Shown here in pieces: positions 1 to 64,000 of a DNA stretch of 64,000 nt (within the stretch, counting starts at the first letter, position 1; every line of letters begins with the position of its first letter). The stretch lies in the IMG/VR virus record IMGVR_UViG_3300027111_000206, positions 6,686-70,685 of that record. The stretch is one strand, 5' to 3'. The notes beneath the pieces are model-generated. The model made no database searches. It was not told where the DNA came from and worked only from the letters and a program-made list of their open reading frames with translations. Source of the stretch: a virus. The translations under genes were made by a program, and so were the position numbers.

Positions 1-79
1 CTTGGTCATCCTTGATGACTGTCCACTCATCATTGGTCAGTCGAGCCATTAGCTCGCTGAATCGGTATTGGCGGATCAT
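1..79 (-). CDS. Hypothetical phage protein, N-terminal part only (MIRQYRFSELMARLTNDEWTVIKDDQ..., runs off window)
   Basis: ATG at 79 preceded by AAGGA; co-oriented downstream of the methylase. Confidence 0.5.
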   Translation of the reverse strand, partial: MIRQYRFSELMARLTNDEWTVIKDDQ

Positions 80-123
80 TGGGAGTCCTTGCCGGGCCAG
101 GCCCGGGCGGTGGAGTGGGGGAG

Positions 124-1941
124 TTATGCGGCGCGTGCTTGGCGTTGCACGGCGCGCCACGGGTCATTGGCGCGTGCCAGGGCGGCCATCGGTGGCGGGC
201 TGACGCTGTTGCCGCACATGTGGACCTGCTGAGTCTTGGTGAATGGCTTGCCGTCGGCGCCGTGGCTGATGATGTAGTCGGCAGGGAAGCCCTGGGCCTT
301 GTACAGCTCAGATGGCTTCAGCATCCGCAGGCAGATGTCCACGATGACGTAGGGCGTGCCCTTCACCATCACGGTGACCATTGCCAGGCGGTCCTTGGTG
401 GTGATGGTTGGCGCCGGCGCATCGCAGGCGCTGATGTTCTCGGTGCCGTAGTAGCTGATCAGGAAAGCCGCGACTCGCAGTGCTCCATCCTCGTGCTCGG
501 GCGACAGCTTGTACTGCAGCAATGCGTGGTGCTCGGCGCCGGCCGTCATTGTCGGAACGGGTTCGTCCACGCCGCGCCCGACGCAGTTTCGACGTAACGT
601 TGCCAGGCTGGCGCTGACCAACTGCTGCTGGCTGCCGGTGTTGGTCACCGTTGTCAGCGGGTCATCCATGCCCTTGGCAAACGTGGTGTTGAAGCCGCCG
701 TTCATCTGGGCCATGAAGGCGGTGGCAATCGCGCGGTGGTTCTGTGTCATCAGCGTGCCCACCGGCTGATCAATGCCTACCGGCTTGCCTGAGTACTCCG
801 GGCCACCAGCCCCAACCATCAGCGGACTGATCAGTGTCAGCTCACCGCGGTTAGCGCAGGTCACAGTGGGAAGCGGCTCCATCGGATCGTTCACCCGAAC
901 GCTGCCCTGGTGCGTGGCCGGCGCAATCACGGGGCTTGCCACGGCGAACGATCCACCGCGGGGCCAACTGGTGACGGTGCGCAGGGGCTCGTCGACCGAC
1001 TGGACAAGCTCACCGGACCAGTTCGCGATCGGCACAATGAACGGCGCCGGGTTATCGATGACGAACTTCTTCATGCCCTTGGCGACCCGCCGGAGAGTGG
1101 CCGGCGCCAGGTTCTTCTTGCGTCCGAAGATGCTCTTGCCCAGGTCGCTGAAGTCGATGCAGTCAGCGGCGGTATTCCATTTCTGCTGTCCCTTGACTGG
1201 GTTCTTGGCATGGGTGGGCTCAGGCCACACGATCGGCTGGCCGTCGCACCGGGCGATCATGAACAGCCGTTCCCGGCTGGTGGGTGCGCCGAAGTCGCAG
1301 GCTTTGATCACCTTCCACTCGACGACGTAGCCCATGCCTTCCAGCAGGGAGACGAAACGGCGCCAGGTCCGGCCGCGGTGCTTCGGGTCCGGCACCAGGA
1401 ACTGCTGGCCCACCGGCACCACCTCGCCAGGCGCAGCTACCTCTCCGTTGAGCTTCACCACCCGCCCGGTGGCCTTGTCGCGCTTGGCGATCAGCCGGCC
1501 CCATTGCAGGATCTGCTTCACGTTTTCCAGGCTGATCACCCGGGGTCTCTTCTTTCCGCCCCACTTGAGACCGATCCACGACAGGTTCCGAATCTCGCGC
1601 TTGCGCGGCTGGCCGCCGGCGGCCTGGCTGTGGTGCGTGCAGTCTGGCGACATGTGAAACCAGCCCACGGGCCGGCCGCCGCATTCGGTGTCCGGGTCAC
1701 CCTCGAACACGTCGGTGGTGAAGTGCCTGGCGGCAGGGTGGTTGACGGTGTGCATGCTGATCGCGGCAGGGCTGTGGTTCTTCGCTACGGCTACAGCCCG
1801 GCCCAGGCCCATTTCCAGCCCGGTACCGGCGCCGCCGCCACCGCAGAAAAAGTCGACCACGATCTCGTCATCCTGAGGGTTGAAGCCGAGTCCGTATTGG
1901 GTTTTGAAATCGAAGGGGTGTTTCTTCTGTTGTGCGGACAT
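124..1941 (-). CDS. C5 DNA cytosine methyltransferase (phage, long variable region)
   Basis: Motif I DFFCGGGG, motif IV SPDC, motif VI ENV, motif VIII RERLF, C-terminal GNSV. Confidence 0.92.
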   Translation of the reverse strand: MSAQQKKHPFDFKTQYGLGFNPQDDEIVVDFFCGGGGAGTGLEMGLGRAVAVAKNHSPAAISMHTVNHPAARHFTTDVFEGDPDTECGGRPVGWFHMSPDCTHHSQAAGGQPRKREIRNLSWIGLKWGGKKRPRVISLENVKQILQWGRLIAKRDKATGRVVKLNGEVAAPGEVVPVGQQFLVPDPKHRGRTWRRFVSLLEGMGYVVEWKVIKACDFGAPTSRERLFMIARCDGQPIVWPEPTHAKNPVKGQQKWNTAADCIDFSDLGKSIFGRKKNLAPATLRRVAKGMKKFVIDNPAPFIVPIANWSGELVQSVDEPLRTVTSWPRGGSFAVASPVIAPATHQGSVRVNDPMEPLPTVTCANRGELTLISPLMVGAGGPEYSGKPVGIDQPVGTLMTQNHRAIATAFMAQMNGGFNTTFAKGMDDPLTTVTNTGSQQQLVSASLATLRRNCVGRGVDEPVPTMTAGAEHHALLQYKLSPEHEDGALRVAAFLISYYGTENISACDAPAPTITTKDRLAMVTVMVKGTPYVIVDICLRMLKPSELYKAQGFPADYIISHGADGKPFTKTQQVHMCGNSVSPPPMAALARANDPWRAVQRQARAA

Positions 1942-1981
1942 AGAAGATCCTCGCCGGTTGGCGTGATTCGAGTTTGTGGGG

Positions 1982-3142
1982 TTACTTCTTCGGGTAGGTC
2001 TTGGTCAGGCTGCCGTTGACCGTGTGGCCGCGCTTCAGCACGACCCGGGCCAGTGCCGCGCGATCCTTCTCGCTGTGACTGGCTTGGCTCAGCAGGCCGA
2101 AGTAACTGTTGGCCGTCTCGCGGAGTTCCTCGGCGGGCGCCGCGGCTGTTCGCTTCAGTGCCTGGGCCAATGACCGCTTGCGCGTGGTTCGTCGCCACGG
2201 CTTGATGACGTGCCCGACGAAATCCACGCCCCGGTCAACCGGCTGCAAGATTGTCTTGCTGGGGTTGAGCCTAGCGCCAAGGCTGGGCAGGAACGCCTGC
2301 ACCTGAGCCAGCCAGGCGCTGAGCTGTTGCGGCGACTCATGCAGGAACACGAAGTCATCGACGTAGCGGACATAGTGCTTGGCGCCGAGCCGGTGCTTGG
2401 CGAACTGGTCCAGGGCGTTGAGGTACACGTTGGCGAAGAACTGCGACGACAGGTTGCCGATTGGCAGGCCCAGGCGCGCAGGCTGCGCGGTCAGGCGCTT
2501 GTGCTGTGGCACCCGGTTGAACAGATGGGCCGGGCTGCGCACCTCGTAATCCTCGCGAGGGTCATGCATCAGGATCTGCTCAGCGAGGGCCAGCCACCAG
2601 GGTTCGGTGATCTTGGCGGCCAACTGCCGACGCAGTACCTCTTTGTCGATGGCGACAAAGAAGTTCGCCAGGTCGCATTTCAGGTAGAAAATCGGCTTCG
2701 ACCAGTTCTCGCTGGCGCTGCGTATTTTCGACTCAAGGCGCTTTGCGGCGTACAACGTGCCGCGCCCCGGGATGCACGCGCAACTGTCCGCTATGAAGCT
2801 GGCGTAGAAGCGCGGTGCCACATGGTTGTACAGCAGATGGTGGACGACGCGGTCCCGAAAGGCAGCCGCCCAGACTTCCCGGGCCTTCGGTCGGGTGACC
2901 ACAAAGCAGATGGATCGGCCTGGCCGGTAGGTGCCGGCGATCAGGTCGTTGTGCAGCTCGATCAGGTTGCGTTCCAGGTCCATTTCGAAAGCCAGTGCAC
3001 TGTCGCTGTTGCGCTTGGAGCGTCGGCAGTCGTAATAGGCCTGGACAAGATCGCTGAACGGGTAGGGGCCAACGTTCGAATCTGCGGACGGGGCGGACGC
3101 GGAGCTCGTCGTCCTTGTCGTTGTTGTTCTGATTGCCATCAT
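1982..3142 (-). CDS. DGR reverse transcriptase
   Basis: FRDRVVHH, KCDLANFF, GLPIGNLSSQFFANVYL and YVRYVDDF motifs; no maturase/endonuclease tail; adjacent to TR and Avd; 5' end overlaps TR, start codon uncertain. Confidence 0.95.
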   Translation of the reverse strand: MMAIRTTTTRTTSSASAPSADSNVGPYPFSDLVQAYYDCRRSKRNSDSALAFEMDLERNLIELHNDLIAGTYRPGRSICFVVTRPKAREVWAAAFRDRVVHHLLYNHVAPRFYASFIADSCACIPGRGTLYAAKRLESKIRSASENWSKPIFYLKCDLANFFVAIDKEVLRRQLAAKITEPWWLALAEQILMHDPREDYEVRSPAHLFNRVPQHKRLTAQPARLGLPIGNLSSQFFANVYLNALDQFAKHRLGAKHYVRYVDDFVFLHESPQQLSAWLAQVQAFLPSLGARLNPSKTILQPVDRGVDFVGHVIKPWRRTTRKRSLAQALKRTAAAPAEELRETANSYFGLLSQASHSEKDRAALARVVLKRGHTVNGSLTKTYPKK

Positions 3143-3182
3143 CGAAGTTCATGTTGAATGCGTTGTTGGCGGAGCGCTGCGA
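3081..3182 (-). ncRNA. DGR template repeat (TR), 102 nt
   Basis: Minus strand TCG CAG CGC TCC GCC AAC AAC GCA TTC AAC ATG AAC TTC GAT GAT GGC AAT CAG AAC AAC AAC GAC AAG GAC GAC GAG CTC CGC GTC CGC CCC GTC CGC AGA; 30 adenines; aligns ungapped to three VRs. Confidence 0.97.
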
Positions 3183-3353
3183 CCTATCGTGCTATCTACG
3201 TCGACAAGCCGAAGGCAGCGCCGATCAGCAAGGAAACTGCGCGAGACCTACACGGACGCTTTAGACCGGCGGTATCTCTTGTGCGCATGGCGGTGGCCCG
3301 AAGGCCAGCGGCACGACCAGATTCAATTCGCACAGACCTGAAAGCCGTAACTC

Positions 3354-3710
3354 TCAGGTAGCGGGCGCGGTTGGGGTGGAGCGTTTCCAGGCATTCGCCT
3401 GTTTGCCAATTGAGGTGGTGACCTCGATAGCCTTGGCATGCTGCGGGACGCTGATGAATCGGCTTTCCTTGAACAGCCGCATTAGGAACTCGATGACCTG
3501 GACCTTCTCAACCAGCGAGGTCAGGTGTGGATGTTTGTCCCGGGTCGAGTTGGCCCGGGCAATCAACATCAGCACGTCGATGCACTCATCAATCACCCGC
3601 TTGCCAAGCGACTGCTTCAGGTCGCGGGGAATGTTTCGGGTAAGGTTGGTGGACATATGAAGCAGACCCATGGCTGCGGCATAGATCGAAAGATCGGTGT
3701 GCATTCCCAT
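3354..3710 (-). CDS. avd: DGR accessory variability determinant (Avd-like four-helix bundle)
   Basis: 118 aa, basic, helical, IPRDLKQSLG ... IGKQANAWKR pattern; lies between target gene and TR/RT. Confidence 0.88.
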   Translation of the reverse strand: MGMHTDLSIYAAAMGLLHMSTNLTRNIPRDLKQSLGKRVIDECIDVLMLIARANSTRDKHPHLTSLVEKVQVIEFLMRLFKESRFISVPQHAKAIEVTTSIGKQANAWKRSTPTAPAT

Positions 3711-3735
3711 TGCAGTGTTTCTCCATGAACAGCCA

Positions 3736-3753
3736 CCGGCCGCAAGCGGCCGG
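3736..3753. other. GC hairpin/cruciform downstream of VR1 (DGR target-recognition element candidate)
   Basis: Perfect inverted repeat CCGGCCG-CAAG-CGGCCGG, 29 nt beyond VR1. Confidence 0.7.
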
Positions 3754-3767
3754 ATTAAATAAGCAAA

Positions 3768-4388
3768 TTAATCAATCAACTTACTGCGGACGGGGCGGAC
3801 GCGGAGCTCGTCGTCCTTGCCGTAGCCGTACTGATAGCCATCACCGAAGTGCACGCTGAATGCGCCGTCGGCGGAGCGCTGCGAACTCGACCAGTAGGCG
3901 CGATCCTGGAAGGCTTCAGGGCCGTCTTCCTGGAAGGCCTCGATGCTGGTCTGGGTCGGCGACTCATCGGTGTACAGCAGGCCAACCGGCTCGCTGTTGG
4001 GGTTGTCACCGTTGCGACCGTAAGCCCAGTTCTCTTCGGTCGTTGGCTTGAAGTGACGATACTGCAGCTCTTGCACGTCCCGGGCCGGGATCGCCCAGTC
4101 GGTAAAACCTGCGATGTCCAGGGCCAGAACCTTTTGAGCCAGTTCGCTGCCGGCCGCCGCCATGGCCTCGGTGTTGGCCCGGCTGTCGGTGAAGCTGTCG
4201 GCTCCGTCGATTTTCTCGCCGTACTTGCCCCAGGCACCGACCAGCTCATACTCGGCGCCGGCGGTGATGTTCAGGTAACGCTTGCCGGTGTCCGGGTCAC
4301 GAGTGATGCCGGAGAAGAAACCGCCGCCGAAGGGCTGGCCGATTTCCGGGATGGTCACTGCTGGTGCTGCTTGGGCTGCTGCGGACAT
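3768..4388 (-). CDS. DGR target 1, DUF1566/Lcl-type CLec-fold protein
   Basis: GFTDWAIPARDVQEL and AYWSSS motifs; C-terminal VR; GAGG RBS before ATG 4388. Confidence 0.88.
   Translation of the reverse strand: MSAAAQAAPAVTIPEIGQPFGGGFFSGITRDPDTGKRYLNITAGAEYELVGAWGKYGEKIDGADSFTDSRANTEAMAAAGSELAQKVLALDIAGFTDWAIPARDVQELQYRHFKPTTEENWAYGRNGDNPNSEPVGLLYTDESPTQTSIEAFQEDGPEAFQDRAYWSSSQRSADGAFSVHFGDGYQYGYGKDDELRVRPVRSKLID
3783..3884 (-). repeat. Variable region VR1
   Basis: 14 mismatches to TR in 102 nt, all at TR adenines. Confidence 0.97.
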
Positions 4389-4465
4389 GGTCTTTCCTCT
4401 TTTCGAAGGCAACAAAAAAGGCGCTGCTGCGCCCGATGCCGGATCAAGAACGAATTAATGAATGA

Positions 4466-5059
4466 TTAAATGAAGTATCTGCGGACGGGGCGGACGCGGA
4501 GCTCGTAGTACTTGCCGAAGCTGATCTGACTGCCACCATCGAAGCGCACGCCGAATGCGCTGTCGGCGGAGCGCTGCGAACTCGACCAGTAGGCACCCTC
4601 GGTGATCAAGTCATGCACCCATGCCTGATAGAGCTGGGCCGCCGCTGGAAGGTCGAAGTCGGAGTGCCCGTCAGCGGTGTATGCCCGGCACGCTTCGGCG
4701 GCTGGATGGCCTCCTTCCGCGATCAGGGCGTCGGTGTTGGCCTTACCGTCCCATTTGCTGGTGGCGTCCGACTCTTCGCGGTATCGACCCCATGCGTGCT
4801 CCCCTACATCGCTTGCAGCGAGGATCAGGTAGTGCGCCGGGACATCGCCGCGAGCAGCAACGAATCCGCCGTTGATGCCGCCCTGGCCGGGCCAGTACTC
4901 GCCCAGGGCCGGGGCGGTAACTGGTGCTGTCGATGGGACATTCGCCGCTGGCGGGAGAGAGCTTACGAGCAGGGCAGCGATTGCGATCTCTGCCAGCCTT
5001 GGGCGGGCCACTTTGAAGTGGAAGCCATTGTGTTCCAGTTTCACCATTTCAGCTTTCAT
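4466..5059 (-). CDS. DGR target 2, DUF1566/Lcl-type CLec-fold protein
   Basis: PALGEYWPGQGG, HSDFDLP, LITEGAYWSSS; C-terminal VR; paralog of target 3. Confidence 0.88.
   Translation of the reverse strand: MKAEMVKLEHNGFHFKVARPRLAEIAIAALLVSSLPPAANVPSTAPVTAPALGEYWPGQGGINGGFVAARGDVPAHYLILAASDVGEHAWGRYREESDATSKWDGKANTDALIAEGGHPAAEACRAYTADGHSDFDLPAAAQLYQAWVHDLITEGAYWSSSQRSADSAFGVRFDGGSQISFGKYYELRVRPVRRYFI
4478..4579 (-). repeat. Variable region VR2
   Basis: 16 mismatches to TR: 14 at adenines plus 2 G>T (plus-strand 4507, 4510). Confidence 0.95.
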
Positions 5060-5116
5060 GGGTTTTCCTCAGGATGGCGCCGCCCTCCGTGACCGGATGC
5101 GCAGCGTGGGGTAGGG

Positions 5117-5479
5117 TTACTTCGGAATGTCGATTTCGTCGTCAGGCTCTGGCGGATCGTCGGCGAGCGACTTGCGGCCGGCTGCCTCAATAATGCGTGA
5201 CACCTTTTCGGTAACAATGAAAGGTGTCGTGACACACTTCAGCATACTGGCCTGGGTATCGAAGTCGGCCGCAATCAGGTTCATCAGCAGCCGCTGATGG
5301 ACGTCCTGCTGGTTGTTGATGCCGTGGGCTTTCATGACCTTCTTCAGGTCAGGCTTGAACACCCCGGCCACTTCGATCTGGAACTTCTCGATGCCCAGCG
5401 CGGAGTTCTTCGCCGCTGCCTTCTCGCGCTTTCGCCGCTGCTTCAACGCTTCCGCTGTCGGCTGTTGTTCCTCGGCCAT
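5117..5479 (-). CDS. Hypothetical phage protein
   Basis: ORF with GGAG RBS in the early-left operon. Confidence 0.7.
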   Translation of the reverse strand: MAEEQQPTAEALKQRRKREKAAAKNSALGIEKFQIEVAGVFKPDLKKVMKAHGINNQQDVHQRLLMNLIAADFDTQASMLKCVTTPFIVTEKVSRIIEAAGRKSLADDPPEPDDEIDIPK

Positions 5480-5554
5480 GGCCTGCTCCTTCAATTCCAC
5501 TGGCCGGCAGTGCCAGCCAGGTCTGTCGTTTGCGTTGTTGGGTGCGAAAACGTC

Positions 5555-6016
5555 TCACGCTGCGACCTTCACCTGGTTCCAGGCGCCTACGGCAGCCAGT
5601 AGCGCAGACAATCGCGCCTCGGGTACCGGTGTATCGCCGGGCACCGCCAGCCAACCCATGCCGATCCGGTGATTCGGGTTGCAGTCGGCCTTCACCTCTT
5701 CGTAGAAATGTTCCAGAACGTCAGAAAGCCTTTCCACCAGGTGGACACCGTCCGGCCTGATGTCTATCGACTTGATGTATTGGGCGCCATCTTGGCGAAC
5801 GCAGATGCCGGCGATGTAGATCGTCCAGCGGTGCGCAACATCACAGAGCGCGTCGGAGACTGCTTTCGACAGGATCTGCTTCCCATTCTTCCAGTTGATC
5901 ATCACCTGCAGGCCGCTCGGGTCTATGTTGATGACCGCGGCATGATGGGTGTTGACCAGGGCGCGCATGCTGCGCTCGATCTGGACCCGCCGGTTGCATG
6001 GTTTGCGCTTGCTCAT
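5555..6016 (-). CDS. Hypothetical phage protein
   Basis: 153-aa ORF with ATGA overlap to the upstream gene. Confidence 0.7.
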   Translation of the reverse strand: MSKRKPCNRRVQIERSMRALVNTHHAAVINIDPSGLQVMINWKNGKQILSKAVSDALCDVAHRWTIYIAGICVRQDGAQYIKSIDIRPDGVHLVERLSDVLEHFYEEVKADCNPNHRIGMGWLAVPGDTPVPEARLSALLAAVGAWNQVKVAA

Positions 6017-6255
6017 AACGCCTCCGCCATCTTGCGCAGCGCCCGGCGCTCGGCCAATGTCAGAGGCGCCGGCTTGCGCTTGAGGACCGTTTCAGGGTCT
6101 ATCCGGGTTGAGCGGGCCGGCGGGATAGGATTGCGCGGAGGGCTTCGCAGCTCATCGATTCGCCCGCCTGCCGCCAGGAACTGGGCGATCTGGTCGGAAA
6201 GGGCGTTTGCCTGTGGCCGGTTGTGCTCGACCAGGCTGAGGTGGTTGCTGATCAT
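6013..6255 (-). CDS. Hypothetical phage protein (MISNHLSLVEHNR...)
   Basis: Coupled overlaps with both neighbours. Confidence 0.65.
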   Translation of the reverse strand: MISNHLSLVEHNRPQANALSDQIAQFLAAGGRIDELRSPPRNPIPPARSTRIDPETVLKRKPAPLTLAERRALRKMAEAL

Positions 6256-6869
6256 GCTGCTATCCCCAATACCTTGTTCATGCGCTCGTCGAGGATTTCG
6301 TAAAAGGTTTTCACCCGCTCGGCGAGTTTGCGAATCATCACTTCGTCCCGATAGGCGCGCTTGATGAACAGAGGCATGCCAGGCCAGTAGCAGACGAAGT
6401 CGATCCACTCGCGGTCTGAAACCCAGAGGCCGCCTTGGCACTGCGCTACGTGTTCCTTTGGAACCTCGCCGGAGAGGATGACCTCCACCTGGAACTTCGG
6501 TAGCTTTGTTTTGATTTCGCAGAGGCCGTCAGTCCCGATCAACGAGTCAGGCGAGTAGCCAATCCCATGATTGAGGATGATGCCCACCTGATGCGTGGTC
6601 ACGTCCGCCTGCGCCTGGTACAGGCCGCGGGCAGTGCCTTCGTACTCATGGCCGCGCTCTGTGTGGCGATTGCCCTGGAAGGGGTCGGCAGCTTCGCCCG
6701 TGATGCGCTCGCCGATAAGGGTGTTCATGTAGGTGAACGCTCCAGCGCCGAACCCGGCTTCGCCTTTCCCGTTGACCAGCAGGCAATCCAGCTCCGAGCA
6801 AGTAACGATGCCCAGGCGCAGGTTCAGCCACTCTTGAGTCCCTTGCTCTACGTCACTGATGATTTGCAT
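6252..6869 (-). CDS. YqaJ/lambda-Exo-family 5'-3' exonuclease
   Basis: QGTQEWLNLRLG, GHEYE, YSPDSL..GLCEIKT, QCQGGLWV motifs. Confidence 0.9.
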   Translation of the reverse strand: MQIISDVEQGTQEWLNLRLGIVTCSELDCLLVNGKGEAGFGAGAFTYMNTLIGERITGEAADPFQGNRHTERGHEYEGTARGLYQAQADVTTHQVGIILNHGIGYSPDSLIGTDGLCEIKTKLPKFQVEVILSGEVPKEHVAQCQGGLWVSDREWIDFVCYWPGMPLFIKRAYRDEVMIRKLAERVKTFYEILDERMNKVLGIAA

Positions 6870-7611
6870 TGTCTGCCTCCGCTTTCGCTGCAGATTTGGT
6901 GAGCTGTCCGAGCACCTTGTCGAACTCCGCCTTGCTGACGTCTGACGTGGCGCCATGGAGACTGGCGAACGCCTCTTTTGCCTTGTCACTGCATTTGTCC
7001 AGCAGCGCCTGGAGCTGTCGAGCCTGGACAGGCGTTACCAGTTGTTCAGATGGCTCTACATACCCGTCATTGTCGTTGTCGTCGCCGCTGGTGATGTTCA
7101 GCAAAGCGCACATCACATACCGCTTTCCGTAGGTTGTGGTCGAACCAACCGACTGAACAGCACTGCGCCCGGCGCCGGTATCAAGGGGCAGGATCATTGT
7201 TGTTTCTTCGCGGTGACCGGCCTTGTGCATCAGGATGCCGGTGATGCTCACACCGTTGGCCTGGTTCACAATCTTGAAGGACACGCCAAAGCCGAACTTG
7301 GCCATGACCGGGCGAACCGCATAGTTGATGTCGTCCAGGTCGGCGTACATCTTCTTGGTGTGCGTGTTTTCGGTGCGCTTCTCTACAGAAGGCATTTCGC
7401 ACTGCATTTCAGCGAATGCTGCGTTGAATGCTTCGAGCGCGCTTTTGGCCTCCATACGGTCTTGAAGCTTGATCAGGCGTTCCAGCTTGTCCATGTCGCA
7501 GCGTGGGTCGAGAGCAAGCCGGCTGATCGTTGCCAGCATGCTGATCTCTTGCGGCGGATTGGCGAGCATTTGGCTTTCCCGATCTGGCGGCATGATGATT
7601 TCGGTAGACAT
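6853..7611 (-). CDS. erf: ERF-family single-strand annealing recombinase
   Basis: YADLDDI..AVRPVMAKFGF, QSVGSTTTYGKRY, DDNDND pattern; paired with Exo. Confidence 0.88.
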   Translation of the reverse strand: MSTEIIMPPDRESQMLANPPQEISMLATISRLALDPRCDMDKLERLIKLQDRMEAKSALEAFNAAFAEMQCEMPSVEKRTENTHTKKMYADLDDINYAVRPVMAKFGFGVSFKIVNQANGVSITGILMHKAGHREETTMILPLDTGAGRSAVQSVGSTTTYGKRYVMCALLNITSGDDNDNDGYVEPSEQLVTPVQARQLQALLDKCSDKAKEAFASLHGATSDVSKAEFDKVLGQLTKSAAKAEADNANHQ

Positions 7612-7618
7612 GGCGACC

Positions 7619-8719
7619 TCAGTAGCAAATTGAAATGGCTGGAATCTTGCGCTGGGCGATCAGGGTGATTGCCTGCTTCGCGCATTCCTCGGTCATGCCG
7701 CCAGCGATGAAGGCTTCCAGGGCGGCGCGGTTGATCTTGGCTTTGTGTGCCTTGTCAGCCTCGCGCAGCCGCTCCTGGCGCAGGATTTCGTCCGCTGCGG
7801 CTTTCTGGCGGGCAATCTCATCGAGGCGCGCCTTTTCGACGGCCTGCTTCTGATCTTCGATTGCTTGAAGGCGGTCGCGCTCGGCTTTCTGGTCCGCCTC
7901 GATCTTCTCCCGCCTGGCCAGTTCTGCTTGGCGCTCGGCTTCGGCGGCGGCCAGCTTCAGGTCGTTCTCCCGCTTCTCCGCGGCTGCCTGCTCGTCTCGT
8001 GCCCGCTGCGCAGCCGCATCACGCTCACGCTGAGCCTTTTCCTCTGCTTCACGGGTAGCGCGTTCGGCGGCTTCACGGGCGATTCGATCCTCGCGCTCCT
8101 TCTTCTCGCGAGCCTCGTCTTCGGCGCGACGCCGAGCCAGTTCGGCCTGGTCAGCTTCGAAGGCCTCACGCTTGGCGAGCCCGGCGCGCAGTACGGCTAG
8201 GACCTTGTCCTTCGCCCGGGCGGCTTCGGCTTCGAATTCTTCCCAGTGGGCGCCAATCTCAACCGCTTCAGCCTCCGTAATGCGCTGCTTGATCTGCTCC
8301 GACGTCAGCTCCGCGAGCATGTCGTCGCGATTCTTCAGCCAGTCGATGCCGTCGTTATGCTTGTCGACCCGGGCGTCTTCGGCTGCCTGCCACTCGTTCA
8401 GCGGCCGACGCACCTCTTCCTGCCAAGCTTCCAGGGTGTCCCGGACGCGCTTGCGCTCGGCGTCGATCTTCTTTGGCACTTCCTTCAGGTCGGCGACGAG
8501 CTTCTTCCCGACGTCGTCCAGAGCGGTCTTGGAGCGGGCGACCTTGTAGGCCATCGAGGCGATTGCATCACGACCTTTGCGGGTGCTGATGTCCGGCGTG
8601 AAGCCGTCGATCTCGGTGCGGATCTTCTGAAGCCATGGCTCCAGGCCGTTCGGCGCGCTGTAGACGGCCAGGGCGGTTTCTGCGGGCGGCACTACAGCCA
8701 GTTCGGTTTTTGCGGACAC
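7619..8719 (-). CDS. Coiled-coil phage protein preceding the recombination genes
   Basis: 366 aa, GTG start, long A/E/R/K-rich helical region. Confidence 0.75.
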   Translation of the reverse strand: MSAKTELAVVPPAETALAVYSAPNGLEPWLQKIRTEIDGFTPDISTRKGRDAIASMAYKVARSKTALDDVGKKLVADLKEVPKKIDAERKRVRDTLEAWQEEVRRPLNEWQAAEDARVDKHNDGIDWLKNRDDMLAELTSEQIKQRITEAEAVEIGAHWEEFEAEAARAKDKVLAVLRAGLAKREAFEADQAELARRRAEDEAREKKEREDRIAREAAERATREAEEKAQRERDAAAQRARDEQAAAEKRENDLKLAAAEAERQAELARREKIEADQKAERDRLQAIEDQKQAVEKARLDEIARQKAAADEILRQERLREADKAHKAKINRAALEAFIAGGMTEECAKQAITLIAQRKIPAISICY

Positions 8720-8763
8720 GAGCGAATCCTTGCCGCGACGTGCGCAGCGCTTGAAGGTGTGAG

Positions 8764-8880
8764 TTAGGAGGTAATGCGATCGGCGTAGGCGCTTGCGAGC
8801 ATCCAGGCCGTGCAGAGAAGAAGGACGATTGCTGATCCGCGCCAGGTGTAGATCCTGCGCAGGCGTTGGATTTTTGTCAT
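8764..8880 (-). CDS. 38-aa membrane peptide (MTKIQRLRRIYTWRGSAIVLLLCTAWMLASAYADRITS)
   Basis: GGAG RBS, one hydrophobic segment, overlap-coupled; below ORF-track cutoff. Confidence 0.55.
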   Translation of the reverse strand: MTKIQRLRRIYTWRGSAIVLLLCTAWMLASAYADRITS

Positions 8881-9053
8881 CGCGATGTCTCCAGGCTGAG
8901 CAGCCTTTCGCCCAGCGTTATGCGGGCGGCAACTTTGTCACGGTCAACGCCTGTGATACTGGCGATGCCGCCGAGACTGAGCCCCTGGCGTCGAAGTCTT
9001 GCGCAGCGTTTGGCGAGGGCCTGCTGGCGTTTCTTGGCACCTTCGCCGCTCAT
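8877..9053 (-). CDS. Small HTH-like protein (MSGEGAKKRQQ...)
   Basis: GLSLGGIASITGVDRDKVAARI resembles a helix-turn-helix; ATGA coupling. Confidence 0.55.
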   Translation of the reverse strand: MSGEGAKKRQQALAKRCARLRRQGLSLGGIASITGVDRDKVAARITLGERLLSLETSR

Positions 9054-9169
9054 CGCAGCACCTGGGAGAGCTGAGGCACCTGACAAGCAACATGGTGATC
9101 CCTGACCACTGTGTAGGCCAGCATGGTCATGAGGAGGCCGGCGGTGATGATCCATATGAGGGCTTTCAT
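9050..9169 (-). CDS. 39-aa membrane peptide (MKALIWIITAGLLMTMLAYTVV...)
   Basis: Hydrophobic N-terminus; ATGA coupling on both sides. Confidence 0.55.
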   Translation of the reverse strand: MKALIWIITAGLLMTMLAYTVVRDHHVACQVPQLSQVLR

Positions 9170-9336
9170 GGCCGAGCCCTCACTTCAACCCGGCCAGCTT
9201 TGATAGCTGCTACCAGCTTCGGCGGCAGTGCTGCCACAGGAAGTTCGCGCGGCAAGCCAGCACCGAGGATGGTCAGGCTCCGCTCGATCTCGGCGATCTG
9301 CTCATCGATCAGCGACTTATGGATTGGCGTGGTCAT
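9166..9336 (-). CDS. Hypothetical protein (MTTPIHKSLIDEQ...)
   Basis: GGAG RBS; coupled ORF. Confidence 0.55.
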   Translation of the reverse strand: MTTPIHKSLIDEQIAEIERSLTILGAGLPRELPVAALPPKLVAAIKAGRVEVRARP

Positions 9337-9571
9337 GGCTGCTCCTTGCGCTCGTCCTGATGCGGTCCAGCGCGTATTGGCTTTGAATTTCGTAGATGCG
9401 GTCCAAGCGGGCCCGGTAAGAGCCGTATTCGGCAAGGTCGATAACGCCCAGCGAGTGGGCCATTTCAATTGCCATGGACGCTTCCGTGTGAACAGTTGCC
9501 GACGTGTCGCCAGCGTTCAGCAGGTCGAACCGGGCATCAATCATCCCGGTCGCAATGTCGTGCTTGTTCAT
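9317..9571 (-). CDS. Hypothetical protein (MNKHDIATGMIDARF...)
   Basis: Coupled ORF in the early-left operon. Confidence 0.6.
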   Translation of the reverse strand: MNKHDIATGMIDARFDLLNAGDTSATVHTEASMAIEMAHSLGVIDLAEYGSYRARLDRIYEIQSQYALDRIRTSARSSHDHANP

Positions 9572-9852
9572 GCGACCCACCGTTGTCGGCGACTCTGCGC
9601 GTCGATCTCGACCCACAGCGCTGTCTCAATCTGCTGGCCGTAGTGCGAGGCGATAGCCTCAAGGGACTGCTCAACATTCATCCGCACGCCGTCATCGTCG
9701 TAGCAGATGGCCGATTCGATTTTGAATTCCAGTTCACGGGACCCGTAGAAGTCCCAGTCACTGTTCCAGGAGTTGAAGCAAGGAGGGATGTTCTCGCAAT
9801 GGGTCACCTCCACCTGGAGGACGAACCCTTCAACAATCACTTCGTAAGTCAT
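9568..9852 (-). CDS. Hypothetical acidic protein (MTYEVIVEGFVLQVEV...)
   Basis: GGAGG RBS; coupled ORF. Confidence 0.65.
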   Translation of the reverse strand: MTYEVIVEGFVLQVEVTHCENIPPCFNSWNSDWDFYGSRELEFKIESAICYDDDGVRMNVEQSLEAIASHYGQQIETALWVEIDAQSRRQRWVA

Positions 9853-9871
9853 GGTCGCCTCCAGGGTGGCG

Positions 9872-10072
9872 TTATTCGATGGGCGGGGCGGGGAGCGGCT
9901 GCCAGTGGGTAGGTTCGTCGCAGTCGTAAAACTCCTGATCGACCCAGTGCGGCGCCGTTTCAAGGTCTGAATCGATCTGCCCGATTCGTAAGTCGCCAAA
10001 ACTTCCACCCCACATCAGCACTAGCTGACCCTCTTCAGGAGATCGGTTGGCGGTTTTGATCCAATCGCTCAT
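9872..10072 (-). CDS. DUF551-like phage protein
   Basis: MSDWIK...P N-terminus and PTHWQPLPAPP C-terminus. Confidence 0.8.
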   Translation of the reverse strand: MSDWIKTANRSPEEGQLVLMWGGSFGDLRIGQIDSDLETAPHWVDQEFYDCDEPTHWQPLPAPPIE

Positions 10073-10093
10073 GGCGACCTCCAGTGTTTGGGG

Positions 10094-10381
10094 TTAGGCG
10101 GCTTCGGCTTTCGGCTCGTCCTTGTCGTACTTCTCGCCGCAGAACATGCAGTAGCTGCCGAGCATCGACATATCCTGTTTCTTGCGCTGGAACCCGCCGC
10201 CTTTCTTCTTAGGCACTTCGTACTCGATGTGCAGGTTGAGCTTGTTCTTCATGCTCACGGTGCCGCCCAGGAGCCAGGCGAACCCTTGCAGTTCCGCGGA
10301 GAAGTCACGGGAGCCTTCTGGCAGCTTGGCGCGAATCTTTTCCTTTGCTGCCGATTCAACTTCGGTTGCGCAGTTACACAT
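10094..10381 (-). CDS. Hypothetical Cys-pair protein (MCNC...YCMFCGEKY)
   Basis: GAGG RBS; CxC and CxxC motifs. Confidence 0.7.
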   Translation of the reverse strand: MCNCATEVESAAKEKIRAKLPEGSRDFSAELQGFAWLLGGTVSMKNKLNLHIEYEVPKKKGGGFQRKKQDMSMLGSYCMFCGEKYDKDEPKAEAA

Positions 10382-10557
10382 GGTTGTTTCCTCTGTGGGT
10401 TCACCTGTACTCGTCAACACTCATCCCTCCCGCTGGTTGCCGATGGGCGCGGGGGAGAGTGCTGACGGGTAGAGGCGATAAGAAAAGACCCAACTGGACA
10501 GGAGGGCCTTTTCGATGCGGTGGTGTTGCTCACGGTCGAGGGTTGGGGGCGGGACCA

Positions 10558-10701
10558 TCAGCGCCAGAACGCCTGGGCCCCGCTGGTACATCGCCAGCGC
10601 TTGCGGTGAATCCGCAATGGACCGGTTGGCAGGCCGTCATCAGGTGGCGGTTCTGGCCGCGCATGGCTGAGCGCTGCGCCGATCAGGAAGATTTGGAGCA
10701 T
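10558..10701 (-). CDS. 47-aa hypothetical peptide (MLQIFLIGAALSHARPEPP...)
   Basis: GGAG RBS; followed by a hairpin at ~10484-10513. Confidence 0.4.
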   Translation of the reverse strand: MLQIFLIGAALSHARPEPPPDDGLPTGPLRIHRKRWRCTSGAQAFWR

Positions 10702-10816
10702 GCGATTCTCCAGCTTGAGGGTTGCAGGTGGCCGGCACTGCCCGGCACGTATCAGGCCTGGCCGCTCGTACCTGAGCAGCCCCGCGATTCACCTGCGATT
10801 AAAAGCAATAAATGAA

Positions 10817-11398
10817 TCAATGAATTGGCAATCTGCGGACGGGGCGGACGCGGAGCTCGTCGTCCTTGCCGCTGATGACCTGATAGCCAACATCGAAGTA
10901 CATGGAGAACGCGCCGTTGGCGGAGCGCTGCGAACTCGACCAGTAGGCGCCCTCGGTGATCAGGTCCGGCACGTACTGCCACACCTGGTTGAGTTCGCCG
11001 ATGGAAGGAAGGCCGAAGTCGTGATGACCGTCAGCGGTGTAGTTGGCTGCTGCCTCGGCGGCCGGGAATGAACCACCAGCTTCCAGCAGGGTAGTGGTGT
11101 TCAGGATGCCGTGGGTTCGGCTCGTGGCGCCGGTCTCGGCTCCAAATTCGCCCCAGGCGAACTTGCCGAGGTCTTCAGCACCCACGATCAAGTGGTGAGG
11201 TCCGTCAGGGTAGTGGCGGATCCCTACATAAACACCGCCTTGGCCGGGCCAGTATTCGCCGATGGCCGGAACCGAAGAAGCGGCCGGCGCCGCATCGACT
11301 GTCATTGCCAGTGTCGCCAGCTTCAGTACAACAGCTTCGTCAGGGCTGCTGATCGTCAAGCCAAGACGGGAGTAGGTAGTCAGTTGATTTGCTTGCAT
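10817..11398 (-). CDS. DGR target 3 (remote), DUF1566/Lcl-type CLec-fold protein
   Basis: PAIGEYWPGQGG, HHDFGLPSIGEL, LITEGAYWSSS; C-terminal VR. Confidence 0.88.
   Translation of the reverse strand: MQANQLTTYSRLGLTISSPDEAVVLKLATLAMTVDAAPAASSVPAIGEYWPGQGGVYVGIRHYPDGPHHLIVGAEDLGKFAWGEFGAETGATSRTHGILNTTTLLEAGGSFPAAEAAANYTADGHHDFGLPSIGELNQVWQYVPDLITEGAYWSSSQRSANGAFSMYFDVGYQVISGKDDELRVRPVRRLPIH
10832..10933 (-). repeat. Variable region VR3
   Basis: 13 mismatches to TR in 102 nt, all at TR adenines. Confidence 0.97.
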
Positions 11399-11477
11399 GG
11401 GGTTATTCCTTGTCGGGGATGTTCGGTTGTTTTCCTAATGACCACCGCTCCGGATGGGCATCAGTGAAAAGGTCCGG

Positions 11478-11915
11478 TCAGGACAAGACTTGAGCGGCGC
11501 GTGCAGCACGATCCAGCGTGCCATCCTCGACCAGCGCCTTGAACCGCTCCATGCTGGCCGACAATCCGTCAATTGCCGCAGTGAGGCGCACAATTTCAGA
11601 TGTTTTCGTTTCGATAGAACTGAGGGCGCCCTTCATGAATGCCGACTCAGCAGAGACTTGCTCAGTAACTGATCTGAGCGTTTTGAGCTTTTCGGATTTG
11701 CCATCAAACGCAAGGCACATCGCGTCAATTACAAGGACGGCTTCTTGCTCAACTGCATGACGGGACTCTACAAGGAACTCCACGAGCTGCCTGTTGACCG
11801 CCACGCTGTCGGCGACAATGGAAGTCGCGGCAGAACCGGTGATCGCCTCCATCTCTTTCTTCGCCTGTTCGAAAAACTCCTTATGGCGGGGCTCTTTGAT
11901 ATCCGAGGATTTCAT
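11478..11915 (-). CDS. Hypothetical helical protein
   Basis: 145-aa ORF with ATGA overlap to the upstream HTH gene. Confidence 0.65.
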   Translation of the reverse strand: MKSSDIKEPRHKEFFEQAKKEMEAITGSAATSIVADSVAVNRQLVEFLVESRHAVEQEAVLVIDAMCLAFDGKSEKLKTLRSVTEQVSAESAFMKGALSSIETKTSEIVRLTAAIDGLSASMERFKALVEDGTLDRAARAAQVLS

Positions 11916-12313
11916 TGCGTATCTCCGTTAGCTTGAATGTGAAGCCATGTCCTCAGCTCTTCAGCCAAGATCAATTGGTTGTTGCCAATCTTGAAGCTCT
12001 TCAGTGATCCCGAACTGATGCACGCCAGAACGCCACGTCTTGTCATCCCTGTCGCTCTCGCAGCCTCATCAACTGACAGCGAAAGCTTTTCAGCATTGTG
12101 TGGTGCAGGCTCTGGCCCGGCCGGCTCGGGATTGCGTGCCCGTGGCTGGCTTTCTTTTTTGGACTGAGCAGCTTCGCGGTACAGGTTGCGAGCCGCCAGC
12201 ATTGCGCCCAGCTCGCCATAGCCAATCCCGCCAGCCATGATTCCGATAAGTTGCAGCAACTGGTCTTGCTCTCTCTGTTCTTCGCTCACGATGCTTACTC
12301 CGTTGATTTCCAA
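11912..12313 (-). CDS. Excisionase-like (HTH_17) DNA-binding protein
   Basis: LSLSVDEAARATGMTRRGVLACISSGSLKSFKIGNNQLILAEEL; real start may be GTG ~12292. Confidence 0.7.
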   Translation of the reverse strand: MEINGVSIVSEEQREQDQLLQLIGIMAGGIGYGELGAMLAARNLYREAAQSKKESQPRARNPEPAGPEPAPHNAEKLSLSVDEAARATGMTRRGVLACISSGSLKSFKIGNNQLILAEELRTWLHIQANGDTQ

Positions 12314-12815
12314 TGCCGCCTCATAGAAGCGGCATCGGTAAATATGTGGAGCCCAGGCCCGCTACTGGCGACAGCCTGGGTTTGTTGCGTCAGCGGTGTT
12401 GGCCAGTTACCCGCCGCTGATTGCAGGGCTGGCCGGTCTTGGTCATTGGTTGGCGGTGAGCTTCCTCCCCAGGGCGTCAATCAGCATCTGTTCGCCTTGG
12501 ATCACGGGTCCCTACAACATGCACGCTGCAGCTCGTTTGCCCGGTTATGTGGGCAGGGTGCATGAGGTCCGGCGGTCCCAGCCGAGGCTATCGGGACCGC
12601 TAATTCTTGAATTCGGTGTTTCATCTCCACCACGCGCATCGCCGGAGTCCTCTCTCTGCCCGCTGCCGCATCTGGCGTCACATAGGGTGGCTTGCGTGGT
12701 TTCGCGTACTCACATGTGGGAGCACGGCCAGTTCCAGAGCTGGCATGGCATCGACTATTTGTTGCTCGCACTTACCGGATGAAACCCGGGGTAGTCGATG
12801 GCGAGGATCCTGAGC

Positions 12816-12827
12816 TGTTAAAGAGCG
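12816..12827 (-). promoter_or_regulatory. boxA (nutL-like) antitermination element
   Basis: Exact CGCTCTTTAACA on the minus strand ~50 nt downstream of pL. Confidence 0.8.
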
Positions 12828-12878
12828 GCGGGTCTGTTGAGGCCCTGGCGAGTCGCTGTGGCGTCTCGATGGATGTAG

Positions 12879-12918
12879 TTAACCATCGGTATATTTTTAC
12901 GTCAATACCGATGGTTAA
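12879..12918 (-). promoter_or_regulatory. pL promoter with two CI operators (OL)
   Basis: TTAACCATCGGTAT (12879-92) and its inverse ATACCGATGGTTAA (12905-18); -35 TTGACG, 17 nt, TTAACT. Confidence 0.8.
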
Positions 12919-12954
12919 TTTATTTTTGAGGGGCGTGCGATATGCTTCGCTTAA

Positions 12955-12974
12955 TACTGGATGTTTGTACAGTT
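12955..12974 (+). promoter_or_regulatory. LexA (SOS) box
   Basis: TACTG-GATGTTTGTA-CAGTT fits CTG-N10-CAG, just upstream of the RBS of the 12989 gene. Confidence 0.75.
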
Positions 12975-12988
12975 ATCAGGAGGTGGTC

Positions 12989-13297
12989 ATGAGCGAACAA
13001 GAACAACAGGCGCCCCACGGGCGGTATGAAATGTCCGGGATAGAGAGGCTAGGGCTAAGGGTCTCAAACATGATCAATCACCCGGTCGCGCAGATTCAGC
13101 GCTGGGTGACAATTCATCGCTTGGACAGCGATGGAGATAGGGAGTGGGACGAGGTGATGGGCTTGCTATCCGAAACGGACGGAATAGACATGACGTTCAA
13201 CGACGATGGGTCGGTGACGCTGAGGTGGGAGGCGAACGCCGAGGAGGATCGACCGATTGAGCTTGTCGAAAGGGCAGAGGAGGAGGCGCCTTTCTGA
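12989..13297 (+). CDS. DUF1654-like protein
   Basis: ERLGLRVSNMINHPVAQIQRWVTIHRLD..DREW..V pattern; GGAGG RBS. Confidence 0.75.
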   Translation: MSEQEQQAPHGRYEMSGIERLGLRVSNMINHPVAQIQRWVTIHRLDSDGDREWDEVMGLLSETDGIDMTFNDDGSVTLRWEANAEEDRPIELVERAEEEAPF

Positions 13298-13349
13298 CAG
13301 GCAAAGAAAGCCCGGCACTGGGCCGGGCTAAGCACTTAAAACGAAGAAG

Positions 13350-13751
13350 TTAATGCGGCATCGCTTTTAAAAGAGGTGCGAGATATTGCTGAATGATCCA
13401 CCAGCCACCACCGATTACCGGGAGCAGAGTAAGAAGAGCGTAGAGCGCTAGCTGCCCCTTGGTGACCATATGCTTATCAATATGGTCAAGCTTGGTTCCT
13501 GAGCTTGACGAAGTGAGTTTTAATGATACGACATCAGCTGCCATAGCCTTCACATCTGCTCGAAGATCAGATATGTCTCGGCGCATGTACTCTACATGGC
13601 TTTCAAGTTTTGCTACGCGAGCTTCCATATCTCCTCCTCCTGGCGGGTTCTCACCACCAGTATGGTCTCCACCACCTGAGTTGTCACTGGAGCGTTTGCT
13701 ACCCCATGACGTGAGCATTATCACTTCACTCATCGCCCGTCTCCTTGGCAA
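13350..13751 (-). CDS. Coiled-coil protein with C-terminal TM helix (cI-linked accessory gene)
   Basis: MEARVAKLESHVEYMRRDISDL heptads; YALLTLLPVIGGGWWII TM segment; start uncertain. Confidence 0.65.
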   Translation of the reverse strand: MPRRRAMSEVIMLTSWGSKRSSDNSGGGDHTGGENPPGGGDMEARVAKLESHVEYMRRDISDLRADVKAMAADVVSLKLTSSSSGTKLDHIDKHMVTKGQLALYALLTLLPVIGGGWWIIQQYLAPLLKAMPH

Positions 13752-14085
13752 GCTTCCATTGCCTCAGCTTATAGGTTGCTATCTGACCGAAATGTCCACA
13801 ATTAGGGCAGATCACCGCAGTAGATGTATGCAAATTTCCACAGAGTGATTCAGTTCTGAAGATTTGGAGGCAGGGATTGTCAGTTTCTCCTTGCTCCTGA
13901 TCATTGTCGGCAGCATCCTGCATCGCGATCTCCCAGCCTCCTTTCCAATCACAGTGAGGGCATTTAGTGCTCCGCTTGCGATCAGTCAAGAACTGAATTA
14001 GATCGTTAACTCGAAGTGGCGGAGCGGATCCATCTTCGTGGAGCGGCAACCCGCCCACGTTGTCAATTCGTCTCATGCCAGCCAT
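13726..14085 (-). CDS. Zn-ribbon hypothetical protein (cI-linked accessory gene)
   Basis: CPHC ... CPNCG motifs; directly downstream of cI. Confidence 0.65.
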   Translation of the reverse strand: MAGMRRIDNVGGLPLHEDGSAPPLRVNDLIQFLTDRKRSTKCPHCDWKGGWEIAMQDAADNDQEQGETDNPCLQIFRTESLCGNLHTSTAVICPNCGHFGQIATYKLRQWKLAKETGDE

Positions 14086-14099
14086 TTCAGCCCTCAGCG

Positions 14100-14981
14100 T
14101 TAAACAAGGTTAGCATTCCACACTAGCAGCACCCGCGCCTGGATGTAGGTGTCCTCGGCTCGGATCGTTCGTGCGGGATGCAGAGCGTTATCCGAAATCA
14201 TGCTCAACTGGTCATCGCCCAGCCACTGGAGCCGCTTGATGTACAGGTGGCCGTCCCAGGAAAACATGTAGATCCCATCGCCAACGAACTCGCGGATGCT
14301 GATGTCGACCAGCAGAGGATCCCGGTGCTTGATAGTCGGCGCCATGGACTGGCCCCAGCCTGTCACCATCTTGAGGTGGAAGTGCTCTTTGAACTCGACG
14401 CCCATCTCGCGCAAATGCTGGGGGCTGACTCTGATGTCCTGGAGCATTTCAGGGTAGTCGTGCGGGATCTGCCCACCGCCCATGGCGGCGCGGATGTCGT
14501 AGTGCGCAATCCATACCTCATCCCCCGCAGCGCCGGGGCGGTAGTAGTCCAACTCAATCGCACCGCCGCCATCCTCAGCCTGCGCCACGGCCAGCAATCG
14601 CCTACGAGCATCCTCGGAAAGGTTTTTCCCGCTTCGACTCAGCATTTCTCGGACGACGTCGGCCGCCGTGCCGCCGACTGAGTAGCTGGCGCCGTTCTCC
14701 CGCACAACCGGCGCGCTTGTCATCCTGCGAATCTCTTCAGCCAGGCGCGGACTGAAAGCCTCTACCGGCTCTTGAATAAGTCGGGCCAAAACCGCTGCGA
14801 ACTGAGCGTTCAAGGGGTTGATCCCTTTGAAGTAGAGATTTACCGCAGCGGGTGTCATGCCGGCCGCATCGGCGATCTTCTTCTGGCTCAGCTTCAGCTC
14901 GTTCTTCTTTGAGAGGAACAGCGCGTGCGCGGCTTCGCACTCGGCCAGGCGGTCAGGAGGCAGGATTCGTTTTTTCGTCAT
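14100..14981 (-). CDS. cI: CI-like repressor (HTH + S24 autopeptidase)
   Basis: LSQKKIADAAGMTPAAVNLYFKG HTH; GQSMAPTI (Ser) and YIKRL (Lys); start MTKKR at 14981. Confidence 0.93.
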   Translation of the reverse strand: MTKKRILPPDRLAECEAAHALFLSKKNELKLSQKKIADAAGMTPAAVNLYFKGINPLNAQFAAVLARLIQEPVEAFSPRLAEEIRRMTSAPVVRENGASYSVGGTAADVVREMLSRSGKNLSEDARRRLLAVAQAEDGGGAIELDYYRPGAAGDEVWIAHYDIRAAMGGGQIPHDYPEMLQDIRVSPQHLREMGVEFKEHFHLKMVTGWGQSMAPTIKHRDPLLVDISIREFVGDGIYMFSWDGHLYIKRLQWLGDDQLSMISDNALHPARTIRAEDTYIQARVLLVWNANLV

Positions 14982-14986
14982 CGCGC

Positions 14987-15057
14987 GAATGTATACCAAC
15001 GGTTAAAAATAAGAAGAAACCATCGGTATTGATTAAAAATTAACAGATGGTTAATAT
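14987..15057. promoter_or_regulatory. OR region: three operators, pR and pRM
   Basis: Operators 14993-15006, 15016-29 and 15041-54 match OL; pR TTGATT-17-TAATAT; pRM -10 TACATT 6 nt before the cI ATG. Confidence 0.82.
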
Positions 15058-15085
15058 TGGCCTCATGTACAACCGAGGCCTAATC

Positions 15086-15280
15086 ATGAACGAGACCCCC
15101 CTCGACAAGTTTGTTGCTGAAAAAGGGCAGTCCGAAGCCGCACGGCTTCTTCGTGTCACCGCCCCGGCAATTCACAAAGCGCTCATCGCGAAACGGGACA
15201 TCCGCGTCTTGGAACTGCCTGACGGCACGTTCAAGGCCCAGGAGCAGCGTCCGTTCCCGTCCCAGAAATCAGCTGCATAA
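15086..15280 (+). CDS. cro: Cro repressor
   Basis: GQSEAARLLRVTAPAIHKAL ... EQRPFPSQK closely parallels lambda Cro. Confidence 0.9.
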   Translation: MNETPLDKFVAEKGQSEAARLLRVTAPAIHKALIAKRDIRVLELPDGTFKAQEQRPFPSQKSAA

Positions 15281-15310
15281 CCCTTCCAATCACACAGGAG
15301 CAAACCCCGT

Positions 15311-15526
15311 ATGGGCTTTAAAGACCCCCTCAATCAGCGCCGAGACATCGCCCGCAAGATCCGTCTCTACCCGCTGCTTGATCGACAACTGCAGCGTGCC
15401 GCTGACAAAAGCCGGCGCGAGTACGCGACCTACCTCTTCGAAATGCTCGAGTGGGCGGCAGTCAACGGAGCAATAGAGGCACTCATGCCCGAGGATTTGA
15501 AGGATCTCAAGAATATCGCGGGTTAG
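15311..15526 (+). CDS. Small regulator in the cII position (RHH-like)
   Basis: IRLYPLLDRQLQRAADKSRREYATYLFEML; position after cro. Confidence 0.6.
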   Translation: MGFKDPLNQRRDIARKIRLYPLLDRQLQRAADKSRREYATYLFEMLEWAAVNGAIEALMPEDLKDLKNIAG

Positions 15527-15546
15527 AGGCCCTCAGGAGGGCACGA

Positions 15547-15750
15547 ATGCAGCAATTCACAGAAGAAAACGTGCCGCCAGAGATCCGCGCCAAGGTTCAC
15601 CAGCTTATGGAGGCAAGAGGGTGGACGTTTGAGGAAGCGGTAAACGAAATCCTTCTTGAGGCAATCACCTCAGGAGCAACGGTTTTCGTCGGCAGGCATA
15701 AGGCACCAGTTCTGACACTGGTGGGACTCAAGAGACCCTCAACCGGATAG
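15547..15750 (+). CDS. Hypothetical small protein
   Basis: GGAGG RBS, 67 aa. Confidence 0.6.
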   Translation: MQQFTEENVPPEIRAKVHQLMEARGWTFEEAVNEILLEAITSGATVFVGRHKAPVLTLVGLKRPSTG

Positions 15751-15858
15751 TTGAGGCCCTCACACAGGCCCTGAAGAAGGGCTCACTTTTCACCAGGCAT
15801 AAAAAAACCACCGGACGAGGGTGGCTTTTTCAGCAGCGAGAAACAACTGGAGCGAATC

Positions 15859-16668
15859 ATGCACCAATCCAACCAAACGATCAATACCCCGGCCAATGTC
15901 GCGACACGTTTCGCCGGATCTGAAAACGTGTCGCGCACCACGATGTCATCCCGAGAGATCGCCAACATCACCGGGAAGCGCCACGACAACGTGAAGCGTG
16001 ACATCGCCGCGATGCTCAAAGACCTGGAAGTCGATGCACTCAGTTTTGAGGACATTTACCTGGACGGTCGCAATCGGGAGCAAGTCCAGTACCTGCTCGA
16101 CCGAGAGCACACCGACTGCTTGCTCACTGGCTACAGCGCACCAATGCGCATGAAGGTTATTCGCCGCTGGCGTGAGCTGGAGCAGCAACAGGGCGCCCGC
16201 AATCAGGTTTTGCTCAACGGCACCAAGGTCGTCGGCGAGCTCGCGATTCTGGAGTGCTTCACGCGCCTGCTCAAACCCGCACCGTCTAGCCAGGTGATGA
16301 TGCTCGCCCAGATCGCCACCAACAACGGCCTCGACGCCAAGTTCCTGCCCGGCTACGCAATTGACGCCGCACCAGATGCCGCCGGCGGCTCCTCAATGCC
16401 CACCAAGTCGGCCACGGCCCTGCTAAAGGAAAACGACATCCGCTGTTCGCCGGCGGCCTTCAACCATGCCCTAGAATCGCACGGAATCCTCAAGCAGCTC
16501 CAGCGCAAGAACTCCCACGGCGACATGGTTCCGTTCTGGTCCGTGACTGAAAAGGGCCTCCAGTACGGCAAGAACCTCACCAGCCCTCAATGCCCACGCG
16601 AGACGCAGCCTCATTGGTATGTCGATCGCTTTGCAGAACTGGCTCGGATTGTCAGGGGTGCAGCATGA
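15859..16668 (+). CDS. rha: Rha-family phage regulatory protein
   Basis: TMSSREIANITGKRHDNVKRDI ... YLLDREHTDCLLTGYS N-terminal Rha domain. Confidence 0.85.
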   Translation: MHQSNQTINTPANVATRFAGSENVSRTTMSSREIANITGKRHDNVKRDIAAMLKDLEVDALSFEDIYLDGRNREQVQYLLDREHTDCLLTGYSAPMRMKVIRRWRELEQQQGARNQVLLNGTKVVGELAILECFTRLLKPAPSSQVMMLAQIATNNGLDAKFLPGYAIDAAPDAAGGSSMPTKSATALLKENDIRCSPAAFNHALESHGILKQLQRKNSHGDMVPFWSVTEKGLQYGKNLTSPQCPRETQPHWYVDRFAELARIVRGAA

Positions 16669-17024
16669 GCGACTTCAGCACCCAAAAAAGCGTCTGCGCA
16701 CGGAAGAAACACACCTGTAGCGAGTGCGCTGGAGATATCCGCCCCGGTGATCGCTACATGCTTTTGTCTGGCGCTCAAGACGGGCAGGGATACAGCTTCA
16801 AGCGCTGCGCTCAATGTCATCACGCATTCGTCTGGCTTGATTTGACGCTTCGCCTTGGCCCCTACGGCCTTGCGCCAGATGAAGGGATTGAATTCGGTGC
16901 GCTGCATTCCGAACTGGCTGAGTACGCAAGTGAATCACGATTCAGCGACCCCGAGCCACTGCGCCATCTGCTTGGCATGGCCGAACGTCGTGAAGCCTCA
17001 CAGAAAACTCAGGAGGCCGCGTAA
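16665..17024 (+). CDS. Hypothetical Zn-finger protein
   Basis: HTCSECAGDIRPGDRY, CAQC. Confidence 0.7.
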   Translation: MSDFSTQKSVCARKKHTCSECAGDIRPGDRYMLLSGAQDGQGYSFKRCAQCHHAFVWLDLTLRLGPYGLAPDEGIEFGALHSELAEYASESRFSDPEPLRHLLGMAERREASQKTQEAA

Positions 17025-17800
17025 TGGCCGGGGATTGGATAAAAATGCGAGTAGACCTTCAGACACATCCGAAAGTGTTCCGCATGGTGTCCGCATTGAA
17101 AGCGGACAGATTGCGGATTATCGGCGGACTGCATGTAGCCTGGAGCATCTTCGACACCCATTCCGATGATGGCGTGCTTCACGGATACAGCGTGGATGCC
17201 ATGGACGCGGTGATTGGCTGGCCGGGTTTCACCCAGGCCATGGTCGACGTCGACTGGGCTTCGGTTGAGGATGACGGAAGCCTTGTAATGCCTCGCTTTG
17301 ACGAGCACAACGGGGCCAGCGCCAAGCGCCGCGCCAACGATTCCGAACGCAAGCGCAACGAACGCAAAAAACCTGTCCGCAATTTGTCCGCTTCGGATGC
17401 GGACAGTTTGCGGACCAGAGAAGAGAAGAGAAGAGAAGAGAAGAAACAAGATCAAGAGCAAGGCGCTGACGCGCCGGCGAAGTCTGGAAAATTTGATCCG
17501 CTGACTGCCAAGCCCGCCAACGTGTCCGACAAGGCCTGGGCCGACTGGTGCCAGCACCGCAAGGAAATCCGTAAGCCACTTACCGCCAAGAGCTGTGAGC
17601 AGCAGGCCAAGGCGCTGGTGGGGCATTCGGCCCCGGACCAGGTGCTCGCCACCTCGATCGCCAACGGTTGGACCGGCATCTTCCCGGACAAGCCCCTCAG
17701 CAACGTCCATCCGTTCCCACAATCGCGTCATACGGGTTTTGCCGACCGCGACTACACCGCAGGCCTGAAACTACGGGAGGACGGTTCCTATGCGATCTGA
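17024..17800 (+). CDS. Replication initiator (lambda O-like)
   Basis: MAGDWIKMRVDLQTHPKV N-terminus; W.DWCQHRKEIRKPLT C-terminal domain; upstream of DnaC-like gene. Confidence 0.8.
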   Translation: MAGDWIKMRVDLQTHPKVFRMVSALKADRLRIIGGLHVAWSIFDTHSDDGVLHGYSVDAMDAVIGWPGFTQAMVDVDWASVEDDGSLVMPRFDEHNGASAKRRANDSERKRNERKKPVRNLSASDADSLRTREEKRREEKKQDQEQGADAPAKSGKFDPLTAKPANVSDKAWADWCQHRKEIRKPLTAKSCEQQAKALVGHSAPDQVLATSIANGWTGIFPDKPLSNVHPFPQSRHTGFADRDYTAGLKLREDGSYAI

Positions 17801-18596
17801 GACAGTCCAGCCGACACCCGAACTGCCGCCAGGAACGCGTATCCAGCCGGCCACCTGTGAAACCCACGGCGCCTACGAGCAGAAGATATTCCCGCTGCTG
17901 GGCAAGGAGCTGAAGAGCGGGTGCCCTGAGTGCGGCCGAGAAGTCCGTGAGAAGGCCGAGGCCGCCGAGCGCGCCAACAAGGCCATGGAGCAGCGCATGG
18001 CCATGGAGCGCAAGCTGGGTGCAGCCCTGATCCCCAAGCGCTTCGCCAGCAAGACCCTGGACGGCTATGTCGCCAAGACCGTGGAACAGCGCAAGGCCCT
18101 GAACACCTGCCGCCGTTACGCCGCGGAGTTCCCGCAGATTGCCGAAACCGGTCGCTGCCTGTTGCTGCTGGGCAAACCTGGTACCGGGAAGACTCACCTG
18201 TCGGTAGCCATTGCCAACGAGATCATGGCCAGGACCACCGCCACGGCTGTGTATCGCACCCTTGGCGCTGTGCTCCAGCAGATCCGGGCGTCCTACGACC
18301 ACGCCAGCGAACAGAGCGAGAGCCAGATCCTGTCGAGCCTGATCAGCCCCTCGCTGCTCATCTTGGACGAGATCGGCGTGAGCAAGGAGAAGCCCAGCGA
18401 CTTCGAGCTGACGACCCTGTTCGCGATCATCAACGGCCGGTACGAGGAAATGCGTCCGACCATCATCGTTTCCAACTTGGACGGCCAGGCTCTGCCCGGC
18501 GCCGTCGGTGAGCGCTGCATCGATCGCCTGCGCGAGGGTGGGGTGATCGTTATCCCGTTCGAGTGGGAATCGCAGCGCGGCAAGGAGGGCTTCTGA
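17790..18596 (+). CDS. DnaC/IstB-like helicase loader ATPase
   Basis: GKPGTGKTHL Walker A, LLILDEIG Walker B, IIVSNL, IDRL. Confidence 0.9.
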   Translation: MRSETVQPTPELPPGTRIQPATCETHGAYEQKIFPLLGKELKSGCPECGREVREKAEAAERANKAMEQRMAMERKLGAALIPKRFASKTLDGYVAKTVEQRKALNTCRRYAAEFPQIAETGRCLLLLGKPGTGKTHLSVAIANEIMARTTATAVYRTLGAVLQQIRASYDHASEQSESQILSSLISPSLLILDEIGVSKEKPSDFELTTLFAIINGRYEEMRPTIIVSNLDGQALPGAVGERCIDRLREGGVIVIPFEWESQRGKEGF

Positions 18597-18597
18597 C

Positions 18598-18999
18598 ATG
18601 ACCATCGACAAACAAAAACTCCAGGTCCTGCTGTGGGCCGAGGTAGCCGCCTGGAAGGCTGACTGTGAGGAATGGAAGCAGAACGCTGAAGCGCTGGGGG
18701 AGTTCCTTGGAGAGAAGACCGTGGAGGAGGTGGCGCTGGAGCTGCTGGCGGAGAACGAGGCGCTACGCGCAAAGCTGGAAAGCCCAGATCCCATCCTCAT
18801 CAAGTGCTTGGATGCCGCAATAGCTGAGCAGGAACAACTCGTAAGGGATGCTGAGCGGTACCGGTGGCTACGTGAAGAGACCTCCGCAGGCCCAAATATT
18901 CAGGTCAGCGAATGGGTAGGGCCTCATGAGTACCCTCTCAATGGGGTTGGGCTGGACTCTGCTATCGACGCAGCCCTGGGCAAGGCGGTGAAGCAATGA
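18598..18999 (+). CDS. Hypothetical phage protein (Ead/Ea22-like)
   Basis: VALELLAENEAL and RDAERYRWLR patterns. Confidence 0.65.
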   Translation: MTIDKQKLQVLLWAEVAAWKADCEEWKQNAEALGEFLGEKTVEEVALELLAENEALRAKLESPDPILIKCLDAAIAEQEQLVRDAERYRWLREETSAGPNIQVSEWVGPHEYPLNGVGLDSAIDAALGKAVKQ

Positions 19000-19211
19000 A
19001 CGCGCAAATTGAAACTGCAAAGGTGGGAATGATCGTCCGCAAAATCCGAAGCGGGTCAATGTACCAAATTCAAATCGTTGAAGCAGACAGCGTGTACTTG
19101 CGCCCTTATTGGGCCGGCAATGGCTCCAGGTCTACTTGGAAAACGCTCACTCACCTTTGGCGCGACTACAAGCGAGTTGACGACACAGCTGTAGCGGCGG
19201 TGCAGCCATGA
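18996..19211 (+). CDS. Hypothetical phage protein
   Basis: ATGA-coupled 71-aa ORF. Confidence 0.55.
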   Translation: MNAQIETAKVGMIVRKIRSGSMYQIQIVEADSVYLRPYWAGNGSRSTWKTLTHLWRDYKRVDDTAVAAVQP

Positions 19212-19275
19212 GCGATGTATTCGGGATTGCATTCATTGTTCTCTGCCTGTTGCTCATACTTCAAGGAGGGCAGCC

Positions 19276-19746
19276 ATGACCGACAAGATCAGCGTCAACT
19301 GCCAAGCCAAGCTCTCCGAGGCCATAACCAAGCTCAGCACCATGTACCGGGACAAGAAGTTCGTGGTCGTCTCCCTGCGCCCTGGCAAGGACCGCACGCT
19401 CGACCAGAATGCCCTGTGGTTCGCGATGTACAAGCGGATTTCGGAAATGACCCAGATCGGCGATCCCGCTGACGCTCGGCGGTACTGCAAGCTGCACATC
19501 GGCGTGCAGATCCTGCTCAACGAGGATTCCGGGTTCCAGGCTGCTTGGTACCAGGTGATGCGCCACCTGCCGTATGAGACGAAGCTGGCGATGATGGGCG
19601 AGTGCAAGCTCTTCGGCCCGGACGGCTTCCCGGTGACCAGCCTGTTCAATCGCGCCCAGGGGATACAGTACACGGACCGCATCGTCGCTTACTTCACCGG
19701 CCAGGGTGTTGTGTTCAGCGACCTGCTGAGCGAGGTGGCCGCATGA
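19276..19746 (+). CDS. NinB-like recombination protein
   Basis: RTLDQNALWFAMYKRIS motif; TSLFNRAQG..Y.D.I. Confidence 0.65.
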   Translation: MTDKISVNCQAKLSEAITKLSTMYRDKKFVVVSLRPGKDRTLDQNALWFAMYKRISEMTQIGDPADARRYCKLHIGVQILLNEDSGFQAAWYQVMRHLPYETKLAMMGECKLFGPDGFPVTSLFNRAQGIQYTDRIVAYFTGQGVVFSDLLSEVAA

Positions 19747-19973
19747 GCAGGCGTGACTGGTACGACCGTCGAACGGATAAGCGTGTGGCTCTCCAAATCG
19801 CCGAAGAGCAGGGGATTGTCGCCGACAGCTCGGAACTGCGCGCATCCCTGGTCGCCAAGATTCACTCTGGAGAAATGACCATTGAGCAGGTGCAGGCCGA
19901 ACTGCGGAAGGTGAAGCGCGAGGCCAAGAAAAATGGCCTGAAGACGCGCGACCAGATATGGAGGTCCGCATGA
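19743..19973 (+). CDS. Hypothetical protein (MSRRDWYDRR...)
   Basis: ATGA-coupled on both sides. Confidence 0.6.
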   Translation: MSRRDWYDRRTDKRVALQIAEEQGIVADSSELRASLVAKIHSGEMTIEQVQAELRKVKREAKKNGLKTRDQIWRSA

Positions 19974-20590
19974 GCCATACAGCCAACAGTCTCACGGCCA
20001 AGCAGCCACGCCCAAAGAAATGCGCGGTCCCAACATGCAGGGCCTCATTCGTCCCTCGGGCCAGCTTCCAGACATGGTGCTCACCGGACTGCGGCGTCGT
20101 CATTGCCCGGGCCAAGCAGGAGAAGAAGCGAAAGGCCCTGGCCCAGGTCGAGCGCCGTGAGATCAAGGTCCGCAAGGAGAAGCTGAAAAGCAGAGCGGAT
20201 CATCTGCGCGAGGCTCAGGCCGCAGTGAACGAGTACGTCCGCCTGCGGGACGCGCACTTGCCGTGCATCAGCTGCGACTCGATGCCGAACGACAACGACC
20301 TCATGACGGGCAGCCGCTGGGACGCGGGGCACTACCGATCCGTCGGTGCCTGTCCTGAGCTGCGATTCGAGCCGCTGAACATCCACCGCCAGTGTGTGAA
20401 GTGCAATCGAAACCTGTCCGGTAACGCGGTCGAGTACCGAATCCGGCTGGTGCAGCGCATCGGCGCCGAAGCCGTGGCATGGCTCGAAGGGCTTCATGAG
20501 CCCCGCAAGTACACCGTCGACGAAATCAAAACCATCAAGGCCGAATACCGGGCAAAGGCCAGAGAATTGAAAAGGGGAGAGGCAGCATGA
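19970..20590 (+). CDS. ninG: NinG/Rap-family recombination endonuclease
   Basis: KKCAVPTC..QTWCSPDC, PCISC, WDAGHYRS, NIHRQCVKCN. Confidence 0.88.
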   Translation: MSHTANSLTAKQPRPKKCAVPTCRASFVPRASFQTWCSPDCGVVIARAKQEKKRKALAQVERREIKVRKEKLKSRADHLREAQAAVNEYVRLRDAHLPCISCDSMPNDNDLMTGSRWDAGHYRSVGACPELRFEPLNIHRQCVKCNRNLSGNAVEYRIRLVQRIGAEAVAWLEGLHEPRKYTVDEIKTIKAEYRAKARELKRGEAA

Positions 20591-21273
20591 AACTGATCAA
20601 CGCACGTCAGGTATGGACCGAGGCACAGCACGAATCGAACGCGTCGATCAGCGCTGTGGCAATCGACAAGGCGGAATCGGCGCCGGTGAAGAAGGGGGCC
20701 CGAATCAGCAAGCGCGAGGCGTCATTTCCTGCGCTTGGCACCGAGAAGGGAGAGGAGGCGGCCCGATTCGCGGTTCCTGGTCAGCGGATCAGCATCAGCG
20801 AGACGCGCCGCACACCGGTAGGTCGGTCCACCGCCCGCGCCGCGCACCTGGCAACCATTGGCAAGGTGCTCCGGGCAATCGACACGTTGCCTTTCCAGGA
20901 GCAACAGTTCGGGCATTACCTGTACCACCCATGCATGACCCTGGTTCATGTTCTCAACGCCGAGAAGCTGATCTGGGGCAGCGTGGATTTCTCCGGCCTC
21001 ACCGAAGCCAAGGAAGCGAAGGTGCATTGCCTTCTGACCTTGGCTCTACAGTCCTACAAGGTCGAGGCGCACAACGGGGCACCTTGGGGGCCGGCTCGTA
21101 TCGCCGAGGGCATGTTCAAGCTCTACGGGGTTCACATCGAGCCCAAGGTATGGGATCGGGACTGGAAAGAAGCGTGGAATTTCCTGCGCGAAGCCATTGA
21201 GGAAGTGGATATTCGTGTGCAGCAGCCGGTGTGGCAGGTGATTCACGAAGAAAAAGAAGAGTGTGCGGCATAA
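20587..21273 (+). CDS. Late antiterminator (Q-like)
   Basis: Last early-right gene, immediately followed by a pR'-like promoter and terminator. Confidence 0.65.
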   Translation: MKLINARQVWTEAQHESNASISAVAIDKAESAPVKKGARISKREASFPALGTEKGEEAARFAVPGQRISISETRRTPVGRSTARAAHLATIGKVLRAIDTLPFQEQQFGHYLYHPCMTLVHVLNAEKLIWGSVDFSGLTEAKEAKVHCLLTLALQSYKVEAHNGAPWGPARIAEGMFKLYGVHIEPKVWDRDWKEAWNFLREAIEEVDIRVQQPVWQVIHEEKEECAA

Positions 21274-21278
21274 AAGTG

Positions 21279-21307
21279 TTGTCATGTTGGGGTTTTTGAG
21301 GTACTTT
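21279..21307 (+). promoter_or_regulatory. Late promoter (pR'-like)
   Basis: TTGTCA-17 nt-TACTTT. Confidence 0.75.
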
Positions 21308-21349
21308 TCCCATAGTGCACAAGTAACGCGAAACGCACACGAAACCCTG

Positions 21350-21374
21350 AACCCGGCCAAGCGCCGGGTTTTTT
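21350..21374 (+). terminator. Intrinsic terminator (tR'-like)
   Basis: AACCCGGC-CAAGC-GCCGGGTT then T run. Confidence 0.85.
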
Positions 21375-21440
21375 ATTGCCCAAATGCAGGCGAAAGACCG
21401 GAAAGACCCTCCTGCCAAATCGACGTTCGAGGTTCTACCG

Positions 21441-21680
21441 ATGACCCACATCACCCGCTGCAAAATGACTCTCCGCTCCAAAGGGCCTGTTCAGGGCTCG
21501 ACGGAATCACTGACGCGCCTGCACTTCGGTGCGGTGTGGTCGGCCAATCCAGCGGAAGAGGATGCGATCTACGGCAAGTACACCCCGTACGGCGAATACG
21601 TCGTGAATGTGGCTGCCGACCGGGCCGAGCATTTCGAGGAAGGGAAGGACTACTACTTCGATATCTCGCCGGCTTTCTGA
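21441..21680 (+). CDS. Hypothetical protein (MTHITRCKMTL...)
   Basis: GAGG RBS; EDAIYGKYTPYG..V ... FEEGKDYYFDISPA. Confidence 0.7.
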   Translation: MTHITRCKMTLRSKGPVQGSTESLTRLHFGAVWSANPAEEDAIYGKYTPYGEYVVNVAADRAEHFEEGKDYYFDISPAF

Positions 21681-21689
21681 TTCACCTGT

Positions 21690-21880
21690 AGCCAGGACAG
21701 CCTTCGGGAAGACCTGGACGTCGATAGCCGGTAGTGCGGCGTACGGAAACAACACCGGCAGCCCGCGCACCCTGACCAACCATCTGACGCAGGGTGGCGC
21801 GAGACCTGAGCGGCGAGATCGATGCATAGGGGCGTCGACGCCGTGATAGCCTTTGGCGGACGGAGGGGAAAGACCCTCAC
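21690..21880 (+). ncRNA. Putative structured ncRNA (unassigned)
   Basis: Multiple stems with UUCG and GAAA loops and a long-range CGTCGAT/ATCGATG pairing; no credible ORF. Confidence 0.45.
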
Positions 21881-21885
21881 ATCAT

Positions 21886-22032
21886 GCGGATGAATGCGCA
21901 GGCTGATGCGCGAGGAAGCTACACGGGTTTGCCGGTGAAATTCCGGTGCTCCTACAGGGTTTGCGACCAGCGTTGCCGGTTCGAGTCCGGACGGAACCCT
22001 GTATGCCGGTATCAGCACCGGCCATCCGCACC
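21886..22032 (+). ncRNA. tRNA-shaped structured RNA with complementary D-like/T-like loops (unassigned)
   Basis: GCGGATG/CATCCGC-ACC acceptor, GCGC D-like arm, GCCGG/CCGGC T-like arm; loops GCTGAT and ATCAGC are complementary. Confidence 0.55.
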
Positions 22033-22035
22033 TAT

Positions 22036-22458
22036 TCAGGCCGCTTCGACCGAAACCGAAAGACGTTTGCCGAGCGCGGCCAATGCATTCTCCAGGGCTT
22101 CCATCTTCGATGTGTGAAGGAAGTCCACCAGGCGATCGCCTTGGGTCTGAGCAATACCCAGCAGCCGGCACAGGTCAGCCTTGCGCATATCCCGCGCGAT
22201 GAGTTCGTTCCACAGAGCAATCTTCGCCACTGTCACCGCTGGCAGGTGAACGACATGCTCGCCTTCCTGGGAAGCGGATGCGGCTGGAATCGCCCGGCGC
22301 TGATCGACATACAGCGACAGAGTGGTCTCGATAGCGTCCATAGCCTCACGGATCGCGTGCTCGACGTCATCGCCAAAGCTGTTCAGCTCTGGCAGGTCCC
22401 GGCAGAACACAGCCACACCGGTGGCGTCCTGTTCAAATCGAATTGCAAAGTCGTACAT
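22036..22458 (-). CDS. hicB: HicB antitoxin
   Basis: VFCRDLPELNSFGDD.E.A...A.DA N-terminal domain plus C-terminal HTH. Confidence 0.9.
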   Translation of the reverse strand: MYDFAIRFEQDATGVAVFCRDLPELNSFGDDVEHAIREAMDAIETTLSLYVDQRRAIPAASASQEGEHVVHLPAVTVAKIALWNELIARDMRKADLCRLLGIAQTQGDRLVDFLHTSKMEALENALAALGKRLSVSVEAA

Positions 22459-22510
22459 GGGTCACTCCTTGGAGGTGATCGTTCAGTTTCCAGAATGGCG
22501 AAGGGGGCCC

Positions 22511-22693
22511 TTAGAGCCCCAGTTGTTTAATGATCGCCTTGCGGGTCGGTTCCGGCATTTCCTTGGATCCGTGGTCCGCGAAGGTTGTCTTGTTGCCGTT
22601 TGGGGCGGTGACTTTGAAGTGGCTTCCTTTGCCTGCTTCGAAGGTCACCCCTTGGGCCTTCAACCATCGTCTGAACTCGCTGAACTTCATCAC
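22511..22693 (-). CDS. hicA: HicA toxin
   Basis: MKFSEFRRWLKAQG..FEAGKGSHFKV; KAIIKQLGL. Confidence 0.92.
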   Translation of the reverse strand: MMKFSEFRRWLKAQGVTFEAGKGSHFKVTAPNGNKTTFADHGSKEMPEPTRKAIIKQLGL

Positions 22694-22720
22694 CTCGCCT
22701 CGTTGTTTGGATGAGACCAG

Positions 22721-22761
22721 TATACAACAGATTTGTGGTAATACAACAGTTCTGTTGTATT
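22721..22761 (-). promoter_or_regulatory. hicAB promoter with palindromic operators
   Basis: AATACAACAG-TT-CTGTTGTATT perfect palindrome (22740-61) plus an imperfect copy (22721-40) overlapping TTGTAT/TATACT. Confidence 0.7.
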
Positions 22762-22939
22762 TGGCTGTTACCTATTCAGGGCCTCGACATTGATCGAGGC
22801 GTGTTCGTTTTCGGCCCCGCCACACCCATCGCCCTGAGCTGAGAGTGCTGCTGGAGCTGACCTATTCGCCGCTGCTCCCCAGCGTTTGGCCGCTCACACC
22901 GGCCCTTTTCTTCAATCATGCACAGCCGGAGTCGAGCGC

Positions 22940-23278
22940 ATGGAGTATCTACAGCGCCTGCTCGACAAGATCGACAGGTTCGAATTGGTGATTGCGGGCC
23001 TCATTGGTGCCGTTGTAGCGAGCTGGTGGCATAAGGACGACTTGTCCGACTGGCGCGCCTGGATGGTGTTCTTGATCACTGGGGTTGCCTGCTCGCTGTA
23101 CCTGACGAGCATGGTCAGCACCTACTTGAACGTCACCGAGCCAAAGATCGTTGCCGGTATCGGCTTCCTGCTGGGCACCTTCGGCGGTTCACTTCTGGCC
23201 GCCATCAACCGAGCAATCAAAGCCGCTGACCTCTGGGCGCTTATCCGCCAGCGGTTCGGGGGAGGCAATCCACCATGA
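22940..23278 (+). CDS. Holin
   Basis: 112 aa, three hydrophobic segments, basic C-terminus, head of the late operon. Confidence 0.75.
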   Translation: MEYLQRLLDKIDRFELVIAGLIGAVVASWWHKDDLSDWRAWMVFLITGVACSLYLTSMVSTYLNVTEPKIVAGIGFLLGTFGGSLLAAINRAIKAADLWALIRQRFGGGNPP

Positions 23279-23595
23279 ATCTTGAACTGATCAACTCCAT
23301 CGCCTGCGGCCTAATCGCATTGTGGGCGACCTGGTGTGTCCTCAGTGGTCGGGTGCGAGACGGCATCCTCGGCAAGCTGATCTATTCGGCGGTCGCCATC
23401 AGCGGGTTTGTTGTGATGACCCGCAGCCAGAACATCTTCTTTGGCCCTACCACCGCGGGCCTTACGCTGCACATGTCCCTGGCACTCGCCGGCCTGCGCC
23501 ATATCTTCATGGTCATCTGGTGGGCGAGGGTGAGAGCCTGGCTGTGCCGCACGATGAACTGTGAGGATTGCATGGGCTGTGACAAGAAACAGTAA
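23275..23595 (+). CDS. Membrane protein (holin partner-like)
   Basis: Three TM segments; ATGA-coupled to holin. Confidence 0.65.
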   Translation: MNLELINSIACGLIALWATWCVLSGRVRDGILGKLIYSAVAISGFVVMTRSQNIFFGPTTAGLTLHMSLALAGLRHIFMVIWWARVRAWLCRTMNCEDCMGCDKKQ

Positions 23596-23647
23596 TCCGC
23601 GACACGTTTCGCAAATCAGAAAATTGTGTCGCGACACGGGGGGAGCT

Positions 23648-24271
23648 ATGAACAGGCCAATGCCTCCTGCGTCACTGGTTGAGCTTTCAGAGCTGTCCGA
23701 CTTCGGCATCCGCCTGACACCATCGCCTGAAGTGTGGGACTGGCTACAGGCCGAGATCCTTGCCGACACCGGCAGCATCCACAACCCAGACCATGCCCAC
23801 CTACTGGATGCAGACATCCGGGTCATGTGGGCGTCGTCGAGCTTCAGCAAGCAGGGGCGCACAGTACTGGGCCAGGCCGAGCAGGTAGCGTTCCGTGCAG
23901 GTGGCTGGCAGAAGGCTCGAATGGAGCAACAGATGCGTGACTGGTTCGGCGATGTGCCGACTTTCATCATCACTCTGGCCGCTGACTACTGTGCCCAGTG
24001 CGGCGACCTGGAGTTCTGTGCCCTGATCGAGCACGAGCTGTATCACTTGGCTCATGCGACCGACAAGTACGGTCAGCCAGCTTTCACCCAGGACGGCGCA
24101 CCGAAGATCAAGCTCCAAGGCCATGACGTCGAGGAGTTTGTTGGTGTGGTCCGCCGCTACGGTGCAAGCCCTGACGTTCAAGCGTTGGTGGATGCAGCAA
24201 ACAGTCCTGCTGAGGTGGGGAAATTGAACATTGCGAGGGCCTGCGGAACCTGTCTGCTCAAGTCGGCCTGA
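23648..24271 (+). CDS. Phage putative metallopeptidase
   Basis: ALIEHELYH and HDVEEF..VVRRYG motifs. Confidence 0.8.
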   Translation: MNRPMPPASLVELSELSDFGIRLTPSPEVWDWLQAEILADTGSIHNPDHAHLLDADIRVMWASSSFSKQGRTVLGQAEQVAFRAGGWQKARMEQQMRDWFGDVPTFIITLAADYCAQCGDLEFCALIEHELYHLAHATDKYGQPAFTQDGAPKIKLQGHDVEEFVGVVRRYGASPDVQALVDAANSPAEVGKLNIARACGTCLLKSA

Positions 24272-24303
24272 TCCTTGACAGGACCTTGACGGAATAAACC
24301 CAT

Positions 24304-24765
24304 ATGGCAGCCCTGAAAGATGAGGTGAAGCGCTTCATTGTGCAGGCCCTAGCCTGTTTCGATACCCCCACCCAGGTTGTACAAGCTGTCAAGGAAACGT
24401 TCGGCCTTGAACTGACCCGCCAGCAGTGCGAGCTGTACGACCCCACCAAGTATGCAGGGCGTGACCTTGGAGTGAAGTGGCGGACAGTCTTTGAAGACAC
24501 CCGCAAGCGGTTCCGGGAAGAGACCGCCGAGATCCCTATAGCGAATCGCGCCTTCCGGTTGCGTGCGATGAATCGGTCATTCGAGAGAGCTGATAGCTCC
24601 AAGAATATCCCGCTGGCAATGCAGATCCTCGAGCAGGCAGCGAAAGAGACGGGCGATATGTTCGTCAACCGCTCCCGCAAGGAAGAACCAGAAGACCAGC
24701 CGGCTATCCCGACCCGTATCCAGGTCAACGTAGTGGATGCGAGGAAGCCGAATGCCGAGCCTTAA
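24304..24765 (+). CDS. Terminase small subunit (DUF2280-like)
   Basis: FIVQALACFDTPTQV; IPIANRAFRLR; directly before TerL. Confidence 0.82.
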   Translation: MAALKDEVKRFIVQALACFDTPTQVVQAVKETFGLELTRQQCELYDPTKYAGRDLGVKWRTVFEDTRKRFREETAEIPIANRAFRLRAMNRSFERADSSKNIPLAMQILEQAAKETGDMFVNRSRKEEPEDQPAIPTRIQVNVVDARKPNAEP

Positions 24766-26053
24766 CGTTCCGCAGGCTCAATTCCTCACGCTGCCCCACA
24801 AGTTTAGAGCGTTCGTTGCCGGGTTCGGCTCAGGCAAGACCTGGGTGGGATGCTCGGCGCTCAGCAAGCACTTCATGGAGTGGCCTGGCGTCAACGCCGG
24901 TTACTTCGCCCCGACTTACCCACAGATTCGAGACATCTTCTATCCCACGATAGAGGAGGTGGCATATGACTGGGGGCTGAAGACCAAGATCAACCAAGCG
25001 AACCATGAGGTTCACATCTACAGCGGCCGACAATATCGCGGCACTGTGATTTGCCGATCGATGGAGAAGCCGCAGACCATCGTTGGTTTCAAGATCGGTC
25101 ACGCCCTGGTGGATGAGCTGGACGTGCTGACCGCAGTCAAAGCGCAGCAGGCCTGGCGCAAGATCATTGCCCGGATGCGCTACAACCTGCCGGGGCTGAA
25201 GAACGGGGTAGACGTCACCACGACACCTGAGGGCTTCAAGTTCGTCTTCCAGCAGTTCGTGAAGCAGCTACGCGACAAGCCTTCACTGAAGGATATGTAC
25301 GGCCTGGTTCAAGCCAGCACCTTCGACAATGAGCTGAACCTGCCGGACGACTACATCGAGTCACTGATGGAGTCGTATCCGCCACAGTTGATCCTGGCGT
25401 ATTTGAAGGGCCAGTTCGTCAACCTGACGTCCGGGACGATCTACACGGCCTATGACCGCAAGCTGAATCAATGTTTCGACACAGTCCAGCCTGGCGAGCC
25501 GCTGTTTATCGGGATGGACTTCAACGTCGGCAAGATGGCAGCGATCACACACGTCAAGCGTGACCAGGGGCTGCCCAGGGCGGTTGATGAACTGATTGAT
25601 GGCTACGACACGCCTGACATGATCCGGCGGATCAAAGAGCGGTATTGGCAGCACGACGGCAACGACTTCAAGAAGACGTGCGAGATCAGGATTTACCCGG
25701 ATGCTTCGGGCGACTCGCGCAAGTCCGTTAACGCCAGCATCACCGACCTTGCCATGCTCAAGCAGGCCGGGTTCGCGGTCATCGCCCCAGCGGCAAACCC
25801 GCCAGTGAAGGACCGAATCAACGCAATGAACGCCGTCTTCTGCAATGCGCAGGGCGAGCGCCGCTACCTGGTCAATCCATATACCTGTCCGACCTATGCC
25901 GATGGCCTGGAACAGCAGGTTTGGGGGGCGAACGGGGAGCCAGACAAAACCGCCGGTATCGATCACACGAACGACGCTGGCGGCTACTTCATCCACCGCG
26001 AGTACCCGATCATCAAACCGGTCACCGCAATGAAAATGGGGGTCGCTCGATGA
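24752..26053 (+). CDS. Terminase large subunit
   Basis: AGFGSGKT Walker A, LVDELD Walker B, GMDFN nuclease motif, DHTNDAGGY. Confidence 0.95.
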   Translation: MPSLNVPQAQFLTLPHKFRAFVAGFGSGKTWVGCSALSKHFMEWPGVNAGYFAPTYPQIRDIFYPTIEEVAYDWGLKTKINQANHEVHIYSGRQYRGTVICRSMEKPQTIVGFKIGHALVDELDVLTAVKAQQAWRKIIARMRYNLPGLKNGVDVTTTPEGFKFVFQQFVKQLRDKPSLKDMYGLVQASTFDNELNLPDDYIESLMESYPPQLILAYLKGQFVNLTSGTIYTAYDRKLNQCFDTVQPGEPLFIGMDFNVGKMAAITHVKRDQGLPRAVDELIDGYDTPDMIRRIKERYWQHDGNDFKKTCEIRIYPDASGDSRKSVNASITDLAMLKQAGFAVIAPAANPPVKDRINAMNAVFCNAQGERRYLVNPYTCPTYADGLEQQVWGANGEPDKTAGIDHTNDAGGYFIHREYPIIKPVTAMKMGVAR

Positions 26054-27510
26054 CGGACGTCACTTTCACCCGTCCCGAGTACACGGCGGCACAGTACCGC
26101 TGGCGCTTGGTGCGCGACGTCTGCAAGGGCTCGGAAACGGTCAAGGCTGCCGGCGATTACTACTTGCCCAGGCCGAATGCCTCGGACAAGTCCCAGGACA
26201 ATCGCGACCGGTATGACGCATACAAGAAGCGCGCAGTGTTCTACAACGCCACTGGGCGCACGAAACACAGTCTGGTGGGCGCAGTGTTCCGTACCTGGCC
26301 GACATTGACCGTTCCCGGTGCGCTCGACTATGTGTCGAAGGACATCGACGGGCAGGGCGTCAGCATCTACCAGCAGTCGCAGTCGGTCATCGGGCATTTG
26401 CTTGAGGTCGGTCGTCACGGGCTCCTGGTCGACTATGCCGCCGTTGAGTCTGGCACCGTAAGCAGGGCCGACGAGCAGGCGGGACGCGCACGCGCAAACG
26501 TCGCCAGCTATCCAGCTGAATCGATCATCAATTGGAAGACGCGCCAGGTTGGCGGTCAGCACATGCTGAGCCTGGTTGTGCTGCGCGAAAAGGTCGATGT
26601 CGACACTGACGACGGCTTCGGCAGTGAGCAGGTTGTGCAGTATCGCGTGCTGCGCCTGGATGCCACTGGCGTGTATACGCAGGAAGTTTGGGAAGAAGGT
26701 TCCAGCAAGACGGAGATGACGGTGGCACCTTTCGCTCCGCTGAACGGTTCCGGCCAGCGCTGGCGGATCATCCCGTTCCAGTTCCTGGGCAGCGAGAACA
26801 ACGACACCAGCATCGACGATTCGCCGCTGTACGACATGGCCGAAGTGAATATCGGGCATTACCGCAACAGCGCGGATTATGAGGAGGCGGCCTACCTGGT
26901 TGGCCAGCCTCAACCCTGGATGTCAGGCCTCGATGAGCAATGGCGCGACCATCTCGAAAAGACAGGGATATTCCTGGGCTCCCGGGCTCCTTGGTTGCTG
27001 CCTGTCAATGGCGCGTGTGGTGTCTGGCAGGCTCAGCCGAACACGGTTGCCAAGGAGGCCATGGACGCCAAGAAGGAAGACATGGTGTCACTCGGGGCCC
27101 GGCTGATTGAGCGCGGGAGCGCAGTGAAGACCGCCACCCAGGCCGACAACGACAGCGCCGCCGAGCACAGCGTTCTCTCTCTGGTCGTGAGCAACGTCAG
27201 CGAGGCTTACAGCCAGTGCTTGGCCTGGATGGCTGAGTTCGCGAACGCCCCTGGCGAGGTGATTTACAAGCTCAATCAGGACTTCAGCCAGATCACTCTG
27301 GACTCGACGATCCTGGCCAGCCTGTTCAATGCGGTGCAGGGCGGCAAATTGCCGTCGTCCGACTTCTGGCAGTACCTGCGCGATCGCGGTGTTATCGATC
27401 CCGAAAAGACCGACGACAAGATCCGTGACGAGCTTGAGACAGAGAATCCTGGCCCCGACCTGGATGATGACGAGGGGAACCTGAATGGCGGCAAACCAAG
27501 CAATCCTTGA
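26050..27510 (+). CDS. Portal protein (DUF4055-like)
   Basis: RAVFYNATGRT; position after TerL; 486 aa. Confidence 0.85.
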   Translation: MTDVTFTRPEYTAAQYRWRLVRDVCKGSETVKAAGDYYLPRPNASDKSQDNRDRYDAYKKRAVFYNATGRTKHSLVGAVFRTWPTLTVPGALDYVSKDIDGQGVSIYQQSQSVIGHLLEVGRHGLLVDYAAVESGTVSRADEQAGRARANVASYPAESIINWKTRQVGGQHMLSLVVLREKVDVDTDDGFGSEQVVQYRVLRLDATGVYTQEVWEEGSSKTEMTVAPFAPLNGSGQRWRIIPFQFLGSENNDTSIDDSPLYDMAEVNIGHYRNSADYEEAAYLVGQPQPWMSGLDEQWRDHLEKTGIFLGSRAPWLLPVNGACGVWQAQPNTVAKEAMDAKKEDMVSLGARLIERGSAVKTATQADNDSAAEHSVLSLVVSNVSEAYSQCLAWMAEFANAPGEVIYKLNQDFSQITLDSTILASLFNAVQGGKLPSSDFWQYLRDRGVIDPEKTDDKIRDELETENPGPDLDDDEGNLNGGKPSNP

Positions 27511-28573
27511 CGCCACCATCCGGCACGCCGTCTTTCTGGAGCAGCTGAAGTCGGGAGAGGTGGCGAAGTTCGCACCTTTCCTCAAGGAGATAGACCGGTC
27601 GATCCGGGAGCGGCTGACCCGGGCGGACCTGACGAATTACACCGTCGCCCGCCTGGAGCGGCTGCTGAGCGAGGTTGATAGCCTACTGCTGGGAATTTTC
27701 GACCGGTACAGCGAGAAGCTGAACCTCGACCTGGTGGATATCGCCAACTACGAGGCCGAGTTTGAGGCGACAAGCCTGACTCGGGCTGCGCCGGTTGGCG
27801 TCACCTTCGATGCCGCGGTCCCTGGCGCCGCTGCAATCAGGACGGCAATCCTCACGAATCCACTCAGCGTGCGCGGCGCCGACGGCGGGAAGCTGCTCGA
27901 GTCGTTCATTGATGGCTTCACCACCACCGAGCGGCAACGCCTCACAGGCGCGATCCGGCAGGGCTTTTTCGAAGGCCAGACCAACTTCCAGATCATCAAG
28001 AACATTCGCGGCACCAAGGCGCTCCAGTACAACGACGGCATCCTGGCAACGACGAACCGTAACGCCGGTGCCATTGTGCGGACGGCGGTGCAACACGTCG
28101 CCACCCAGGCGCGCATGGAGACGCTGAAGGAAAACAGCGACATCGTGCAGCAGATCGAGATTGTCGCCACTCTGGACAGCAAGACCACCGTGCAGTGCCG
28201 GTCACTGGATGGTCGCCGTTTCCCGCTCGACTCTGGGCCAAGGCCGCCATTCCACATCAACTGCAGAACCACTTTTGTGCCGGTGACGCGTTTCAGCGCG
28301 CTGTTCAGCAAAGACGCCACGCGCGCATCCGTCGGCGGCAGTGGTCCGCAGCAGGTGAGGGCAGACCTCAGCTATTACGACTGGCTAAAACAGCAGCCGG
28401 CCGCGTTCCAGGACAAGGCCATAGGCCCGGTCCGCGCCAAGCTATTCCGCGAGGGCGGCTTGAGCATTGAGCGCTTCTCCGAACTGCAGCTTGATCGCAA
28501 CTTTTCACCTCTGACCCTTGTACAGATGAAGGCTCTAGAGCCTCTGGCGTTCGAGCGGGCAGGCATCAAATAG
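27485..28573 (+). CDS. Minor head protein (SPP1 gp7/Mu F-like)
   Basis: VATLDSKTTVQCRSLDG ... PPFHINCRT. Confidence 0.88.
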   Translation: MAANQAILDATIRHAVFLEQLKSGEVAKFAPFLKEIDRSIRERLTRADLTNYTVARLERLLSEVDSLLLGIFDRYSEKLNLDLVDIANYEAEFEATSLTRAAPVGVTFDAAVPGAAAIRTAILTNPLSVRGADGGKLLESFIDGFTTTERQRLTGAIRQGFFEGQTNFQIIKNIRGTKALQYNDGILATTNRNAGAIVRTAVQHVATQARMETLKENSDIVQQIEIVATLDSKTTVQCRSLDGRRFPLDSGPRPPFHINCRTTFVPVTRFSALFSKDATRASVGGSGPQQVRADLSYYDWLKQQPAAFQDKAIGPVRAKLFREGGLSIERFSELQLDRNFSPLTLVQMKALEPLAFERAGIK

Positions 28574-28611
28574 CAGGCAGGGCCTGCATCTACGTCTCTG
28601 GGAGACAAAAA

Positions 28612-29322
28612 ATGGGTTTGAAATATCAGCTGGACACTCTGGAAGGGGTGGATGACACCGTGCGCGCGCTTTACACCGAGAAGGACGGCAAGTTCGTACT
28701 CGGTATTGAAGGACTGCCACAGTCTGAAGACGTATCCGGCCTGAAGGCCAAGGTTGATGAACTGCTCGGCGAAAAGAAAGCGGCCGAGAAGAAAGCGCGG
28801 GAAGCCGAAGAGGCTGCGCGCCTCGAGCGTGAAGAGCTCGCTCGCAAGTCGGGCAACGTCGAAGAGCTCGAAAAGTCCTGGTCCGAGAAGTACAGCAAGC
28901 GCGAGGCCGAGCTGAGCGCAATGTTGGAGCAGGAGCGCGGCACGCTGAGCACGCAGATCCGGGATCTGACCGTGGGCCGTACCGCTACTGACATCGCGTC
29001 TGCTCTGGCAATCCCAGGCAGCGCCAAAGCCCTGTTGCCGCACATCGAGCGCCGTTTGAGCGTCGAACAGCGGGACGGGAAGCCTGTAGTGGTCGTTCTC
29101 GATCAGCAGGGCAAGCTCTCGGCGGCAACGCTGGACGAGCTGAAAGCAGAATTCGCAAACGACACGGCCTTCGCGCCGTTGATCGCGGGTAGTAAGGCAT
29201 CAGGCGGCGGGGCTGCGGGTGCTGGAGGTGGCGGCGGGGCCGCAAAAGGAAAAATCGGCGGCACCAAAGAGGAACGACAGGCAGCAATCGCGAGCCGGTT
29301 CCCGGATCTCCCTCAATCGTAA
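28612..29322 (+). CDS. Head scaffolding protein
   Basis: Helical, Gly-rich C-terminal linker, upstream of the capsid gene. Confidence 0.75.
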   Translation: MGLKYQLDTLEGVDDTVRALYTEKDGKFVLGIEGLPQSEDVSGLKAKVDELLGEKKAAEKKAREAEEAARLEREELARKSGNVEELEKSWSEKYSKREAELSAMLEQERGTLSTQIRDLTVGRTATDIASALAIPGSAKALLPHIERRLSVEQRDGKPVVVVLDQQGKLSAATLDELKAEFANDTAFAPLIAGSKASGGGAAGAGGGGGAAKGKIGGTKEERQAAIASRFPDLPQS

Positions 29323-29333
29323 GGAAATAACTC

Positions 29334-30302
29334 ATGTCCCTGTCGCAAATGCAGGTTTTCAACGAATACATCATGCCGGCGACTCTCGAGACGCTGGATC
29401 AGTATCTCGCCGCTTTCAACGCCGCCAGCCGTGGTGCAATCGTGCTGTCTCCGGACGGCTTCACCGGTGACTTCCTCCAGGAGTCGTTCTTCCAGACTCT
29501 GGCTGCTGCCCAGCGCCGCGTGGATCGTTACAGCACCAACGCAGCCGTTGCTGCCACCGACCTGACCGAGCTGAAGAACACCTCGGTTAAAGTCGCCGGC
29601 GGCTTCGGTCCGATCCGCTACGAGCCATCGCAGATGACCTGGCTGGAGCGCCCAACCGCGCAAGGCATTGAAGTTGCCAGTCGCGCGTTCGCTGAAATCC
29701 TCCTGAAGGACCAGTTGAACACCGCGATCGCCGCTCTGGTTGCTGCAATCACCGCCCAGGCCGCTGCGGTCAATGATGTCTCGGCTACTGCGGGCATCAC
29801 CTACGCGGCCCTGAACAACGCTCACGCGAAGTTCGGCGACGCAAGCCAGAACCTGGTCACCCAGGTAATGCAGGGCACCAGCTACCACAAGCTGGTAGGT
29901 CAAAACCTGGCGAACCAGCAGCAGTTGTTCCAGGCTGGCAACGTCCGTGTGGTGGACATCCTCGGCAAGATCTCCGTCGTGACGGATGCCCCGGCGCTGA
30001 TGCAGGCCGGCACCCCGAACAAGGAAATCATCCTGTCCCTGGTGCAAGGTGCTGCGCTGGTCCACGACGGCCGAGACATCATCAGCAACGTCCAGACCAC
30101 CAACGGCAAGGAGCGTATCGAAACCACGCTGCAAACCGACTACACCTTCGGCCTGGGCCTTAAGGGCTACACCTGGGACACCACCACCGGCGGCAAGTCG
30201 CCAACCGACGCCGAGCTGGCGACCGGCACCAACTGGGACAAGACCGCCACCAGCATCAAGCACACCGCTGGTGTTGCTCTGATCGGTGATGCCTCCAAGT
30301 AA
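29334..30302 (+). CDS. Major capsid protein
   Basis: 322 aa after scaffold; strong codon bias; followed by a hairpin. Confidence 0.85.
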   Translation: MSLSQMQVFNEYIMPATLETLDQYLAAFNAASRGAIVLSPDGFTGDFLQESFFQTLAAAQRRVDRYSTNAAVAATDLTELKNTSVKVAGGFGPIRYEPSQMTWLERPTAQGIEVASRAFAEILLKDQLNTAIAALVAAITAQAAAVNDVSATAGITYAALNNAHAKFGDASQNLVTQVMQGTSYHKLVGQNLANQQQLFQAGNVRVVDILGKISVVTDAPALMQAGTPNKEIILSLVQGAALVHDGRDIISNVQTTNGKERIETTLQTDYTFGLGLKGYTWDTTTGGKSPTDAELATGTNWDKTATSIKHTAGVALIGDASK

Positions 30303-30355
30303 CCCCTCAATGACTGCGCCAGGGTTTATCGCCCTGGCGCAGCGGAGTAGCAACG

Positions 30356-30658
30356 ATGACTGATAAAAACATCTGGTACCTTCCGGGGCCATTCCACCGC
30401 TACGAAGACGACGTGAAGGCGCTGGCCAAGAAGGCCGGCCTGCGCATCATCGATGCGAGCGCTACCGAGAACCGCGACAATGAGTCCGATAGCCCACCCA
30501 AGGCAAAGCTGAAACCCGAGTACGCAGCGGACGAAGCCGAAACCAATCCAGCGAAGATGGGTGTGGCAGAATTGCGCGAATGGCTGACCGCCCAAGGGGT
30601 CGAGTTCGACCCGAAAGCGCCTAAGGCTGACCTTGTAAAACTCATCCCTGCGGAATAA
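30356..30658 (+). CDS. Hypothetical head-associated protein
   Basis: C-terminal MGVAELREWLTAQGVEF..KA.KADLVKL (HeH/SAP-like). Confidence 0.65.
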   Translation: MTDKNIWYLPGPFHRYEDDVKALAKKAGLRIIDASATENRDNESDSPPKAKLKPEYAADEAETNPAKMGVAELREWLTAQGVEFDPKAPKADLVKLIPAE

Positions 30659-30661
30659 TCC

Positions 30662-31165
30662 ATGACACTCATCATCGAGGACGGCACCGGCAAGCCTGAC
30701 GCCGAAAGCTACGCGAGCGCCGCAGACTTGGCCCTGTACGCCGTGAAGTTCGGCGTCGTCATCCCTGCTGAAGTTCCGGCGCAAGAGGCATTGCTTCGCC
30801 GGTCCGCCTTGGCGATGGATGGCATGGTCTGGAAAGGTCGGAAAATGAGTAGCGAGCAGGCGTTGGCCTGGCCGCGACGAGGCGTTGAGCTGGATTGCGA
30901 GATCAAGCCTGACAACTACCTGCCGGCACGGATCCAGTACGGGCAGATGGCCCTGGCTGCTGAGATCCACACTGACGACATCGACCCAATCGACAAGCGC
31001 AAAGGCGCTGTTACGCTCGAGCGTGTCGAAGGTGCGGTAACTCGCGAATACGCGACAATCTCGAACACCAGTGGCCGGCTGTTGCCTGCGGCGCCGGACC
31101 GGCCAAGCGCTACGCAGTTCGCTGATTACCTACAGAAACGCGGGCTTTTCGCAGTTCGCGCATAG
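30662..31165 (+). CDS. Head-tail adaptor (DnaT-like family)
   Basis: IIEDGTG.PDAESYAS; QALAWPR. Confidence 0.75.
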   Translation: MTLIIEDGTGKPDAESYASAADLALYAVKFGVVIPAEVPAQEALLRRSALAMDGMVWKGRKMSSEQALAWPRRGVELDCEIKPDNYLPARIQYGQMALAAEIHTDDIDPIDKRKGAVTLERVEGAVTREYATISNTSGRLLPAAPDRPSATQFADYLQKRGLFAVRA

Positions 31166-31181
31166 CTGATACGGAGCCACC

Positions 31182-31550
31182 ATGGCCTTTTACGACGAAA
31201 TGGCCGCGATGGCTCTGGAGATGATCGCAGAGTTCGGCCAGCCGGTGACCATCAGCAGAACGGAACCGGGCGAGTACGATCCCGATCAGGGCACCGAAGT
31301 GCCAGGCCCGACCATCGAACAAATCGCCCAGGGCGTCCTGCTCGACTTCACCGGCCAAGAGTTCCAAACCAACAGTCTCATCAGGCAGGGCGACAAGAAG
31401 CTGAAGATCGCCGCGCAGGGCATGGCCTGGGTGCCTGGATTGCTCGACAAGGTGGTTGCGCAAGGCCGCACCTGGTCGATTGTTCCCCCAATGAAAGAGG
31501 TCAACCCCGCCGGCACGCCGATCCTGTATGAGCTGCAGGTGCGGTCGTGA
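31182..31550 (+). CDS. Head closure-like protein
   Basis: Position in the neck module. Confidence 0.65.
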   Translation: MAFYDEMAAMALEMIAEFGQPVTISRTEPGEYDPDQGTEVPGPTIEQIAQGVLLDFTGQEFQTNSLIRQGDKKLKIAAQGMAWVPGLLDKVVAQGRTWSIVPPMKEVNPAGTPILYELQVRS

Positions 31551-32203
31551 GCCGGGCGGGTGCCGGACAGTCCGGCAGTTTCGCGCTGAGCCTTGCCGAG
31601 TTCGCTCAGCAAGCGACCGAAGCCATCGATGCCAGTCTGCGAGAGATCATCATCGAGATCGGCAGCAGCGTGATCCGCATGTCTCCGGTGGGCAATCCCG
31701 AAATCTGGGCAGCAAACGTATCTTATCGTCAGGCCAATACGCGGGCAGCGGATGACTATGACTTCAAGGTTGCTGTCCGAAACACCGTCATCAACCTGAC
31801 CGACAGCAACTTCACCAAGGCTGGCAACCTCAAGCGTGGCGTGAAGTATGCCAAGCCCCTGACAAAGACCGAGAGGGACCAAAACTTCAACGTGAACGGT
31901 CTGGTTGCCGGCCAGGATTATGTCGGCGGACGGTTCCGTGGGAACTGGAATTTCTCGATAGGCTCCCCGGACAACAGCTTTCGAATTAAACCGGACCCAA
32001 CTGGCGAGGCAACCACCACCCGGCTGGTCAGTGGTGCACTTGAATTCAAGGCGGGGCAGACGGCGTTCATCGTGAACAACCTGCCGTACGCCATCCCGCT
32101 TGAGTTCGGGCATTCGACCCAGGCCCCGGGCGGCATGGTCCGCATCACCGTGGCCCGCTTCCAGCAGATCGTGCTGGAGGCCATCAGGAACAACCAGGTA
32201 TGA
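31547..32203 (+). CDS. HK97 gp10-like tail completion protein
   Basis: SPVG..., GRFRGNW, NNLPYAIPLEFGHSTQAPGGMV. Confidence 0.78.
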   Translation: MSRAGAGQSGSFALSLAEFAQQATEAIDASLREIIIEIGSSVIRMSPVGNPEIWAANVSYRQANTRAADDYDFKVAVRNTVINLTDSNFTKAGNLKRGVKYAKPLTKTERDQNFNVNGLVAGQDYVGGRFRGNWNFSIGSPDNSFRIKPDPTGEATTTRLVSGALEFKAGQTAFIVNNLPYAIPLEFGHSTQAPGGMVRITVARFQQIVLEAIRNNQV

Positions 32204-32619
32204 GCCACAAGATCATCCGCTCCCTGCTGGAGTCGCGCCTGAAGGCCTGGGCGGCGGCGCGAACGCCTGCGCTGCGCATCGCCTACCAGAATGTGCCATT
32301 CACCCCGAACGGCGGTGAGACGTACCTGAGGGCTTTCCTGCTCCCGGCCGGGACCGACAGCAACGATCTGGCCGGAGCGCACCGGCTCTACACCGGACTG
32401 TTTCAAATAACCATTGTGACGCCGACCGGCAATGGCCCTGCCGGCGCAGAGACGATCGCCGATGAGCTTGCCGCGCTGTACCCTCTGAATGATCGCCTGA
32501 CCCGAAGCGGTTTTACTGCTTTGGTGATGACTCCAGTCGAGCCAGGCCCCGAGCAGACCGAGGACACAGCCTTCACCCTGCCGGTGTCCTTCCAGTACCG
32601 AGCCGACACCACAACCTAA
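32200..32619 (+). CDS. Tail terminator-like protein
   Basis: Position before the tail tube; GLFQITIVTP.G.G. Confidence 0.7.
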   Translation: MSHKIIRSLLESRLKAWAAARTPALRIAYQNVPFTPNGGETYLRAFLLPAGTDSNDLAGAHRLYTGLFQITIVTPTGNGPAGAETIADELAALYPLNDRLTRSGFTALVMTPVEPGPEQTEDTAFTLPVSFQYRADTTT

Positions 32620-32689
32620 TTCGCCCGTTGGGCAAACCCAGAACCCGCCATTGAGCGGGTTTTGTCATTTCTGCAAAGAGGAAAAACAC

Positions 32690-33343
32690 ATGGGCTTTCG
32701 ACTCCCCAACGGCGCCACCCTTGAAATCGCCGCCACGTACGGCACTGCCATCCCGGTGACGGCGCTGAGCAACGCCAACCCAGCCGTAGCGACCGCTTCT
32801 GCCCACGGCCTGACCGATGGCGACATCATCGCCGTGACTTCGGGCTGGACTCGCCTGAATGATCGTGCCGCACGCGTCTCCGACAGCGATACCGGCACCT
32901 TCGCGCTGGAAAATATCAACACCACCAACCTCCAGCCATACCCAGCTGGCTCGGGCATTGGCTCGGTGCGCGAGGTCACCGGCTTCGCCGAGATCTCGCA
33001 AATCACCGACGTAACCACCAGCGGCGGCGACCAGCAGTTCCTGACCTTCGGCTTCCTAGCAGACGATGATGATCGCCAGATCCCGACCACCAAGAACCCG
33101 ATCAGCATGTCCGTGACCGTGGCTGACGACCCGGCTCTGCCCTATGTGGCCGTGGTCGAGGCTGCCGACGAGGACAAGGTGACCCGCGTATTGCGCTTGA
33201 ACCTGCCGAACGGCGACAAGATCCTCTACAACGCCTACGTGACCATCACCTCGACCCCGGCCCTGTCCCGCAACAACCTGATGACTCGCGTTATCAGCCT
33301 GTCGCTAGCTGGTCGTCCAACCCGTTATTCGGCGGCGGTGTAA
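32690..33343 (+). CDS. Major tail tube protein
   Basis: LPNGATL N-terminus; position before chaperones and tape measure. Confidence 0.8.
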   Translation: MGFRLPNGATLEIAATYGTAIPVTALSNANPAVATASAHGLTDGDIIAVTSGWTRLNDRAARVSDSDTGTFALENINTTNLQPYPAGSGIGSVREVTGFAEISQITDVTTSGGDQQFLTFGFLADDDDRQIPTTKNPISMSVTVADDPALPYVAVVEAADEDKVTRVLRLNLPNGDKILYNAYVTITSTPALSRNNLMTRVISLSLAGRPTRYSAAV

Positions 33344-33346
33344 CCC

Positions 33347-33730
33347 ATGGCGAAGATCAAGATCTCCCAGAACCCGACTTTCAAGGCGAAGGTCGCCATT
33401 CCTCGCGTGGGCGGCAAGCCCGAAGACGTGGAGTTCGAATTCAAATATCTGGACCGCCTGGCCCTGGCCGCGCACTTCGACAAATGGAACGCCGCCCGAG
33501 AGGAACACCAGAAGCACGTCCAAGAGGATGGTCTTTCCTGGCAGGAAGCCACGGTCGCCGAGATTGCCATCCAGGTGGGCCAGCTCAAGGACATCGTTGC
33601 GGGTTGGGCCTTCGACGACAAGCTGTCGGATGAATCGCTGGCCGCCCTGGTTACCACGTGCGTTGGCGCGCCACAGGCCGTGCTTGAGGCATACCAGAGC
33701 GCGTACCAACCGGCCCGCCTGGGAAACTGA
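33347..33730 (+). CDS. Tail assembly chaperone (gpG-like)
   Basis: Ends in slippery G GGA AAC. Confidence 0.8.
   Translation: MAKIKISQNPTFKAKVAIPRVGGKPEDVEFEFKYLDRLALAAHFDKWNAAREEHQKHVQEDGLSWQEATVAEIAIQVGQLKDIVAGWAFDDKLSDESLAALVTTCVGAPQAVLEAYQSAYQPARLGN
33721..33727 (+). other. -1 programmed frameshift site G GGA AAC (G/GT)
   Basis: The -1 frame is open into the 33793-34041 ORF. Confidence 0.85.
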
Positions 33731-33792
33731 CCGGCGCCGCCCGTGTTCTGTACGAGCCGGGGCCATCCGAAGCAGATCTGGCGGCTTTCGGC

Positions 33793-34041
33793 ATGACCCT
33801 GGCGGATATCCCGCCCGTTGAGTACGACGTCTGGCCGGACAACTGGTCCGCGTTCCTACTCTTCGAGGCCATGTCCACCCAGTGGCGCACCGGCATGGGC
33901 GGGGCCTCTGGCCTGGATTATAACGCCCTCCCGCCTGTCGCCAGCATGCTGGGCATGAAGCGGCGCGAACTCACACAAGCCTTCCACGACATCCGCGTCA
34001 TGGAAGCAGAAGCCATGCTCGTGATGAGCGAATCGAAATAA
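33793..34041 (+). CDS. Tail chaperone gpT-like (frameshift extension)
   Basis: TQWRTGMGGASGLDYNAL; in the -1 frame of gpG. Confidence 0.78.
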   Translation: MTLADIPPVEYDVWPDNWSAFLLFEAMSTQWRTGMGGASGLDYNALPPVASMLGMKRRELTQAFHDIRVMEAEAMLVMSESK

Positions 34042-34051
34042 CGGAGCCCGC

Positions 34052-37018
34052 ATGACTTCTATTGCTGAACTCGGCATCAAGGTCGACTCGACCGATGCTG
34101 CGCAGGCGAGCTCCGACCTCGACAAGCTGACCGCGGCGGGTGGCCGCGCCGAGAAAGCTGCCGAGGGAGTTTCCCGGAGCGCTGACAAGGCTTCGGTATC
34201 GATCAAGAAGCAGAAGGACGAGCTTTCGGATCTGCTCGGCGAGATCGACCCGACCGTAAAGGCCCTGGGTCGGCTGGATGAGCTCGAAAGCAAGCTGGCA
34301 AAGCAGAAGAAGCTAGGCGCGCTGGATGCTTCGACCTTCAGCGAATACCAGGCGAAGATCGACCAGTCTCGGACGAACCTTGGCCGCTTCGATGACTCCC
34401 TGACCCGCACAGGCAACACCGCCAAGCAGACCGCTGCTGCGCTGCGTGGGGTGCCCGCGCAGTTCACTGACATCGCCGTATCGCTGCAGGGCGGCCAGAG
34501 CCCACTGACGGTTTTGCTCCAACAGGGCGGTCAGCTCAAGGATATGTTCGGCGGCATCGGACCGGCAGCAAAGGCCCTGGGCGGTTATGTGCTCGGCCTG
34601 GTCAATCCGTTCACCGTCGCGGCGGCAGCGGCAGCGGCTCTGGGGCTGGCCTATTACAAGGGCAGCCAGGAGGCGGACGAATTCAACAAGTCGCTGATCC
34701 TGACCGGCAATTACGCAGGGACAACGGCTGGCGGCCTTGCCTCTCTGGCTAAGCAAGTCAGCTCGACTGTGGGCACGACAGGCGCAGCGGCGGCGGTTCT
34801 CGCTCAACTGGCGGGCAGTGGCAACATCGCAGCCTACAGCTTCGAGGAGATCACCAAGGCCGCCCTGACCATGGAGGAGGCCACGGGCAAAGCTGTCGAG
34901 GAGACGGTTGCCCAGTTCGCCTCGATCGCCAAGGAGCCTGTGGCCGCCTCGATAAAGCTCAACGAGCAGTATCACTACCTGACGGCCTCGGTCTACGAGC
35001 AGATCGTTGCCCTGGAGAAGCAGGGTGAGCAGGCGGCCGCTGTCAGGCTGGCCACCGATGCGTTCGCTGATGCTATCCAATCGCGCGGGGATCAAATCAC
35101 CCAGCGCCTGGGACTGATCGAAGGCGCCTGGAACAAGGTCGCCAAGGCCGCCAAGTGGGCTTGGGATTCTGCCTTGGATGTTGGTCGGGAGGCTACCTAC
35201 GAGGAAAAGCTGGCCGATCTGGAGCTTCAGGCTCAGAACGCAGCGCGCCTCGGGGCCGGCCCGCGAGGTGGCGGTGGTCGCGGCGTGGCCCAGATAGAGG
35301 CTGATCGAGCCTCGCTGATGCTGGAGGAGCAAGAGCGCCGCAATCGCGCTCAGGCCAAGCAGCTCGACCAGCAGCGCCAGGAAGCGGCTGTCAGCGGCAT
35401 GCAGCTTATCGCTCGCGAGGCAGATTTAGCGCAGACCCAGGTACAAAAGCTTGAGAAAAAGCTCGCTGACCTGGACAAAGCCCGCCAGAAGAACATCGCC
35501 AACAACACGTACTCACCTGATCTACAGAAGCAGTACGAGACGGCAGTCGCAGGCGTCAACAAGCAGATTGCGGATGCCCAGAAGAAAGCTGCTGGCCCGG
35601 CTGGCGCGCTGAATCTGACCGAGTTCAACGACTCGAAGAACCAGCTCTCGGCGATCCTCGGCGAGTACAAAAACGCCCAGAAGGAGCTGGAGGCAGCGCA
35701 GAAGGCCGGCCTGGTCACCCAGGAAGATTACCTGCTCAAACGACAGGCACTGATCGGCAACGAGCGCGACGAGGTCACGGCTGCCTATGAGGCCGAGATC
35801 GCAGCGCTTGAAGCATCCAAGGGCAAGGCCAGCACATCGGCGGCCCAGCGGATCCAGCTGGACCAGAAGATCGCCGACGCCCGGGCCAACATGGTCAAGG
35901 CGCAGAAGGAGGCCGACAGCGAACTCGAAGTAATCGCCACCAACGAGCAGGGACGGCTCGCCAAGCAGGCTCAGGCCATCAAGTCCTACACCGATGCCCT
36001 GGACCAGCAGAACGTCGTGCTGCGGCGTGCTGGGAGTCGTGCAGCTGATGGCGTCGGCAGGGGCGACCGCGAAAACGCAATCAACGGCGAACTGAACGGT
36101 ATTGCCGACCGGGCCAACCAGCAACGTCTGGATTTGGCCCGGGACAAGGCCGACGCCTCGCGCAACATGAGCGCCGAGGAATACCAGGCCAAGCTGGCCG
36201 CCATCAACAGAAGCGAGAAGGACCTGAGCGCGACAGTGCTCAGCAACTACGAGCAGATGTCTGAGGCGCAAAGCGACTGGCGCAAGGGTGCCACCTCGGC
36301 CTTCAGCAACTACCTGGAAAGCGCGCGCAACATCGCCGGTCAGACGCGAGACCTGTTTTCCAACGCGTTCAGCTCCATGGAGGACTCGGTCGTTAACTTC
36401 GCCATCACTGGGAAGGGTTCGTTCGGGGATTTCACGAAATCCGTGCTGGCCGATATGGCGCGAATCGCGACAAGGACTGCGGCGTCCGAAGGGCTCAGTG
36501 CTTTGTTCGGCCTGGCAGCATCCGCTGCTGGTTCGTACTTTGGTGGTGCGTCATCCGCCGGCTCAACCCAGGCAGGGTACTCCGGCGACCTATCGGGCTT
36601 CACCCCGGGCAGCATTCAGGCCAAAGGCGGCGCTTGGTCGGGTGGTGTGCAGATGTTCGCCAACGGCGCCGCCTTTGCCAACTCCATCGTCAGCAAGCCG
36701 ACAGCGTTCGGCATGGCCGGCGGCGGGATTGGGGTAATGGGCGAGGCAGGGGAGGAGGCGATTATGCCGCTGACCCGCACGGCCGGCGGCCAATTGGGCG
36801 TGAGGGCAATCACTGGAGGTGGCTCTGGCACCGCGATCAGCATCAACGCGCCTGTGACCGTTGTCACCCAAGATCGGAGCTCAGAAGGGATGCAGATCGA
36901 CCAGCAGGCCTTGTCGAAGAGCCTTCAGTCGCAAATGCAGGTTGTGGCGGAAAAAGCAGTCGCTGATTCCTGGCGCGCTGGCGGTACCAGCTTCCGCAAC
37001 GTTAATGGGAGGGCCTGA
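34052..37018 (+). CDS. Tape measure protein
   Basis: 988 aa, Ala-rich; LLQQGGQLKDMFGG lambda-H-like segment. Confidence 0.93.
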   Translation: MTSIAELGIKVDSTDAAQASSDLDKLTAAGGRAEKAAEGVSRSADKASVSIKKQKDELSDLLGEIDPTVKALGRLDELESKLAKQKKLGALDASTFSEYQAKIDQSRTNLGRFDDSLTRTGNTAKQTAAALRGVPAQFTDIAVSLQGGQSPLTVLLQQGGQLKDMFGGIGPAAKALGGYVLGLVNPFTVAAAAAAALGLAYYKGSQEADEFNKSLILTGNYAGTTAGGLASLAKQVSSTVGTTGAAAAVLAQLAGSGNIAAYSFEEITKAALTMEEATGKAVEETVAQFASIAKEPVAASIKLNEQYHYLTASVYEQIVALEKQGEQAAAVRLATDAFADAIQSRGDQITQRLGLIEGAWNKVAKAAKWAWDSALDVGREATYEEKLADLELQAQNAARLGAGPRGGGGRGVAQIEADRASLMLEEQERRNRAQAKQLDQQRQEAAVSGMQLIAREADLAQTQVQKLEKKLADLDKARQKNIANNTYSPDLQKQYETAVAGVNKQIADAQKKAAGPAGALNLTEFNDSKNQLSAILGEYKNAQKELEAAQKAGLVTQEDYLLKRQALIGNERDEVTAAYEAEIAALEASKGKASTSAAQRIQLDQKIADARANMVKAQKEADSELEVIATNEQGRLAKQAQAIKSYTDALDQQNVVLRRAGSRAADGVGRGDRENAINGELNGIADRANQQRLDLARDKADASRNMSAEEYQAKLAAINRSEKDLSATVLSNYEQMSEAQSDWRKGATSAFSNYLESARNIAGQTRDLFSNAFSSMEDSVVNFAITGKGSFGDFTKSVLADMARIATRTAASEGLSALFGLAASAAGSYFGGASSAGSTQAGYSGDLSGFTPGSIQAKGGAWSGGVQMFANGAAFANSIVSKPTAFGMAGGGIGVMGEAGEEAIMPLTRTAGGQLGVRAITGGGSGTAISINAPVTVVTQDRSSEGMQIDQQALSKSLQSQMQVVAEKAVADSWRAGGTSFRNVNGRA

Positions 37019-37356
37019 TGGCTATCGAGACATTTACCTGGCCCACCCAGCATGGCGACTCGCCGGAGATCACCTACAGGGTAAGGACGGCGCAGTTCGG
37101 CGACGGTTACAAGCAAATCGCCGCCGACGGCCCCAACAACAAGGAAGATTCCTACCCGATAACCTTCAGCGGTTCGAAGGCTCGGGTTCTGGAGATCATG
37201 GCATTTATCGACCGTCATGCCGGCGCGAAAGCCTTCCTCTGGACAACCCCGCTCGGCGAGCTGGGCCTATTCACCTGCGTCGATCCCGTCCCAACCCCAG
37301 TGGGGGGCGGAGTGTTCAAGATCACGGCCACCTTCGAACGGGCCTTCCAACCATAA
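37018..37356 (+). CDS. Minor tail protein M-like (distal tail)
   Basis: FTWP, AQFGDGYKQ, FLWTTP. Confidence 0.85.
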   Translation: MAIETFTWPTQHGDSPEITYRVRTAQFGDGYKQIAADGPNNKEDSYPITFSGSKARVLEIMAFIDRHAGAKAFLWTTPLGELGLFTCVDPVPTPVGGGVFKITATFERAFQP

Positions 37357-37365
37357 GGGGCAATC

Positions 37366-38115
37366 ATGCCGCTGATCAGTGACATCCAGGCCCTCGAGCC
37401 TGGCAGCGAAGTGCTGCTCTTCGAATTGGACGGTTCGGACTATGGCGCGGACGTGCTGCGCTTCCACGGGCACGCGATTCCGCACACAGCGGCCGAGCTG
37501 ATCGCCGCCGGCACCGCGGCCGATGAGCTGCCGGCCAAGCCGATTTACTGGCAAGGCAACGAGTACAGCGCCTGGCCGATGCAGATCGACGGCATCGAGT
37601 CCAACGGCGATGGCACGGCGGTCCGCCCGACGCTCTCGGTGGGCAACGTCAACGGGCGGATAACGGCGCTGTGCCTGGCCTTCGACGACCTGCTGGAATT
37701 CAAGTTGACCATGCGGCACACGCTGGGCACGTACCTGGACGCCGAGAACTTCCCCGGCGGCAACCCGCAGGCAGACCCAACCCAGGAGGCGATCGAGGTC
37801 TGGTACATCGACCAGAAGACGAACGAAGACGGGGAGACGGTTACCTGGGAGCTTGCCAGCCCGGGCGACGTGGGCGGCGAGTCCATCGGCCGCCAGGCTA
37901 CGACGCTTTGTCACTGGTGCCTCACCGGCGGTTACCGCGGGCCCAACTGCGGCTACACCGGGCCCTATGTGACCAAGGACGGCGTCATCACCGACAACCC
38001 AGAACTGGACGAATGTGATGCCACCCTGGGCCGTGGCTGCATCCCACGCTTCGGTGAGGGAAACCCGCTGCCTTTCGGCGGATTCCCCGCAGTGAGTCTC
38101 GTGGCAAGATCGTAG
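37366..38115 (+). CDS. Minor tail protein L
   Basis: WQGNEYSAWP; Cys cluster (CHWC..YRGPNCGY, C..C..RFG..LPFGGFP). Confidence 0.9.
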   Translation: MPLISDIQALEPGSEVLLFELDGSDYGADVLRFHGHAIPHTAAELIAAGTAADELPAKPIYWQGNEYSAWPMQIDGIESNGDGTAVRPTLSVGNVNGRITALCLAFDDLLEFKLTMRHTLGTYLDAENFPGGNPQADPTQEAIEVWYIDQKTNEDGETVTWELASPGDVGGESIGRQATTLCHWCLTGGYRGPNCGYTGPYVTKDGVITDNPELDECDATLGRGCIPRFGEGNPLPFGGFPAVSLVARS

Positions 38116-38210
38116 TAGAATGATCAAGTGGCTAGGGTAGCTCCCGAAAAGCCGGCCCCTAACCGGTCTGCCACTCCCAGCTGTTAGGGTTCATGCTGTA
38201 GGGGTGTGAA

Positions 38211-38993
38211 GTGAAAGCAAAATATCCGTCAGATTTGGTTGGCGTGCGATTCGGTAATCTCGTCGTTAAAAGCAAGCAACCAAACGATAGGCCATACAAA
38301 ACAAGTCTGTGGTACTGCGAGTGCGATTGCGGAAACTCTAGAGTCGTTCAGAGAAGCGCCCTTGTTTGCGGCATTCAGGTTTCGTGCGGATGTTTCAACA
38401 AGAAGCGCGTCATAGAGACCCACACGACCCACGGCCTACACAAGCATTCCGCATATGGGACGTGGAAGACGATGATTGATCGTTGCTACAACCCTGATTC
38501 CAAAGACTTCAAGGATTACGGCGGCAGAGGCATTCAGGTTTGTGACGAATGGCGTGACGTCGCTGGTTTTGTGGCAGCCATGGGACCGAAGCGGAAAGGC
38601 CAGAGTATCGACCGGCTTGACGAGAACGGCCATTACGAACCTGGAAACTGCCGACGGACTGATGCGCTAGGTCAGGGCGAGCATAAACGGAACAATGCCA
38701 TTGTCACTCGATCTGGCGCACAGAGACATATCGCCAGTGTTTGGCGTGAGGCAGGGATCAAGGAATCAACATTCTACAACCGTCTCAATGCAGGAATGAC
38801 TCCTGACCAAGCCGCCTCCCTGCCGGTCCGCAAGCGCAACGCAACAGTGGTGATCGATGGAGAGGAGAAGACCATTGTCGAATGGGCAAAAATTGCCGGA
38901 GTTGATTCCGCCACCATACGCAATAGAGTGAAATCGGGCATCGTCGGCAAAGCGCTGCTTGCTCCGCCTCGAACCAAGAAAATTACAGCTTAA
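38211..38993 (+). CDS. Free-standing HNH-like (homing) endonuclease
   Basis: WYCECDCG..SCGC, YGGRGIQVCDEW, SIDRLDENGHYEPGNC; inserted between L and K; different codon usage. Confidence 0.8.
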   Translation: MKAKYPSDLVGVRFGNLVVKSKQPNDRPYKTSLWYCECDCGNSRVVQRSALVCGIQVSCGCFNKKRVIETHTTHGLHKHSAYGTWKTMIDRCYNPDSKDFKDYGGRGIQVCDEWRDVAGFVAAMGPKRKGQSIDRLDENGHYEPGNCRRTDALGQGEHKRNNAIVTRSGAQRHIASVWREAGIKESTFYNRLNAGMTPDQAASLPVRKRNATVVIDGEEKTIVEWAKIAGVDSATIRNRVKSGIVGKALLAPPRTKKITA

Positions 38994-39033
38994 TCAAGGG
39001 CGCTTCGGCGCCCTTTTTAGTGGGCGACAATAA

Positions 39034-39795
39034 ATGCGCAAACACATCTTGAGCGCGATCCAGGCGCACGCGGCGACCGAGTATCCGAAGGAGTGCTGCG
39101 GGCTTCTGCTGGCCGTTGGACGAAAGCAGCAGTACTTCCCGTGCAAGAACACCGCGACCGAGCCGAACGAGGAGTTCCGCATCGATCCGGAGGAATACGC
39201 TGCGGCGGAGGACCTGGGCGAGGTGATTGGCATCGTTCACTCCCACCCGGACGCCACCAGCCGGCCGTCACCGCGGGACCTGGCAATGTGCGAAGCAACC
39301 GAACTACCCTGGCACATCCTGAGCTGGCCGGAGGGGGACCTCAGAACCGTGGTGCCCACGGGCGAGACGCCGTTGCTCAAGCGGCCCTTCGTCCACGGCG
39401 CCTGGGACTGCTGGCAGGTCTGCGCGGATTGGTACAAGCGCGAGTGGGGGCTCGAGTTCGAGGCCTTCAAGCGCGCCGACGGCTGGTGGGAGAGCAAGGA
39501 CAACACCAGCCTGTACGAGGCGAACTATGAGGCGGCGGGCTTCTACCGGGTCGACCAGCCACGGCGCGGCGACATGGTCGTCATGGAGGTTGGCCGGACG
39601 GCTCACCCGAATCACGCCGGGATTTTCCTCGGGAGCGATCCCGGGCTGCCCGGCGAGGATGCTGCGACGTTCGGCCCCGGGCCATTCCTACTGCACCACC
39701 TGTACGGCAGGCCGTCGGAAGTTATCGTTTTCGGCGGGCCGTGGCTCGACCGCACGCGCCTGATACTCAGGCACAAAGATGCGCAACCAACATGA
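39034..39795 (+). CDS. Tail tip protein K (JAB/MPN + NlpC/P60)
   Basis: ECCG, VHSHPD..PS..D; DCW..C; HAGI; LHH. Confidence 0.92.
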   Translation: MRKHILSAIQAHAATEYPKECCGLLLAVGRKQQYFPCKNTATEPNEEFRIDPEEYAAAEDLGEVIGIVHSHPDATSRPSPRDLAMCEATELPWHILSWPEGDLRTVVPTGETPLLKRPFVHGAWDCWQVCADWYKREWGLEFEAFKRADGWWESKDNTSLYEANYEAAGFYRVDQPRRGDMVVMEVGRTAHPNHAGIFLGSDPGLPGEDAATFGPGPFLLHHLYGRPSEVIVFGGPWLDRTRLILRHKDAQPT

Positions 39796-39819
39796 AGCGG
39801 CATGGCCGCAGGAGTAGAT

Positions 39820-40002
39820 ATGAGTCATGAAATTTTGATTGATGGAGCCGAGAAGGCTCTAATCGGCGACTTTATCGAAAGCCAAGCTAAAGACTCCCAA
39901 GGAAATCCTGCCTGGCTCATCACCAAGAATGGAGCCGTCGTCCTCTCGGACCAATTTATTCAGGACGGCTCAATCCAAATGCTGAAGGTTACTGCCCCTT
40001 AG
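39820..40002 (+). CDS. 60-aa moron protein carrying a gpJ-like motif
   Basis: GGAG RBS; FIQDGSIQMLKV matches gpJ FIQDGSITMLKI. Confidence 0.6.
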   Translation: MSHEILIDGAEKALIGDFIESQAKDSQGNPAWLITKNGAVVLSDQFIQDGSIQMLKVTAP

Positions 40003-40240
40003 GCACTGGGACATCCAGCGAGTAAGTGGCGGGTAAATCTTGGCCGGGGAACACCTTTCTGTAAATTTGGTGCACAAACTCATCGCCCGCGCCGTTTTCC
40101 CGTGAAGCCAGAACAGCAGCTCCAAGATACCTCTTGGCCTCCTCGGGGTTGGCAATGGCTGCAAGTCTGGCCAATGCCAACAAAGTGTTGTTGATTTGAT
40201 TGATTGCCGCAGACGGGTCGATAACTTTTTCTTCGCTCAC
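39989..40240 (-). CDS. Hypothetical moron protein (MSEEKVIDPS...)
   Basis: GGAGG RBS then GTG. Confidence 0.6.
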   Translation of the reverse strand: MSEEKVIDPSAAINQINNTLLALARLAAIANPEEAKRYLGAAVLASRENGAGDEFVHQIYRKVFPGQDLPATYSLDVPVPKGQ

Positions 40241-40320
40241 ATTGACCTCCAGGTCATAAAAGCGCCGATATTGGCGCAATCCCAGTCCTTGGGCTTGCAG
40301 GCAAAGGACTGGGTCCTCGA

Positions 40321-40578
40321 TTACTTCGTCTTGGTCCGAGCGACAAGCTTCCATGCCACGCCCGCGGGCGCATTGTGCTGGTGGCTATTCTGTGGAGGGA
40401 ATTTGTCGCCTTTATTCGACGTGATTTCATCGCCGCATCCAGTGCAGCGATAGATGCCGGAGAGCGGAACCTCTGCGCCGATTTTATGTGTGGTGCCCCA
40501 AGGGTCTCCGCCTAACACGCTTGGTTTCGGCGTTTCTTCTTGAAAATATTGCGACGTCTCTTTTGTGAAATACGGCAT
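40321..40578 (-). CDS. Zn-ribbon moron protein (YjzC/'protein L'-like)
   Basis: GAEVPLSGIYRCTGCGDEITSNKGDKFPPQNSHQH. Confidence 0.72.
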   Translation of the reverse strand: MPYFTKETSQYFQEETPKPSVLGGDPWGTTHKIGAEVPLSGIYRCTGCGDEITSNKGDKFPPQNSHQHNAPAGVAWKLVARTKTK

Positions 40579-40715
40579 GGTCGGTTCACCGCTGTAAGGG
40601 GAGGCACAACGCTACTACGATGGGATCCAATCCAGTTACTGGGCTTTCGTCCATGCTGGATGCCCAGACAGCTTGTGGGGTGATATCTTGGGCCATCTTC
40701 CACAGGAGTGACCCC

Positions 40716-41138
40716 ATGAGATTGTTCGTAGGCGCGGTAGCTGTTGCTTTGCTGGCAGGGTGTGCGACTTCCCCAACCCCTTCGGGTCAGGCGGTGCAGG
40801 CCCCAGCTAGCCAAATTTCTGCTTATCAGTCCAAGCCGGCGGGTGCCTATGGGACCCTTCAGGTGATCCGAGACTCAGGTCACACCGGAAGCCTGTGCTC
40901 AATGGCGATTTTCATCAATGGCAAGCAGGCGGCGAAGCTGGACCCAGGGCAGAAGGCGTCCTTCTACTTGCCGCCGGACTCAGTCTCCGTGGGAGCGGCG
41001 TATACCGGTTCTGGTATTTGCTCCATGGGTGCTGATCGAGTCGAGCGAGAAGCGATCGTGAAGGATGGTTCGATCAAAAAATACCGAGTCTTTACTGGTG
41101 GTGACGGGCAGATCGATATATTGCCCACCACTCTTTGA
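40716..41138 (+). CDS. Lipoprotein moron
   Basis: Lipobox LLAGC; AGGAG RBS. Confidence 0.8.
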   Translation: MRLFVGAVAVALLAGCATSPTPSGQAVQAPASQISAYQSKPAGAYGTLQVIRDSGHTGSLCSMAIFINGKQAAKLDPGQKASFYLPPDSVSVGAAYTGSGICSMGADRVEREAIVKDGSIKKYRVFTGGDGQIDILPTTL

Positions 41139-41180
41139 AACTGCCGCCTCCGGGCGGCTTTTTATTGCCTGGAGAATGGC

Positions 41181-41789
41181 ATGTGCTCAGCTGTCACCTA
41201 TACCCCAACAACCAAAATCATGTTGTCTGGATCCCTGGCGAAAAAGTTCTTCCGGAGCAAGCCATACCTGCTTGACGGTGGGTCGACGGTTGAGGTTTTT
41301 CGTGCGCTGAATGCAACTGTCGAAGGTTTCGCGGAAGAAATCAAAAGGCTCGAACGACTCGGCTTGAAATTCGCAATCTTCCGTAACCGCCGAAACATCG
41401 GAGTCGATAGGTTCGATCTCGGCGGGACAAAGGAGATCCGCATCGTGCCAGTGGTCGGCGGTAGCAAGCGTGCGGGAGGCCTACAAACTATCGTGGGTGC
41501 AGTCATGATTGCGGCCGCATACGTCCTCTCTTTCACCCCTTTTGCTGCGGCATCCCCGTTCCTTTATACAGCGGGCATTGGCCTGGTCGCCGGCGGCGTC
41601 ATCCAAATGCTCAGCCCCCAGGCGTCAGGCCTCAAGCAGAGCGCAGGCCCTGAGAACGCTCCGTCCTACGCCTTCGGCAGCGCCAAGAACACCACGGCCA
41701 GCGGTAACCCCGTGCCGATCTGCATCGGTGAGCGACGGTGGGGAGGGATGATCATTTCCGCATCGATCTACGCGGAGGACAAGGCATGA
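41181..41789 (+). CDS. Tail assembly protein I
   Basis: IRIVPVVGGSK..G..Q.IVG; PSYAFGS..NT...GNPVP..IG. Confidence 0.9.
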   Translation: MCSAVTYTPTTKIMLSGSLAKKFFRSKPYLLDGGSTVEVFRALNATVEGFAEEIKRLERLGLKFAIFRNRRNIGVDRFDLGGTKEIRIVPVVGGSKRAGGLQTIVGAVMIAAAYVLSFTPFAAASPFLYTAGIGLVAGGVIQMLSPQASGLKQSAGPENAPSYAFGSAKNTTASGNPVPICIGERRWGGMIISASIYAEDKA

Positions 41790-41852
41790 CCAAAGAGCAG
41801 ATGCTGATCAGAGAGTATCGGCCCTGTAGGACCGAATACTCCCCTGGCGAAA

Positions 41853-42134
41853 TCAGTTCGTTAATGGCGGAAGTGAGCGGATCATCTTGCGGATCTGCGC
41901 AAAGTTGCGCTCCAGCTCAGCAATTGCCAGCGGCTGTATCCGCAAAATCGCGTCGGCGTCGCGCTCGCTAGATCCGGCTGGCATCTCCCATTTGTACTTG
42001 AGCATATTGGTTAAGTGCTCCTGGCATTTGGATAGCTCCCCAGGCTGCCTGGAGTAAATCTGCGTGTACAGGTCTTGGAGCATTATTGACTGGGCATGGA
42101 TAAGCCCCTCGATTCGATCCGTTGCATCGCTCAC
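41853..42134 (-). CDS. Hypothetical moron protein
   Basis: GGAG RBS; antisense, between I and J. Confidence 0.6.
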   Translation of the reverse strand: MSDATDRIEGLIHAQSIMLQDLYTQIYSRQPGELSKCQEHLTNMLKYKWEMPAGSSERDADAILRIQPLAIAELERNFAQIRKMIRSLPPLTN

Positions 42135-42281
42135 GGCGATCTCCTTTCGCTTGGTTTAAAGCCCGAACCTAACCTGAGCCTTGGCCTTGTGCCACTGGCA
42201 TTTAATCCATGCTGGACATCAATACAGCCAAAAGAATCATCGGCCGCCCATGAGGCGTTTTTTTTTCGCCTGGAGGAAAGC

Positions 42282-45200
42282 ATGGGCGCAGCACGCAAGA
42301 TTGAAATTCACGGCGAGAAGGGCGGAGACAAAAAGCCTAAGTCCCCGACCGAGGCCAGCGACAACCTGCGCTCCACGAACATTGCCAAACTGCTGATTGC
42401 TGTGGGGGAGGGCGAATTCGAAGAGGCCCCGACGGCGGCAAACATCTTCCTCGACAACACTCCAATCAACGACGCCAGCGGCAACGTCAACTTCCCGAAC
42501 GTGAAGTGGGAATGGCGTAGCGGGTCGGTCGATCAGACCTATATCCCGGGCATCCCGTCGGTGGAAAACGAGACCTCGCTGAACATCGAACTGCGCAGCG
42601 ATGCGGCCTGGGTTCGATCGGTCACGAACACTCAGCTGTCGGCGGTTCGCCTGCGGTTCGCCTGGCCCGCGCTCCAGCGCCAGGACGACCAAGGCAACAT
42701 TGGCGGCTACCGGATCGAATACGCCATCGACGTGGCTACGGATGGCGGCCCCTATCAGCAGGTGGTAGTCGATGCGGTAGACGGCAAGACCACTACCCGG
42801 TACGAGCGCTCCAAGCGCGTTGATCTGCCCGAGGCCACCACCGGCTGGCAGATTCGCGCGCGTCGCATCACGCCGAACCAGAACAGCAACAAGATCGCTG
42901 ACACCATGCTGATCGCCGGCTTCACCGAAGTCATCGACGCAAAGCTGCGCTATCCGAACACTGCCTTGCTCTACATCGAGTTCGACGCCGAGCAATTCAC
43001 CAACATCCCGGCGGTCACCGTGAAGTGCAAGGCCCGGAAATGGCAGGTCCCGAGTAACTACGACCCGATCGCCCGAACCTATACCGGCACCTGGGACGGC
43101 AGCATGAAGCAGGCCTGGACCAATAACCCGGCCTGGATTACCTACGGGATCTGCACGGAAGACCGCTTCGGCCTGGGCAAGCGCATCAAGCCGTTCATGG
43201 TCGACAAGTGGGAGCTGTACCGGATCGCGCAGTACTGCGACCAGTTGGTGCCGGACGGATTGGGCGGGACCGAACCGCGTTTCCTGTGCGACATGAATCT
43301 GCAGGGCAAGGCCGATGCCTGGACGCTGCTGCGGGACATTTCCGGCATTTACCGGGGCATGACCTACTGGGCCCAGGGCCAGTTGATCATGCAGGCCGAC
43401 ATGCCGCGGGCCCAGGATTTCGACTACGTCTTCACCCGGGCGAACGTCATCGACGGGAAGTTCTCCTACGGCAGCGCCTCGGCGAAGACTCGCTACACCA
43501 GGGCCCTGGTCAGCTACGACAACCCGGCGAACAACTACGACACCGACGTCATCCCGTTTTCCGACCTGACTCTGCAGCGCCGCTATGGCGACCGGCCAAC
43601 CGAGCTGAGCGCCATTGGCTGCACCCGGGCATCCGAGGCCCAGCGCCGAGGCAAGTGGGCGATCCTGAGCAACAACTTGGACCGCACCGTCACGTTCAAA
43701 ACCGGCATGGAGGGCGTGATTCCGCTCCCGGGCCACATTATCCCGGTGGCCGACTCGCTGCTGGCTGGCCGGGAGATTGGCGGGCGCATTTCTGCTGTCG
43801 CCGGACGCGTCGTGACCTTGGACCGTGATACCCAGGCCAAGGCCGGTGATCGGCTGATCATCAACCTGCCAGGCGGCCGCGCGGAAGGCCGCACCGTGCA
43901 GAGCGTGGCCGGCCGCGCGGTCACCGTGACAGTTGCCTACAGCGAGACGCCCCGGGCCCAGCTTCAGTGGGCGCTCGATGCGGATGACCTAGCGATCCCG
44001 CTGTATCGGGTGCTCAGGACAAAGCGCACCACCGAGGGCGACTTCGAAATCAGCGCGCTGCAGTACGAGCCGAGCAAGTTCGCGAACATCGACACAGGGG
44101 CGCGCCTGGAAGACCGTCCGATCAGCGTCATTCCGATCACTGTCGTCCCGGCGCCGGCAAGCGTGACGGTCGCGTCGACTTCATCGGTTGTTCAGGGGCT
44201 GGCCGTTGCCACGATGACCATCAGTTGGCCCGCCGTGGATGGGGCCGTGGCGTACGACGTCGAGTGGCGCAAGGACAGCGGGAACTGGATCAAGGTGCAG
44301 CGCACCGGCTCGACCAACGTGGACGTGGTGGGCATCTATGCGGGGGCATACATAGCCCGCGTGCGTGCCGTCAGCGCCTTCGACATCTCGTCGACCTGGC
44401 GCAACTCGGCACTCACTGACCTCAAGGGCAAGGAAGGTCTGCCGCCGGCGGTGTCGTTCCTGACGGCAACGTCGCTGCTGTTCGGCATCGGTCTCAAGTG
44501 GGGTTTCCCGGCCGGCGCCGAGGACACCCAGCGCACAGAGATCTGGTACGGGCCCACGAACGTACTGGCGAACGCCACGAAGCTGGCCGACCTGGCGTAT
44601 CCACAGAACGACTACGTCCTGCAAAGCCTCCTGGCGGGCACGACGTTCTTCTTCTGGGCTCGCCTGGTGGATCGCACCGGCAACATCGGGCCGTGGTACC
44701 CGGTTGGCAACGGTGTCATGGGGCAGGCCAGTTCGAATGCTGGGCCGATCCTGGACCTGATCGCCGGCCAGATCACCGAGACGGAGCTCGGCCAGGAACT
44801 TCTGGACGAGATCGAAAAAATCCCCGGGCTCCAGGCGCAGATCGACGCGCTCGACGGCCTGTCTGCCTACAAGCCTGGCCAGGTGTATGAGATCGGGCAG
44901 ATGGTGGTCGAGAACGATCGCATCTACCAAGCAAAGATCCAGGTGCCCACCAACAACCCGCCGCCGAACTCGACCTATTGGATCGACGTGGGCCAGTCGG
45001 TGTCCACTGCCAATGGCTTGGCGCAGCAGGTGGCCACCAACACCGTCAACATCACCGAGCTTGAAGCGACGGCCTCTTCCTTCGAAGCGCTGCGCGCCTC
45101 TTGGCGCGACGACAACGGGGAGGGCGACCTAGCTGATGCGCTCAAGGGCTGGACAAGTACCGCGGCCATAGCGACCGAGGAGAAGGTCCGGGCTTCTGAA

Positions 45201-45839
45201 ACTGAGGCCTCGGCCCGGCGGCTCACCACGCTGGATGCGCAGGTGGCAAGCAACGCAGCCAACGTCACCCAGCTTGAGCAGGTGGTGGTCACCAACCAGC
45301 AGGCGACGGCGCAGCAGTTGACCCAGTTGAGCACCACGGTCGGTGACCAGCAAACCGCGATCCAGCAGAACACGTCGATCATCAATGACGTGAGCGGCAA
45401 GGTCACGGCGAGCTGGTCGGTGAGGATGCAATACAACTCCGGGACCGGTCAGTACATCACCGCCGGGGTTGGCCTGGGCATCGAGAACACCGACGCAGGC
45501 CTGCAGAGCCAGTTCCTGGTCAGTGCTGACCGGTTCGCCATCGTCAACACCATCGCCGGCGGCGCGGTCTCGGTACCGTTCGCGGTCCAGGGCGGCCAGG
45601 TATTTATGAACTCGGCCTTCATCCAGGACGGCAGCATCACGATGCTGAAGATTGGCCAGTACCTGCAATCCGACAACTATGTCGCCGGGGTGCAGGGCTG
45701 GCGCCTGGATAAAGCGGGGAATCTGGAGTTCAACGGGCCTGCCCCAGGTGGTGGCCGGCTATCCATGACGAATCGCGCGATCAAGGTCTACGACCAGAAC
45801 GGTGTGAAGCGTGTCCAGTTGGGAGATTTATCGGCATGA
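42282..45839 (+). CDS. Tail tip/host specificity protein J
   Basis: Lambda J-like architecture, FN3-like region, C-terminal SQFLVSADRFAI ... FIQDGSI segment. Confidence 0.93.
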   Translation: MGAARKIEIHGEKGGDKKPKSPTEASDNLRSTNIAKLLIAVGEGEFEEAPTAANIFLDNTPINDASGNVNFPNVKWEWRSGSVDQTYIPGIPSVENETSLNIELRSDAAWVRSVTNTQLSAVRLRFAWPALQRQDDQGNIGGYRIEYAIDVATDGGPYQQVVVDAVDGKTTTRYERSKRVDLPEATTGWQIRARRITPNQNSNKIADTMLIAGFTEVIDAKLRYPNTALLYIEFDAEQFTNIPAVTVKCKARKWQVPSNYDPIARTYTGTWDGSMKQAWTNNPAWITYGICTEDRFGLGKRIKPFMVDKWELYRIAQYCDQLVPDGLGGTEPRFLCDMNLQGKADAWTLLRDISGIYRGMTYWAQGQLIMQADMPRAQDFDYVFTRANVIDGKFSYGSASAKTRYTRALVSYDNPANNYDTDVIPFSDLTLQRRYGDRPTELSAIGCTRASEAQRRGKWAILSNNLDRTVTFKTGMEGVIPLPGHIIPVADSLLAGREIGGRISAVAGRVVTLDRDTQAKAGDRLIINLPGGRAEGRTVQSVAGRAVTVTVAYSETPRAQLQWALDADDLAIPLYRVLRTKRTTEGDFEISALQYEPSKFANIDTGARLEDRPISVIPITVVPAPASVTVASTSSVVQGLAVATMTISWPAVDGAVAYDVEWRKDSGNWIKVQRTGSTNVDVVGIYAGAYIARVRAVSAFDISSTWRNSALTDLKGKEGLPPAVSFLTATSLLFGIGLKWGFPAGAEDTQRTEIWYGPTNVLANATKLADLAYPQNDYVLQSLLAGTTFFFWARLVDRTGNIGPWYPVGNGVMGQASSNAGPILDLIAGQITETELGQELLDEIEKIPGLQAQIDALDGLSAYKPGQVYEIGQMVVENDRIYQAKIQVPTNNPPPNSTYWIDVGQSVSTANGLAQQVATNTVNITELEATASSFEALRASWRDDNGEGDLADALKGWTSTAAIATEEKVRASETEASARRLTTLDAQVASNAANVTQLEQVVVTNQQATAQQLTQLSTTVGDQQTAIQQNTSIINDVSGKVTASWSVRMQYNSGTGQYITAGVGLGIENTDAGLQSQFLVSADRFAIVNTIAGGAVSVPFAVQGGQVFMNSAFIQDGSITMLKIGQYLQSDNYVAGVQGWRLDKAGNLEFNGPAPGGGRLSMTNRAIKVYDQNGVKRVQLGDLSA

Positions 45840-46222
45840 GTTTCGGAATAAATGTCTGGAACGGGAGCGGGACGCTCACACTGGATATGGGTGATTTCAC
45901 ATTGCAGAAGTTGGCTGTAATGGTTCTGCCTGCCAATCCTTCAGGTGGCATAGTGAGGCCCGCGCCGCGCAGCGACTACATATTGATGGATGTTGCTGGA
46001 TATAACCCTTCCACGTGCTTCGTGACAATAACACCACGGTCCTATAGCACGGGTGCGACGTTTGGGCGATCCGTTATTCCAACCTACAGGGACTTGGGTG
46101 GAACTCAGATCGCCATTATCCCCTACGCGAATTACAGATTTCCAAATGGCTCAGGCGGGTGGATTGAGAGTTGGGTGGAAAGTACCGTAGAAAGTGTCAT
46201 TGAGGTGGTGAGGGTTATTTAA
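45836..46222 (+). CDS. Tail tip accessory protein
   Basis: MSFGINVWNGSG N-terminus; lower GC. Confidence 0.65.
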   Translation: MSFGINVWNGSGTLTLDMGDFTLQKLAVMVLPANPSGGIVRPAPRSDYILMDVAGYNPSTCFVTITPRSYSTGATFGRSVIPTYRDLGGTQIAIIPYANYRFPNGSGGWIESWVESTVESVIEVVRVI

Positions 46223-46947
46223 TGGCTGACTTTGGCTTGTCCGTATCAAACGATCATGGCTCGATCATAATCTCCAGTGATTACAAGATCATGGTTTTTT
46301 CAGAAAGGGGAACTTTCAAGATTACATCGAGGTACACGGATGCTGAAGGAAGTGGCTCTGTAACCTTCGCGAAGCCGATCACGACTCAGGAGCCGCCTCA
46401 GATTTTCGTGAGGCTGGTCTCTGGCGTGCACAACGACCTGGGTTTTTTTACGGTCATATTGGGGGCTCCCGGTAACTGGGCCGGCTTTGTTGTGGTTTCT
46501 GCTGTGCGAGGGGATCCAAATTTGCAGAACTACACACTCGAATATGTTTCTTGTATGTACTCCAATCTGAGGAGTGTTTCGAATTACGGGTTGGAGCTTT
46601 TCGACTATCAAGGTAACGTGATTTATACGTCGAGCGATAATGTTGTGCGTTTCAGTAAATTTAGTAAGAGTTGGACATATGTGCAGGGTAATATGGTGGA
46701 TGTCTACGACAGCGGATTGACCATTGATGCGGATGATTTTGTCTCGGTCTCTTCAATTGATCGGGGTGTTGGTTGGTTTACAGGTCATTCGCAATATGCG
46801 GGTCTTACCTTGTTGGATAATGGGGTTAGAGTTCTGAAGATTCACAACCAAATCCGAGCTGGCGATTGGTATTATCAGGGCACTAATAATACCTGCCTCG
46901 CAATTCCTGTCTGCAAATTCCCTTCATCCAGATACTTCAACGCTTGA
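46222..46947 (+). CDS. Tail tip accessory protein
   Basis: MADFGLSVSND N-terminus; lower GC. Confidence 0.65.
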   Translation: MADFGLSVSNDHGSIIISSDYKIMVFSERGTFKITSRYTDAEGSGSVTFAKPITTQEPPQIFVRLVSGVHNDLGFFTVILGAPGNWAGFVVVSAVRGDPNLQNYTLEYVSCMYSNLRSVSNYGLELFDYQGNVIYTSSDNVVRFSKFSKSWTYVQGNMVDVYDSGLTIDADDFVSVSSIDRGVGWFTGHSQYAGLTLLDNGVRVLKIHNQIRAGDWYYQGTNNTCLAIPVCKFPSSRYFNA

Positions 46948-46964
46948 AGTAACGAGGAATATCT

Positions 46965-48152
46965 ATGCCCTGGTATAAAACTGGGACGGTTGCCGTCACC
47001 CTGAATTCCAATGCGGTGACAGGCACTGGCACTTCATTCATCGCGAATTGCCGGGTCGGCGATGCGTTCCGTGGGCCTGATGGCCGGTGGTATGAGGTGA
47101 CCAACGCGCCGAGCGATACATCGCTCTCCATCGACCCGCCGTATCAGGGGGCGACAGCTTCCGGCGGCAGTTATGCGCTGGCGCCAATGCAGGGCTATCC
47201 AAAGGACCTGGCGGATCAGGTAAGGGCCATAAATAACGTTTGGGGCACGAAGTTGGCCGCGCTGGGGACAACCGGCAACTACGACACCCTGCCTGTCTCC
47301 AAGGGCGGTACCGGTGGCACCGACCAAGCGACGGCACGCACCGGCCTGGGCCTTGGGTCTGCCGCGACGGCAACGGTGCAAACGAGCTCCACGGATGTCA
47401 CCGCCGGCCGGCTTCTGGCGGTGGGTGCATTTGGCTGGAACGGCGGGACCTGTATCGCCTTGCCGGTGACCGACGTGAACACGATCACTGTTGCGGCGGA
47501 ATACGCTCTGGGCGCCGGCGGCACCAACCTGCCGAATAACTCCCAGGCCTGGTACTTGCGTGTCGTGCGGCACACGACGCTTGTCCTCCAGGAAGTTCGG
47601 GGGATGACTACGGTCAACGCCGGCCAGGTTTGGACGCGCGCCTACACCGGCTCAGCGTGGGAGGCTTGGTCGCCACGGGCGGCCGGCGGCGCTAACTCGG
47701 ACATCACCAGCCTCACGGGGCTGACTACGGCGCTCAGCGTTTCCCAGGGTGGCACGGGCGGCAAAAACGCCGCGGCCGCACGTACCGGCCTCGGGCTTGG
47801 TTCCGCTGCGACGGCCAACGTCGGCACTGCCGCAGGCAACGTAATGGCGGTTGGCGCGGGCGGCTGGCTGGGGCCCTCAACGATCGACAACAGCAACGCG
47901 AACAACGCGAAGACCACAGGCCTGTACAGCTTGAGCAACGCGACCAACGCGCCCTATACCGCCGTGCAGTTGCTGTCATCCGATTGGGGCGGCGATGCGC
48001 GCTGGCAATCACAGCTCGCGCTCGGTATCTCGCAGAACAAAGCCTATTTCCGCTCGATCATGAAGGATCAATCCGCCGCCACCACATGGGCGGAGTTCTA
48101 TCACACCGGCAATACCACCCGTGCCGCCGACGGCACCCTGAAGGCGATTTGA
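46965..48152 (+). CDS. Tail fibre protein
   Basis: MPWYKTGTV N-terminus; two LxVSxGGTGG..A..ARTGLGLGSAATA repeats. Confidence 0.85.
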   Translation: MPWYKTGTVAVTLNSNAVTGTGTSFIANCRVGDAFRGPDGRWYEVTNAPSDTSLSIDPPYQGATASGGSYALAPMQGYPKDLADQVRAINNVWGTKLAALGTTGNYDTLPVSKGGTGGTDQATARTGLGLGSAATATVQTSSTDVTAGRLLAVGAFGWNGGTCIALPVTDVNTITVAAEYALGAGGTNLPNNSQAWYLRVVRHTTLVLQEVRGMTTVNAGQVWTRAYTGSAWEAWSPRAAGGANSDITSLTGLTTALSVSQGGTGGKNAAAARTGLGLGSAATANVGTAAGNVMAVGAGGWLGPSTIDNSNANNAKTTGLYSLSNATNAPYTAVQLLSSDWGGDARWQSQLALGISQNKAYFRSIMKDQSAATTWAEFYHTGNTTRAADGTLKAI

Positions 48153-48154
48153 AT

Positions 48155-48532
48155 ATGGCCAGAGCAGCAATCAATGTGTTGGGCGCATCCGGCGCGACCT
48201 ATGACTTCGTCACCCAGGGAGACACCCCGGTCACGTCCGAGCGAGTGTCGAAGGGCATTTACAGGATTTCCGGGTGTCTGGGCATGGTGCCGTTTCCGCC
48301 CGTTGACGATGGGTGGGGGTACACGGTCAATCAGGTGGATAGCCGGGCCGATATCGAAACCGATTTTGCCGACGGCGTACTCACGGTCACTGTCACGAAG
48401 GACGGCCAGCCGTATGACCTCAAGCACATGATCACCCTGCACATACTGGTGCCAGATCCTGTGCCCGTGGAGGTGCCTGATCAGCCGGCCGAGGAGCCCG
48501 TGGAGAGTGAAGAGACGCCTCCCGAGGCCTGA
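48155..48532 (+). CDS. Tail fibre-associated protein
   Basis: Follows the fibre; PYDLKHMITLHI. Confidence 0.65.
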   Translation: MARAAINVLGASGATYDFVTQGDTPVTSERVSKGIYRISGCLGMVPFPPVDDGWGYTVNQVDSRADIETDFADGVLTVTVTKDGQPYDLKHMITLHILVPDPVPVEVPDQPAEEPVESEETPPEA

Positions 48533-48591
48533 AGCAGTCGCCAAACGCCACCCGCCACTGAGCGGGTATTTTTTTGCCTGGAGAAAAAGTT

Positions 48592-49017
48592 ATGACCGTT
48601 TCCGAGAAAGACCGCGACATCCTTGCCCGCACGCTGTGGGGGGAAGCCCGCGGCGAAGGCCTGGCCGGCCAGATCGCCGTGGCCTGGACCATCCGCAACC
48701 GGGTGGAAGATGGCCGGGCCAAGTCCTGGTGGGGTGAAGGCTACGCCGGTGTGTGCCTGGCGCCGTACCAGTTCAGTTGCTGGAACAAAAACGACCCGAA
48801 CTATCCGTATCTGAGCGGCGCCAAGCCGATCCCGCTGAAGCAGTTCGCCCAGGCCCAGCGCGCGGCGGACCTAGTTATCTCCGGCGCCGAGCCAGACCTG
48901 ACCAAAGGCGCGACCCACTACTACGCCACGACCATGCCAAAGGCTCCAGCCTGGGCGGCCAAGGCTACGCAAACCCTGCGCCTGGGTAATCACCTCTTCT
49001 TCAAGGACGTGCCATGA
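48592..49017 (+). CDS. Endolysin, SleB-like cell wall hydrolase
   Basis: LARTLWGEARGE, PYQFSCWN, GATHYYA, LGNHLFF. Confidence 0.9.
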   Translation: MTVSEKDRDILARTLWGEARGEGLAGQIAVAWTIRNRVEDGRAKSWWGEGYAGVCLAPYQFSCWNKNDPNYPYLSGAKPIPLKQFAQAQRAADLVISGAEPDLTKGATHYYATTMPKAPAWAAKATQTLRLGNHLFFKDVP

Positions 49018-49529
49018 ATCCCGCCTCATTAAAACTGATGGTCGCCGGCATGGCCGTAGCCTTGATCCTCGCCATGAGCGCCACATGGCAGGTTCAGGAA
49101 TGGCGGATGGGCAAGAAGCTCGCCGAGCTGGCCGGCTTGCACCAGGCGGACTTGGCCAGCATCAGCAGCGCCGCCACGGCCCAGGCCCGTGCCGAGCAGG
49201 ACAAGCGCTTGGGCCTGGAACAGCAGCTGTCAGCCAGTGAACAAGCCCACTACAAGGAATTGAGCGATGCCCAACGTGACCAAGATCGCCTGCGCGATCG
49301 CCTTGCCACTTCTGATTTGCGGTTGTCAGTCCTTCTCGACACCACGGATCCAGCCAGTTGCAGCCCAGTGCCTGCCGCCGCCGGCGCCGGCGGCGTGGTT
49401 CATGGAACCCGTCGAGCCCAACTTGACCCAGCGCATGCTCAAAGAATTGTCGCCATCACCGACGCCGGCGACCGGGGGATGATCGCGCTGAGGGCGTGCC
49501 AGGCGTATGTGCGTGAGTTGAATAAATAG
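49014..49529 (+). CDS. rz: i-spanin (Rz)
   Basis: N-terminal TM, coiled coil, C-terminal LRACQAYV. Confidence 0.85.
   Translation: MNPASLKLMVAGMAVALILAMSATWQVQEWRMGKKLAELAGLHQADLASISSAATAQARAEQDKRLGLEQQLSASEQAHYKELSDAQRDQDRLRDRLATSDLRLSVLLDTTDPASCSPVPAAAGAGGVVHGTRRAQLDPAHAQRIVAITDAGDRGMIALRACQAYVRELNK
49267..49482 (+). CDS. rz1: o-spanin (Rz1), embedded lipoprotein
   Basis: Nested in a different frame within Rz; LLICGC lipobox; Pro-rich. Confidence 0.78.
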   Translation: MPNVTKIACAIALPLLICGCQSFSTPRIQPVAAQCLPPPAPAAWFMEPVEPNLTQRMLKELSPSPTPATGG

Positions 49530-49640
49530 GAATTGTGATCATTCGGCAGGACGCCGGAAGGTGGGGTTCGAGGCGTCTAATACCGCCTCGGTCTTACTTG
49601 ATTTCATTGAGCCAAACAGAGCCTAAATCAGGCTTGGGTT

Positions 49641-49751
49641 TTAGACAATAAAAAGCCAAAGGCCTTTACCGGCGAGGCCTGTAGCTTTTTTTCGCTGATA
49701 CTGCTGCATCATCGGCGTGTGGGAGGACAGGTCGTTCACGGCTGTATTCAT
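49641..49751 (-). pseudogene. mutS: mutS 5' fragment truncated by the prophage junction (MNTAVNDLSSHTPMMQQY|QRKKATGLAGKGLWLFIV*)
   Basis: HTPMMQQY is the conserved MutS N-terminal motif; homology stops after codon 18 (49698); mutS is the expected neighbour of this tailocin locus. Confidence 0.9.
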
Positions 49752-50007
49752 CGGTGTCAGGCAAGCTCGTTGAAAGGTGTGGGGCAAAAGGAGGGGCATC
49801 GGCCCGGCTTTTCCGCGATGGGCGCAAGGTTAACATGGGCGGTCTGGTGGGACCCAGGGATGAGCGTCTTCCATCGCATTGGTAAAGCTGGTTTTCTGAG
49901 CCTGGGGTATTTCCTGCCAGCGGAGTGCTTGCAATCGCCTTACGGAGCATGAGCTGGGGATAATAAAAAACCCGACGCTTGGTCGGGCTTCTCTTAAAAT
50001 CCGGATA

Positions 50008-50175
50008 TTAGGTTCGTTTCGCCTCGGCTTGCATCATCAGCTGATTTTGCTGCTTGGTAGCTTCAATCAAAACCTCGCTGTAAACACGCTTCTTTTGGTC
50101 CGATTTTGCATTGCGAATGAAATCGGCAAAGGTGCTTTTGGCCCCTTTAGTCAAGCCTAGCTTGATCGAGATCAT
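50008..50175 (-). CDS. 55-aa basic helical protein (MISIKLGLTKGAKSTFADFIRNAKSDQKKRVYSEVL...)
   Basis: ATGA-coupled to the zeta-like gene; AGGAG RBS; below ORF-track cutoff. Confidence 0.7.
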   Translation of the reverse strand: MISIKLGLTKGAKSTFADFIRNAKSDQKKRVYSEVLIEATKQQNQLMMQAEAKRT

Positions 50176-50930
50176 AGGTGCGCTCCTGATGGTGGCCCGA
50201 GCGTGGCCTTTAGGTCGGCCCGCGTGTGTCGCTCAGGGATATGATAGTCAATTTTATCGACACCAGCTTTGTAAAGTCGTCCCGAGTTGTCGATATGCTT
50301 GAGCAATAGATCCACATGCACGTCGCCTTGGTACTCTAGCTTAAGCGCGTTCACTACGTCACGTGCGGCGAAGTAATGCTCGATGAAGTGTTCTTTGCGA
50401 ATTCTCCGGCCTTCAGCCGCTTCACGAGCGTTGACGAATCCCCATGCAAGCACCGGAGATTGGTAGACATACAAAATCTGTACGAATCGGCCTTTTTTCA
50501 AGGAGCGATCTACGTTCCGTCTTGCTACGTCTATGTTGGAAAACGTTCCGTCGAGGATGAAGGATTGCCTTTGGTCTAACGCAAAATCTAATATTTTTTC
50601 GACCAGAATCGACACGCCACCCTGAAAAAGCCAGGAGTTTGCTCCCGTGTACGCGGGAAACTCGCTTCGCAACTCATCGGGATCTATGCGTAGGATGGCT
50701 GCATCCGCAAATAGATTCACCAAGGCTATGGAGGCCTCGGTTTTACCTGCGCCCGGAGAGCCTGCCATGAAAACTGATACTGGTGCCTCTTCTGGCGGAT
50801 AAATCAGCTTATCTGTGAGTCTTCTCGCAATTATTTTTTTATTGGATCGAGCGAAGCGCAACGCGCTTTCACAAGCGTCTTGCTCCGCTGGTGTCATTAT
50901 CTGGTTACGTGAATCGGCATCGTCCGTCAT
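50172..50930 (-). CDS. Zeta toxin-family P-loop kinase/ATPase
   Basis: AGSPGAGKT, IDPDELR, FILDGT. Confidence 0.82.
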   Translation of the reverse strand: MTDDADSRNQIMTPAEQDACESALRFARSNKKIIARRLTDKLIYPPEEAPVSVFMAGSPGAGKTEASIALVNLFADAAILRIDPDELRSEFPAYTGANSWLFQGGVSILVEKILDFALDQRQSFILDGTFSNIDVARRNVDRSLKKGRFVQILYVYQSPVLAWGFVNAREAAEGRRIRKEHFIEHYFAARDVVNALKLEYQGDVHVDLLLKHIDNSGRLYKAGVDKIDYHIPERHTRADLKATLGPPSGAHL

Positions 50931-51057
50931 TAATCCAGCTCCTTCTCGATAATGCCTGCTGTCTGAGCCGAGCTAGGCGGCCTAGTGCTGTTTAATGATG
51001 TGGGCGAGCCCGTGGCGGGGGGGCACGTCCCCCTCGCCGGGACTGCATCATGAATGC

Positions 51058-51412
51058 CTACCTCACCTCAACCACATCCAACGCCCGATTCGCCAGCAAT
51101 TGCCCTAGCTCAATCATCTGCTGGACCCCCCAGCGCGATATGTCGCCGCGAGCCCTCCAGGTCGAACGCCAGGTCACTGACCATGACGTTGGCCGAGGCC
51201 AGGGTTTCGCTGAGGTTGGCGAGCAGGCACTCGGCATCGATGTTCGGGGCGATGATGAAAAGGGTGTCGAGGGTGTCGCAGGTTTCTTTGTCGGCTTTTG
51301 GTTCGAGGTAATAGTCCAGGGCGCGGGTGGCGGCTTCGTCGAGTTTCTTGGCGTTGGCCGATTGGCTGCGGGAGAAGTGATCGTCAGGGAGATTTGGAGT
51401 GTTCTTCGGCAT
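51058..51412 (-). pseudogene. DUF6124-like gene with a +1 frameshift in a G6 run
   Basis: Removing one G at 51126-51131 joins ...RHIALG to VQQMIELGQLLANRALDVVEVR*. Confidence 0.7.
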
Positions 51413-51461
51413 TCTATGGATCCTTGGAGTTGAGCCACCACACACTCGCGACTAAACGAGG

Positions 51462-51539
51462 GGTGGCAGCTGTACGCAGGTTAGTCGACCGGGGATCCAA
51501 GGAACCGGCGCGCCCGAGGGCGCCCTGCGCACAGCCACC
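51462..51539 (-). ncRNA. C4-type antisense RNA
   Basis: 78-nt GGTGG...CCACC cloverleaf; its single-stranded segments are complementary to paired target boxes upstream and downstream. Confidence 0.8.
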
Positions 51540-51777
51540 ATCAAGTACAGGGATGGGATACCTGACTAATGGAGCAGTGAGCACCTTGGAGTACCGAGCG
51601 ACTAAACCCGATCACTGATGGGCAGTGACGAGAACTAAAGTACCGATGGGATCCAAGGTGGACGAGCCGGCGGATTCTGGCGTAGTTGTAGGCCGAGGCG
51701 CAAGGCGATGTAGCCTGGTGCCGCGCATTTGAAGGACGGGGGCGGAGCCTTTTCCTAAGGGTATGTAGGGCGATTCC

Positions 51778-51867
51778 GTAGCGAGGGAGCTTGCTCCCGC
51801 TTGAGTGCGAAGCGCTCCCAAAAGGGGGGCTGCTTCGCAACCCAGCGGGAGCAAGCTCCCTCGCCAC
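51778..51867. repeat. REP doublet (REPIN-like)
   Basis: GTAGCGAGGGAGCTTGCTCCCGCT ... AGCGGGAGCAAGCTCCCTCGCCAC inverted pair. Confidence 0.88.
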
Positions 51868-51941
51868 AATGAATGCAAAGGCTGCATATTTATGCGAAAC
51901 AGCATTTGTTTTCTGCAAAAAGAACAAGCACTATGCGCGTT

Positions 51942-52676
51942 ATGCAAAAACGCAACGTTTCGACCGTATTAAGAGCACTGCTCGACCAGCACGGGATCTC
52001 CCCCACGGAGCTTCACCGGCGTACTGGCGTGCCCCAGTCCACCCTCTCGCGGATCCTCAGCGGCAAGATCGTCGATCCTTCGGATAAACACATCTCGAAG
52101 ATCGCCGAGTACTTCTCCGTGAGCACCGACCAGTTGCGCGGGCGCGCGGATGTGGCCGCTGCCGGCGGCAGTCGTCGCGACGAGTCCCATGCCGAGCTCA
52201 AGGACATAAGCCTGTGGGACGACGAGACCCCCGTCGAGGAAGACGAGGTGTCGGTCCCTTTTCTGCGTGAGGTTGAATTGGCTGCTGGATCAGGAAGATT
52301 CGTCATCGAAGAGAGCGAGCGCTCAAGCCTGCGCTTCGGCAAGCGCAGCCTGCGCCATAACGGCGTGCAGTTCGACCAGGCCAAATGCGTGACGGTACGC
52401 GGCAACAGCATGTTGCCGGTGCTGCGCGACGGCGCCACGGTCGGGGTGAATGTGGCTCGGTGCAGCATCGGCGACATCGTCGACGGCGACCTCTACGCCA
52501 TCAATCACAATGGCCAACTGCGGGTCAAACAGCTTTATCGACTGCCCACCGGTATCCGCTTGCGCAGCTTCAATCGCGATGAACATCCGGATGAGGACTA
52601 CAGCTTCCAGGACATGCAGGAAGAGCAGATCGTCATCCTTGGCCATGTCTTCTGGTGGGGCATGTACGCCCGCTAA
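51942..52676 (+). CDS. prtR: PrtR-like repressor (HTH + S24 peptidase)
   Basis: ISPTELHRRTGVPQSTLSRIL HTH; ELAAGSG; GNSMLP; RVKQL. Confidence 0.88.
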   Translation: MQKRNVSTVLRALLDQHGISPTELHRRTGVPQSTLSRILSGKIVDPSDKHISKIAEYFSVSTDQLRGRADVAAAGGSRRDESHAELKDISLWDDETPVEEDEVSVPFLREVELAAGSGRFVIEESERSSLRFGKRSLRHNGVQFDQAKCVTVRGNSMLPVLRDGATVGVNVARCSIGDIVDGDLYAINHNGQLRVKQLYRLPTGIRLRSFNRDEHPDEDYSFQDMQEEQIVILGHVFWWGMYAR

Positions 52677-52770
52677 CCCTTTCCCTGTCAGATAAAACCC
52701 GCCGTTGTGCGGGTTTTTTTTCGCTCCCGAAAACCCTCTGAGCCCTGCATTCGCTGGCCTTTGATGCGCT

Positions 52771-52836
52771 GATGCATTTCTAGCGCATAAATGAATGCAT
52801 TTGTGCATTGACTATATATGCATACATGCATAACCT
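52771..52836 (+). promoter_or_regulatory. Tailocin promoter with ATGCAT-type operator repeats
   Basis: TTGACT-17-TAACCT (52808-36); AATGCATTTGTGCATT and ATGCATACATGCAT palindromes. Confidence 0.72.
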
Positions 52837-52872
52837 GTGTCCAAGCCGCTCGACAAAGCGGCTGGCGATAAC

Positions 52873-52881
52873 CGCTCTTTA
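52873..52881 (+). promoter_or_regulatory. boxA-like element in the tailocin leader
   Basis: CGCTCTTTA ~35 nt after the -10. Confidence 0.6.
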
Positions 52882-53144
52882 GTTTCACCAAACAGGCAGC
52901 GATGAACCGGCCTCAACGGTTCAGAGGGTTGGCAACTGGCCCGGGTGTGCAGCGTAAAGCACCAGAAGCAGTTATCCGGCGGGCAGGGGCCGCGGTCGGA
53001 GGAACAATTTGAATGGATCCGTACCGCGCCAGTCGCGCCGAAAGATCAAGCGCATTACTGAAAAGCCTGGGCAACCGGGCTTTTTGGAATGCCTGCGCCG
53101 TGAGGCGCGTTCAACACATCACCGCCGCCAATGGAGGGCTTTCC

Positions 53145-53333
53145 ATGCTGAAGGATTTCAGGTGCGGTCACTGCAAGCGACTTCTGGCCCGTGTGGGCGA
53201 GAACACCGAACTCCAGATCAAATGTTCCCGATGCGGGACGTTGAATCATGTGAAGGCCGTGAGCCTCGAGTCATCGCCTTTGAGCGACATGAATGCGCAA
53301 TGCTGCGCGCAAAAACATCGACTCTTTGGGTGA
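53145..53333 (+). CDS. com: Mu Com-like zinc-finger regulator
   Basis: FRCGHCKRLLAR...IKCSRCGTLNHV. Confidence 0.85.
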   Translation: MLKDFRCGHCKRLLARVGENTELQIKCSRCGTLNHVKAVSLESSPLSDMNAQCCAQKHRLFG

Positions 53334-53337
53334 AAGC

Positions 53338-53919
53338 ATGAAAAAAATCAAACGTCTTATCGGTTCGCTCGTCTTGTCCACCGTGCTGTTGGCGGCGAGC
53401 GGTGCCGCCTTCGCGGCCAACCTGGTCGTGAACGGCAGTTTTGAAACCCCTGGTTGTGGCAATGACTGCGTACTCAATACCCCGGCCCAAGCCGACTTCG
53501 TGAACGGTTGGACCACGTTCCTGTCGGGCGTGGAATACATCAATGTCAGGGCTGCCATCGGCAGTTCGGTCGCCGCTGAAGGGGCTATGAGCGTTGACCT
53601 CGCCAACTACACCTATCAAAACGGCGGTGGTATCCAGCAAAACATCGACACGGTGGCAGGTGCACGATATCGCCTGACGTTCAGTGCCGGCAGTTCCAAG
53701 TACGTGGGTCGCACGGGGACCGGCATCATCAACGTCAAGGTGGCCGGCCAGACCACCCGTTTCGACACCCCTGTCGCCACCAGTGATGCGACCGTATGGG
53801 AAACCCGAACCTACGAGTTCACCGCGGTGAGCGCTCAAACCACATTGAGCTTCTGGAATGAGCAGGATCCGAATGCTCATTTCGCCTTTATCGACAACGT
53901 CATTGTCGAGCGGCTGTAA
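53338..53919 (+). CDS. Secreted DUF642-like carbohydrate-binding protein
   Basis: Sec signal ending AAFA; NLVVNGSFE; SVDL; YRLTFSAG; FIDNVIV. Confidence 0.75.
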   Translation: MKKIKRLIGSLVLSTVLLAASGAAFAANLVVNGSFETPGCGNDCVLNTPAQADFVNGWTTFLSGVEYINVRAAIGSSVAAEGAMSVDLANYTYQNGGGIQQNIDTVAGARYRLTFSAGSSKYVGRTGTGIINVKVAGQTTRFDTPVATSDATVWETRTYEFTAVSAQTTLSFWNEQDPNAHFAFIDNVIVERL

Positions 53920-53976
53920 AACACCGTCCGCGCCGCAATTGCCCACCCCATCAACCATCACCCCCCGGAGGCGTGA

Positions 53977-54327
53977 ATGACAAACGAGCAACAAGCGTTG
54001 CTGGACATGCCGATCTGGCTGGTCATCGTGCTCGCTCTGGTGGGCGGGGTGTCCGGCGAGATGTGGCGTGCCGACAAGGAGGGGGCCCGCGGCTGGTCGT
54101 TGCTGCGCCGCGTGGTCCTGCGCTCCGGCGCCTGCGTGGTGTGCGGCGTCTCGGCGACGATGCTGCTGTATGCCCTGGGCATGTCGATCTGGAGTGCCTG
54201 CGCCTTCGGCTGCCTGACCGCCATGGCCGGGGCCGATGTGGCCATCGGTCTTTATGAGCGTTGGGTAGCCAAGCGCATTGGGGTAGCGGGGCCTGCCGAC
54301 CGCGACTCTCATCCCGATCAGCCGTAG
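53977..54327 (+). CDS. Tailocin holin
   Basis: LVGGVSGEMWRADK; 2-3 TM segments. Confidence 0.85.
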   Translation: MTNEQQALLDMPIWLVIVLALVGGVSGEMWRADKEGARGWSLLRRVVLRSGACVVCGVSATMLLYALGMSIWSACAFGCLTAMAGADVAIGLYERWVAKRIGVAGPADRDSHPDQP

Positions 54328-54430
54328 ACACAAAACACCTCCAACCTCTGCTCCAACTGCCCCACCGCTCGCGCAAGCAAGCCCTTCCACCGCGTTCTGA
54401 CTTTACTTGCCTATCACTGGAGCACTCTCC

Positions 54431-55015
54431 ATGAAGATCACGCCGATCCTCACGCAGTTGCGTGAGCAATGCCCGACGCTTGCCAATCGAGTGTTCGCGG
54501 CCCTGGACCTCGCCGCGCTGCAAACGGGCGCCGCCGTGCCGGTCCCTTGCGCTTATGTGCTGCCGACCACGGATGTGGCCAGCCCGAACACCGCGCAGAA
54601 CGTCACGCTGCAAACGGTGCGTGATGGTTTCGATGTTGTGCTGGTGCTCGAGGCCAGTGACGTGGCGACCGCATTGGATGGGCAGCACGACCTGCGTGCC
54701 GAGTTGTGGCGTGCGCTGGTGGGGTTCAAGCCCGGCGCCGATTACACCGGCATCGAATACGACGGCAGCGAACCGATTTCCCCCATTGGCGGCCACGCGT
54801 TGTTCCGGCTGCGCTTTTTCGCGCAGTTCCAGCTGGGCCGCAACCTGACGAGCCAGCTTGCCGAAAGCTGGCACGAACGTGAACTGGACGGCTTGTCGTC
54901 CTTTACCGGGGCCACCGTGCGGGTCGATGCCATCGACCCGGCGGACCCCAACCTCAAACGTCCCGGCCCCGACGGGCGCCTGGAACTGACTTTCTCTGGA
55001 GACGTAACCCCATGA
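54431..55015 (+). CDS. Tail terminator-like protein (Mu gp37-like)
   Basis: MKITPILTQLREQCP; first structural gene of the cluster. Confidence 0.7.
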   Translation: MKITPILTQLREQCPTLANRVFAALDLAALQTGAAVPVPCAYVLPTTDVASPNTAQNVTLQTVRDGFDVVLVLEASDVATALDGQHDLRAELWRALVGFKPGADYTGIEYDGSEPISPIGGHALFRLRFFAQFQLGRNLTSQLAESWHERELDGLSSFTGATVRVDAIDPADPNLKRPGPDGRLELTFSGDVTP

Positions 55016-55194
55016 GCAAACGCATCACCGTGCTGCCGGCCCCGGGCCGTGCCGTACCGGACCCGGAAGCGGACGATCTGTTGCCCCTCGAGGGCCGTGA
55101 AGTGCCGGACAACGCCTGGTGGCGTCGACGTCTGGCCGATGGCGATATCACTACCAAAGCCGTGAAAGCGGCCAAACCACAGGGAGCCAAATAA
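55012..55194 (+). CDS. DUF2635-like small tail protein
   Basis: PGRAVPDPE...LP.EGREV..NAWWRRRLADGDI. Confidence 0.82.
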   Translation: MSKRITVLPAPGRAVPDPEADDLLPLEGREVPDNAWWRRRLADGDITTKAVKAAKPQGAK

Positions 55195-56690
55195 TGGCGA
55201 TCGGATTCAGCAACATCCCCGCGGACATTCGTGTTCCGCTGTTCTACGCCGAGATGGACAACTCGGCCGCCAATAGCGCGTCGTCGTCCATGCGCCGATT
55301 GATCGTCGCCCAGGTCAACGACAACGTTGCCCCGGAGCAAGTCGGCAAGCTGGTGCTGGTCTCCAGCGTTGCCCTGGCCAAAAGCATCGGCGGGCAGGGC
55401 TCGATGCTCGCCTCGATGTACGAGACCTGGCGCAAGACCGACCCGCTCGGCGAAATCTGGTGCCTGCCGCTGCACAACGTCGAAGGCGCCATCGCCAAGG
55501 GCGTGCTGACCCTCACCGGCACCGCGACGCAAAGCGGTGTGCTCAACCTGTACGTGGGTGGCGTACGCGTCCAGGCGGCCATCGCCAACGGTGCCACCGC
55601 CGCCCAGGCTGCGACGGCGCTGGCCTTGAAAGTCAACGCGACGGCCGACCTGCCGGTGAGCGCTGCGGCCGTCGACGGTGTCGTGACCCTCAACGCCAAA
55701 TGGACCGGCGACGGCGGCAACGATATCAGCCTGCAATTCAATCGCCTGGGCAAGAGCAATGGCGAAGATACCCCTGCGGGCCTGACCACTGCCGTCACCG
55801 CCATGACCGGCGGCGCTGGTGTGCCGGACCAGACCGCCGCCGTCGCGGCCCTGGGCGACGAGCCGTTCGAGTTCATCGCCATGCCGTGGTCCGATCTGTC
55901 GAGCCTGAATACCTGGCAAGCGGTCATGGACGACAGCACCGGTCGCTGGTCCTGGGCCAAGCAGTTGTTCGGCCATGTCTACAGCGCCAAGCGCGGGACC
56001 ATCGGCACGCTCGTCGCCGCCGGCCAGGCGCGCAACGACCAGCACATGACCATCCAGGCCCTCGAGCCGGGCGTGCCGCAACCGTCGTGGGTCCAGGCCG
56101 CCGCGCTGGCCGCCCGTACCGCTGTGTTCATCTCGGCTGACGCCAGCCGTCCGACCCAGAGCGGCAGCTTGCCCGGCCTGGACCCGGCGCCGGCCAGCGA
56201 GCGTTTCACCCTGACCGAGCGCCAGTCGCTGCTCAACTACGGCATCGCGACGGCCTACTACGAAGGCGGCTACGTGCGCATCCAGCGCTCCATCACCACG
56301 TATCAGAAAAATGCCTTCGGCCAGGCTGACAATTCCTACCTGGACAGCGAAACCCTGCACCAGTCGGCCTTCATCGTGCGCCGTCTGCAAAGCGTGATCA
56401 CCAGCAAGTATGGTCGCCACAAACTGGCCTCCGATGGCACGCGTTTCGGCGCCGGCCAGCCCATCGTGACCCCGAGCACGATTCGCGGCGAGCTGATCGC
56501 CCAGTACGCCAAGCTCGAACTGGAAGGCCATGTGGAGAACGCCGAGCTGTTCGCCGAGCACCTGATCGTCGAGCGCGACAGCCAGGATCCGAGCCGGGTC
56601 AATGTGCTGTTCCCGCCGGACTACATCAACGGCCTGCGGGTGTTCGCGCTGCTCAACCAGTTCCGTCTGCAGTACGACGCCGCCGCTTGA
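55194..56690 (+). CDS. Contractile tail sheath (Mu gpL-like)
   Basis: IPADIRVPLFYAEMDNS; RSITTYQKNAFG; PPDYINGLRVFA. Confidence 0.93.
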   Translation: MAIGFSNIPADIRVPLFYAEMDNSAANSASSSMRRLIVAQVNDNVAPEQVGKLVLVSSVALAKSIGGQGSMLASMYETWRKTDPLGEIWCLPLHNVEGAIAKGVLTLTGTATQSGVLNLYVGGVRVQAAIANGATAAQAATALALKVNATADLPVSAAAVDGVVTLNAKWTGDGGNDISLQFNRLGKSNGEDTPAGLTTAVTAMTGGAGVPDQTAAVAALGDEPFEFIAMPWSDLSSLNTWQAVMDDSTGRWSWAKQLFGHVYSAKRGTIGTLVAAGQARNDQHMTIQALEPGVPQPSWVQAAALAARTAVFISADASRPTQSGSLPGLDPAPASERFTLTERQSLLNYGIATAYYEGGYVRIQRSITTYQKNAFGQADNSYLDSETLHQSAFIVRRLQSVITSKYGRHKLASDGTRFGAGQPIVTPSTIRGELIAQYAKLELEGHVENAELFAEHLIVERDSQDPSRVNVLFPPDYINGLRVFALLNQFRLQYDAAA

Positions 56691-56756
56691 GTGTCGGGTT
56701 TGATTGGATGATTCCAGCCCACCGCGCGTGGGCTTTTTATTTGAAGGAGAAACACC

Positions 56757-57104
56757 ATGGGTCAACTGATTGCGGGTACCTGCTACGTCAAAGTGGACGG
56801 TGCTCAACTGACCATCAACGGAGGCTGCGAAGCGCCACTGATGTTCACCAAACGCGAAACCGTCGTGCCGGGTTTCTACAAGGAAACCGACATTGCCCCG
56901 TCCTTCAAGGTGACGGCGCTGCACACCGCGGATTTCCCGCTCAAGCAACTGGTGGCCGGCACCGACATGACCGTCACCTGCGAGTTCAACAACGGCAAGG
57001 TCTACGTGCTGGCCGGCGCCTACCTGGTGGAAGAGCCGGTGTCCAAGGGTGACGACGCCACCCTCGAGCTGAAATTCGAAGGCATCAAGGGGACCTGGCA
57101 ATGA
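56757..57104 (+). CDS. Tail tube protein
   Basis: IAGTCYVKVDG; after sheath. Confidence 0.88.
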   Translation: MGQLIAGTCYVKVDGAQLTINGGCEAPLMFTKRETVVPGFYKETDIAPSFKVTALHTADFPLKQLVAGTDMTVTCEFNNGKVYVLAGAYLVEEPVSKGDDATLELKFEGIKGTWQ

Positions 57105-57397
57105 CCGATGTCGTGACGTTGCACGTGGCCATCGAGGCCCACGGCGAACCGTTGAACGAACTGACCTTGCGCCGTCCGACGGTGCAGGAGGTCCGGGCGA
57201 TCAAGGCGCTGCCGTACAAGATCGACAAGAGCGAGGAGGTGAGCCTGGACATGGATGTCGCGGCCAAATACATCGCAGTCTGCGCCGGTATCCCGCCGTC
57301 GTCGGTCAACCAGTTGGACCTGGCCGACCTCAACGCACTGAGCTGGGCCGTCGCGAGTTTTTTCATGAGTGCGGCGTCGCAGCCATCGGCGACCTGA
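57101..57397 (+). CDS. Tail assembly chaperone (gpE-like)
   Basis: LTLRRPTV.EVRAI; ends with a T TTT TTC slippery site. Confidence 0.85.
   Translation: MTDVVTLHVAIEAHGEPLNELTLRRPTVQEVRAIKALPYKIDKSEEVSLDMDVAAKYIAVCAGIPPSSVNQLDLADLNALSWAVASFFMSAASQPSAT
57358..57364 (+). other. -1 frameshift site T TTT TTC (E/E' extension ending at TGA 57526-28)
   Basis: -1 frame reads ...HECGVAAIGDLIAAAYDLAWFWKVDPEQMMARPLDVLRESLEHAQRINAMQQVQ*. Confidence 0.8.
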
Positions 57398-57527
57398 TCG
57401 CCGCCGCCTATGACCTGGCCTGGTTCTGGAAGGTTGACCCCGAACAGATGATGGCCAGGCCACTGGATGTGCTCCGTGAGTCGTTGGAGCACGCGCAACG
57501 GATCAATGCGATGCAGCAGGTGCAGTG

Positions 57528-59102
57528 ATGGCAGACACACAAAAGGTAGAGAAAAAAGCGTTGCTGCTGACCGGCATCGACGAGCTGTCGCCCAAGCTGG
57601 CCAGCCTGCGGGCGAAGGTCCAGGGCTTCAAGCAGAACCTCGATGCCACCGGCCTCGGCAGCCTGGATATTTCCGGTCTGCTGCCGGATGGCGGGATCGC
57701 CAAGCCATTCATGGAAGGCCTCCGATCGGCGGCGGCTTTCAAGGGTGAAGTTGCTGAGGTGAACGCGGCGGTCGGCGCCGTCCAGGCGCCCGCCGCGCCT
57801 GGCGTGGCGGCACAGAGCCTGGATGGATTGAAGACTTCCATCAGCAATGTGTCGTTGCAGTTCGGCACGGCGCTGGTGCCGGCGGTCAATGCGATGACGG
57901 TCGGCCTGCAGCCGATGATCAGCGGCGTGACCCAGGTGCTGCAGGACAACCCGCAACTGGTACAAGGCCTGGCGGCGGGCGCCGTGGCGTTCAGCGCGAT
58001 CCAGACCGCCGTCAACGGGGCGAGCCAGGCTTTCGAGGTGGTCAACCTGGCCTTGAAGATGAACCCCATCGGCCTGATCGCCATGGGGATCGCCTTGGCG
58101 GCCGGGATGATCATCGCCTACTGGGAGCCGATTTCGGCGTTCTTCGCCGGGCTCTGGCAGCGGCTCGCGCCCATCGTCGTGCCGATGGCCGAGTTCTTCA
58201 AGACGATGTTCGCCTTCACCCCACTAGGGCAGGTGATCAGCAACTGGGGGCCGATCAGCAGTTTCTTTGGCGCGCTGTGGAATGTGCTGGTGGCGGCGGC
58301 GACGCCGGTCATCGGTTTCATGCAGGCGCTGTTCGCCTGGTCGCCCCTGGGCTTGATCGTCAACAACTGGGGGCCGCTGACCGGATTGTTCTCGGCCATC
58401 TGGGATCTGCTCAGGGCCTTGACGGTACCGGTGATGGACGCGCTCCAAGGGCTGTTCAACTGGACGCCGTTGGGCCTGATCATGGCCAACTGGGGCACCC
58501 TCGTGGACGTCTTCGCCGGGATCTGGGAAGGCCTGCGCAGCCAGGTGTCGATGATGCTGACGGTGTTCGGCGGGCTGTTCGACTGGTCGCCCATCGAGGG
58601 CCTCATGAAACAGTGGGGGCCGGTGGGGGAGTGGTTCAGCCAGTGGTGGGACCAGCTGCAGGGCGTGCTCGCGCCGATCAAAGCGTTTTTCAACACAGGT
58701 TTTGGCGAAGTCATCACCACGTTCACCGGTAAGGTTCAAGGGCTGACCGAAGCGCAACGCAAGACCAATGCCGAGGGCAAGGGCGAGCTGGCGCCGGCGT
58801 TTTTTGGTGGCGCCCGTGAACCGGCCCCGGGGCTGTCCTCCAGCCTGGCACCGGTGCCTGGCAACCTCCCGGCGAACGCCTCGCTGACGCCCGGCGCACT
58901 GGGGCAAACCTCCAGTGCGTTGGTGCAACAAAGCGCGGCGAACAACCGCACGCAACTCGAAGGCGGCTTGACCGTGCGCTTCGAAAACGCGCCGGCCGGG
59001 TTGCGCGCCGAGCCACCGCAAACCAATCAACCCGGCCTGGCGGTGAGCTCGCGCATCGGTTACCGCTCACTTTCCACAGGAGGCTCCAATGAGCTGGCGT
59101 GA
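57528..59102 (+). CDS. Tailocin tape measure protein
   Basis: Ala-rich with W(S/T)PLGLI..NWG repeats. Confidence 0.85.
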   Translation: MADTQKVEKKALLLTGIDELSPKLASLRAKVQGFKQNLDATGLGSLDISGLLPDGGIAKPFMEGLRSAAAFKGEVAEVNAAVGAVQAPAAPGVAAQSLDGLKTSISNVSLQFGTALVPAVNAMTVGLQPMISGVTQVLQDNPQLVQGLAAGAVAFSAIQTAVNGASQAFEVVNLALKMNPIGLIAMGIALAAGMIIAYWEPISAFFAGLWQRLAPIVVPMAEFFKTMFAFTPLGQVISNWGPISSFFGALWNVLVAAATPVIGFMQALFAWSPLGLIVNNWGPLTGLFSAIWDLLRALTVPVMDALQGLFNWTPLGLIMANWGTLVDVFAGIWEGLRSQVSMMLTVFGGLFDWSPIEGLMKQWGPVGEWFSQWWDQLQGVLAPIKAFFNTGFGEVITTFTGKVQGLTEAQRKTNAEGKGELAPAFFGGAREPAPGLSSSLAPVPGNLPANASLTPGALGQTSSALVQQSAANNRTQLEGGLTVRFENAPAGLRAEPPQTNQPGLAVSSRIGYRSLSTGGSNELA

Positions 59103-60327
59103 CCGTTTGTTGCCGGCGTCGTTTCGCGGCGTCGGATTCTGGGTCGACCAGGCGAAAACCCCGGTCGGCCACAAGGGCCAGTTGCATGAGTATCCACAGC
59201 GCGACCAGCCGTTTTTCGAAGGGCTGGGCCAGCAGGCGAAGATTCATGAGCTGACGGCGTTCATTGTCGGCGCCGATTGCCTGGAGCAGCGCGACAAGTT
59301 GCTCAAGGCTCTGGAGCAGGGCAGTGGCGAGCTGGTGCATCCGTGGTTGGGACGAATGCAGGTCAAGGTGGGCGAGTGCGACATGACCCAGACCCGCCAG
59401 GACGGAGGGCTGGTGACGTTTGCCTTGAAGTTCTATCCCGACCAGCCGCTGCAATTCCCTTCGGCGGCGATCAACAGCCAGAAACTGTTGCTGGTGTCCG
59501 CCGACAGCTTCCTGGGTTCGGCGGTGCGCCGTTTCGAAGACGCGATGAGCTTGATCAAGGCCGCGCGGATCGGCATCGCCGACCTGCGCAACAGCCTCAA
59601 GGAGGTGTACGGCGTGATCGAACAGGAACTCAAGCCGTTGATCGAGACCTATCGGCAGATCAACGACCTGGTCAAGGCCGTGAAAGCGTTGCCCAAGGAG
59701 GTGGTGGCCGAGTTCAAGGGGTTGTTGGGGGATGTTCGCCAGTTGAAGGATTTTGCCCGTGACGGCTACCGCGGCGTGATTGCCAGCGTGTCGCAACAGG
59801 TAGAAGCCATCCGCCAGGCGGACGCGCCCAAGCTCACCACCGGCAAGGACACCACGGCGGCGGCCCAGGCCCTGGCCGACCTGGTCCAGGACACGCTGCT
59901 GGTGCAGGCCGCGCAATGGATCGCGGCGATGCCCGTGGCGGCGCCGGTGGTCAAGCTGGGGGCCACCCCGTCGGTGGCGCAGCAGGCCGTGCAGCCGATC
60001 CAGCGGCGGGACGTGCCGGTGGCCGATGATGTGCTGGCCCTGCGCGATGCTCTCAACGAAGCGATCTGGCAGGCCTCTCTCAAGGCGGACCCGGAGCATT
60101 ACCAGGCCCTCAACCAGCTGCGTCAGCAAATGGCCGCGCACCTGACGGCAGTGGCGTCGTCGGGCGTACGGCTGATCAATTTGTCGTTCAAGCAAAGCCT
60201 GCCGGCGCTGGTGGTGGCCTATCAGCAATTCGCCGATGCCACCCGGGTCACCGAAGTTATCCAGCGCAACGGCGTGGCCCACCCCGGTTTCCTGCCGCCC
60301 AACGACCTGAAAGTCTCGGGGGAGTAA
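59089..60327 (+). CDS. DNA circularization N-terminal domain tail protein (Mu gpN-like)
   Basis: MSWRDRLLPASFRGVGF; HEYPQRD; LVHPWLG. Confidence 0.88.
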   Translation: MSWRDRLLPASFRGVGFWVDQAKTPVGHKGQLHEYPQRDQPFFEGLGQQAKIHELTAFIVGADCLEQRDKLLKALEQGSGELVHPWLGRMQVKVGECDMTQTRQDGGLVTFALKFYPDQPLQFPSAAINSQKLLLVSADSFLGSAVRRFEDAMSLIKAARIGIADLRNSLKEVYGVIEQELKPLIETYRQINDLVKAVKALPKEVVAEFKGLLGDVRQLKDFARDGYRGVIASVSQQVEAIRQADAPKLTTGKDTTAAAQALADLVQDTLLVQAAQWIAAMPVAAPVVKLGATPSVAQQAVQPIQRRDVPVADDVLALRDALNEAIWQASLKADPEHYQALNQLRQQMAAHLTAVASSGVRLINLSFKQSLPALVVAYQQFADATRVTEVIQRNGVAHPGFLPPNDLKVSGE

Positions 60328-60330
60328 GCC

Positions 60331-61371
60331 ATGAGCGAGCTCGACAATAGCGTCACGCTCACCGTCGGCGGGCTGGACTACGGCGGCTGGAAAAGCGTGG
60401 AAATCAGCGCGGACCTGGAGCGTCAGTTCCGCACCTTCAAACTCGACATCACCTGGCAATGGCCGGGGCAGACCCAGGCGGTGCCGATTCGTCCCGGTGA
60501 TGAATGCCAGGTGCGCATCGGTGCCGACCTGTTGCTCAGTGGCTATGTGTTCAAGGCCCCGATCAGTTATGACGGGCGCCAGATCACGCTGAGCATCGAA
60601 GGCGGGTCCAAGACCCAGGATCTGGTGGATTGTGCGGCGATCAACCGTCCCACCCAATGGCGCGGGCAGACGGTGCTGAGCATCGTCCAGGCCCTGGCGT
60701 CGCAATACGGCGTGGGCGTGGTGAGTGAAATCCCGGAAACCGCGCGGTTAAGCGAGCACAGCATCGTGCCGGGAGAAACCGTCTTCCAATCCATCGACCG
60801 CTTGCTGACGTTGTTCCGGGTGTTTTCCACCGACGACGCCGAGGGCCGCGTGCTGCTGGCCAAGCCGGGCAGCGGCGGGCGGGCCAGTGATGTGCTGGAG
60901 TTGGGCAAGAACATTCTCTCGGGCAACGCGCCGAGGGACTACAGCCAGGTGTTCTCTGAATACCGGGTCATCGGCCAGCACAAGGGCAATGACCAGCGCA
61001 GTGGAACCGCCGTGAGCGAGGTGTCGGGCACGGCCACTGACTTGAGTTTCAAACGCAAGCGGGTGACGGTGATCAGCGAAAGTGCCCAGTTGACCTTCGA
61101 GCTGGCCCAGCAGCGGGCCGACTGGGAAAGCGCCATCCGTACCGGCCGGGCCCTGACCACCACCTACCGCGTGCAGGGCTGGCGCCAGGCCAATGGCGAC
61201 CTGTGGCGGCACAATACCCTGGTGCGGGTGATCGATCCGGTGTTGGGGTTCGACGGCGACCTGCTGATTTCCAAGGTGACCTACTCACTGTCTGCCCAAG
61301 GCTCTGTCACCACCTTGCAAGTCGCCCCGCCCCATACCTTCGACGCGAACCCGGTCAAGCCCAAATCCTGA
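60331..61371 (+). CDS. Baseplate hub protein (Mu gpP-like)
   Basis: YGGWKSVEI; GSKTQDLVDC; VQGWRQ..G.LW..N. Confidence 0.88.
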   Translation: MSELDNSVTLTVGGLDYGGWKSVEISADLERQFRTFKLDITWQWPGQTQAVPIRPGDECQVRIGADLLLSGYVFKAPISYDGRQITLSIEGGSKTQDLVDCAAINRPTQWRGQTVLSIVQALASQYGVGVVSEIPETARLSEHSIVPGETVFQSIDRLLTLFRVFSTDDAEGRVLLAKPGSGGRASDVLELGKNILSGNAPRDYSQVFSEYRVIGQHKGNDQRSGTAVSEVSGTATDLSFKRKRVTVISESAQLTFELAQQRADWESAIRTGRALTTTYRVQGWRQANGDLWRHNTLVRVIDPVLGFDGDLLISKVTYSLSAQGSVTTLQVAPPHTFDANPVKPKS

Positions 61372-61400
61372 GCACAGTTTCCGTCCAGCACACCTCTTCT

Positions 61401-61422
61401 GTGGGAGCGGGCTTGCCCGCGA
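61401..61422 (+). repeat. Single REP element
   Basis: GTGGGAGCGGGCTTGCCCGCGA. Confidence 0.65.
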
Positions 61423-61495
61423 AGGCGGCGGTACAGCCACCGCCCACCCTGACCGGCGCCCAAGCCGCTCTCACCCGATTTCCGAAGGAACCCCA

Positions 61496-62005
61496 ATGAG
61501 CCTACTGACCCGCCTCCTGGCGCGCGGCACTGTCGTGCTCGCCAATTCGGCTTCCAAGTTGCAGTCGCTGCAGATGCGCCTCACTGCCGGCGAAGTGAAC
61601 GACGACATGGAGCACTTCGAACCCTACGGCTTCACCAGCAACCCCCTCGCCGGCGCGGAGGGCATTGCGACTTTCCTGGGCGGCGACCGCTCCCACGCGG
61701 TGGTGCTGGTGGTTGCCGACCGCCGCTTTCGTCTCAAGGCGCTGGCCCCCGGCGAAGTGGCGATCTACACCGACGAGGGCGACAGGATTCACTTCAAGCG
61801 CGGCCGAGTGATCGACATCGACACCGCCACCCTGAACATCCGCGCCAGCCGCGCGGTGAACATCGACAGCCCCGTCATCAACCACACCGGCAAGATCGTT
61901 TCCCAGGGCGACCAGATCGCCGGTGGCATCAGCCAGATCAAGCATGTGCATGTCGGCGTACAGGCCGGCAATGGCCAGACCGGTGCGCCGGCGGGAGGCC
62001 AATGA
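61496..62005 (+). CDS. Baseplate spike (gpV/Mu gp45-like)
   Basis: EHFEPYGFTSNP; GEVAIY; HVHVGV metal-tip motif. Confidence 0.88.
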   Translation: MSLLTRLLARGTVVLANSASKLQSLQMRLTAGEVNDDMEHFEPYGFTSNPLAGAEGIATFLGGDRSHAVVLVVADRRFRLKALAPGEVAIYTDEGDRIHFKRGRVIDIDTATLNIRASRAVNIDSPVINHTGKIVSQGDQIAGGISQIKHVHVGVQAGNGQTGAPAGGQ

Positions 62006-62403
62006 TGTTCATCAGCCAGAACCTGCACGCCGCGTTGACCCGCTCGGTGCTGATCAGCCTGTTCACCTGGCGCCGCGCCGCTGACGACGACGCCGTCGAT
62101 GACGAGGAGCGTTTCGGCTGGTGGGGCGACACCTTTCCCACGGTCGCCGATGACCGTATCGGCTCGCGGCTGTGGTTATTGCGACGGGTCAAGCTGACCC
62201 GCCAGACCCAGCTCGACGCCGAGTTCTATGCCCGCGAGGCGCTGCAATGGCTGATCGACGATGGCCATTGCAGCGCTGTCGAGCTCATCAGCGAACGCCT
62301 CGACGCCCAGCGCCTGAACCTGCGCACGGTCCTGACCCTGGCCAACGGCGAGCGCCTGGATATCAACCCCGATAACAGTTGGCAGGTGACTTATGCCGTT
62401 TGA
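62002..62403 (+). CDS. Baseplate protein (Mu gp46-like)
   Basis: SLFTWRRA; GWWGD; IGSRLWLL.R.KL. Confidence 0.85.
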   Translation: MMFISQNLHAALTRSVLISLFTWRRAADDDAVDDEERFGWWGDTFPTVADDRIGSRLWLLRRVKLTRQTQLDAEFYAREALQWLIDDGHCSAVELISERLDAQRLNLRTVLTLANGERLDINPDNSWQVTYAV

Positions 62404-63433
62404 AACCCCTTCGCTGCCGGTGCTGATCAAGCGCGCCCAAAGCGACCTGGCCAGCGATTCGCTGCGCCAGTCCGATGCTCAGGTGCTGGCCCGCACCCTC
62501 GGTGGCGCCGCCTATGGCCTGTATGGCTACCTGGACTGGATCGCCGAGCAGATTCTGCCGGACAAAGCCGACGAGTCGACCCTGGAGCGCATTGCCGCCC
62601 TGCGCCTGAACCAGGCGCGTAAAGCTGCCCAGGCGGCCAGCGGCACAGTCAGCTTCACGGCGAACGCCGGTGCGGTGCTGGATGCCGACACGCTGCTGCA
62701 AACCACCGATGGCCGCACCTACAAAGTGACCGCCGCCCGCACCACCGGCAATGGCCTGAACAGCACCACCGTTGTCGCACTGGAGGCCGGTAGCCTGGGC
62801 AATGCCGACGCCGGCCTGGTCCTTACGCCGGTGCAGCCGATCCTGGGTGTTGGCAGCAGCTTCACCGTGCTGGCGCCGGGGCTGACCGGCGGGGTCGCCC
62901 GGGAAAGCCTGGAGTCCCTGCGGGCGCGAGTGATCCGTTCCTACCGCATCATTCCCCACGGCGGCTCGGCGCAAGACTATGAAACCTGGGCCCTGGAGTG
63001 CCCCGGTATCACCCGCGCCTGGTGCCGCGGCAGTTATCTGGGACCCGGCACCGTCGGCCTGTTCGTCATGCGCGACGATGATCCGCAGCCGATTCCCAAT
63101 GCCGAGCAACTGGAAGAGGTCCGGACCCATATCGAACCGCTGCGCCCGGTGACCGCCGAAGTGCATGTGCTGGCGCCGACGCAGGTGCCGGTGACCTACC
63201 GGCTGCGCATCACCCCTGACACCAGCGCGGTTCGCGCGGCGATCGAGGCTCAATTGCGCGACCTGCACAACCGCGAAGCCGGCCTCGGCGAAACGCTGTT
63301 GCTGACCCACATCGCCGAAGCCATTAGCAGCGCCACGGGCGAAACCGATCACAAGTTGAGCGCGCCAGGCGCCGATGTGACCGCGGCCAGCAATCAGTTG
63401 CTGACGTTCGGGGGCTGCGTATGGCTGGAATAA
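62393..63433 (+). CDS. Baseplate J-like wedge protein (Mu gp47-like)
   Basis: QILPDKADE; ESLESLRARV; HGGS..DYETWA. Confidence 0.9.
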   Translation: MPFETPSLPVLIKRAQSDLASDSLRQSDAQVLARTLGGAAYGLYGYLDWIAEQILPDKADESTLERIAALRLNQARKAAQAASGTVSFTANAGAVLDADTLLQTTDGRTYKVTAARTTGNGLNSTTVVALEAGSLGNADAGLVLTPVQPILGVGSSFTVLAPGLTGGVARESLESLRARVIRSYRIIPHGGSAQDYETWALECPGITRAWCRGSYLGPGTVGLFVMRDDDPQPIPNAEQLEEVRTHIEPLRPVTAEVHVLAPTQVPVTYRLRITPDTSAVRAAIEAQLRDLHNREAGLGETLLLTHIAEAISSATGETDHKLSAPGADVTAASNQLLTFGGCVWLE

Positions 63434-64000
63434 GAACCGCCGGCGAGTACCAGGCCCAACTGCGCAGCCTGCTGCCCAGCGGCCCCGCCTGGGACCCGGA
63501 ACGAGTGCCGGAACTGGAGCAGGTGCTTGACGGCATCGCCCAGGAACTGGCGCGTCTCGATGCGCGTGCTGCTGATCTGTTACATGAAATGGACCCGGCG
63601 GGTGTGAGCGAACTGGTGCCGGATTGGGAGCGGGTGATGAACCTGCCAGACCCTTGCCTGGGCGCCACGCCGTTGTATGACGATCGCCGCCTGGCGGTGC
63701 GTCGACGCTTGCTGGCGGTTGGCAGCCAGGCCATTGCGTACTACGTGGAAATCGCCAGGAGCCAGGGCTACCCCAACGCCACCATCACCGAGCACAAGGC
63801 CCCTCGCATGGGCCGTGCACGGTTCGGCGAAGCCCATTTCGGCACCTGGCAGGCACAGTTCATGTGGACCCTCAACACCGGCGGTCGCCTGCTGCTCGGT
63901 CGGCGTTTTGGTGCCAGCTACTGGGGCGAGCGCTTTGGCGTCAACCCGGGCTCGGCCCTGGAGTGCCTGATCCACCGCAGTGCGCCAGTACACACGAAGG
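63421..64000 (+). CDS. YmfQ/Mu gp48-like baseplate protein (runs off window)
   Basis: QLRSLLPSGPAW; ELVPDWERVMNLPDPC; absent from ORF track because it lacks a stop in the window. Confidence 0.85.
   Translation, partial: MAGIRTAGEYQAQLRSLLPSGPAWDPERVPELEQVLDGIAQELARLDARAADLLHEMDPAGVSELVPDWERVMNLPDPCLGATPLYDDRRLAVRRRLLAVGSQAIAYYVEIARSQGYPNATITEHKAPRMGRARFGEAHFGTWQAQFMWTLNTGGRLLLGRRFGASYWGERFGVNPGSALECLIHRSAPVHTK

Follow-up and report, generated by a model that had tools for sequence, protein, structure and literature searches.

A complete DGR in the early-left arm of a Pseudomonas provirus

The window, the whole 64,000-nt stretch of DNA that we analysed, is part of a 74.9-kb Pseudomonas provirus that carries a complete DGR on the minus strand, including a reverse transcriptase (RT), a TR, an RT-15 RNA, bAvd and three VRs. 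The RT has 386 amino acids (positions 1982–3142, minus strand) and matches Pfam RVT_1 with 61 bits. Its sequence reads YVDD and IGNLSSQ where the motif test for the DGR clade looks for YxDD and, in motif 4, [ILV]GxxxSQ. The start of the RT gene overlaps the 3' part of the TR (3081–3182, minus strand; AAC-rich and encoding SQRSANNAFNMNFDDGNQNNND...). Directly 5' of the TR, between it and avd, lies a full-length match to the RT-15 structured RNA (Rfam RF03018; 3180–3370, minus strand), which scores 177 bits (gathering score 82) and is also annotated in Pseudomonas phage Cruim01. This RNA is probably the RNA scaffold of the DGR. The bAvd (accessory variability determinant) of 118 amino acids (3354–3710, minus strand) matches Pfam PF22296 with 48.5 bits (cut-off 40) and adjoins the TR and RT, as expected of the accessory protein of a DGR. 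All reading frames of the cassette are intact.

The cassette lies between a cI-type repressor and an integrase and has the same orientation as both. The gene order is int, methylase, RT, TR, avd, T1, T2, exo/erf, T3 and cI, where T1 to T3 are the targets that contain the VRs. The repressor (14100–14999, minus strand; phrog_4, phrog_6201) heads the leftward arm, exonuclease and Erf recombination genes (6252–7611, minus strand; phrog_149, phrog_155) are found between T3 and the cassette, and a C-5 cytosine DNA methylase (124–1941, minus strand) is encoded downstream of the RT. The integrase and an intact mutS are located just left of the window. This gene annotation agrees with an original prediction, made from the sequence alone, that the targets lie among Exo/Erf, methylase and small ORFs of the early-left arm. 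They are inside the cI-to-int arm, 36–43 kb from the tail fibre (46965–48152; phrog_2712). An operator-like motif is common to positions 13890–13955 and 15230–15295 (repeats D5 and I4), and from these operator-like repeats only we infer the placement of a pL-type promoter. A consensus promoter scan gave fewer sites than shuffled sequences and was hence uninformative.

Mismatches between the TR and the three VRs fall at adenines

One TR aligns without gaps to three VRs at positions 3783–3884, 4478–4579 and 10832–10933, and our realignment reproduced the arrangement that had been predicted. The TR core contains 30 adenines in 102 nt. VR1 differs from it at 14 positions and VR3 at 13, all of them TR adenines (14/14 and 13/13; hypergeometric P 2e-9 and 1e-8). 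In VR2, 14 of the 16 mismatches are at TR adenines (hypergeometric P 2e-7) and the other two are G>T, so that 41 of 43 mismatches are at TR adenines when the three VRs are pooled. The 14, 14 and 13 adenine substitutions originally reported were all recovered, but the two non-A changes in VR2 had been omitted.

A GC-rich 3' block of 26 nt is identical in the TR and the three VRs, where 0 matches are expected by chance. Because of this identity, no difference between IMH and IMH* is visible. A search of the whole 74.9-kb provirus for TR-like copies returned only the TR and VR1 to VR3. There is therefore no VR in the tail fibre or gpJ, as the original prediction had also concluded.

Hairpins are found 3' of all three VRs, at a distance of 30–50 nt, and are absent at the TR. 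A GC-rich hairpin of 7 bp about 30 nt 3' of VR1 (3736–3753, minus strand) is a candidate DGR target-recognition hairpin. VR2 is followed by a hairpin and a T-run (4419–4434, minus strand), which may be terminator-like or a DGR hairpin, and a hairpin of 8 bp lies about 50 nt 3' of VR3 (10760–10781, minus strand). The z-scores of these hairpins are not significant.

The targets are small proteins with a predicted C-type-lectin fold

Each VR makes up about the last 34–38 codons of a small target ORF of 193–206 amino acids, close to the last ~34 codons of DUF1566/Lcl-like proteins of 190–210 amino acids that had been described initially. T1 (206 amino acids; 3768–4388, minus strand) contains VR1 and consists of a C-type-lectin (CLec)/DUF1566 domain only, with no N-terminal module. 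Its start is most likely the ATG at 4388, and not the TTG at 4415. T2 (197 amino acids; 4466–5059, minus strand) contains VR2 and is composed of a beta-hairpin and helix in residues 1–33, a Pro/Ala linker and the CLec domain. The remote target T3 (193 amino acids; 10817–11398, minus strand) contains VR3, lies 7.7 kb away and is a paralogue of T2 whose N-terminal module differs. T1 and T3 contain no cysteines, and T2 contains one.

T1 to T3 score 33.8, 19.6 and 25.2 bits against Pfam Lcl_C/DUF1566 (PF07603), all under the gathering threshold of 34.9. Despite these scores, their kinship with Lcl_C/DUF1566 is supported by PHROG 4245, which all three targets match (E 1e-30), and by structure 8q4e. 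The AF2 model of T2 has a pLDDT of 76. Since Foldseek returned no match in the PDB at E <= 0.001, with Lcl as the best at E 0.48, we used a wide VIA search. The top match of the T2 CLec model was a Bacteroides fimbrial protein (4eps, Z 7.8), and the C-terminal domain of Lcl (8q4e) matched with Z 7.6 and an rmsd of 4.5 over 107 aligned residues. After these came CTLDs, Mtd, TaqVP and TvpA, and CLec domains dominate the matches. The modelled structure thus supports a C-type-lectin fold with the VR at the C-terminus; structure prediction, which had been named as a check on this fold, and the VIA search agree. The CLec core residues are invariant over 64 homologues.

A heuristic scan of T1 to T3 for a lipobox, a Tat motif and TM-grade hydrophobic segments was negative. 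The maximum KD19 is 1.0–1.5 in the three targets, and 10 of 123 family proteins reach 1.6. Among the same family members, the heuristic scan found a lipobox in 0 of 123 and a Tat motif in 0 of 123. A tblastn search of the window with the target N-termini and the full targets matched only T1 to T3 and the TR, and no tail gene. The scan and the tail-gene comparison both bear out the suggestion that the targets have no signal peptide or fibre N-terminus. PADLOC defence models gave 0 matches for T1 to T3 and seven neighbouring ORFs.

T2 is predicted to form a homodimer, with an ipSAE of 0.75 compared to 0.01 for the best control. Among solved structures, 21 of 30 homodimers reach the ipSAE mark, whereas 0 of 23 monomers do. 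The predicted interface involves residues 66–68, 102–103, 140–148, 163, 169 and 175–180. Since it sits in the CLec body and bypasses residues 1–33, an oligomerisation role of the N-terminal module of T2 is not supported. We also rejected the idea that the N-termini of T2 and T3 are degenerate RHH domains: residues 1–55 of T2 and 1–50 of T3 have no Pfam match at E <= 1, and the model shows a beta-hairpin and a single helix.

The layout recurs in related prophages and cultured phages

In species-representative genomes, 128 stretches encode a relative of the RT, and we examined 80 of them (RT identity 60–96%). These 80 loci are from Pseudomonas and Betaproteobacteria, and 73 contain adenine-specific TR/VR pairs. 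The adenine-specific VRs of these 73 loci lie in 156 small targets of 47–320 amino acids, with a median of about 197. A layout of two adjacent targets, often with a third further off, is kept across genera. Placement between repressor and integrase is a trait of the whole RT clade: a co-oriented repressor upstream and/or an integrase downstream was present in 56 of the 80 loci, and structural genes were found within 10 kb in 1 of the 80. Orphan targets without an RT exist as well (L012).

The cultured Pseudomonas phages Cruim01 and Haboob have the same gene order as the window. Cruim01 shares 79% DNA identity with the window over RT-TR-avd-T1 and has three targets, the remote one near the repressor. 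Phages PAN70 and FBPa42 encode non-DGR homologues of the targets, likewise at this early-left position.

In the close homologues P0052, P0062 and P0102, an Arc domain (PF03869, 36–38 bits, cut-off 20.4) is fused N-terminally to the CLec domain. The variable regions of these Arc-fused homologues show DGR-patterned differences: the CLec bodies of P0052 and P0062 are identical, while their VRs differ at about 10 residues. No RT was found around the Arc fusions within the sequence at hand, and Arc was present in 0 of the 156 targets of RT-bearing loci. The same arms also contain stand-alone Arc-like genes, one of which adjoins the DUF1566 gene in PAN70. Only a few genes separate T3, and likewise the Arc fusions, from cI upstream.

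Signs of diversification activity

Orthologues of T3 with 84–91% identity have 8–18 of their 17–31 differences in the last 40 amino acids, which is over half of the differences in two of the four. In six related loci, 79–95% of the VR differences are at TR-A positions. Adenine-specific variation among homologous prophages, on which the original prediction depended, is thus present. The TR is 2–6% divergent between related loci, compared to 8–18% for RT and avd, which indicates that it is under very strong conservation. Judged by this strong comparative signal, the DGR is real and probably active. For the source root metagenome, which is represented by assembled contigs only, the contigs listed end where the cores of VR1 and VR3 are reached, and no A-specific variants are among them. 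Soil metatranscriptome contigs cover the RT, avd with T1, and T3; these are from ~93% relatives and may be DNA carry-over. In these RNA-library contigs the depth over T3 is higher than that over the cassette.

A possible role inside the infected or induced cell

We propose, with about even confidence, that this is an intact DGR of a widespread lambdoid-prophage clade and that its small CLec products are evolvable binders inside the infected or induced cell. The RT and Avd would copy the TR RNA with errors at adenines, and the cDNA would replace the last ~100 nt of the three target genes. Following the BPP-1 model, the targets would be recognized via the common GC-rich 3' block and probably the downstream hairpin. 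The diversified C-terminal face of T1 to T3 would serve as a ligand-binding surface. With their genes in what appears to be a repressor-controlled leftward operon from cI to int, the three proteins may form a small repertoire of evolvable binding modules within the infected or induced cell. Our best guess is that the ligands would be variable host proteins (defence or takeover targets) or proteins of rival phages, in which case VRs would be selected after DNA entry and not at adsorption.

Considering the signal-less CLec products, the cI-to-int operon and the Arc-fused relatives, intracellular action is most likely. The intracellular binders of the original prediction are further supported by the clade-wide placement and the homologues in PAN70 and FBPa42, while the anti-defence or sensor role attached to them is speculation. 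It is doubtful, though conceivable, that temperate phages of Pseudomonas and Betaproteobacteria carry an 'intrabody-like' repertoire of intracellular lectin-fold binders whose VR variants are selected after DNA entry because they neutralise or sense variable host-defence or rival-phage proteins, with the Arc versions linking binding to transcription. The virus would then have a counter-defence or sensing system of its own that is adaptive.

The targets might instead be extracellular. As accessory adhesins they would dock onto the virion, at the fibre tips or as decoration of the capsid, or they would be set free by lysis and bind glycans or receptors of the cell surface. The DGR would then tune tropism as in BPP-1, and the cassette would be a mobile module that lies by chance in the non-essential int-proximal region. 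So far, all phage DGR targets characterised by experiment (Mtd) are receptor-binding proteins of the virion (PMC5758913; PMC8144416). The solved structures that match best are domains of surface adhesins (the Bacteroides fimbrial tip 4eps and Legionella Lcl), and the predicted T2 homodimer suggests the multivalency typical of adhesins. The missing signal peptide is compatible with virion incorporation, since virion proteins do not need one either; Mtd is itself a signal-less CLec protein. However, the targets share neither homology nor a common N-terminus with the tail genes of the window, are embedded among co-oriented recombination and regulatory early genes, and have structural genes nearby in a single related locus. 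Other phages likewise encode their non-DGR homologues in the early-left arm, and fusions to the DNA-binding Arc domain are hard to square with a virion role. On balance, we regard adhesins as unlikely.

Less likely again is a role as moron-like prophage sensors or regulators that aid the lysogen by detecting incoming phage or foreign proteins, with Arc forms acting on transcription in exclusion, abortive infection or induction. This would fit the existence of Arc-CLec fusions, the stand-alone Arc-like genes in the same arms, including the one beside the PAN70 DUF1566 gene, the proximity of T3 and the Arc fusions to cI and, weakly, the higher depth over T3 in the RNA libraries of relatives. It would also have a bacterial precedent in DGR-diversified cytoplasmic sensors (PMC10907252). 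The targets of the window, however, have no DNA-binding or effector domain, and the operator-like motif and the terminator-like site put T3 after the pL-like promoter and outside the cI transcript. A selfish or decaying cassette, in which the DGR rewrites the VRs of small proteins without a current phage function, would explain the orphan targets and the two non-A mismatches in VR2. We consider this very improbable, given the intact frames, the CLec core that is invariant across homologues, the target layout kept across genera at 60–96% RT identity, and the very strong conservation of the TR.

To our knowledge, no natural system other than DGRs carries out targeted hypermutation of proteins in prokaryotes, and we know of phage DGRs solely as tropism switches on virion receptor-binding proteins. 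If T1 to T3 are indeed intracellular binders, DGR biology would extend to intracellular events such as host takeover, counter-defence, inter-phage conflict and regulation. It would also provide compact (about 150-aa) naturally evolvable scaffolds for cytoplasmic binders. Cultured members exist in Cruim01, Haboob and Magia, so this question is directly testable.

Comparison with known DGRs

The locus resembles the BPP-1 DGR (mtd-avd-TR-brt) in its RT with YVDD and IGxxxSQ, its Avd, its one TR and its adenine-specific mutagenesis. Both also have a C-type-lectin fold that ends in the VR and a GC-rich 3' block common to TR and VR, and the hairpins 3' of the VRs in the window may correspond to the hairpin of BPP-1. 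The target of BPP-1 is one trimeric virion tropism protein of 381 amino acids, whereas the window has three stand-alone CLec proteins of 193–206 amino acids in the repressor-to-integrase early arm, and T1 to T3 are not encoded with tail genes as Mtd-type targets are. The structured RNA (RT-15) is 5' of the TR, while the BPP-1 spacer is 3', and the hairpins are 30–50 nt from the VR compared to about 4 nt in BPP-1.

Short DUF1566-only targets with no other motif account for about half of category 'd' (CLec2 VR class) of Wu et al. 2018, who also describe remote targets located in the same prophage (PMC5758913). Phage early-operon placement and an intracellular role are not discussed in that survey (PMC5758913). 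Legionella LdtA, from the same category, shares the Lcl_C/DUF1566-type VR domain, but LdtA is an exported surface lipoprotein, whereas T1 to T3 have no signal, lipobox or Tat motif. In multicellular bacteria and cyanobacteria, cytoplasmic sensor proteins diversified by DGRs (PMC10907252; PMC7517822) are a precedent for a diversified CLec domain that acts inside the cell. These DGRs are cellular and act on large multidomain signalling or conflict proteins that contain effector domains, whereas the element in the window is viral and its targets are bare binding domains, with Arc fusions in relatives.

Our literature search found no paper describing the early-arm small-target layout or its function. 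The original suggestion of a new system was nevertheless overstated, as short DUF1566 targets have been catalogued (PMC5758913), 128 stretches carry related RTs, and Burkholderia phage Magia carries the same cassette in annotated form, although its announcement suggests adaptation or altered host range only (PMC7883833). The targets are labelled 'hypothetical protein' in Cruim01 and Haboob, and the Cruim01 paper is silent on the element. With the same gene order and small targets, Magia, Cruim01 and Haboob show no difference in kind from the window.

A DGR with three small targets in an early-left arm

The template repeat (TR, 3081-3182) aligned without gaps to the three variable repeats VR1 (3783-3884), VR2 (4478-4579) and VR3 (10832-10933), as the original prediction had it; all DGR genes and repeats in the window lie on the minus strand. 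Adenine accounts for 30 of the 102 nt of the TR core. All 14 mismatches in VR1 and all 13 in VR3 fall at these adenines, as do 14 of the 16 in VR2 (hypergeometric P of 2e-9, 1e-8 and 2e-7, respectively). The predicted counts of adenine-site substitutions (14, 14 and 13) therefore held, with the correction that VR2 has two further, non-adenine mismatches, both G>T and three bases apart. This pair, at 4505-4510, gives TAC TAC for GAC GAC in the TR and may be the trace of an older or foreign TR state. The TR and the three VRs end at the 3' side in an identical 26-nt GC-rich block, present in all four copies where none would be expected by chance. The three VRs, unlike the TR, each have a putative GC-rich hairpin 30-50 nt to their 3' side, and the one after VR2 is terminator-like as well. 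Only these four TR-like copies were found in the whole 74.9-kb IMG/VR provirus record, of which the window covers bases 6686-70685, so neither the tail fibre (46965-48152, matching PHROG tail fibre families) nor gpJ is a target, in line with the earlier failure to see a VR in either.

The RT (1982-3142) matches Pfam RVT_1, contains YVDD and the DGR-type motif IGNLSSQ, and overlaps the TR at its start. The accessory variability determinant, bAvd (3354-3710), matches PF22296 above the cut-off. Directly 5' of the TR, exactly between avd and TR, lies a full-length match to the structured RNA RT-15 (Rfam RF03018; 3180-3370; 177 bits, with the gathering score at 82), which is also annotated in phage Cruim01. 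RT-15 is an orphan RT-associated RNA motif, and here looks like the RNA scaffold of this DGR clade, lying 5' of the TR where the spacer of Bordetella phage BPP-1 lies 3'. The mechanism is that of BPP-1. In the paper on Cruim01, the DGR element goes unmentioned.

Leftward from a cI-type S24 repressor gene (14100-14999, minus strand), the order is small ORFs, T3, small ORFs, phrog_1376, Erf, exonuclease, small ORFs, T2, T1, avd, RT-15/TR, RT, methylase and, further on, int. This order is that of a lambda-type early-left arm, where the targets had been placed. Operator-like motifs are common to 13890-13955 and the cI/cro intergenic region, and there is a terminator-like hairpin after the first leftward ORF; the promoter assignment in this arm is putative. 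Left of the window, an intact 866-aa mutS abuts the tyrosine integrase gene of the phage (flanking locus L007, 1-3596), and the prophage is therefore located at the 5' end of mutS and leaves the gene whole on this side. Where the high-GC host region begins, just beyond the prophage, there is a second, PrtR-like HTH/S24 repressor (51873-52676, plus strand), possibly a tailocin regulator of the mutS locus.

Fold and architecture of the targets

The proteins that end in VR1, VR2 and VR3 are T1 (3768-4388, 206 aa), T2 (4466-5059, 197 aa) and T3 (10817-11398, 193 aa), all encoded on the minus strand. Each matches Pfam Lcl_C (DUF1566, PF07603) below the gathering score and PHROG 4245, of unassigned function, at about 1e-30. 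An AlphaFold2 model of T2 (64 homologues as input, mean pLDDT 76) begins with a beta-hairpin (residues 5-18) and a helix (19-33); a disordered Pro/Ala linker then leads to a globular domain (51-197), which is modelled with confidence except in the VR portion. Consistent with the C-type-lectin (CLec) fold originally proposed, CLec-like domains dominated an exhaustive structure comparison. The top matches were a Bacteroides fimbrial protein (4eps, Z 7.8), the C-terminal domain of Legionella Lcl (8q4e, Z 7.6) and Bd2740 (Z 6.0); further down came animal CTLDs along with three DGR targets, Mtd (the BPP-1 virion tropism protein), TaqVP and TvpA (Z 3.4-3.6). T2 was also predicted to form a homodimer (ipSAE 0.75, best control 0.01; 21 of 30 solved homodimers and none of 23 monomers reached the mark). 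The predicted interface involves the CLec body and part of the VR, not the N-terminal module, and the model supports self-binding of T2.

T1 has essentially no N-terminal extension, while T2 and T3 have modules of ~35 aa that differ from each other. A heuristic scan of the three sequences found no lipobox, Tat motif or TM-grade hydrophobic stretch, which agrees with the predicted lack of signal peptides; cysteine is absent from T1 and T3 and occurs once in T2. The T2 helix 19-33 is hydrophobic, but we do not take it for a Sec signal, a heuristic judgement based on its excessive distance from the N-terminus and on its amphipathic character in homologues.

Signs of evolutionary activity

Four T3 orthologues (84-91% identity) differ from T3 at 17-31 positions, 8-18 of them in the last 40 residues, a share that exceeds half for two of these orthologues. 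TR divergence across six related loci is 2-6%, whereas RT and avd have diverged by 8-18%; when target scaffolds are included, the range is 8-36% (L015-L028 compared with the window TR, 3081-3182). In the same six loci, 79-95% of VR differences are at TR-adenine positions. These sequence patterns fit continuing homogenisation by the TR together with adenine mutagenesis. The window element is a genuine DGR and, on this comparative evidence, evolutionarily active. Among the listed Logan contigs from the source root metagenome, VR2 is spanned, while the variable cores of VR1 (3813-3872) and VR3 (10859-10921) mark contig ends; either heterogeneity in the population or simply graph breaks induced by the repeats could account for this.

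A widespread clade with small targets

An RT scan of one genome per GTDB species gave 128 related stretches, of which the best 80 were fetched (RT identity of 71-96% in Pseudomonas, 60-70% in mostly Betaproteobacteria). A TR beside the RT with one to three adenine-specific VRs was found at 73 of these 80 loci. Automated ORF calling gave 156 targets of 47-320 aa (median about 197), none of them long and fibre-like. There are two targets at 51 loci and three at 16; usually two are adjacent, and the third, where present, is often 2.5-8 kb upstream. By BLAST markers alone, a co-oriented repressor lies upstream at 38 of the 80 loci and a co-oriented integrase downstream at 35, with at least one of both at 56; structural genes occur within 10 kb at a single locus. 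The cultured phages Cruim01 (P. syringae) and Haboob (P. aeruginosa) share this layout. The window DGR is an ordinary member of a widespread clade. A Janthinobacterium sp. contig (L021), from an unexpected host genus, encodes an RT 90% identical to that of the window; our scans detected no TR/VR pair or avd on it.

In class, the targets correspond to the short DUF1566-only proteins of 'category d' (Wu et al. 2018, PMC5758913), and the announcement of Burkholderia phage Magia describes VRs in 'relatively short reading frames' (PMC7883833). In large surveys, viral DGR targets are treated as mostly tail proteins or unknown (PMC8144416). Our literature search found no paper that reports phage DGR targets as early-operon genes, as Arc fusions or as proteins with an intracellular role.

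Arc fusions and the place of action

A search with T3 returned 1047 homologues, nearly all of them Pseudomonas proteins of 157-320 aa. In this family a conserved CLec domain follows a Pro/Ala linker and interchangeable N-terminal modules. Some members have no module; in others it is one of several beta-strand/helix types, a helical segment of ~90 aa, another CLec domain or Arc. The Arc-type ribbon-helix-helix DNA-binding domain is present in three homologues, P0052, P0062 and P0102 (PF03869, 36-38 bits, cut-off 20.4), encoded at L012 10001-10684, L096 985-1698 and L097 246-959. These genes lie a few genes downstream of cI, always in the context TerB - DUF3927 - [Arc-CLec] - ... - Metallophos. 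P0052 and P0062 have identical CLec bodies and differ at about ten VR residues, the hallmark of a DGR.

Fusion to a DNA-binding domain fits poorly with a place in the virion or on the surface. Similarity searches also found neither the target N-terminal modules nor a CLec domain in the tail genes of the window. No RT was found in the flanks fetched around the Arc-CLec genes, and none of the 156 targets of RT-bearing loci contains Arc; the extension to T1-T3 therefore rests on family membership. Of the original interpretation, a DGR with small, signal-less early-arm targets stands, while action inside the cell is the most likely reading, with about an even chance of being right. If a lysogen-sensor variant is included, intracellular action becomes fairly probable. 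PADLOC gave no match for the targets or seven neighbouring ORFs, and an anti-defence or sensor role is speculation.

Free-standing Arc-like genes are likewise found in the early-left arms of other loci (L010 7549-7779, PAN70_038; L040 3532-3816; L043 12557-12877). PAN70_038 directly follows the DUF1566 gene of PAN70, a neighbour/fusion relationship. PAN70 and FBPa42, which have no RT, each encode a small homologous protein in this arm. A ~160-aa CLec-domain homologue is found among small hypothetical genes in PA5oct-like jumbo phages, for example MIJ3_00367 of phage vB_PaeM_MIJ3 (L095 3920-4411), apparently without a DGR. A profile search of 1.84 billion representatives returned 22,168 relatives, 310 of them at E <= 1e-30; the top 150 were mostly small single-domain proteins, alongside giant multi-repeat proteins. 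Contigs from soil RNA libraries, from relatives at about 93%, cover RT, avd with T1, and T3, a hint that these genes are transcribed there.

Follow-up and report, generated by a model that had tools for sequence, protein, structure and literature searches.

The question raised by this locus is whether a segment with the outline of a tRNA is a real RNA, what kind of RNA it is, and what it could do for the phage that carries it. The segment lies in the window, the 64,000-nt stretch of DNA analyzed here, which is part of a Pseudomonas prophage, and it occupies the position that lambdoid phages use for the late-operon leader (Table 1). A preliminary description, made from the letters alone, had placed a set of helices here, all of which are present at 21886-22032 on the plus strand. 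As judged by sequence comparison, the segment is a real, conserved, and structured RNA gene, and it is one member of a large family of phage RNAs in which a fixed frame encloses an interchangeable middle.

Several lines of evidence point to selection on an RNA structure. The single-sequence fold has a z-score of -2.68 on the plus strand and -1.98 on the minus strand. BLAST and pattern scans recovered the element from Pseudomonas phage DVM-2008, 15 IMG/VR contigs, two Pseudomonas genomes, and several metagenome contigs. The 147/148-nt form is represented by 17 distinct variants in five unrelated prophage contexts, and a 103-nt form also exists, without the 44 nt that separate two GCCGGU repeats. 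A nine-helix model, comprising P1 to P8 and the loop-loop helix, was tested on 11 variants: standard pairs occupy 98.3% of cells, both sides have changed at nine pairs, and none of 500 shuffles equalled the observed pairing and covariation values, while slid controls were 35-44% paired. P1, P5, and P8 show clear double changes. P3 and P7 show one each, both from the most diverged variant (L017). Across the wider family P8 covaries as well (GCCAG/CUGGC, CCGAG/CUCGG).

Table 1. Features of the locus and of the 147-nt element (window coordinates)
Feature	Position	Strand	Basis or remark
NinG	19958-20590	+	Window gene order
phrog_3373 protein	20587-21273	+	Window gene order
Intrinsic terminator, strong, 9-bp stem and T-run	21349-21371	+	Inside mechanical ORF 21263-21691
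98-aa ORF, phrog_6978	21384-21680	+	Window gene order
Proteo-phage-1 RNA (RF03044)	21686-21763	+	76.8 bits against a gathering score of 42; opens the non-coding leader
tRNA-shaped element, 147 nt	21886-22032	+	Helices, covariation
Leader bases A-2 U-1	21884-21885	+	Directly 5' of P1
P1 5' strand, acceptor-like, 7 bp, GCGGATG	21886-21892	+	Pairs with 22023-22029
Junction AAU, P1 to P2	21893-21895	+	AAU in 115/120 frames
P2, D-like hairpin, GCGC-AGGCTGAT-GCGC (family GCGC-AGGCUGAU-GCGC)	21896-21911	+	Stem varies by G-U wobbles only
Kissing segment of P2 loop, GCUGAU	21902-21907	+	Pairs with AUCAGC, 22011-22016
Cargo arm 1	21913-21953	+	P3 around a 12-nt strand and P4
P3	21913-21919 with 21948-21953, one bulged A	+	A-U to C-G double change in L017
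P4, CCGG-UGAAAUU-CCGG	21932-21946	+	Stem invariant; loop variants UGAGAUU, CUAAAUU
Cargo arm 2	21954-22002	+	P5 around P6 and T-arm P7
P5, 9-10 bp	21953/54-21962 with 21994-22002/03	+	Double changes at two pairs, with wobble intermediates
P6 hairpin	21964-21975	+	Stem invariant; loop CAGC, CAAC, CUUA, AAAG
P7, canonical T-arm, CCGG-UUCGAGU-CCGG	21976-21990	+	C-G to U-A in L017 and L168; T-loop invariant
P8, T-like hairpin, GCCGG-TATCAGCA-CCGGC (RNA loop UAUCAGCA)	22005-22022	+	Abuts P1 3' strand
P1 3' strand, CATCCGC	22023-22029	+	Pairs with 21886-21892
Tail A73-C74-C75	22030-22032	+	ACC in 17/17 variants of the 147-nt subfamily
Trailer UAUUCAGG, family consensus Y-A-W-U-C	22033-22040	+	Kept in unrelated contexts and in element-less phiAH14a
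hicB/hicA	22036-22693	-	Opposite strand to the element
Intrinsic terminator assigned to the element	22781-22800	+	Terminator scan
Two holins	from 22886	+	Window gene order

Competing folds fared poorly against the same changes. The alternatives offered by RNAalifold (a 31-35/41-45 helix and a shifted T-arm) are broken by the substitutions in L017, whereas P3 and P7 keep all their pairs, and a switch between two GGGUUUG repeats was rejected since only the second repeat agrees with those substitutions. A coding reading of the segment, based on ORFs 21884-22117(+) and 21882-22031(-), is contradicted by the compensatory stem changes, by the form with the 44-nt deletion, and by exchanges of the whole middle. 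In contigs from soil RNA libraries, which may contain DNA, positions 1-26 and 126-147 are kept and the remainder consists of 94 or 142 other letters.

The arm that would carry an anticodon in a tRNA had been described as an insert of about 90 nt with two T-loop hairpins. The insert is indeed there, 93 nt long and folded into two arms (P3/P4 and P5/P6/P7) that separate the D-like from the T-like hairpin, but the earlier list missed a small extra hairpin within it, GCGAC-CAGC-GUUGC. Of the two loops, TTCGAGT is a canonical and invariant T-loop, whereas TGAAATT fits only the generic pattern U-N-N-R-A, which most variants retain, and is replaced by CUAAAUU in L168. It is a matter of speculation that the UGAAAUU hairpin and the invariant T-loop may dock on one another or on the elbow.

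The most unusual proposal concerned the elbow itself, which was thought to consist of Watson-Crick pairs between two hairpin loops (GCTGAT/ATCAGC). Our first collection had the P2 loop segment (L2) fixed and was blind to covariation; therefore, we carried out four scans with a non-consensus central L2 base and read the P8 loop segment (L8) in a fixed register. When L2 is GCCGAU, L8 is AUCGGC, CUCGGC, or GACGGC in five of six unique sequences, and the compensating G in L8 appears just once among more than 100 sequences with the usual L2, in a doubtful 3' frame pick. L2 GUUGAU either pairs with L8 AUCAAC or UUCAAC or retains a G-U wobble, and DVM-2008 combines L2 GAUGAU with L8 AUCAUU. Several frames have uncompensated single mismatches (GCUGUU, GCUUAU, GCAGAU, GAUGAU). 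The covarying loop-loop pairs are 18-130 and 19-129, and the remaining four are nearly invariant. Loop-loop pairing is thus supported by compensatory pairs in relatives, in agreement with the original proposal. The P2 loop is nearly invariant as a whole, and the high sequence conservation in both loops suggests selection beyond pairing. Such near-invariance also suggests a sequence-specific partner, which a plain scaffold model does not need.

The loops belong to a frame that reaches well beyond the window. Its order is a 7-nt strand, AAU, GCGC-AGGCUGAU-GCGC, a middle, GCCGG-(A)GAUCAGCA-CCGGC, and the complementary 7-nt strand, and the window has every defining element of this proposed kissing-elbow frame. 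Members amount to at least 130 distinct sequences in phages of Pseudomonas, Escherichia, Klebsiella, and others, and a loose pattern for the D-like hairpin by itself returned more than 100 loci, most of them with the same frame. The collection was made without requiring a CC tail, since that condition inflated the tRNA-like picture. In 114 curated unique frames, P1 is 94-100% paired at each position, and all four Watson-Crick pair types are seen at positions 1-6. The middles measure 26-162 nt and adopt folds unrelated to one another. One homologous Pseudomonas locus keeps identical flanks and P1 while its middle varies: 26 nt in L023/L065, 93 nt in L003, and 162 nt in L071.

The frame also extends to enterobacteria. 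A 136-base query around the element of L133, of the enterobacterial type, matched 164 phage records, including HK620, HK633, Stx-converting phages, and many Klebsiella phages, 158-kb Ackermannviridae among them, as well as 1021 of 5426 complete E. coli genomes. At least 80% of the query is covered in just 10 phage records and 97 genomes; since so few matches reach that coverage, many of them may reflect the conserved frame alone. Among the matches listed, none has an RNA annotation under it. The frame is absent from E. coli K-12 MG1655. In HK620, the element is flanked by the annotated qut site and by tQ, the late terminator, and Rfam has nothing for it.

In the five contexts in which the element occurs, its orientation is always that of the flanking genes. 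It follows Proteo-phage-1 in the late leader (context A: window, L017, L007/L016), a Q-like antiterminator gene and a first terminator (context B: L168), or an integrase/phrog_5085/phrog_3412 operon and its terminator (context C); it also lies between head-tail adaptor and head-closure genes (context D) and in a tailocin cluster (context E: DVM-2008). The Proteo-phage-1 RNA is upstream in context A only and missing in the other four. Conversely, phiAH14a lacks the element but retains Proteo-phage-1 together with the linker, the GCACCUAUUCAGGG motif, and the terminator. The suggestion that the element is an obligatory part of one RNA with positions 21690-21880 is therefore not borne out. Within the window, the Proteo-phage-1 match is an upstream neighbor with zero overlap with 21886-22032. 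The terminator at 21349-21371 is a candidate for the first terminator of the late leader, the Q-sensitive one, and the real gene in this part is probably the 98-aa ORF rather than the mechanical one. We found no sigma-70-like promoter upstream of the element in the window or in L013; the six bases just upstream resemble a -10 box, but the preference for A-2 and U-1 accounts better for this look.

The adjacent toxin-antitoxin genes, whose tail-to-tail position had suggested a link to the RNA, have no such role, as relatives occur without hicAB. The stem of the terminator at 22781-22800 is identical in sequence to the terminator stems of DVM-2008 and phiAH14a, where the terminator lies 8-12 nt downstream of the element or its trailer. 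Because the relatives' terminator starts so close to the element and that of the window does not, hicAB is best read as an insertion and not as a partner of the RNA: on this comparison, a minus-strand moron (22036-22780) split the trailer (...ACCTATTCAGG) from the element's own terminator.

Other structured sequences accompany the frame in several genomes. Hairpins with GRAAGA(C) loops occur in leaders with or near a frame (window 21686-21880; L175, L185, L187, L188, L192), and in such leaders a (G)GCACCYAUUC motif directly 3' of a stem recurs; it closes the window element and is retained in element-less phiAH14a. In enterobacterial phages, the frame has a tmRNA-like module on one side and a tRNA or terminator on the other. 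Upstream of the frame, HK620 (L171 2200-2340) and swi2 (L205 1240-1340) have a tmRNA-like tag template ending in ...ANEEMYLAVA and a stop; in swi2, a promoter is followed by the tag module, a hairpin whose tip resembles a T-arm, the frame, and tRNA-Met. ARAGORN reports a tmRNA in swi2 that overlaps the frame (L205 1408-1782), most likely a false composite that uses the T-arm and acceptor end of the neighboring tRNA-Met. In DVM-2008, a small group II intron (L001 1777-2382; RF02001 and RF00029 matches) sits in the tailocin cluster right past the terminator of the element; insertion downstream of terminators is a habit of some bacterial group II introns. Klebsiella phage P01 has about 2.2 kb without annotated genes that contain a frame member (L204; record 33782-35998), with an ncRNA annotated as STnc100 about 500 nt downstream. 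This stretch is a possible RNA island of a large lytic phage. Finally, a tRNA gene is found within 500 nt in 14 of 114 frames, on the same strand in all.

Is the element a known RNA? In agreement with the earlier reading of a tRNA-shaped but non-decoding molecule outside characterized Rfam families, ARAGORN finds no tRNA or tmRNA gene in the window and no tRNA gene in relatives, and no Rfam 15 family, RF00005 included, matches the element at a cutoff as loose as E<=10. Elsewhere in the window, Rfam matches RT-15 RNA (3180-3370, 177 bits), int-alpA RNA (38125-38189), and C4 RNA (51459-51545, 78.5 bits). The likeness to tRNA, especially class II, is nevertheless extensive: a 7-bp stem on a 5-bp hairpin, five helices around one junction, a short junction followed by a 4-bp hairpin with a GG-containing 8-nt loop, an elbow where two loops meet, a 3' A-C-C, the 5' A-U leader of bacterial pre-tRNAs, and, for some members, a place in tRNA gene clusters. 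The 7+5 bp stack of acceptor and T-stem with a 3' N-C-C is found in all 17 variants of the subfamily. However, the element lacks an anticodon stem with a 7-nt loop (U33, purine 37), having the two-arm insert there instead; short members have ordinary hairpins at this position, of which L023/L065 alone happen to fit the loop pattern. No T-loop in the acceptor-stacked arm docks on G18 G19 of the D-loop: the stacked loop is (A)GAUCAGCA, 8-9 nt long and without T-Psi-C, and the only canonical T-loop of the window sits inside the cargo. The elbow consists of six Watson-Crick loop-loop pairs, the junction has 3 nt versus 2 in tRNA, and the length is 147 nt. Neither tmRNA (RF00023) nor its permuted forms match the window element; P1 position 3 is G-C or A-U and not G3-U70, and the weak tmRNA-like matches of HK620 lie upstream of the frame, outside it. 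The element itself is not a member of Proteo-phage-1 (RF03044).

Among phage RNAs, C4 of P1/P7 (RF01695) and the CI RNA of P4 share with the element a small cloverleaf, a long closing stem, two GC-rich hairpins, a 3' ACC-like tail, and a place within an operon transcript. The loops of C4 supply its variable antisense parts, whereas those of the element are constant and mutually paired and the variable part is an extra domain. The C4 model (clan CL00128) gives no match at 21600-22100 at E<=10, though it detects the genuine C4 of the window. The T4 species 1 and 2 RNAs (rnaC, rnaD) have tRNA-like ends and resemble the element in their size of about 120-140 nt, their tRNA-gene neighbors, and their lack of an assigned function; the frame motifs are absent from their sequences, and we saw no kissing hairpins in them. 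The purine riboswitch aptamer is built on a three-way junction; its L2 and L3 loops kiss through two Watson-Crick pairs, and the junction forms a conserved ligand pocket. As in the element, its P1 stacks on one hairpin, with a second alongside and a loop-loop contact, but the element has six loop pairs and a junction that takes unrelated inserts, and it has no Rfam match. Ponchon and Dardel reportedly engineered tRNA scaffolds for recombinant RNA in 2007. These likewise place a structured RNA at the anticodon-arm position for cellular processing and stabilization; they are laboratory designs on a real tRNA body, whereas the element is a natural phage RNA with an elbow of its own. By analogy, then, the element would work most like RNase P-processed phage cloverleaf RNAs (C4, P4 CI) and the engineered tRNA scaffold. 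The prophage small RNAs AgvB and AsxR (PMC4104026), 51-60 nt in length, conserved toward the 3' end and variable toward the 5' end, do not fit the element. The same holds for the Pas sRNAs, on which the texts consulted contain nothing pointing to the element, and in the papers searched on Proteo-phage-1 and on tRNA-like or kissing phage RNAs we found no description of it.

The ends of the element bear on how it might be made. Bacterial RNase P prefers A-2, U-1, G+1, and R73-C74-C75 (PMC4919922), and the same source cites phage C4 RNA as a documented RNase P substrate (Hartmann et al. 1995). All 17 variants have A-2, U-1, and A73-C74-C75, and G+1 is present in all but one (A), although their upstream sequences are unrelated. 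The window element and these variants show the preferred bases with single-stranded flanks, which makes the RNase P processing envisaged in the preliminary description plausible. In 42 frames with a CC tail and an unextended P1, A73 is found in 38, U-1 in 32, and A-2 in 32, followed by a Y-A-W-U-C trailer. The trailer at 22033-22040 may be a 3' processing site. At the same time, the N-CC tail is limited to about 40% of frames, P1 is prolonged into a long helix in 17 of 114, and the ACC of the window overlaps a motif, ACCUAUUC, that also follows other leader hairpins and persists in element-less phiAH14a. Therefore, tRNA-like ends are a trait of a large subfamily that includes the window and not of the frame. 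Members with an extended P1 do not show the preferred bases with single-stranded flanks and should not be RNase P substrates.

We favor a model, about as apt to be right as wrong, in which the frame is a tRNA-like scaffold by which phages process and stabilize interchangeable RNA cargo. The element would be transcribed together with the flanking phage genes; in the window, the RNA would close the late-operon leader, following Proteo-phage-1 and preceding the terminator upstream of the holins. Host tRNA-processing enzymes would then excise it, with RNase P cleaving the U-1/G+1 bond, a step favored by A-2 and by pairing of A73-C74-C75 with the L15 loop, and the 3' end would arise from a cut in the AU-rich trailer followed by trimming to ACC and possibly the addition of an A. 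Frames share the strand of the tRNA genes and phage genes beside them, an arrangement that would suit joint processing with the former and joint transcription with the latter. The tRNA-like fold would protect the RNA, the frame acting as a natural production and stability scaffold, and the cargo would carry the function in trans by binding or titrating a host or phage factor. A broader and clearly more tentative version, possible in our view but more probably wrong than right, sees mobile RNA cassettes shared by phages of many Gram-negative hosts, in which a tRNA-mimicking kissing-elbow frame would hijack host tRNA processing to make and protect a fast-changing set of structured cargo RNAs. 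In conflicts of phages with their hosts or with one another, these cargos would work in trans as decoys, sponges, or immunity determinants.

The position of the element at the ends of transcription units, just ahead of terminators, would suit a different role. The frame could be a cis-acting processing or stability signal, a tRNA-style punctuation cut by RNase P, E, or III, which would separate an upstream leader RNA, tmRNA-like module, or mRNA from downstream sequence or protect its end, and whose excised middle would be functionless. Enterobacterial frames between a tmRNA-like module and a tRNA or terminator are in line with this role, as are frames that tip a long helix, a possible RNase III-type target, and frames adjoining same-strand tRNA genes. 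Yet a cut site needs no conserved cargo, whereas the cargo helices of the 147-nt form are compensated, its T-loop is invariant, and cargo is swapped as whole folded modules; we consider such a signal unlikely, though it deserves serious weight. Proximity to terminators would also be expected of a cis-acting RNA comparable to put of HK022, which would modify RNA polymerase or a nearby terminator and set late-gene read-through: Pseudomonas members have an intrinsic terminator 8-12 nt further on, and the HK620 element precedes a late terminator. This role is highly unlikely, given that fewer than half of frames have a T-run within 70 nt, that the element also occurs between head and neck genes, after an integrase operon, and beside tRNA genes, that 750 nt and hicAB separate element and terminator in the window, and that phiAH14a retains leader and terminator without the element.

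The tRNA-like geometry and ends, together with a hypervariable cargo in a fixed frame at moron-type sites of unrelated phages, could instead mark a decoy or sponge for a host factor that recognizes tRNA, be it a defense nuclease, a tRNA-modifying or repair enzyme, or the CCA-adding enzyme, with the varied cargos as the product of an arms race. A true T-arm within the cargo of the window and of some other members would agree with this. The specific version put forward at the outset, a decoy for anticodon nucleases, finds no anticodon stem-loop, the target of the known enzymes, to present; different members have unrelated inserts at that position, simple hairpins in the short ones, and no defense or counter-defense gene is consistently adjacent in the contexts examined. 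We regard a decoy as distinctly improbable. The perfect T-arm could also be taken as the mark of a decayed tRNA gene, an attachment-site remnant, or a module boundary at the DNA level without RNA function, in which case the conserved frame halves around variable DNA could be homology arms, as the cargo swaps at one locus would fit. Compensatory changes in eight of the nine helices counted, loop-loop helix included, are unexplained at the DNA level and contradict such an origin (the short hairpin in cargo arm 2 never varies); moreover, most contexts have no adjacent integrase, and the frame is conserved in phages of different host genera. We find a DNA-level origin barely credible. The processing and stability scaffold is our working model, and there is a fair chance that the frame family is a new kind of RNA cassette system.

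If the scaffold model is true, these elements would constitute a common class of phage non-coding RNA that has so far gone unannotated: the HK620-type element alone is matched in about one fifth of complete E. coli genomes and in 164 phage records, and related frames are also found in Pseudomonas prophages, a tailocin cluster, and large lytic Klebsiella phages. The frame would be a natural counterpart to the laboratory tRNA scaffold and a rare case of a tRNA elbow rebuilt from six Watson-Crick loop-loop pairs, and as such a clean model for shape recognition by RNase P and other elbow-reading enzymes. As a search handle, it could list hundreds of structured cargo RNAs at the classic lambdoid moron site, between Q/pR' and the lysis genes.
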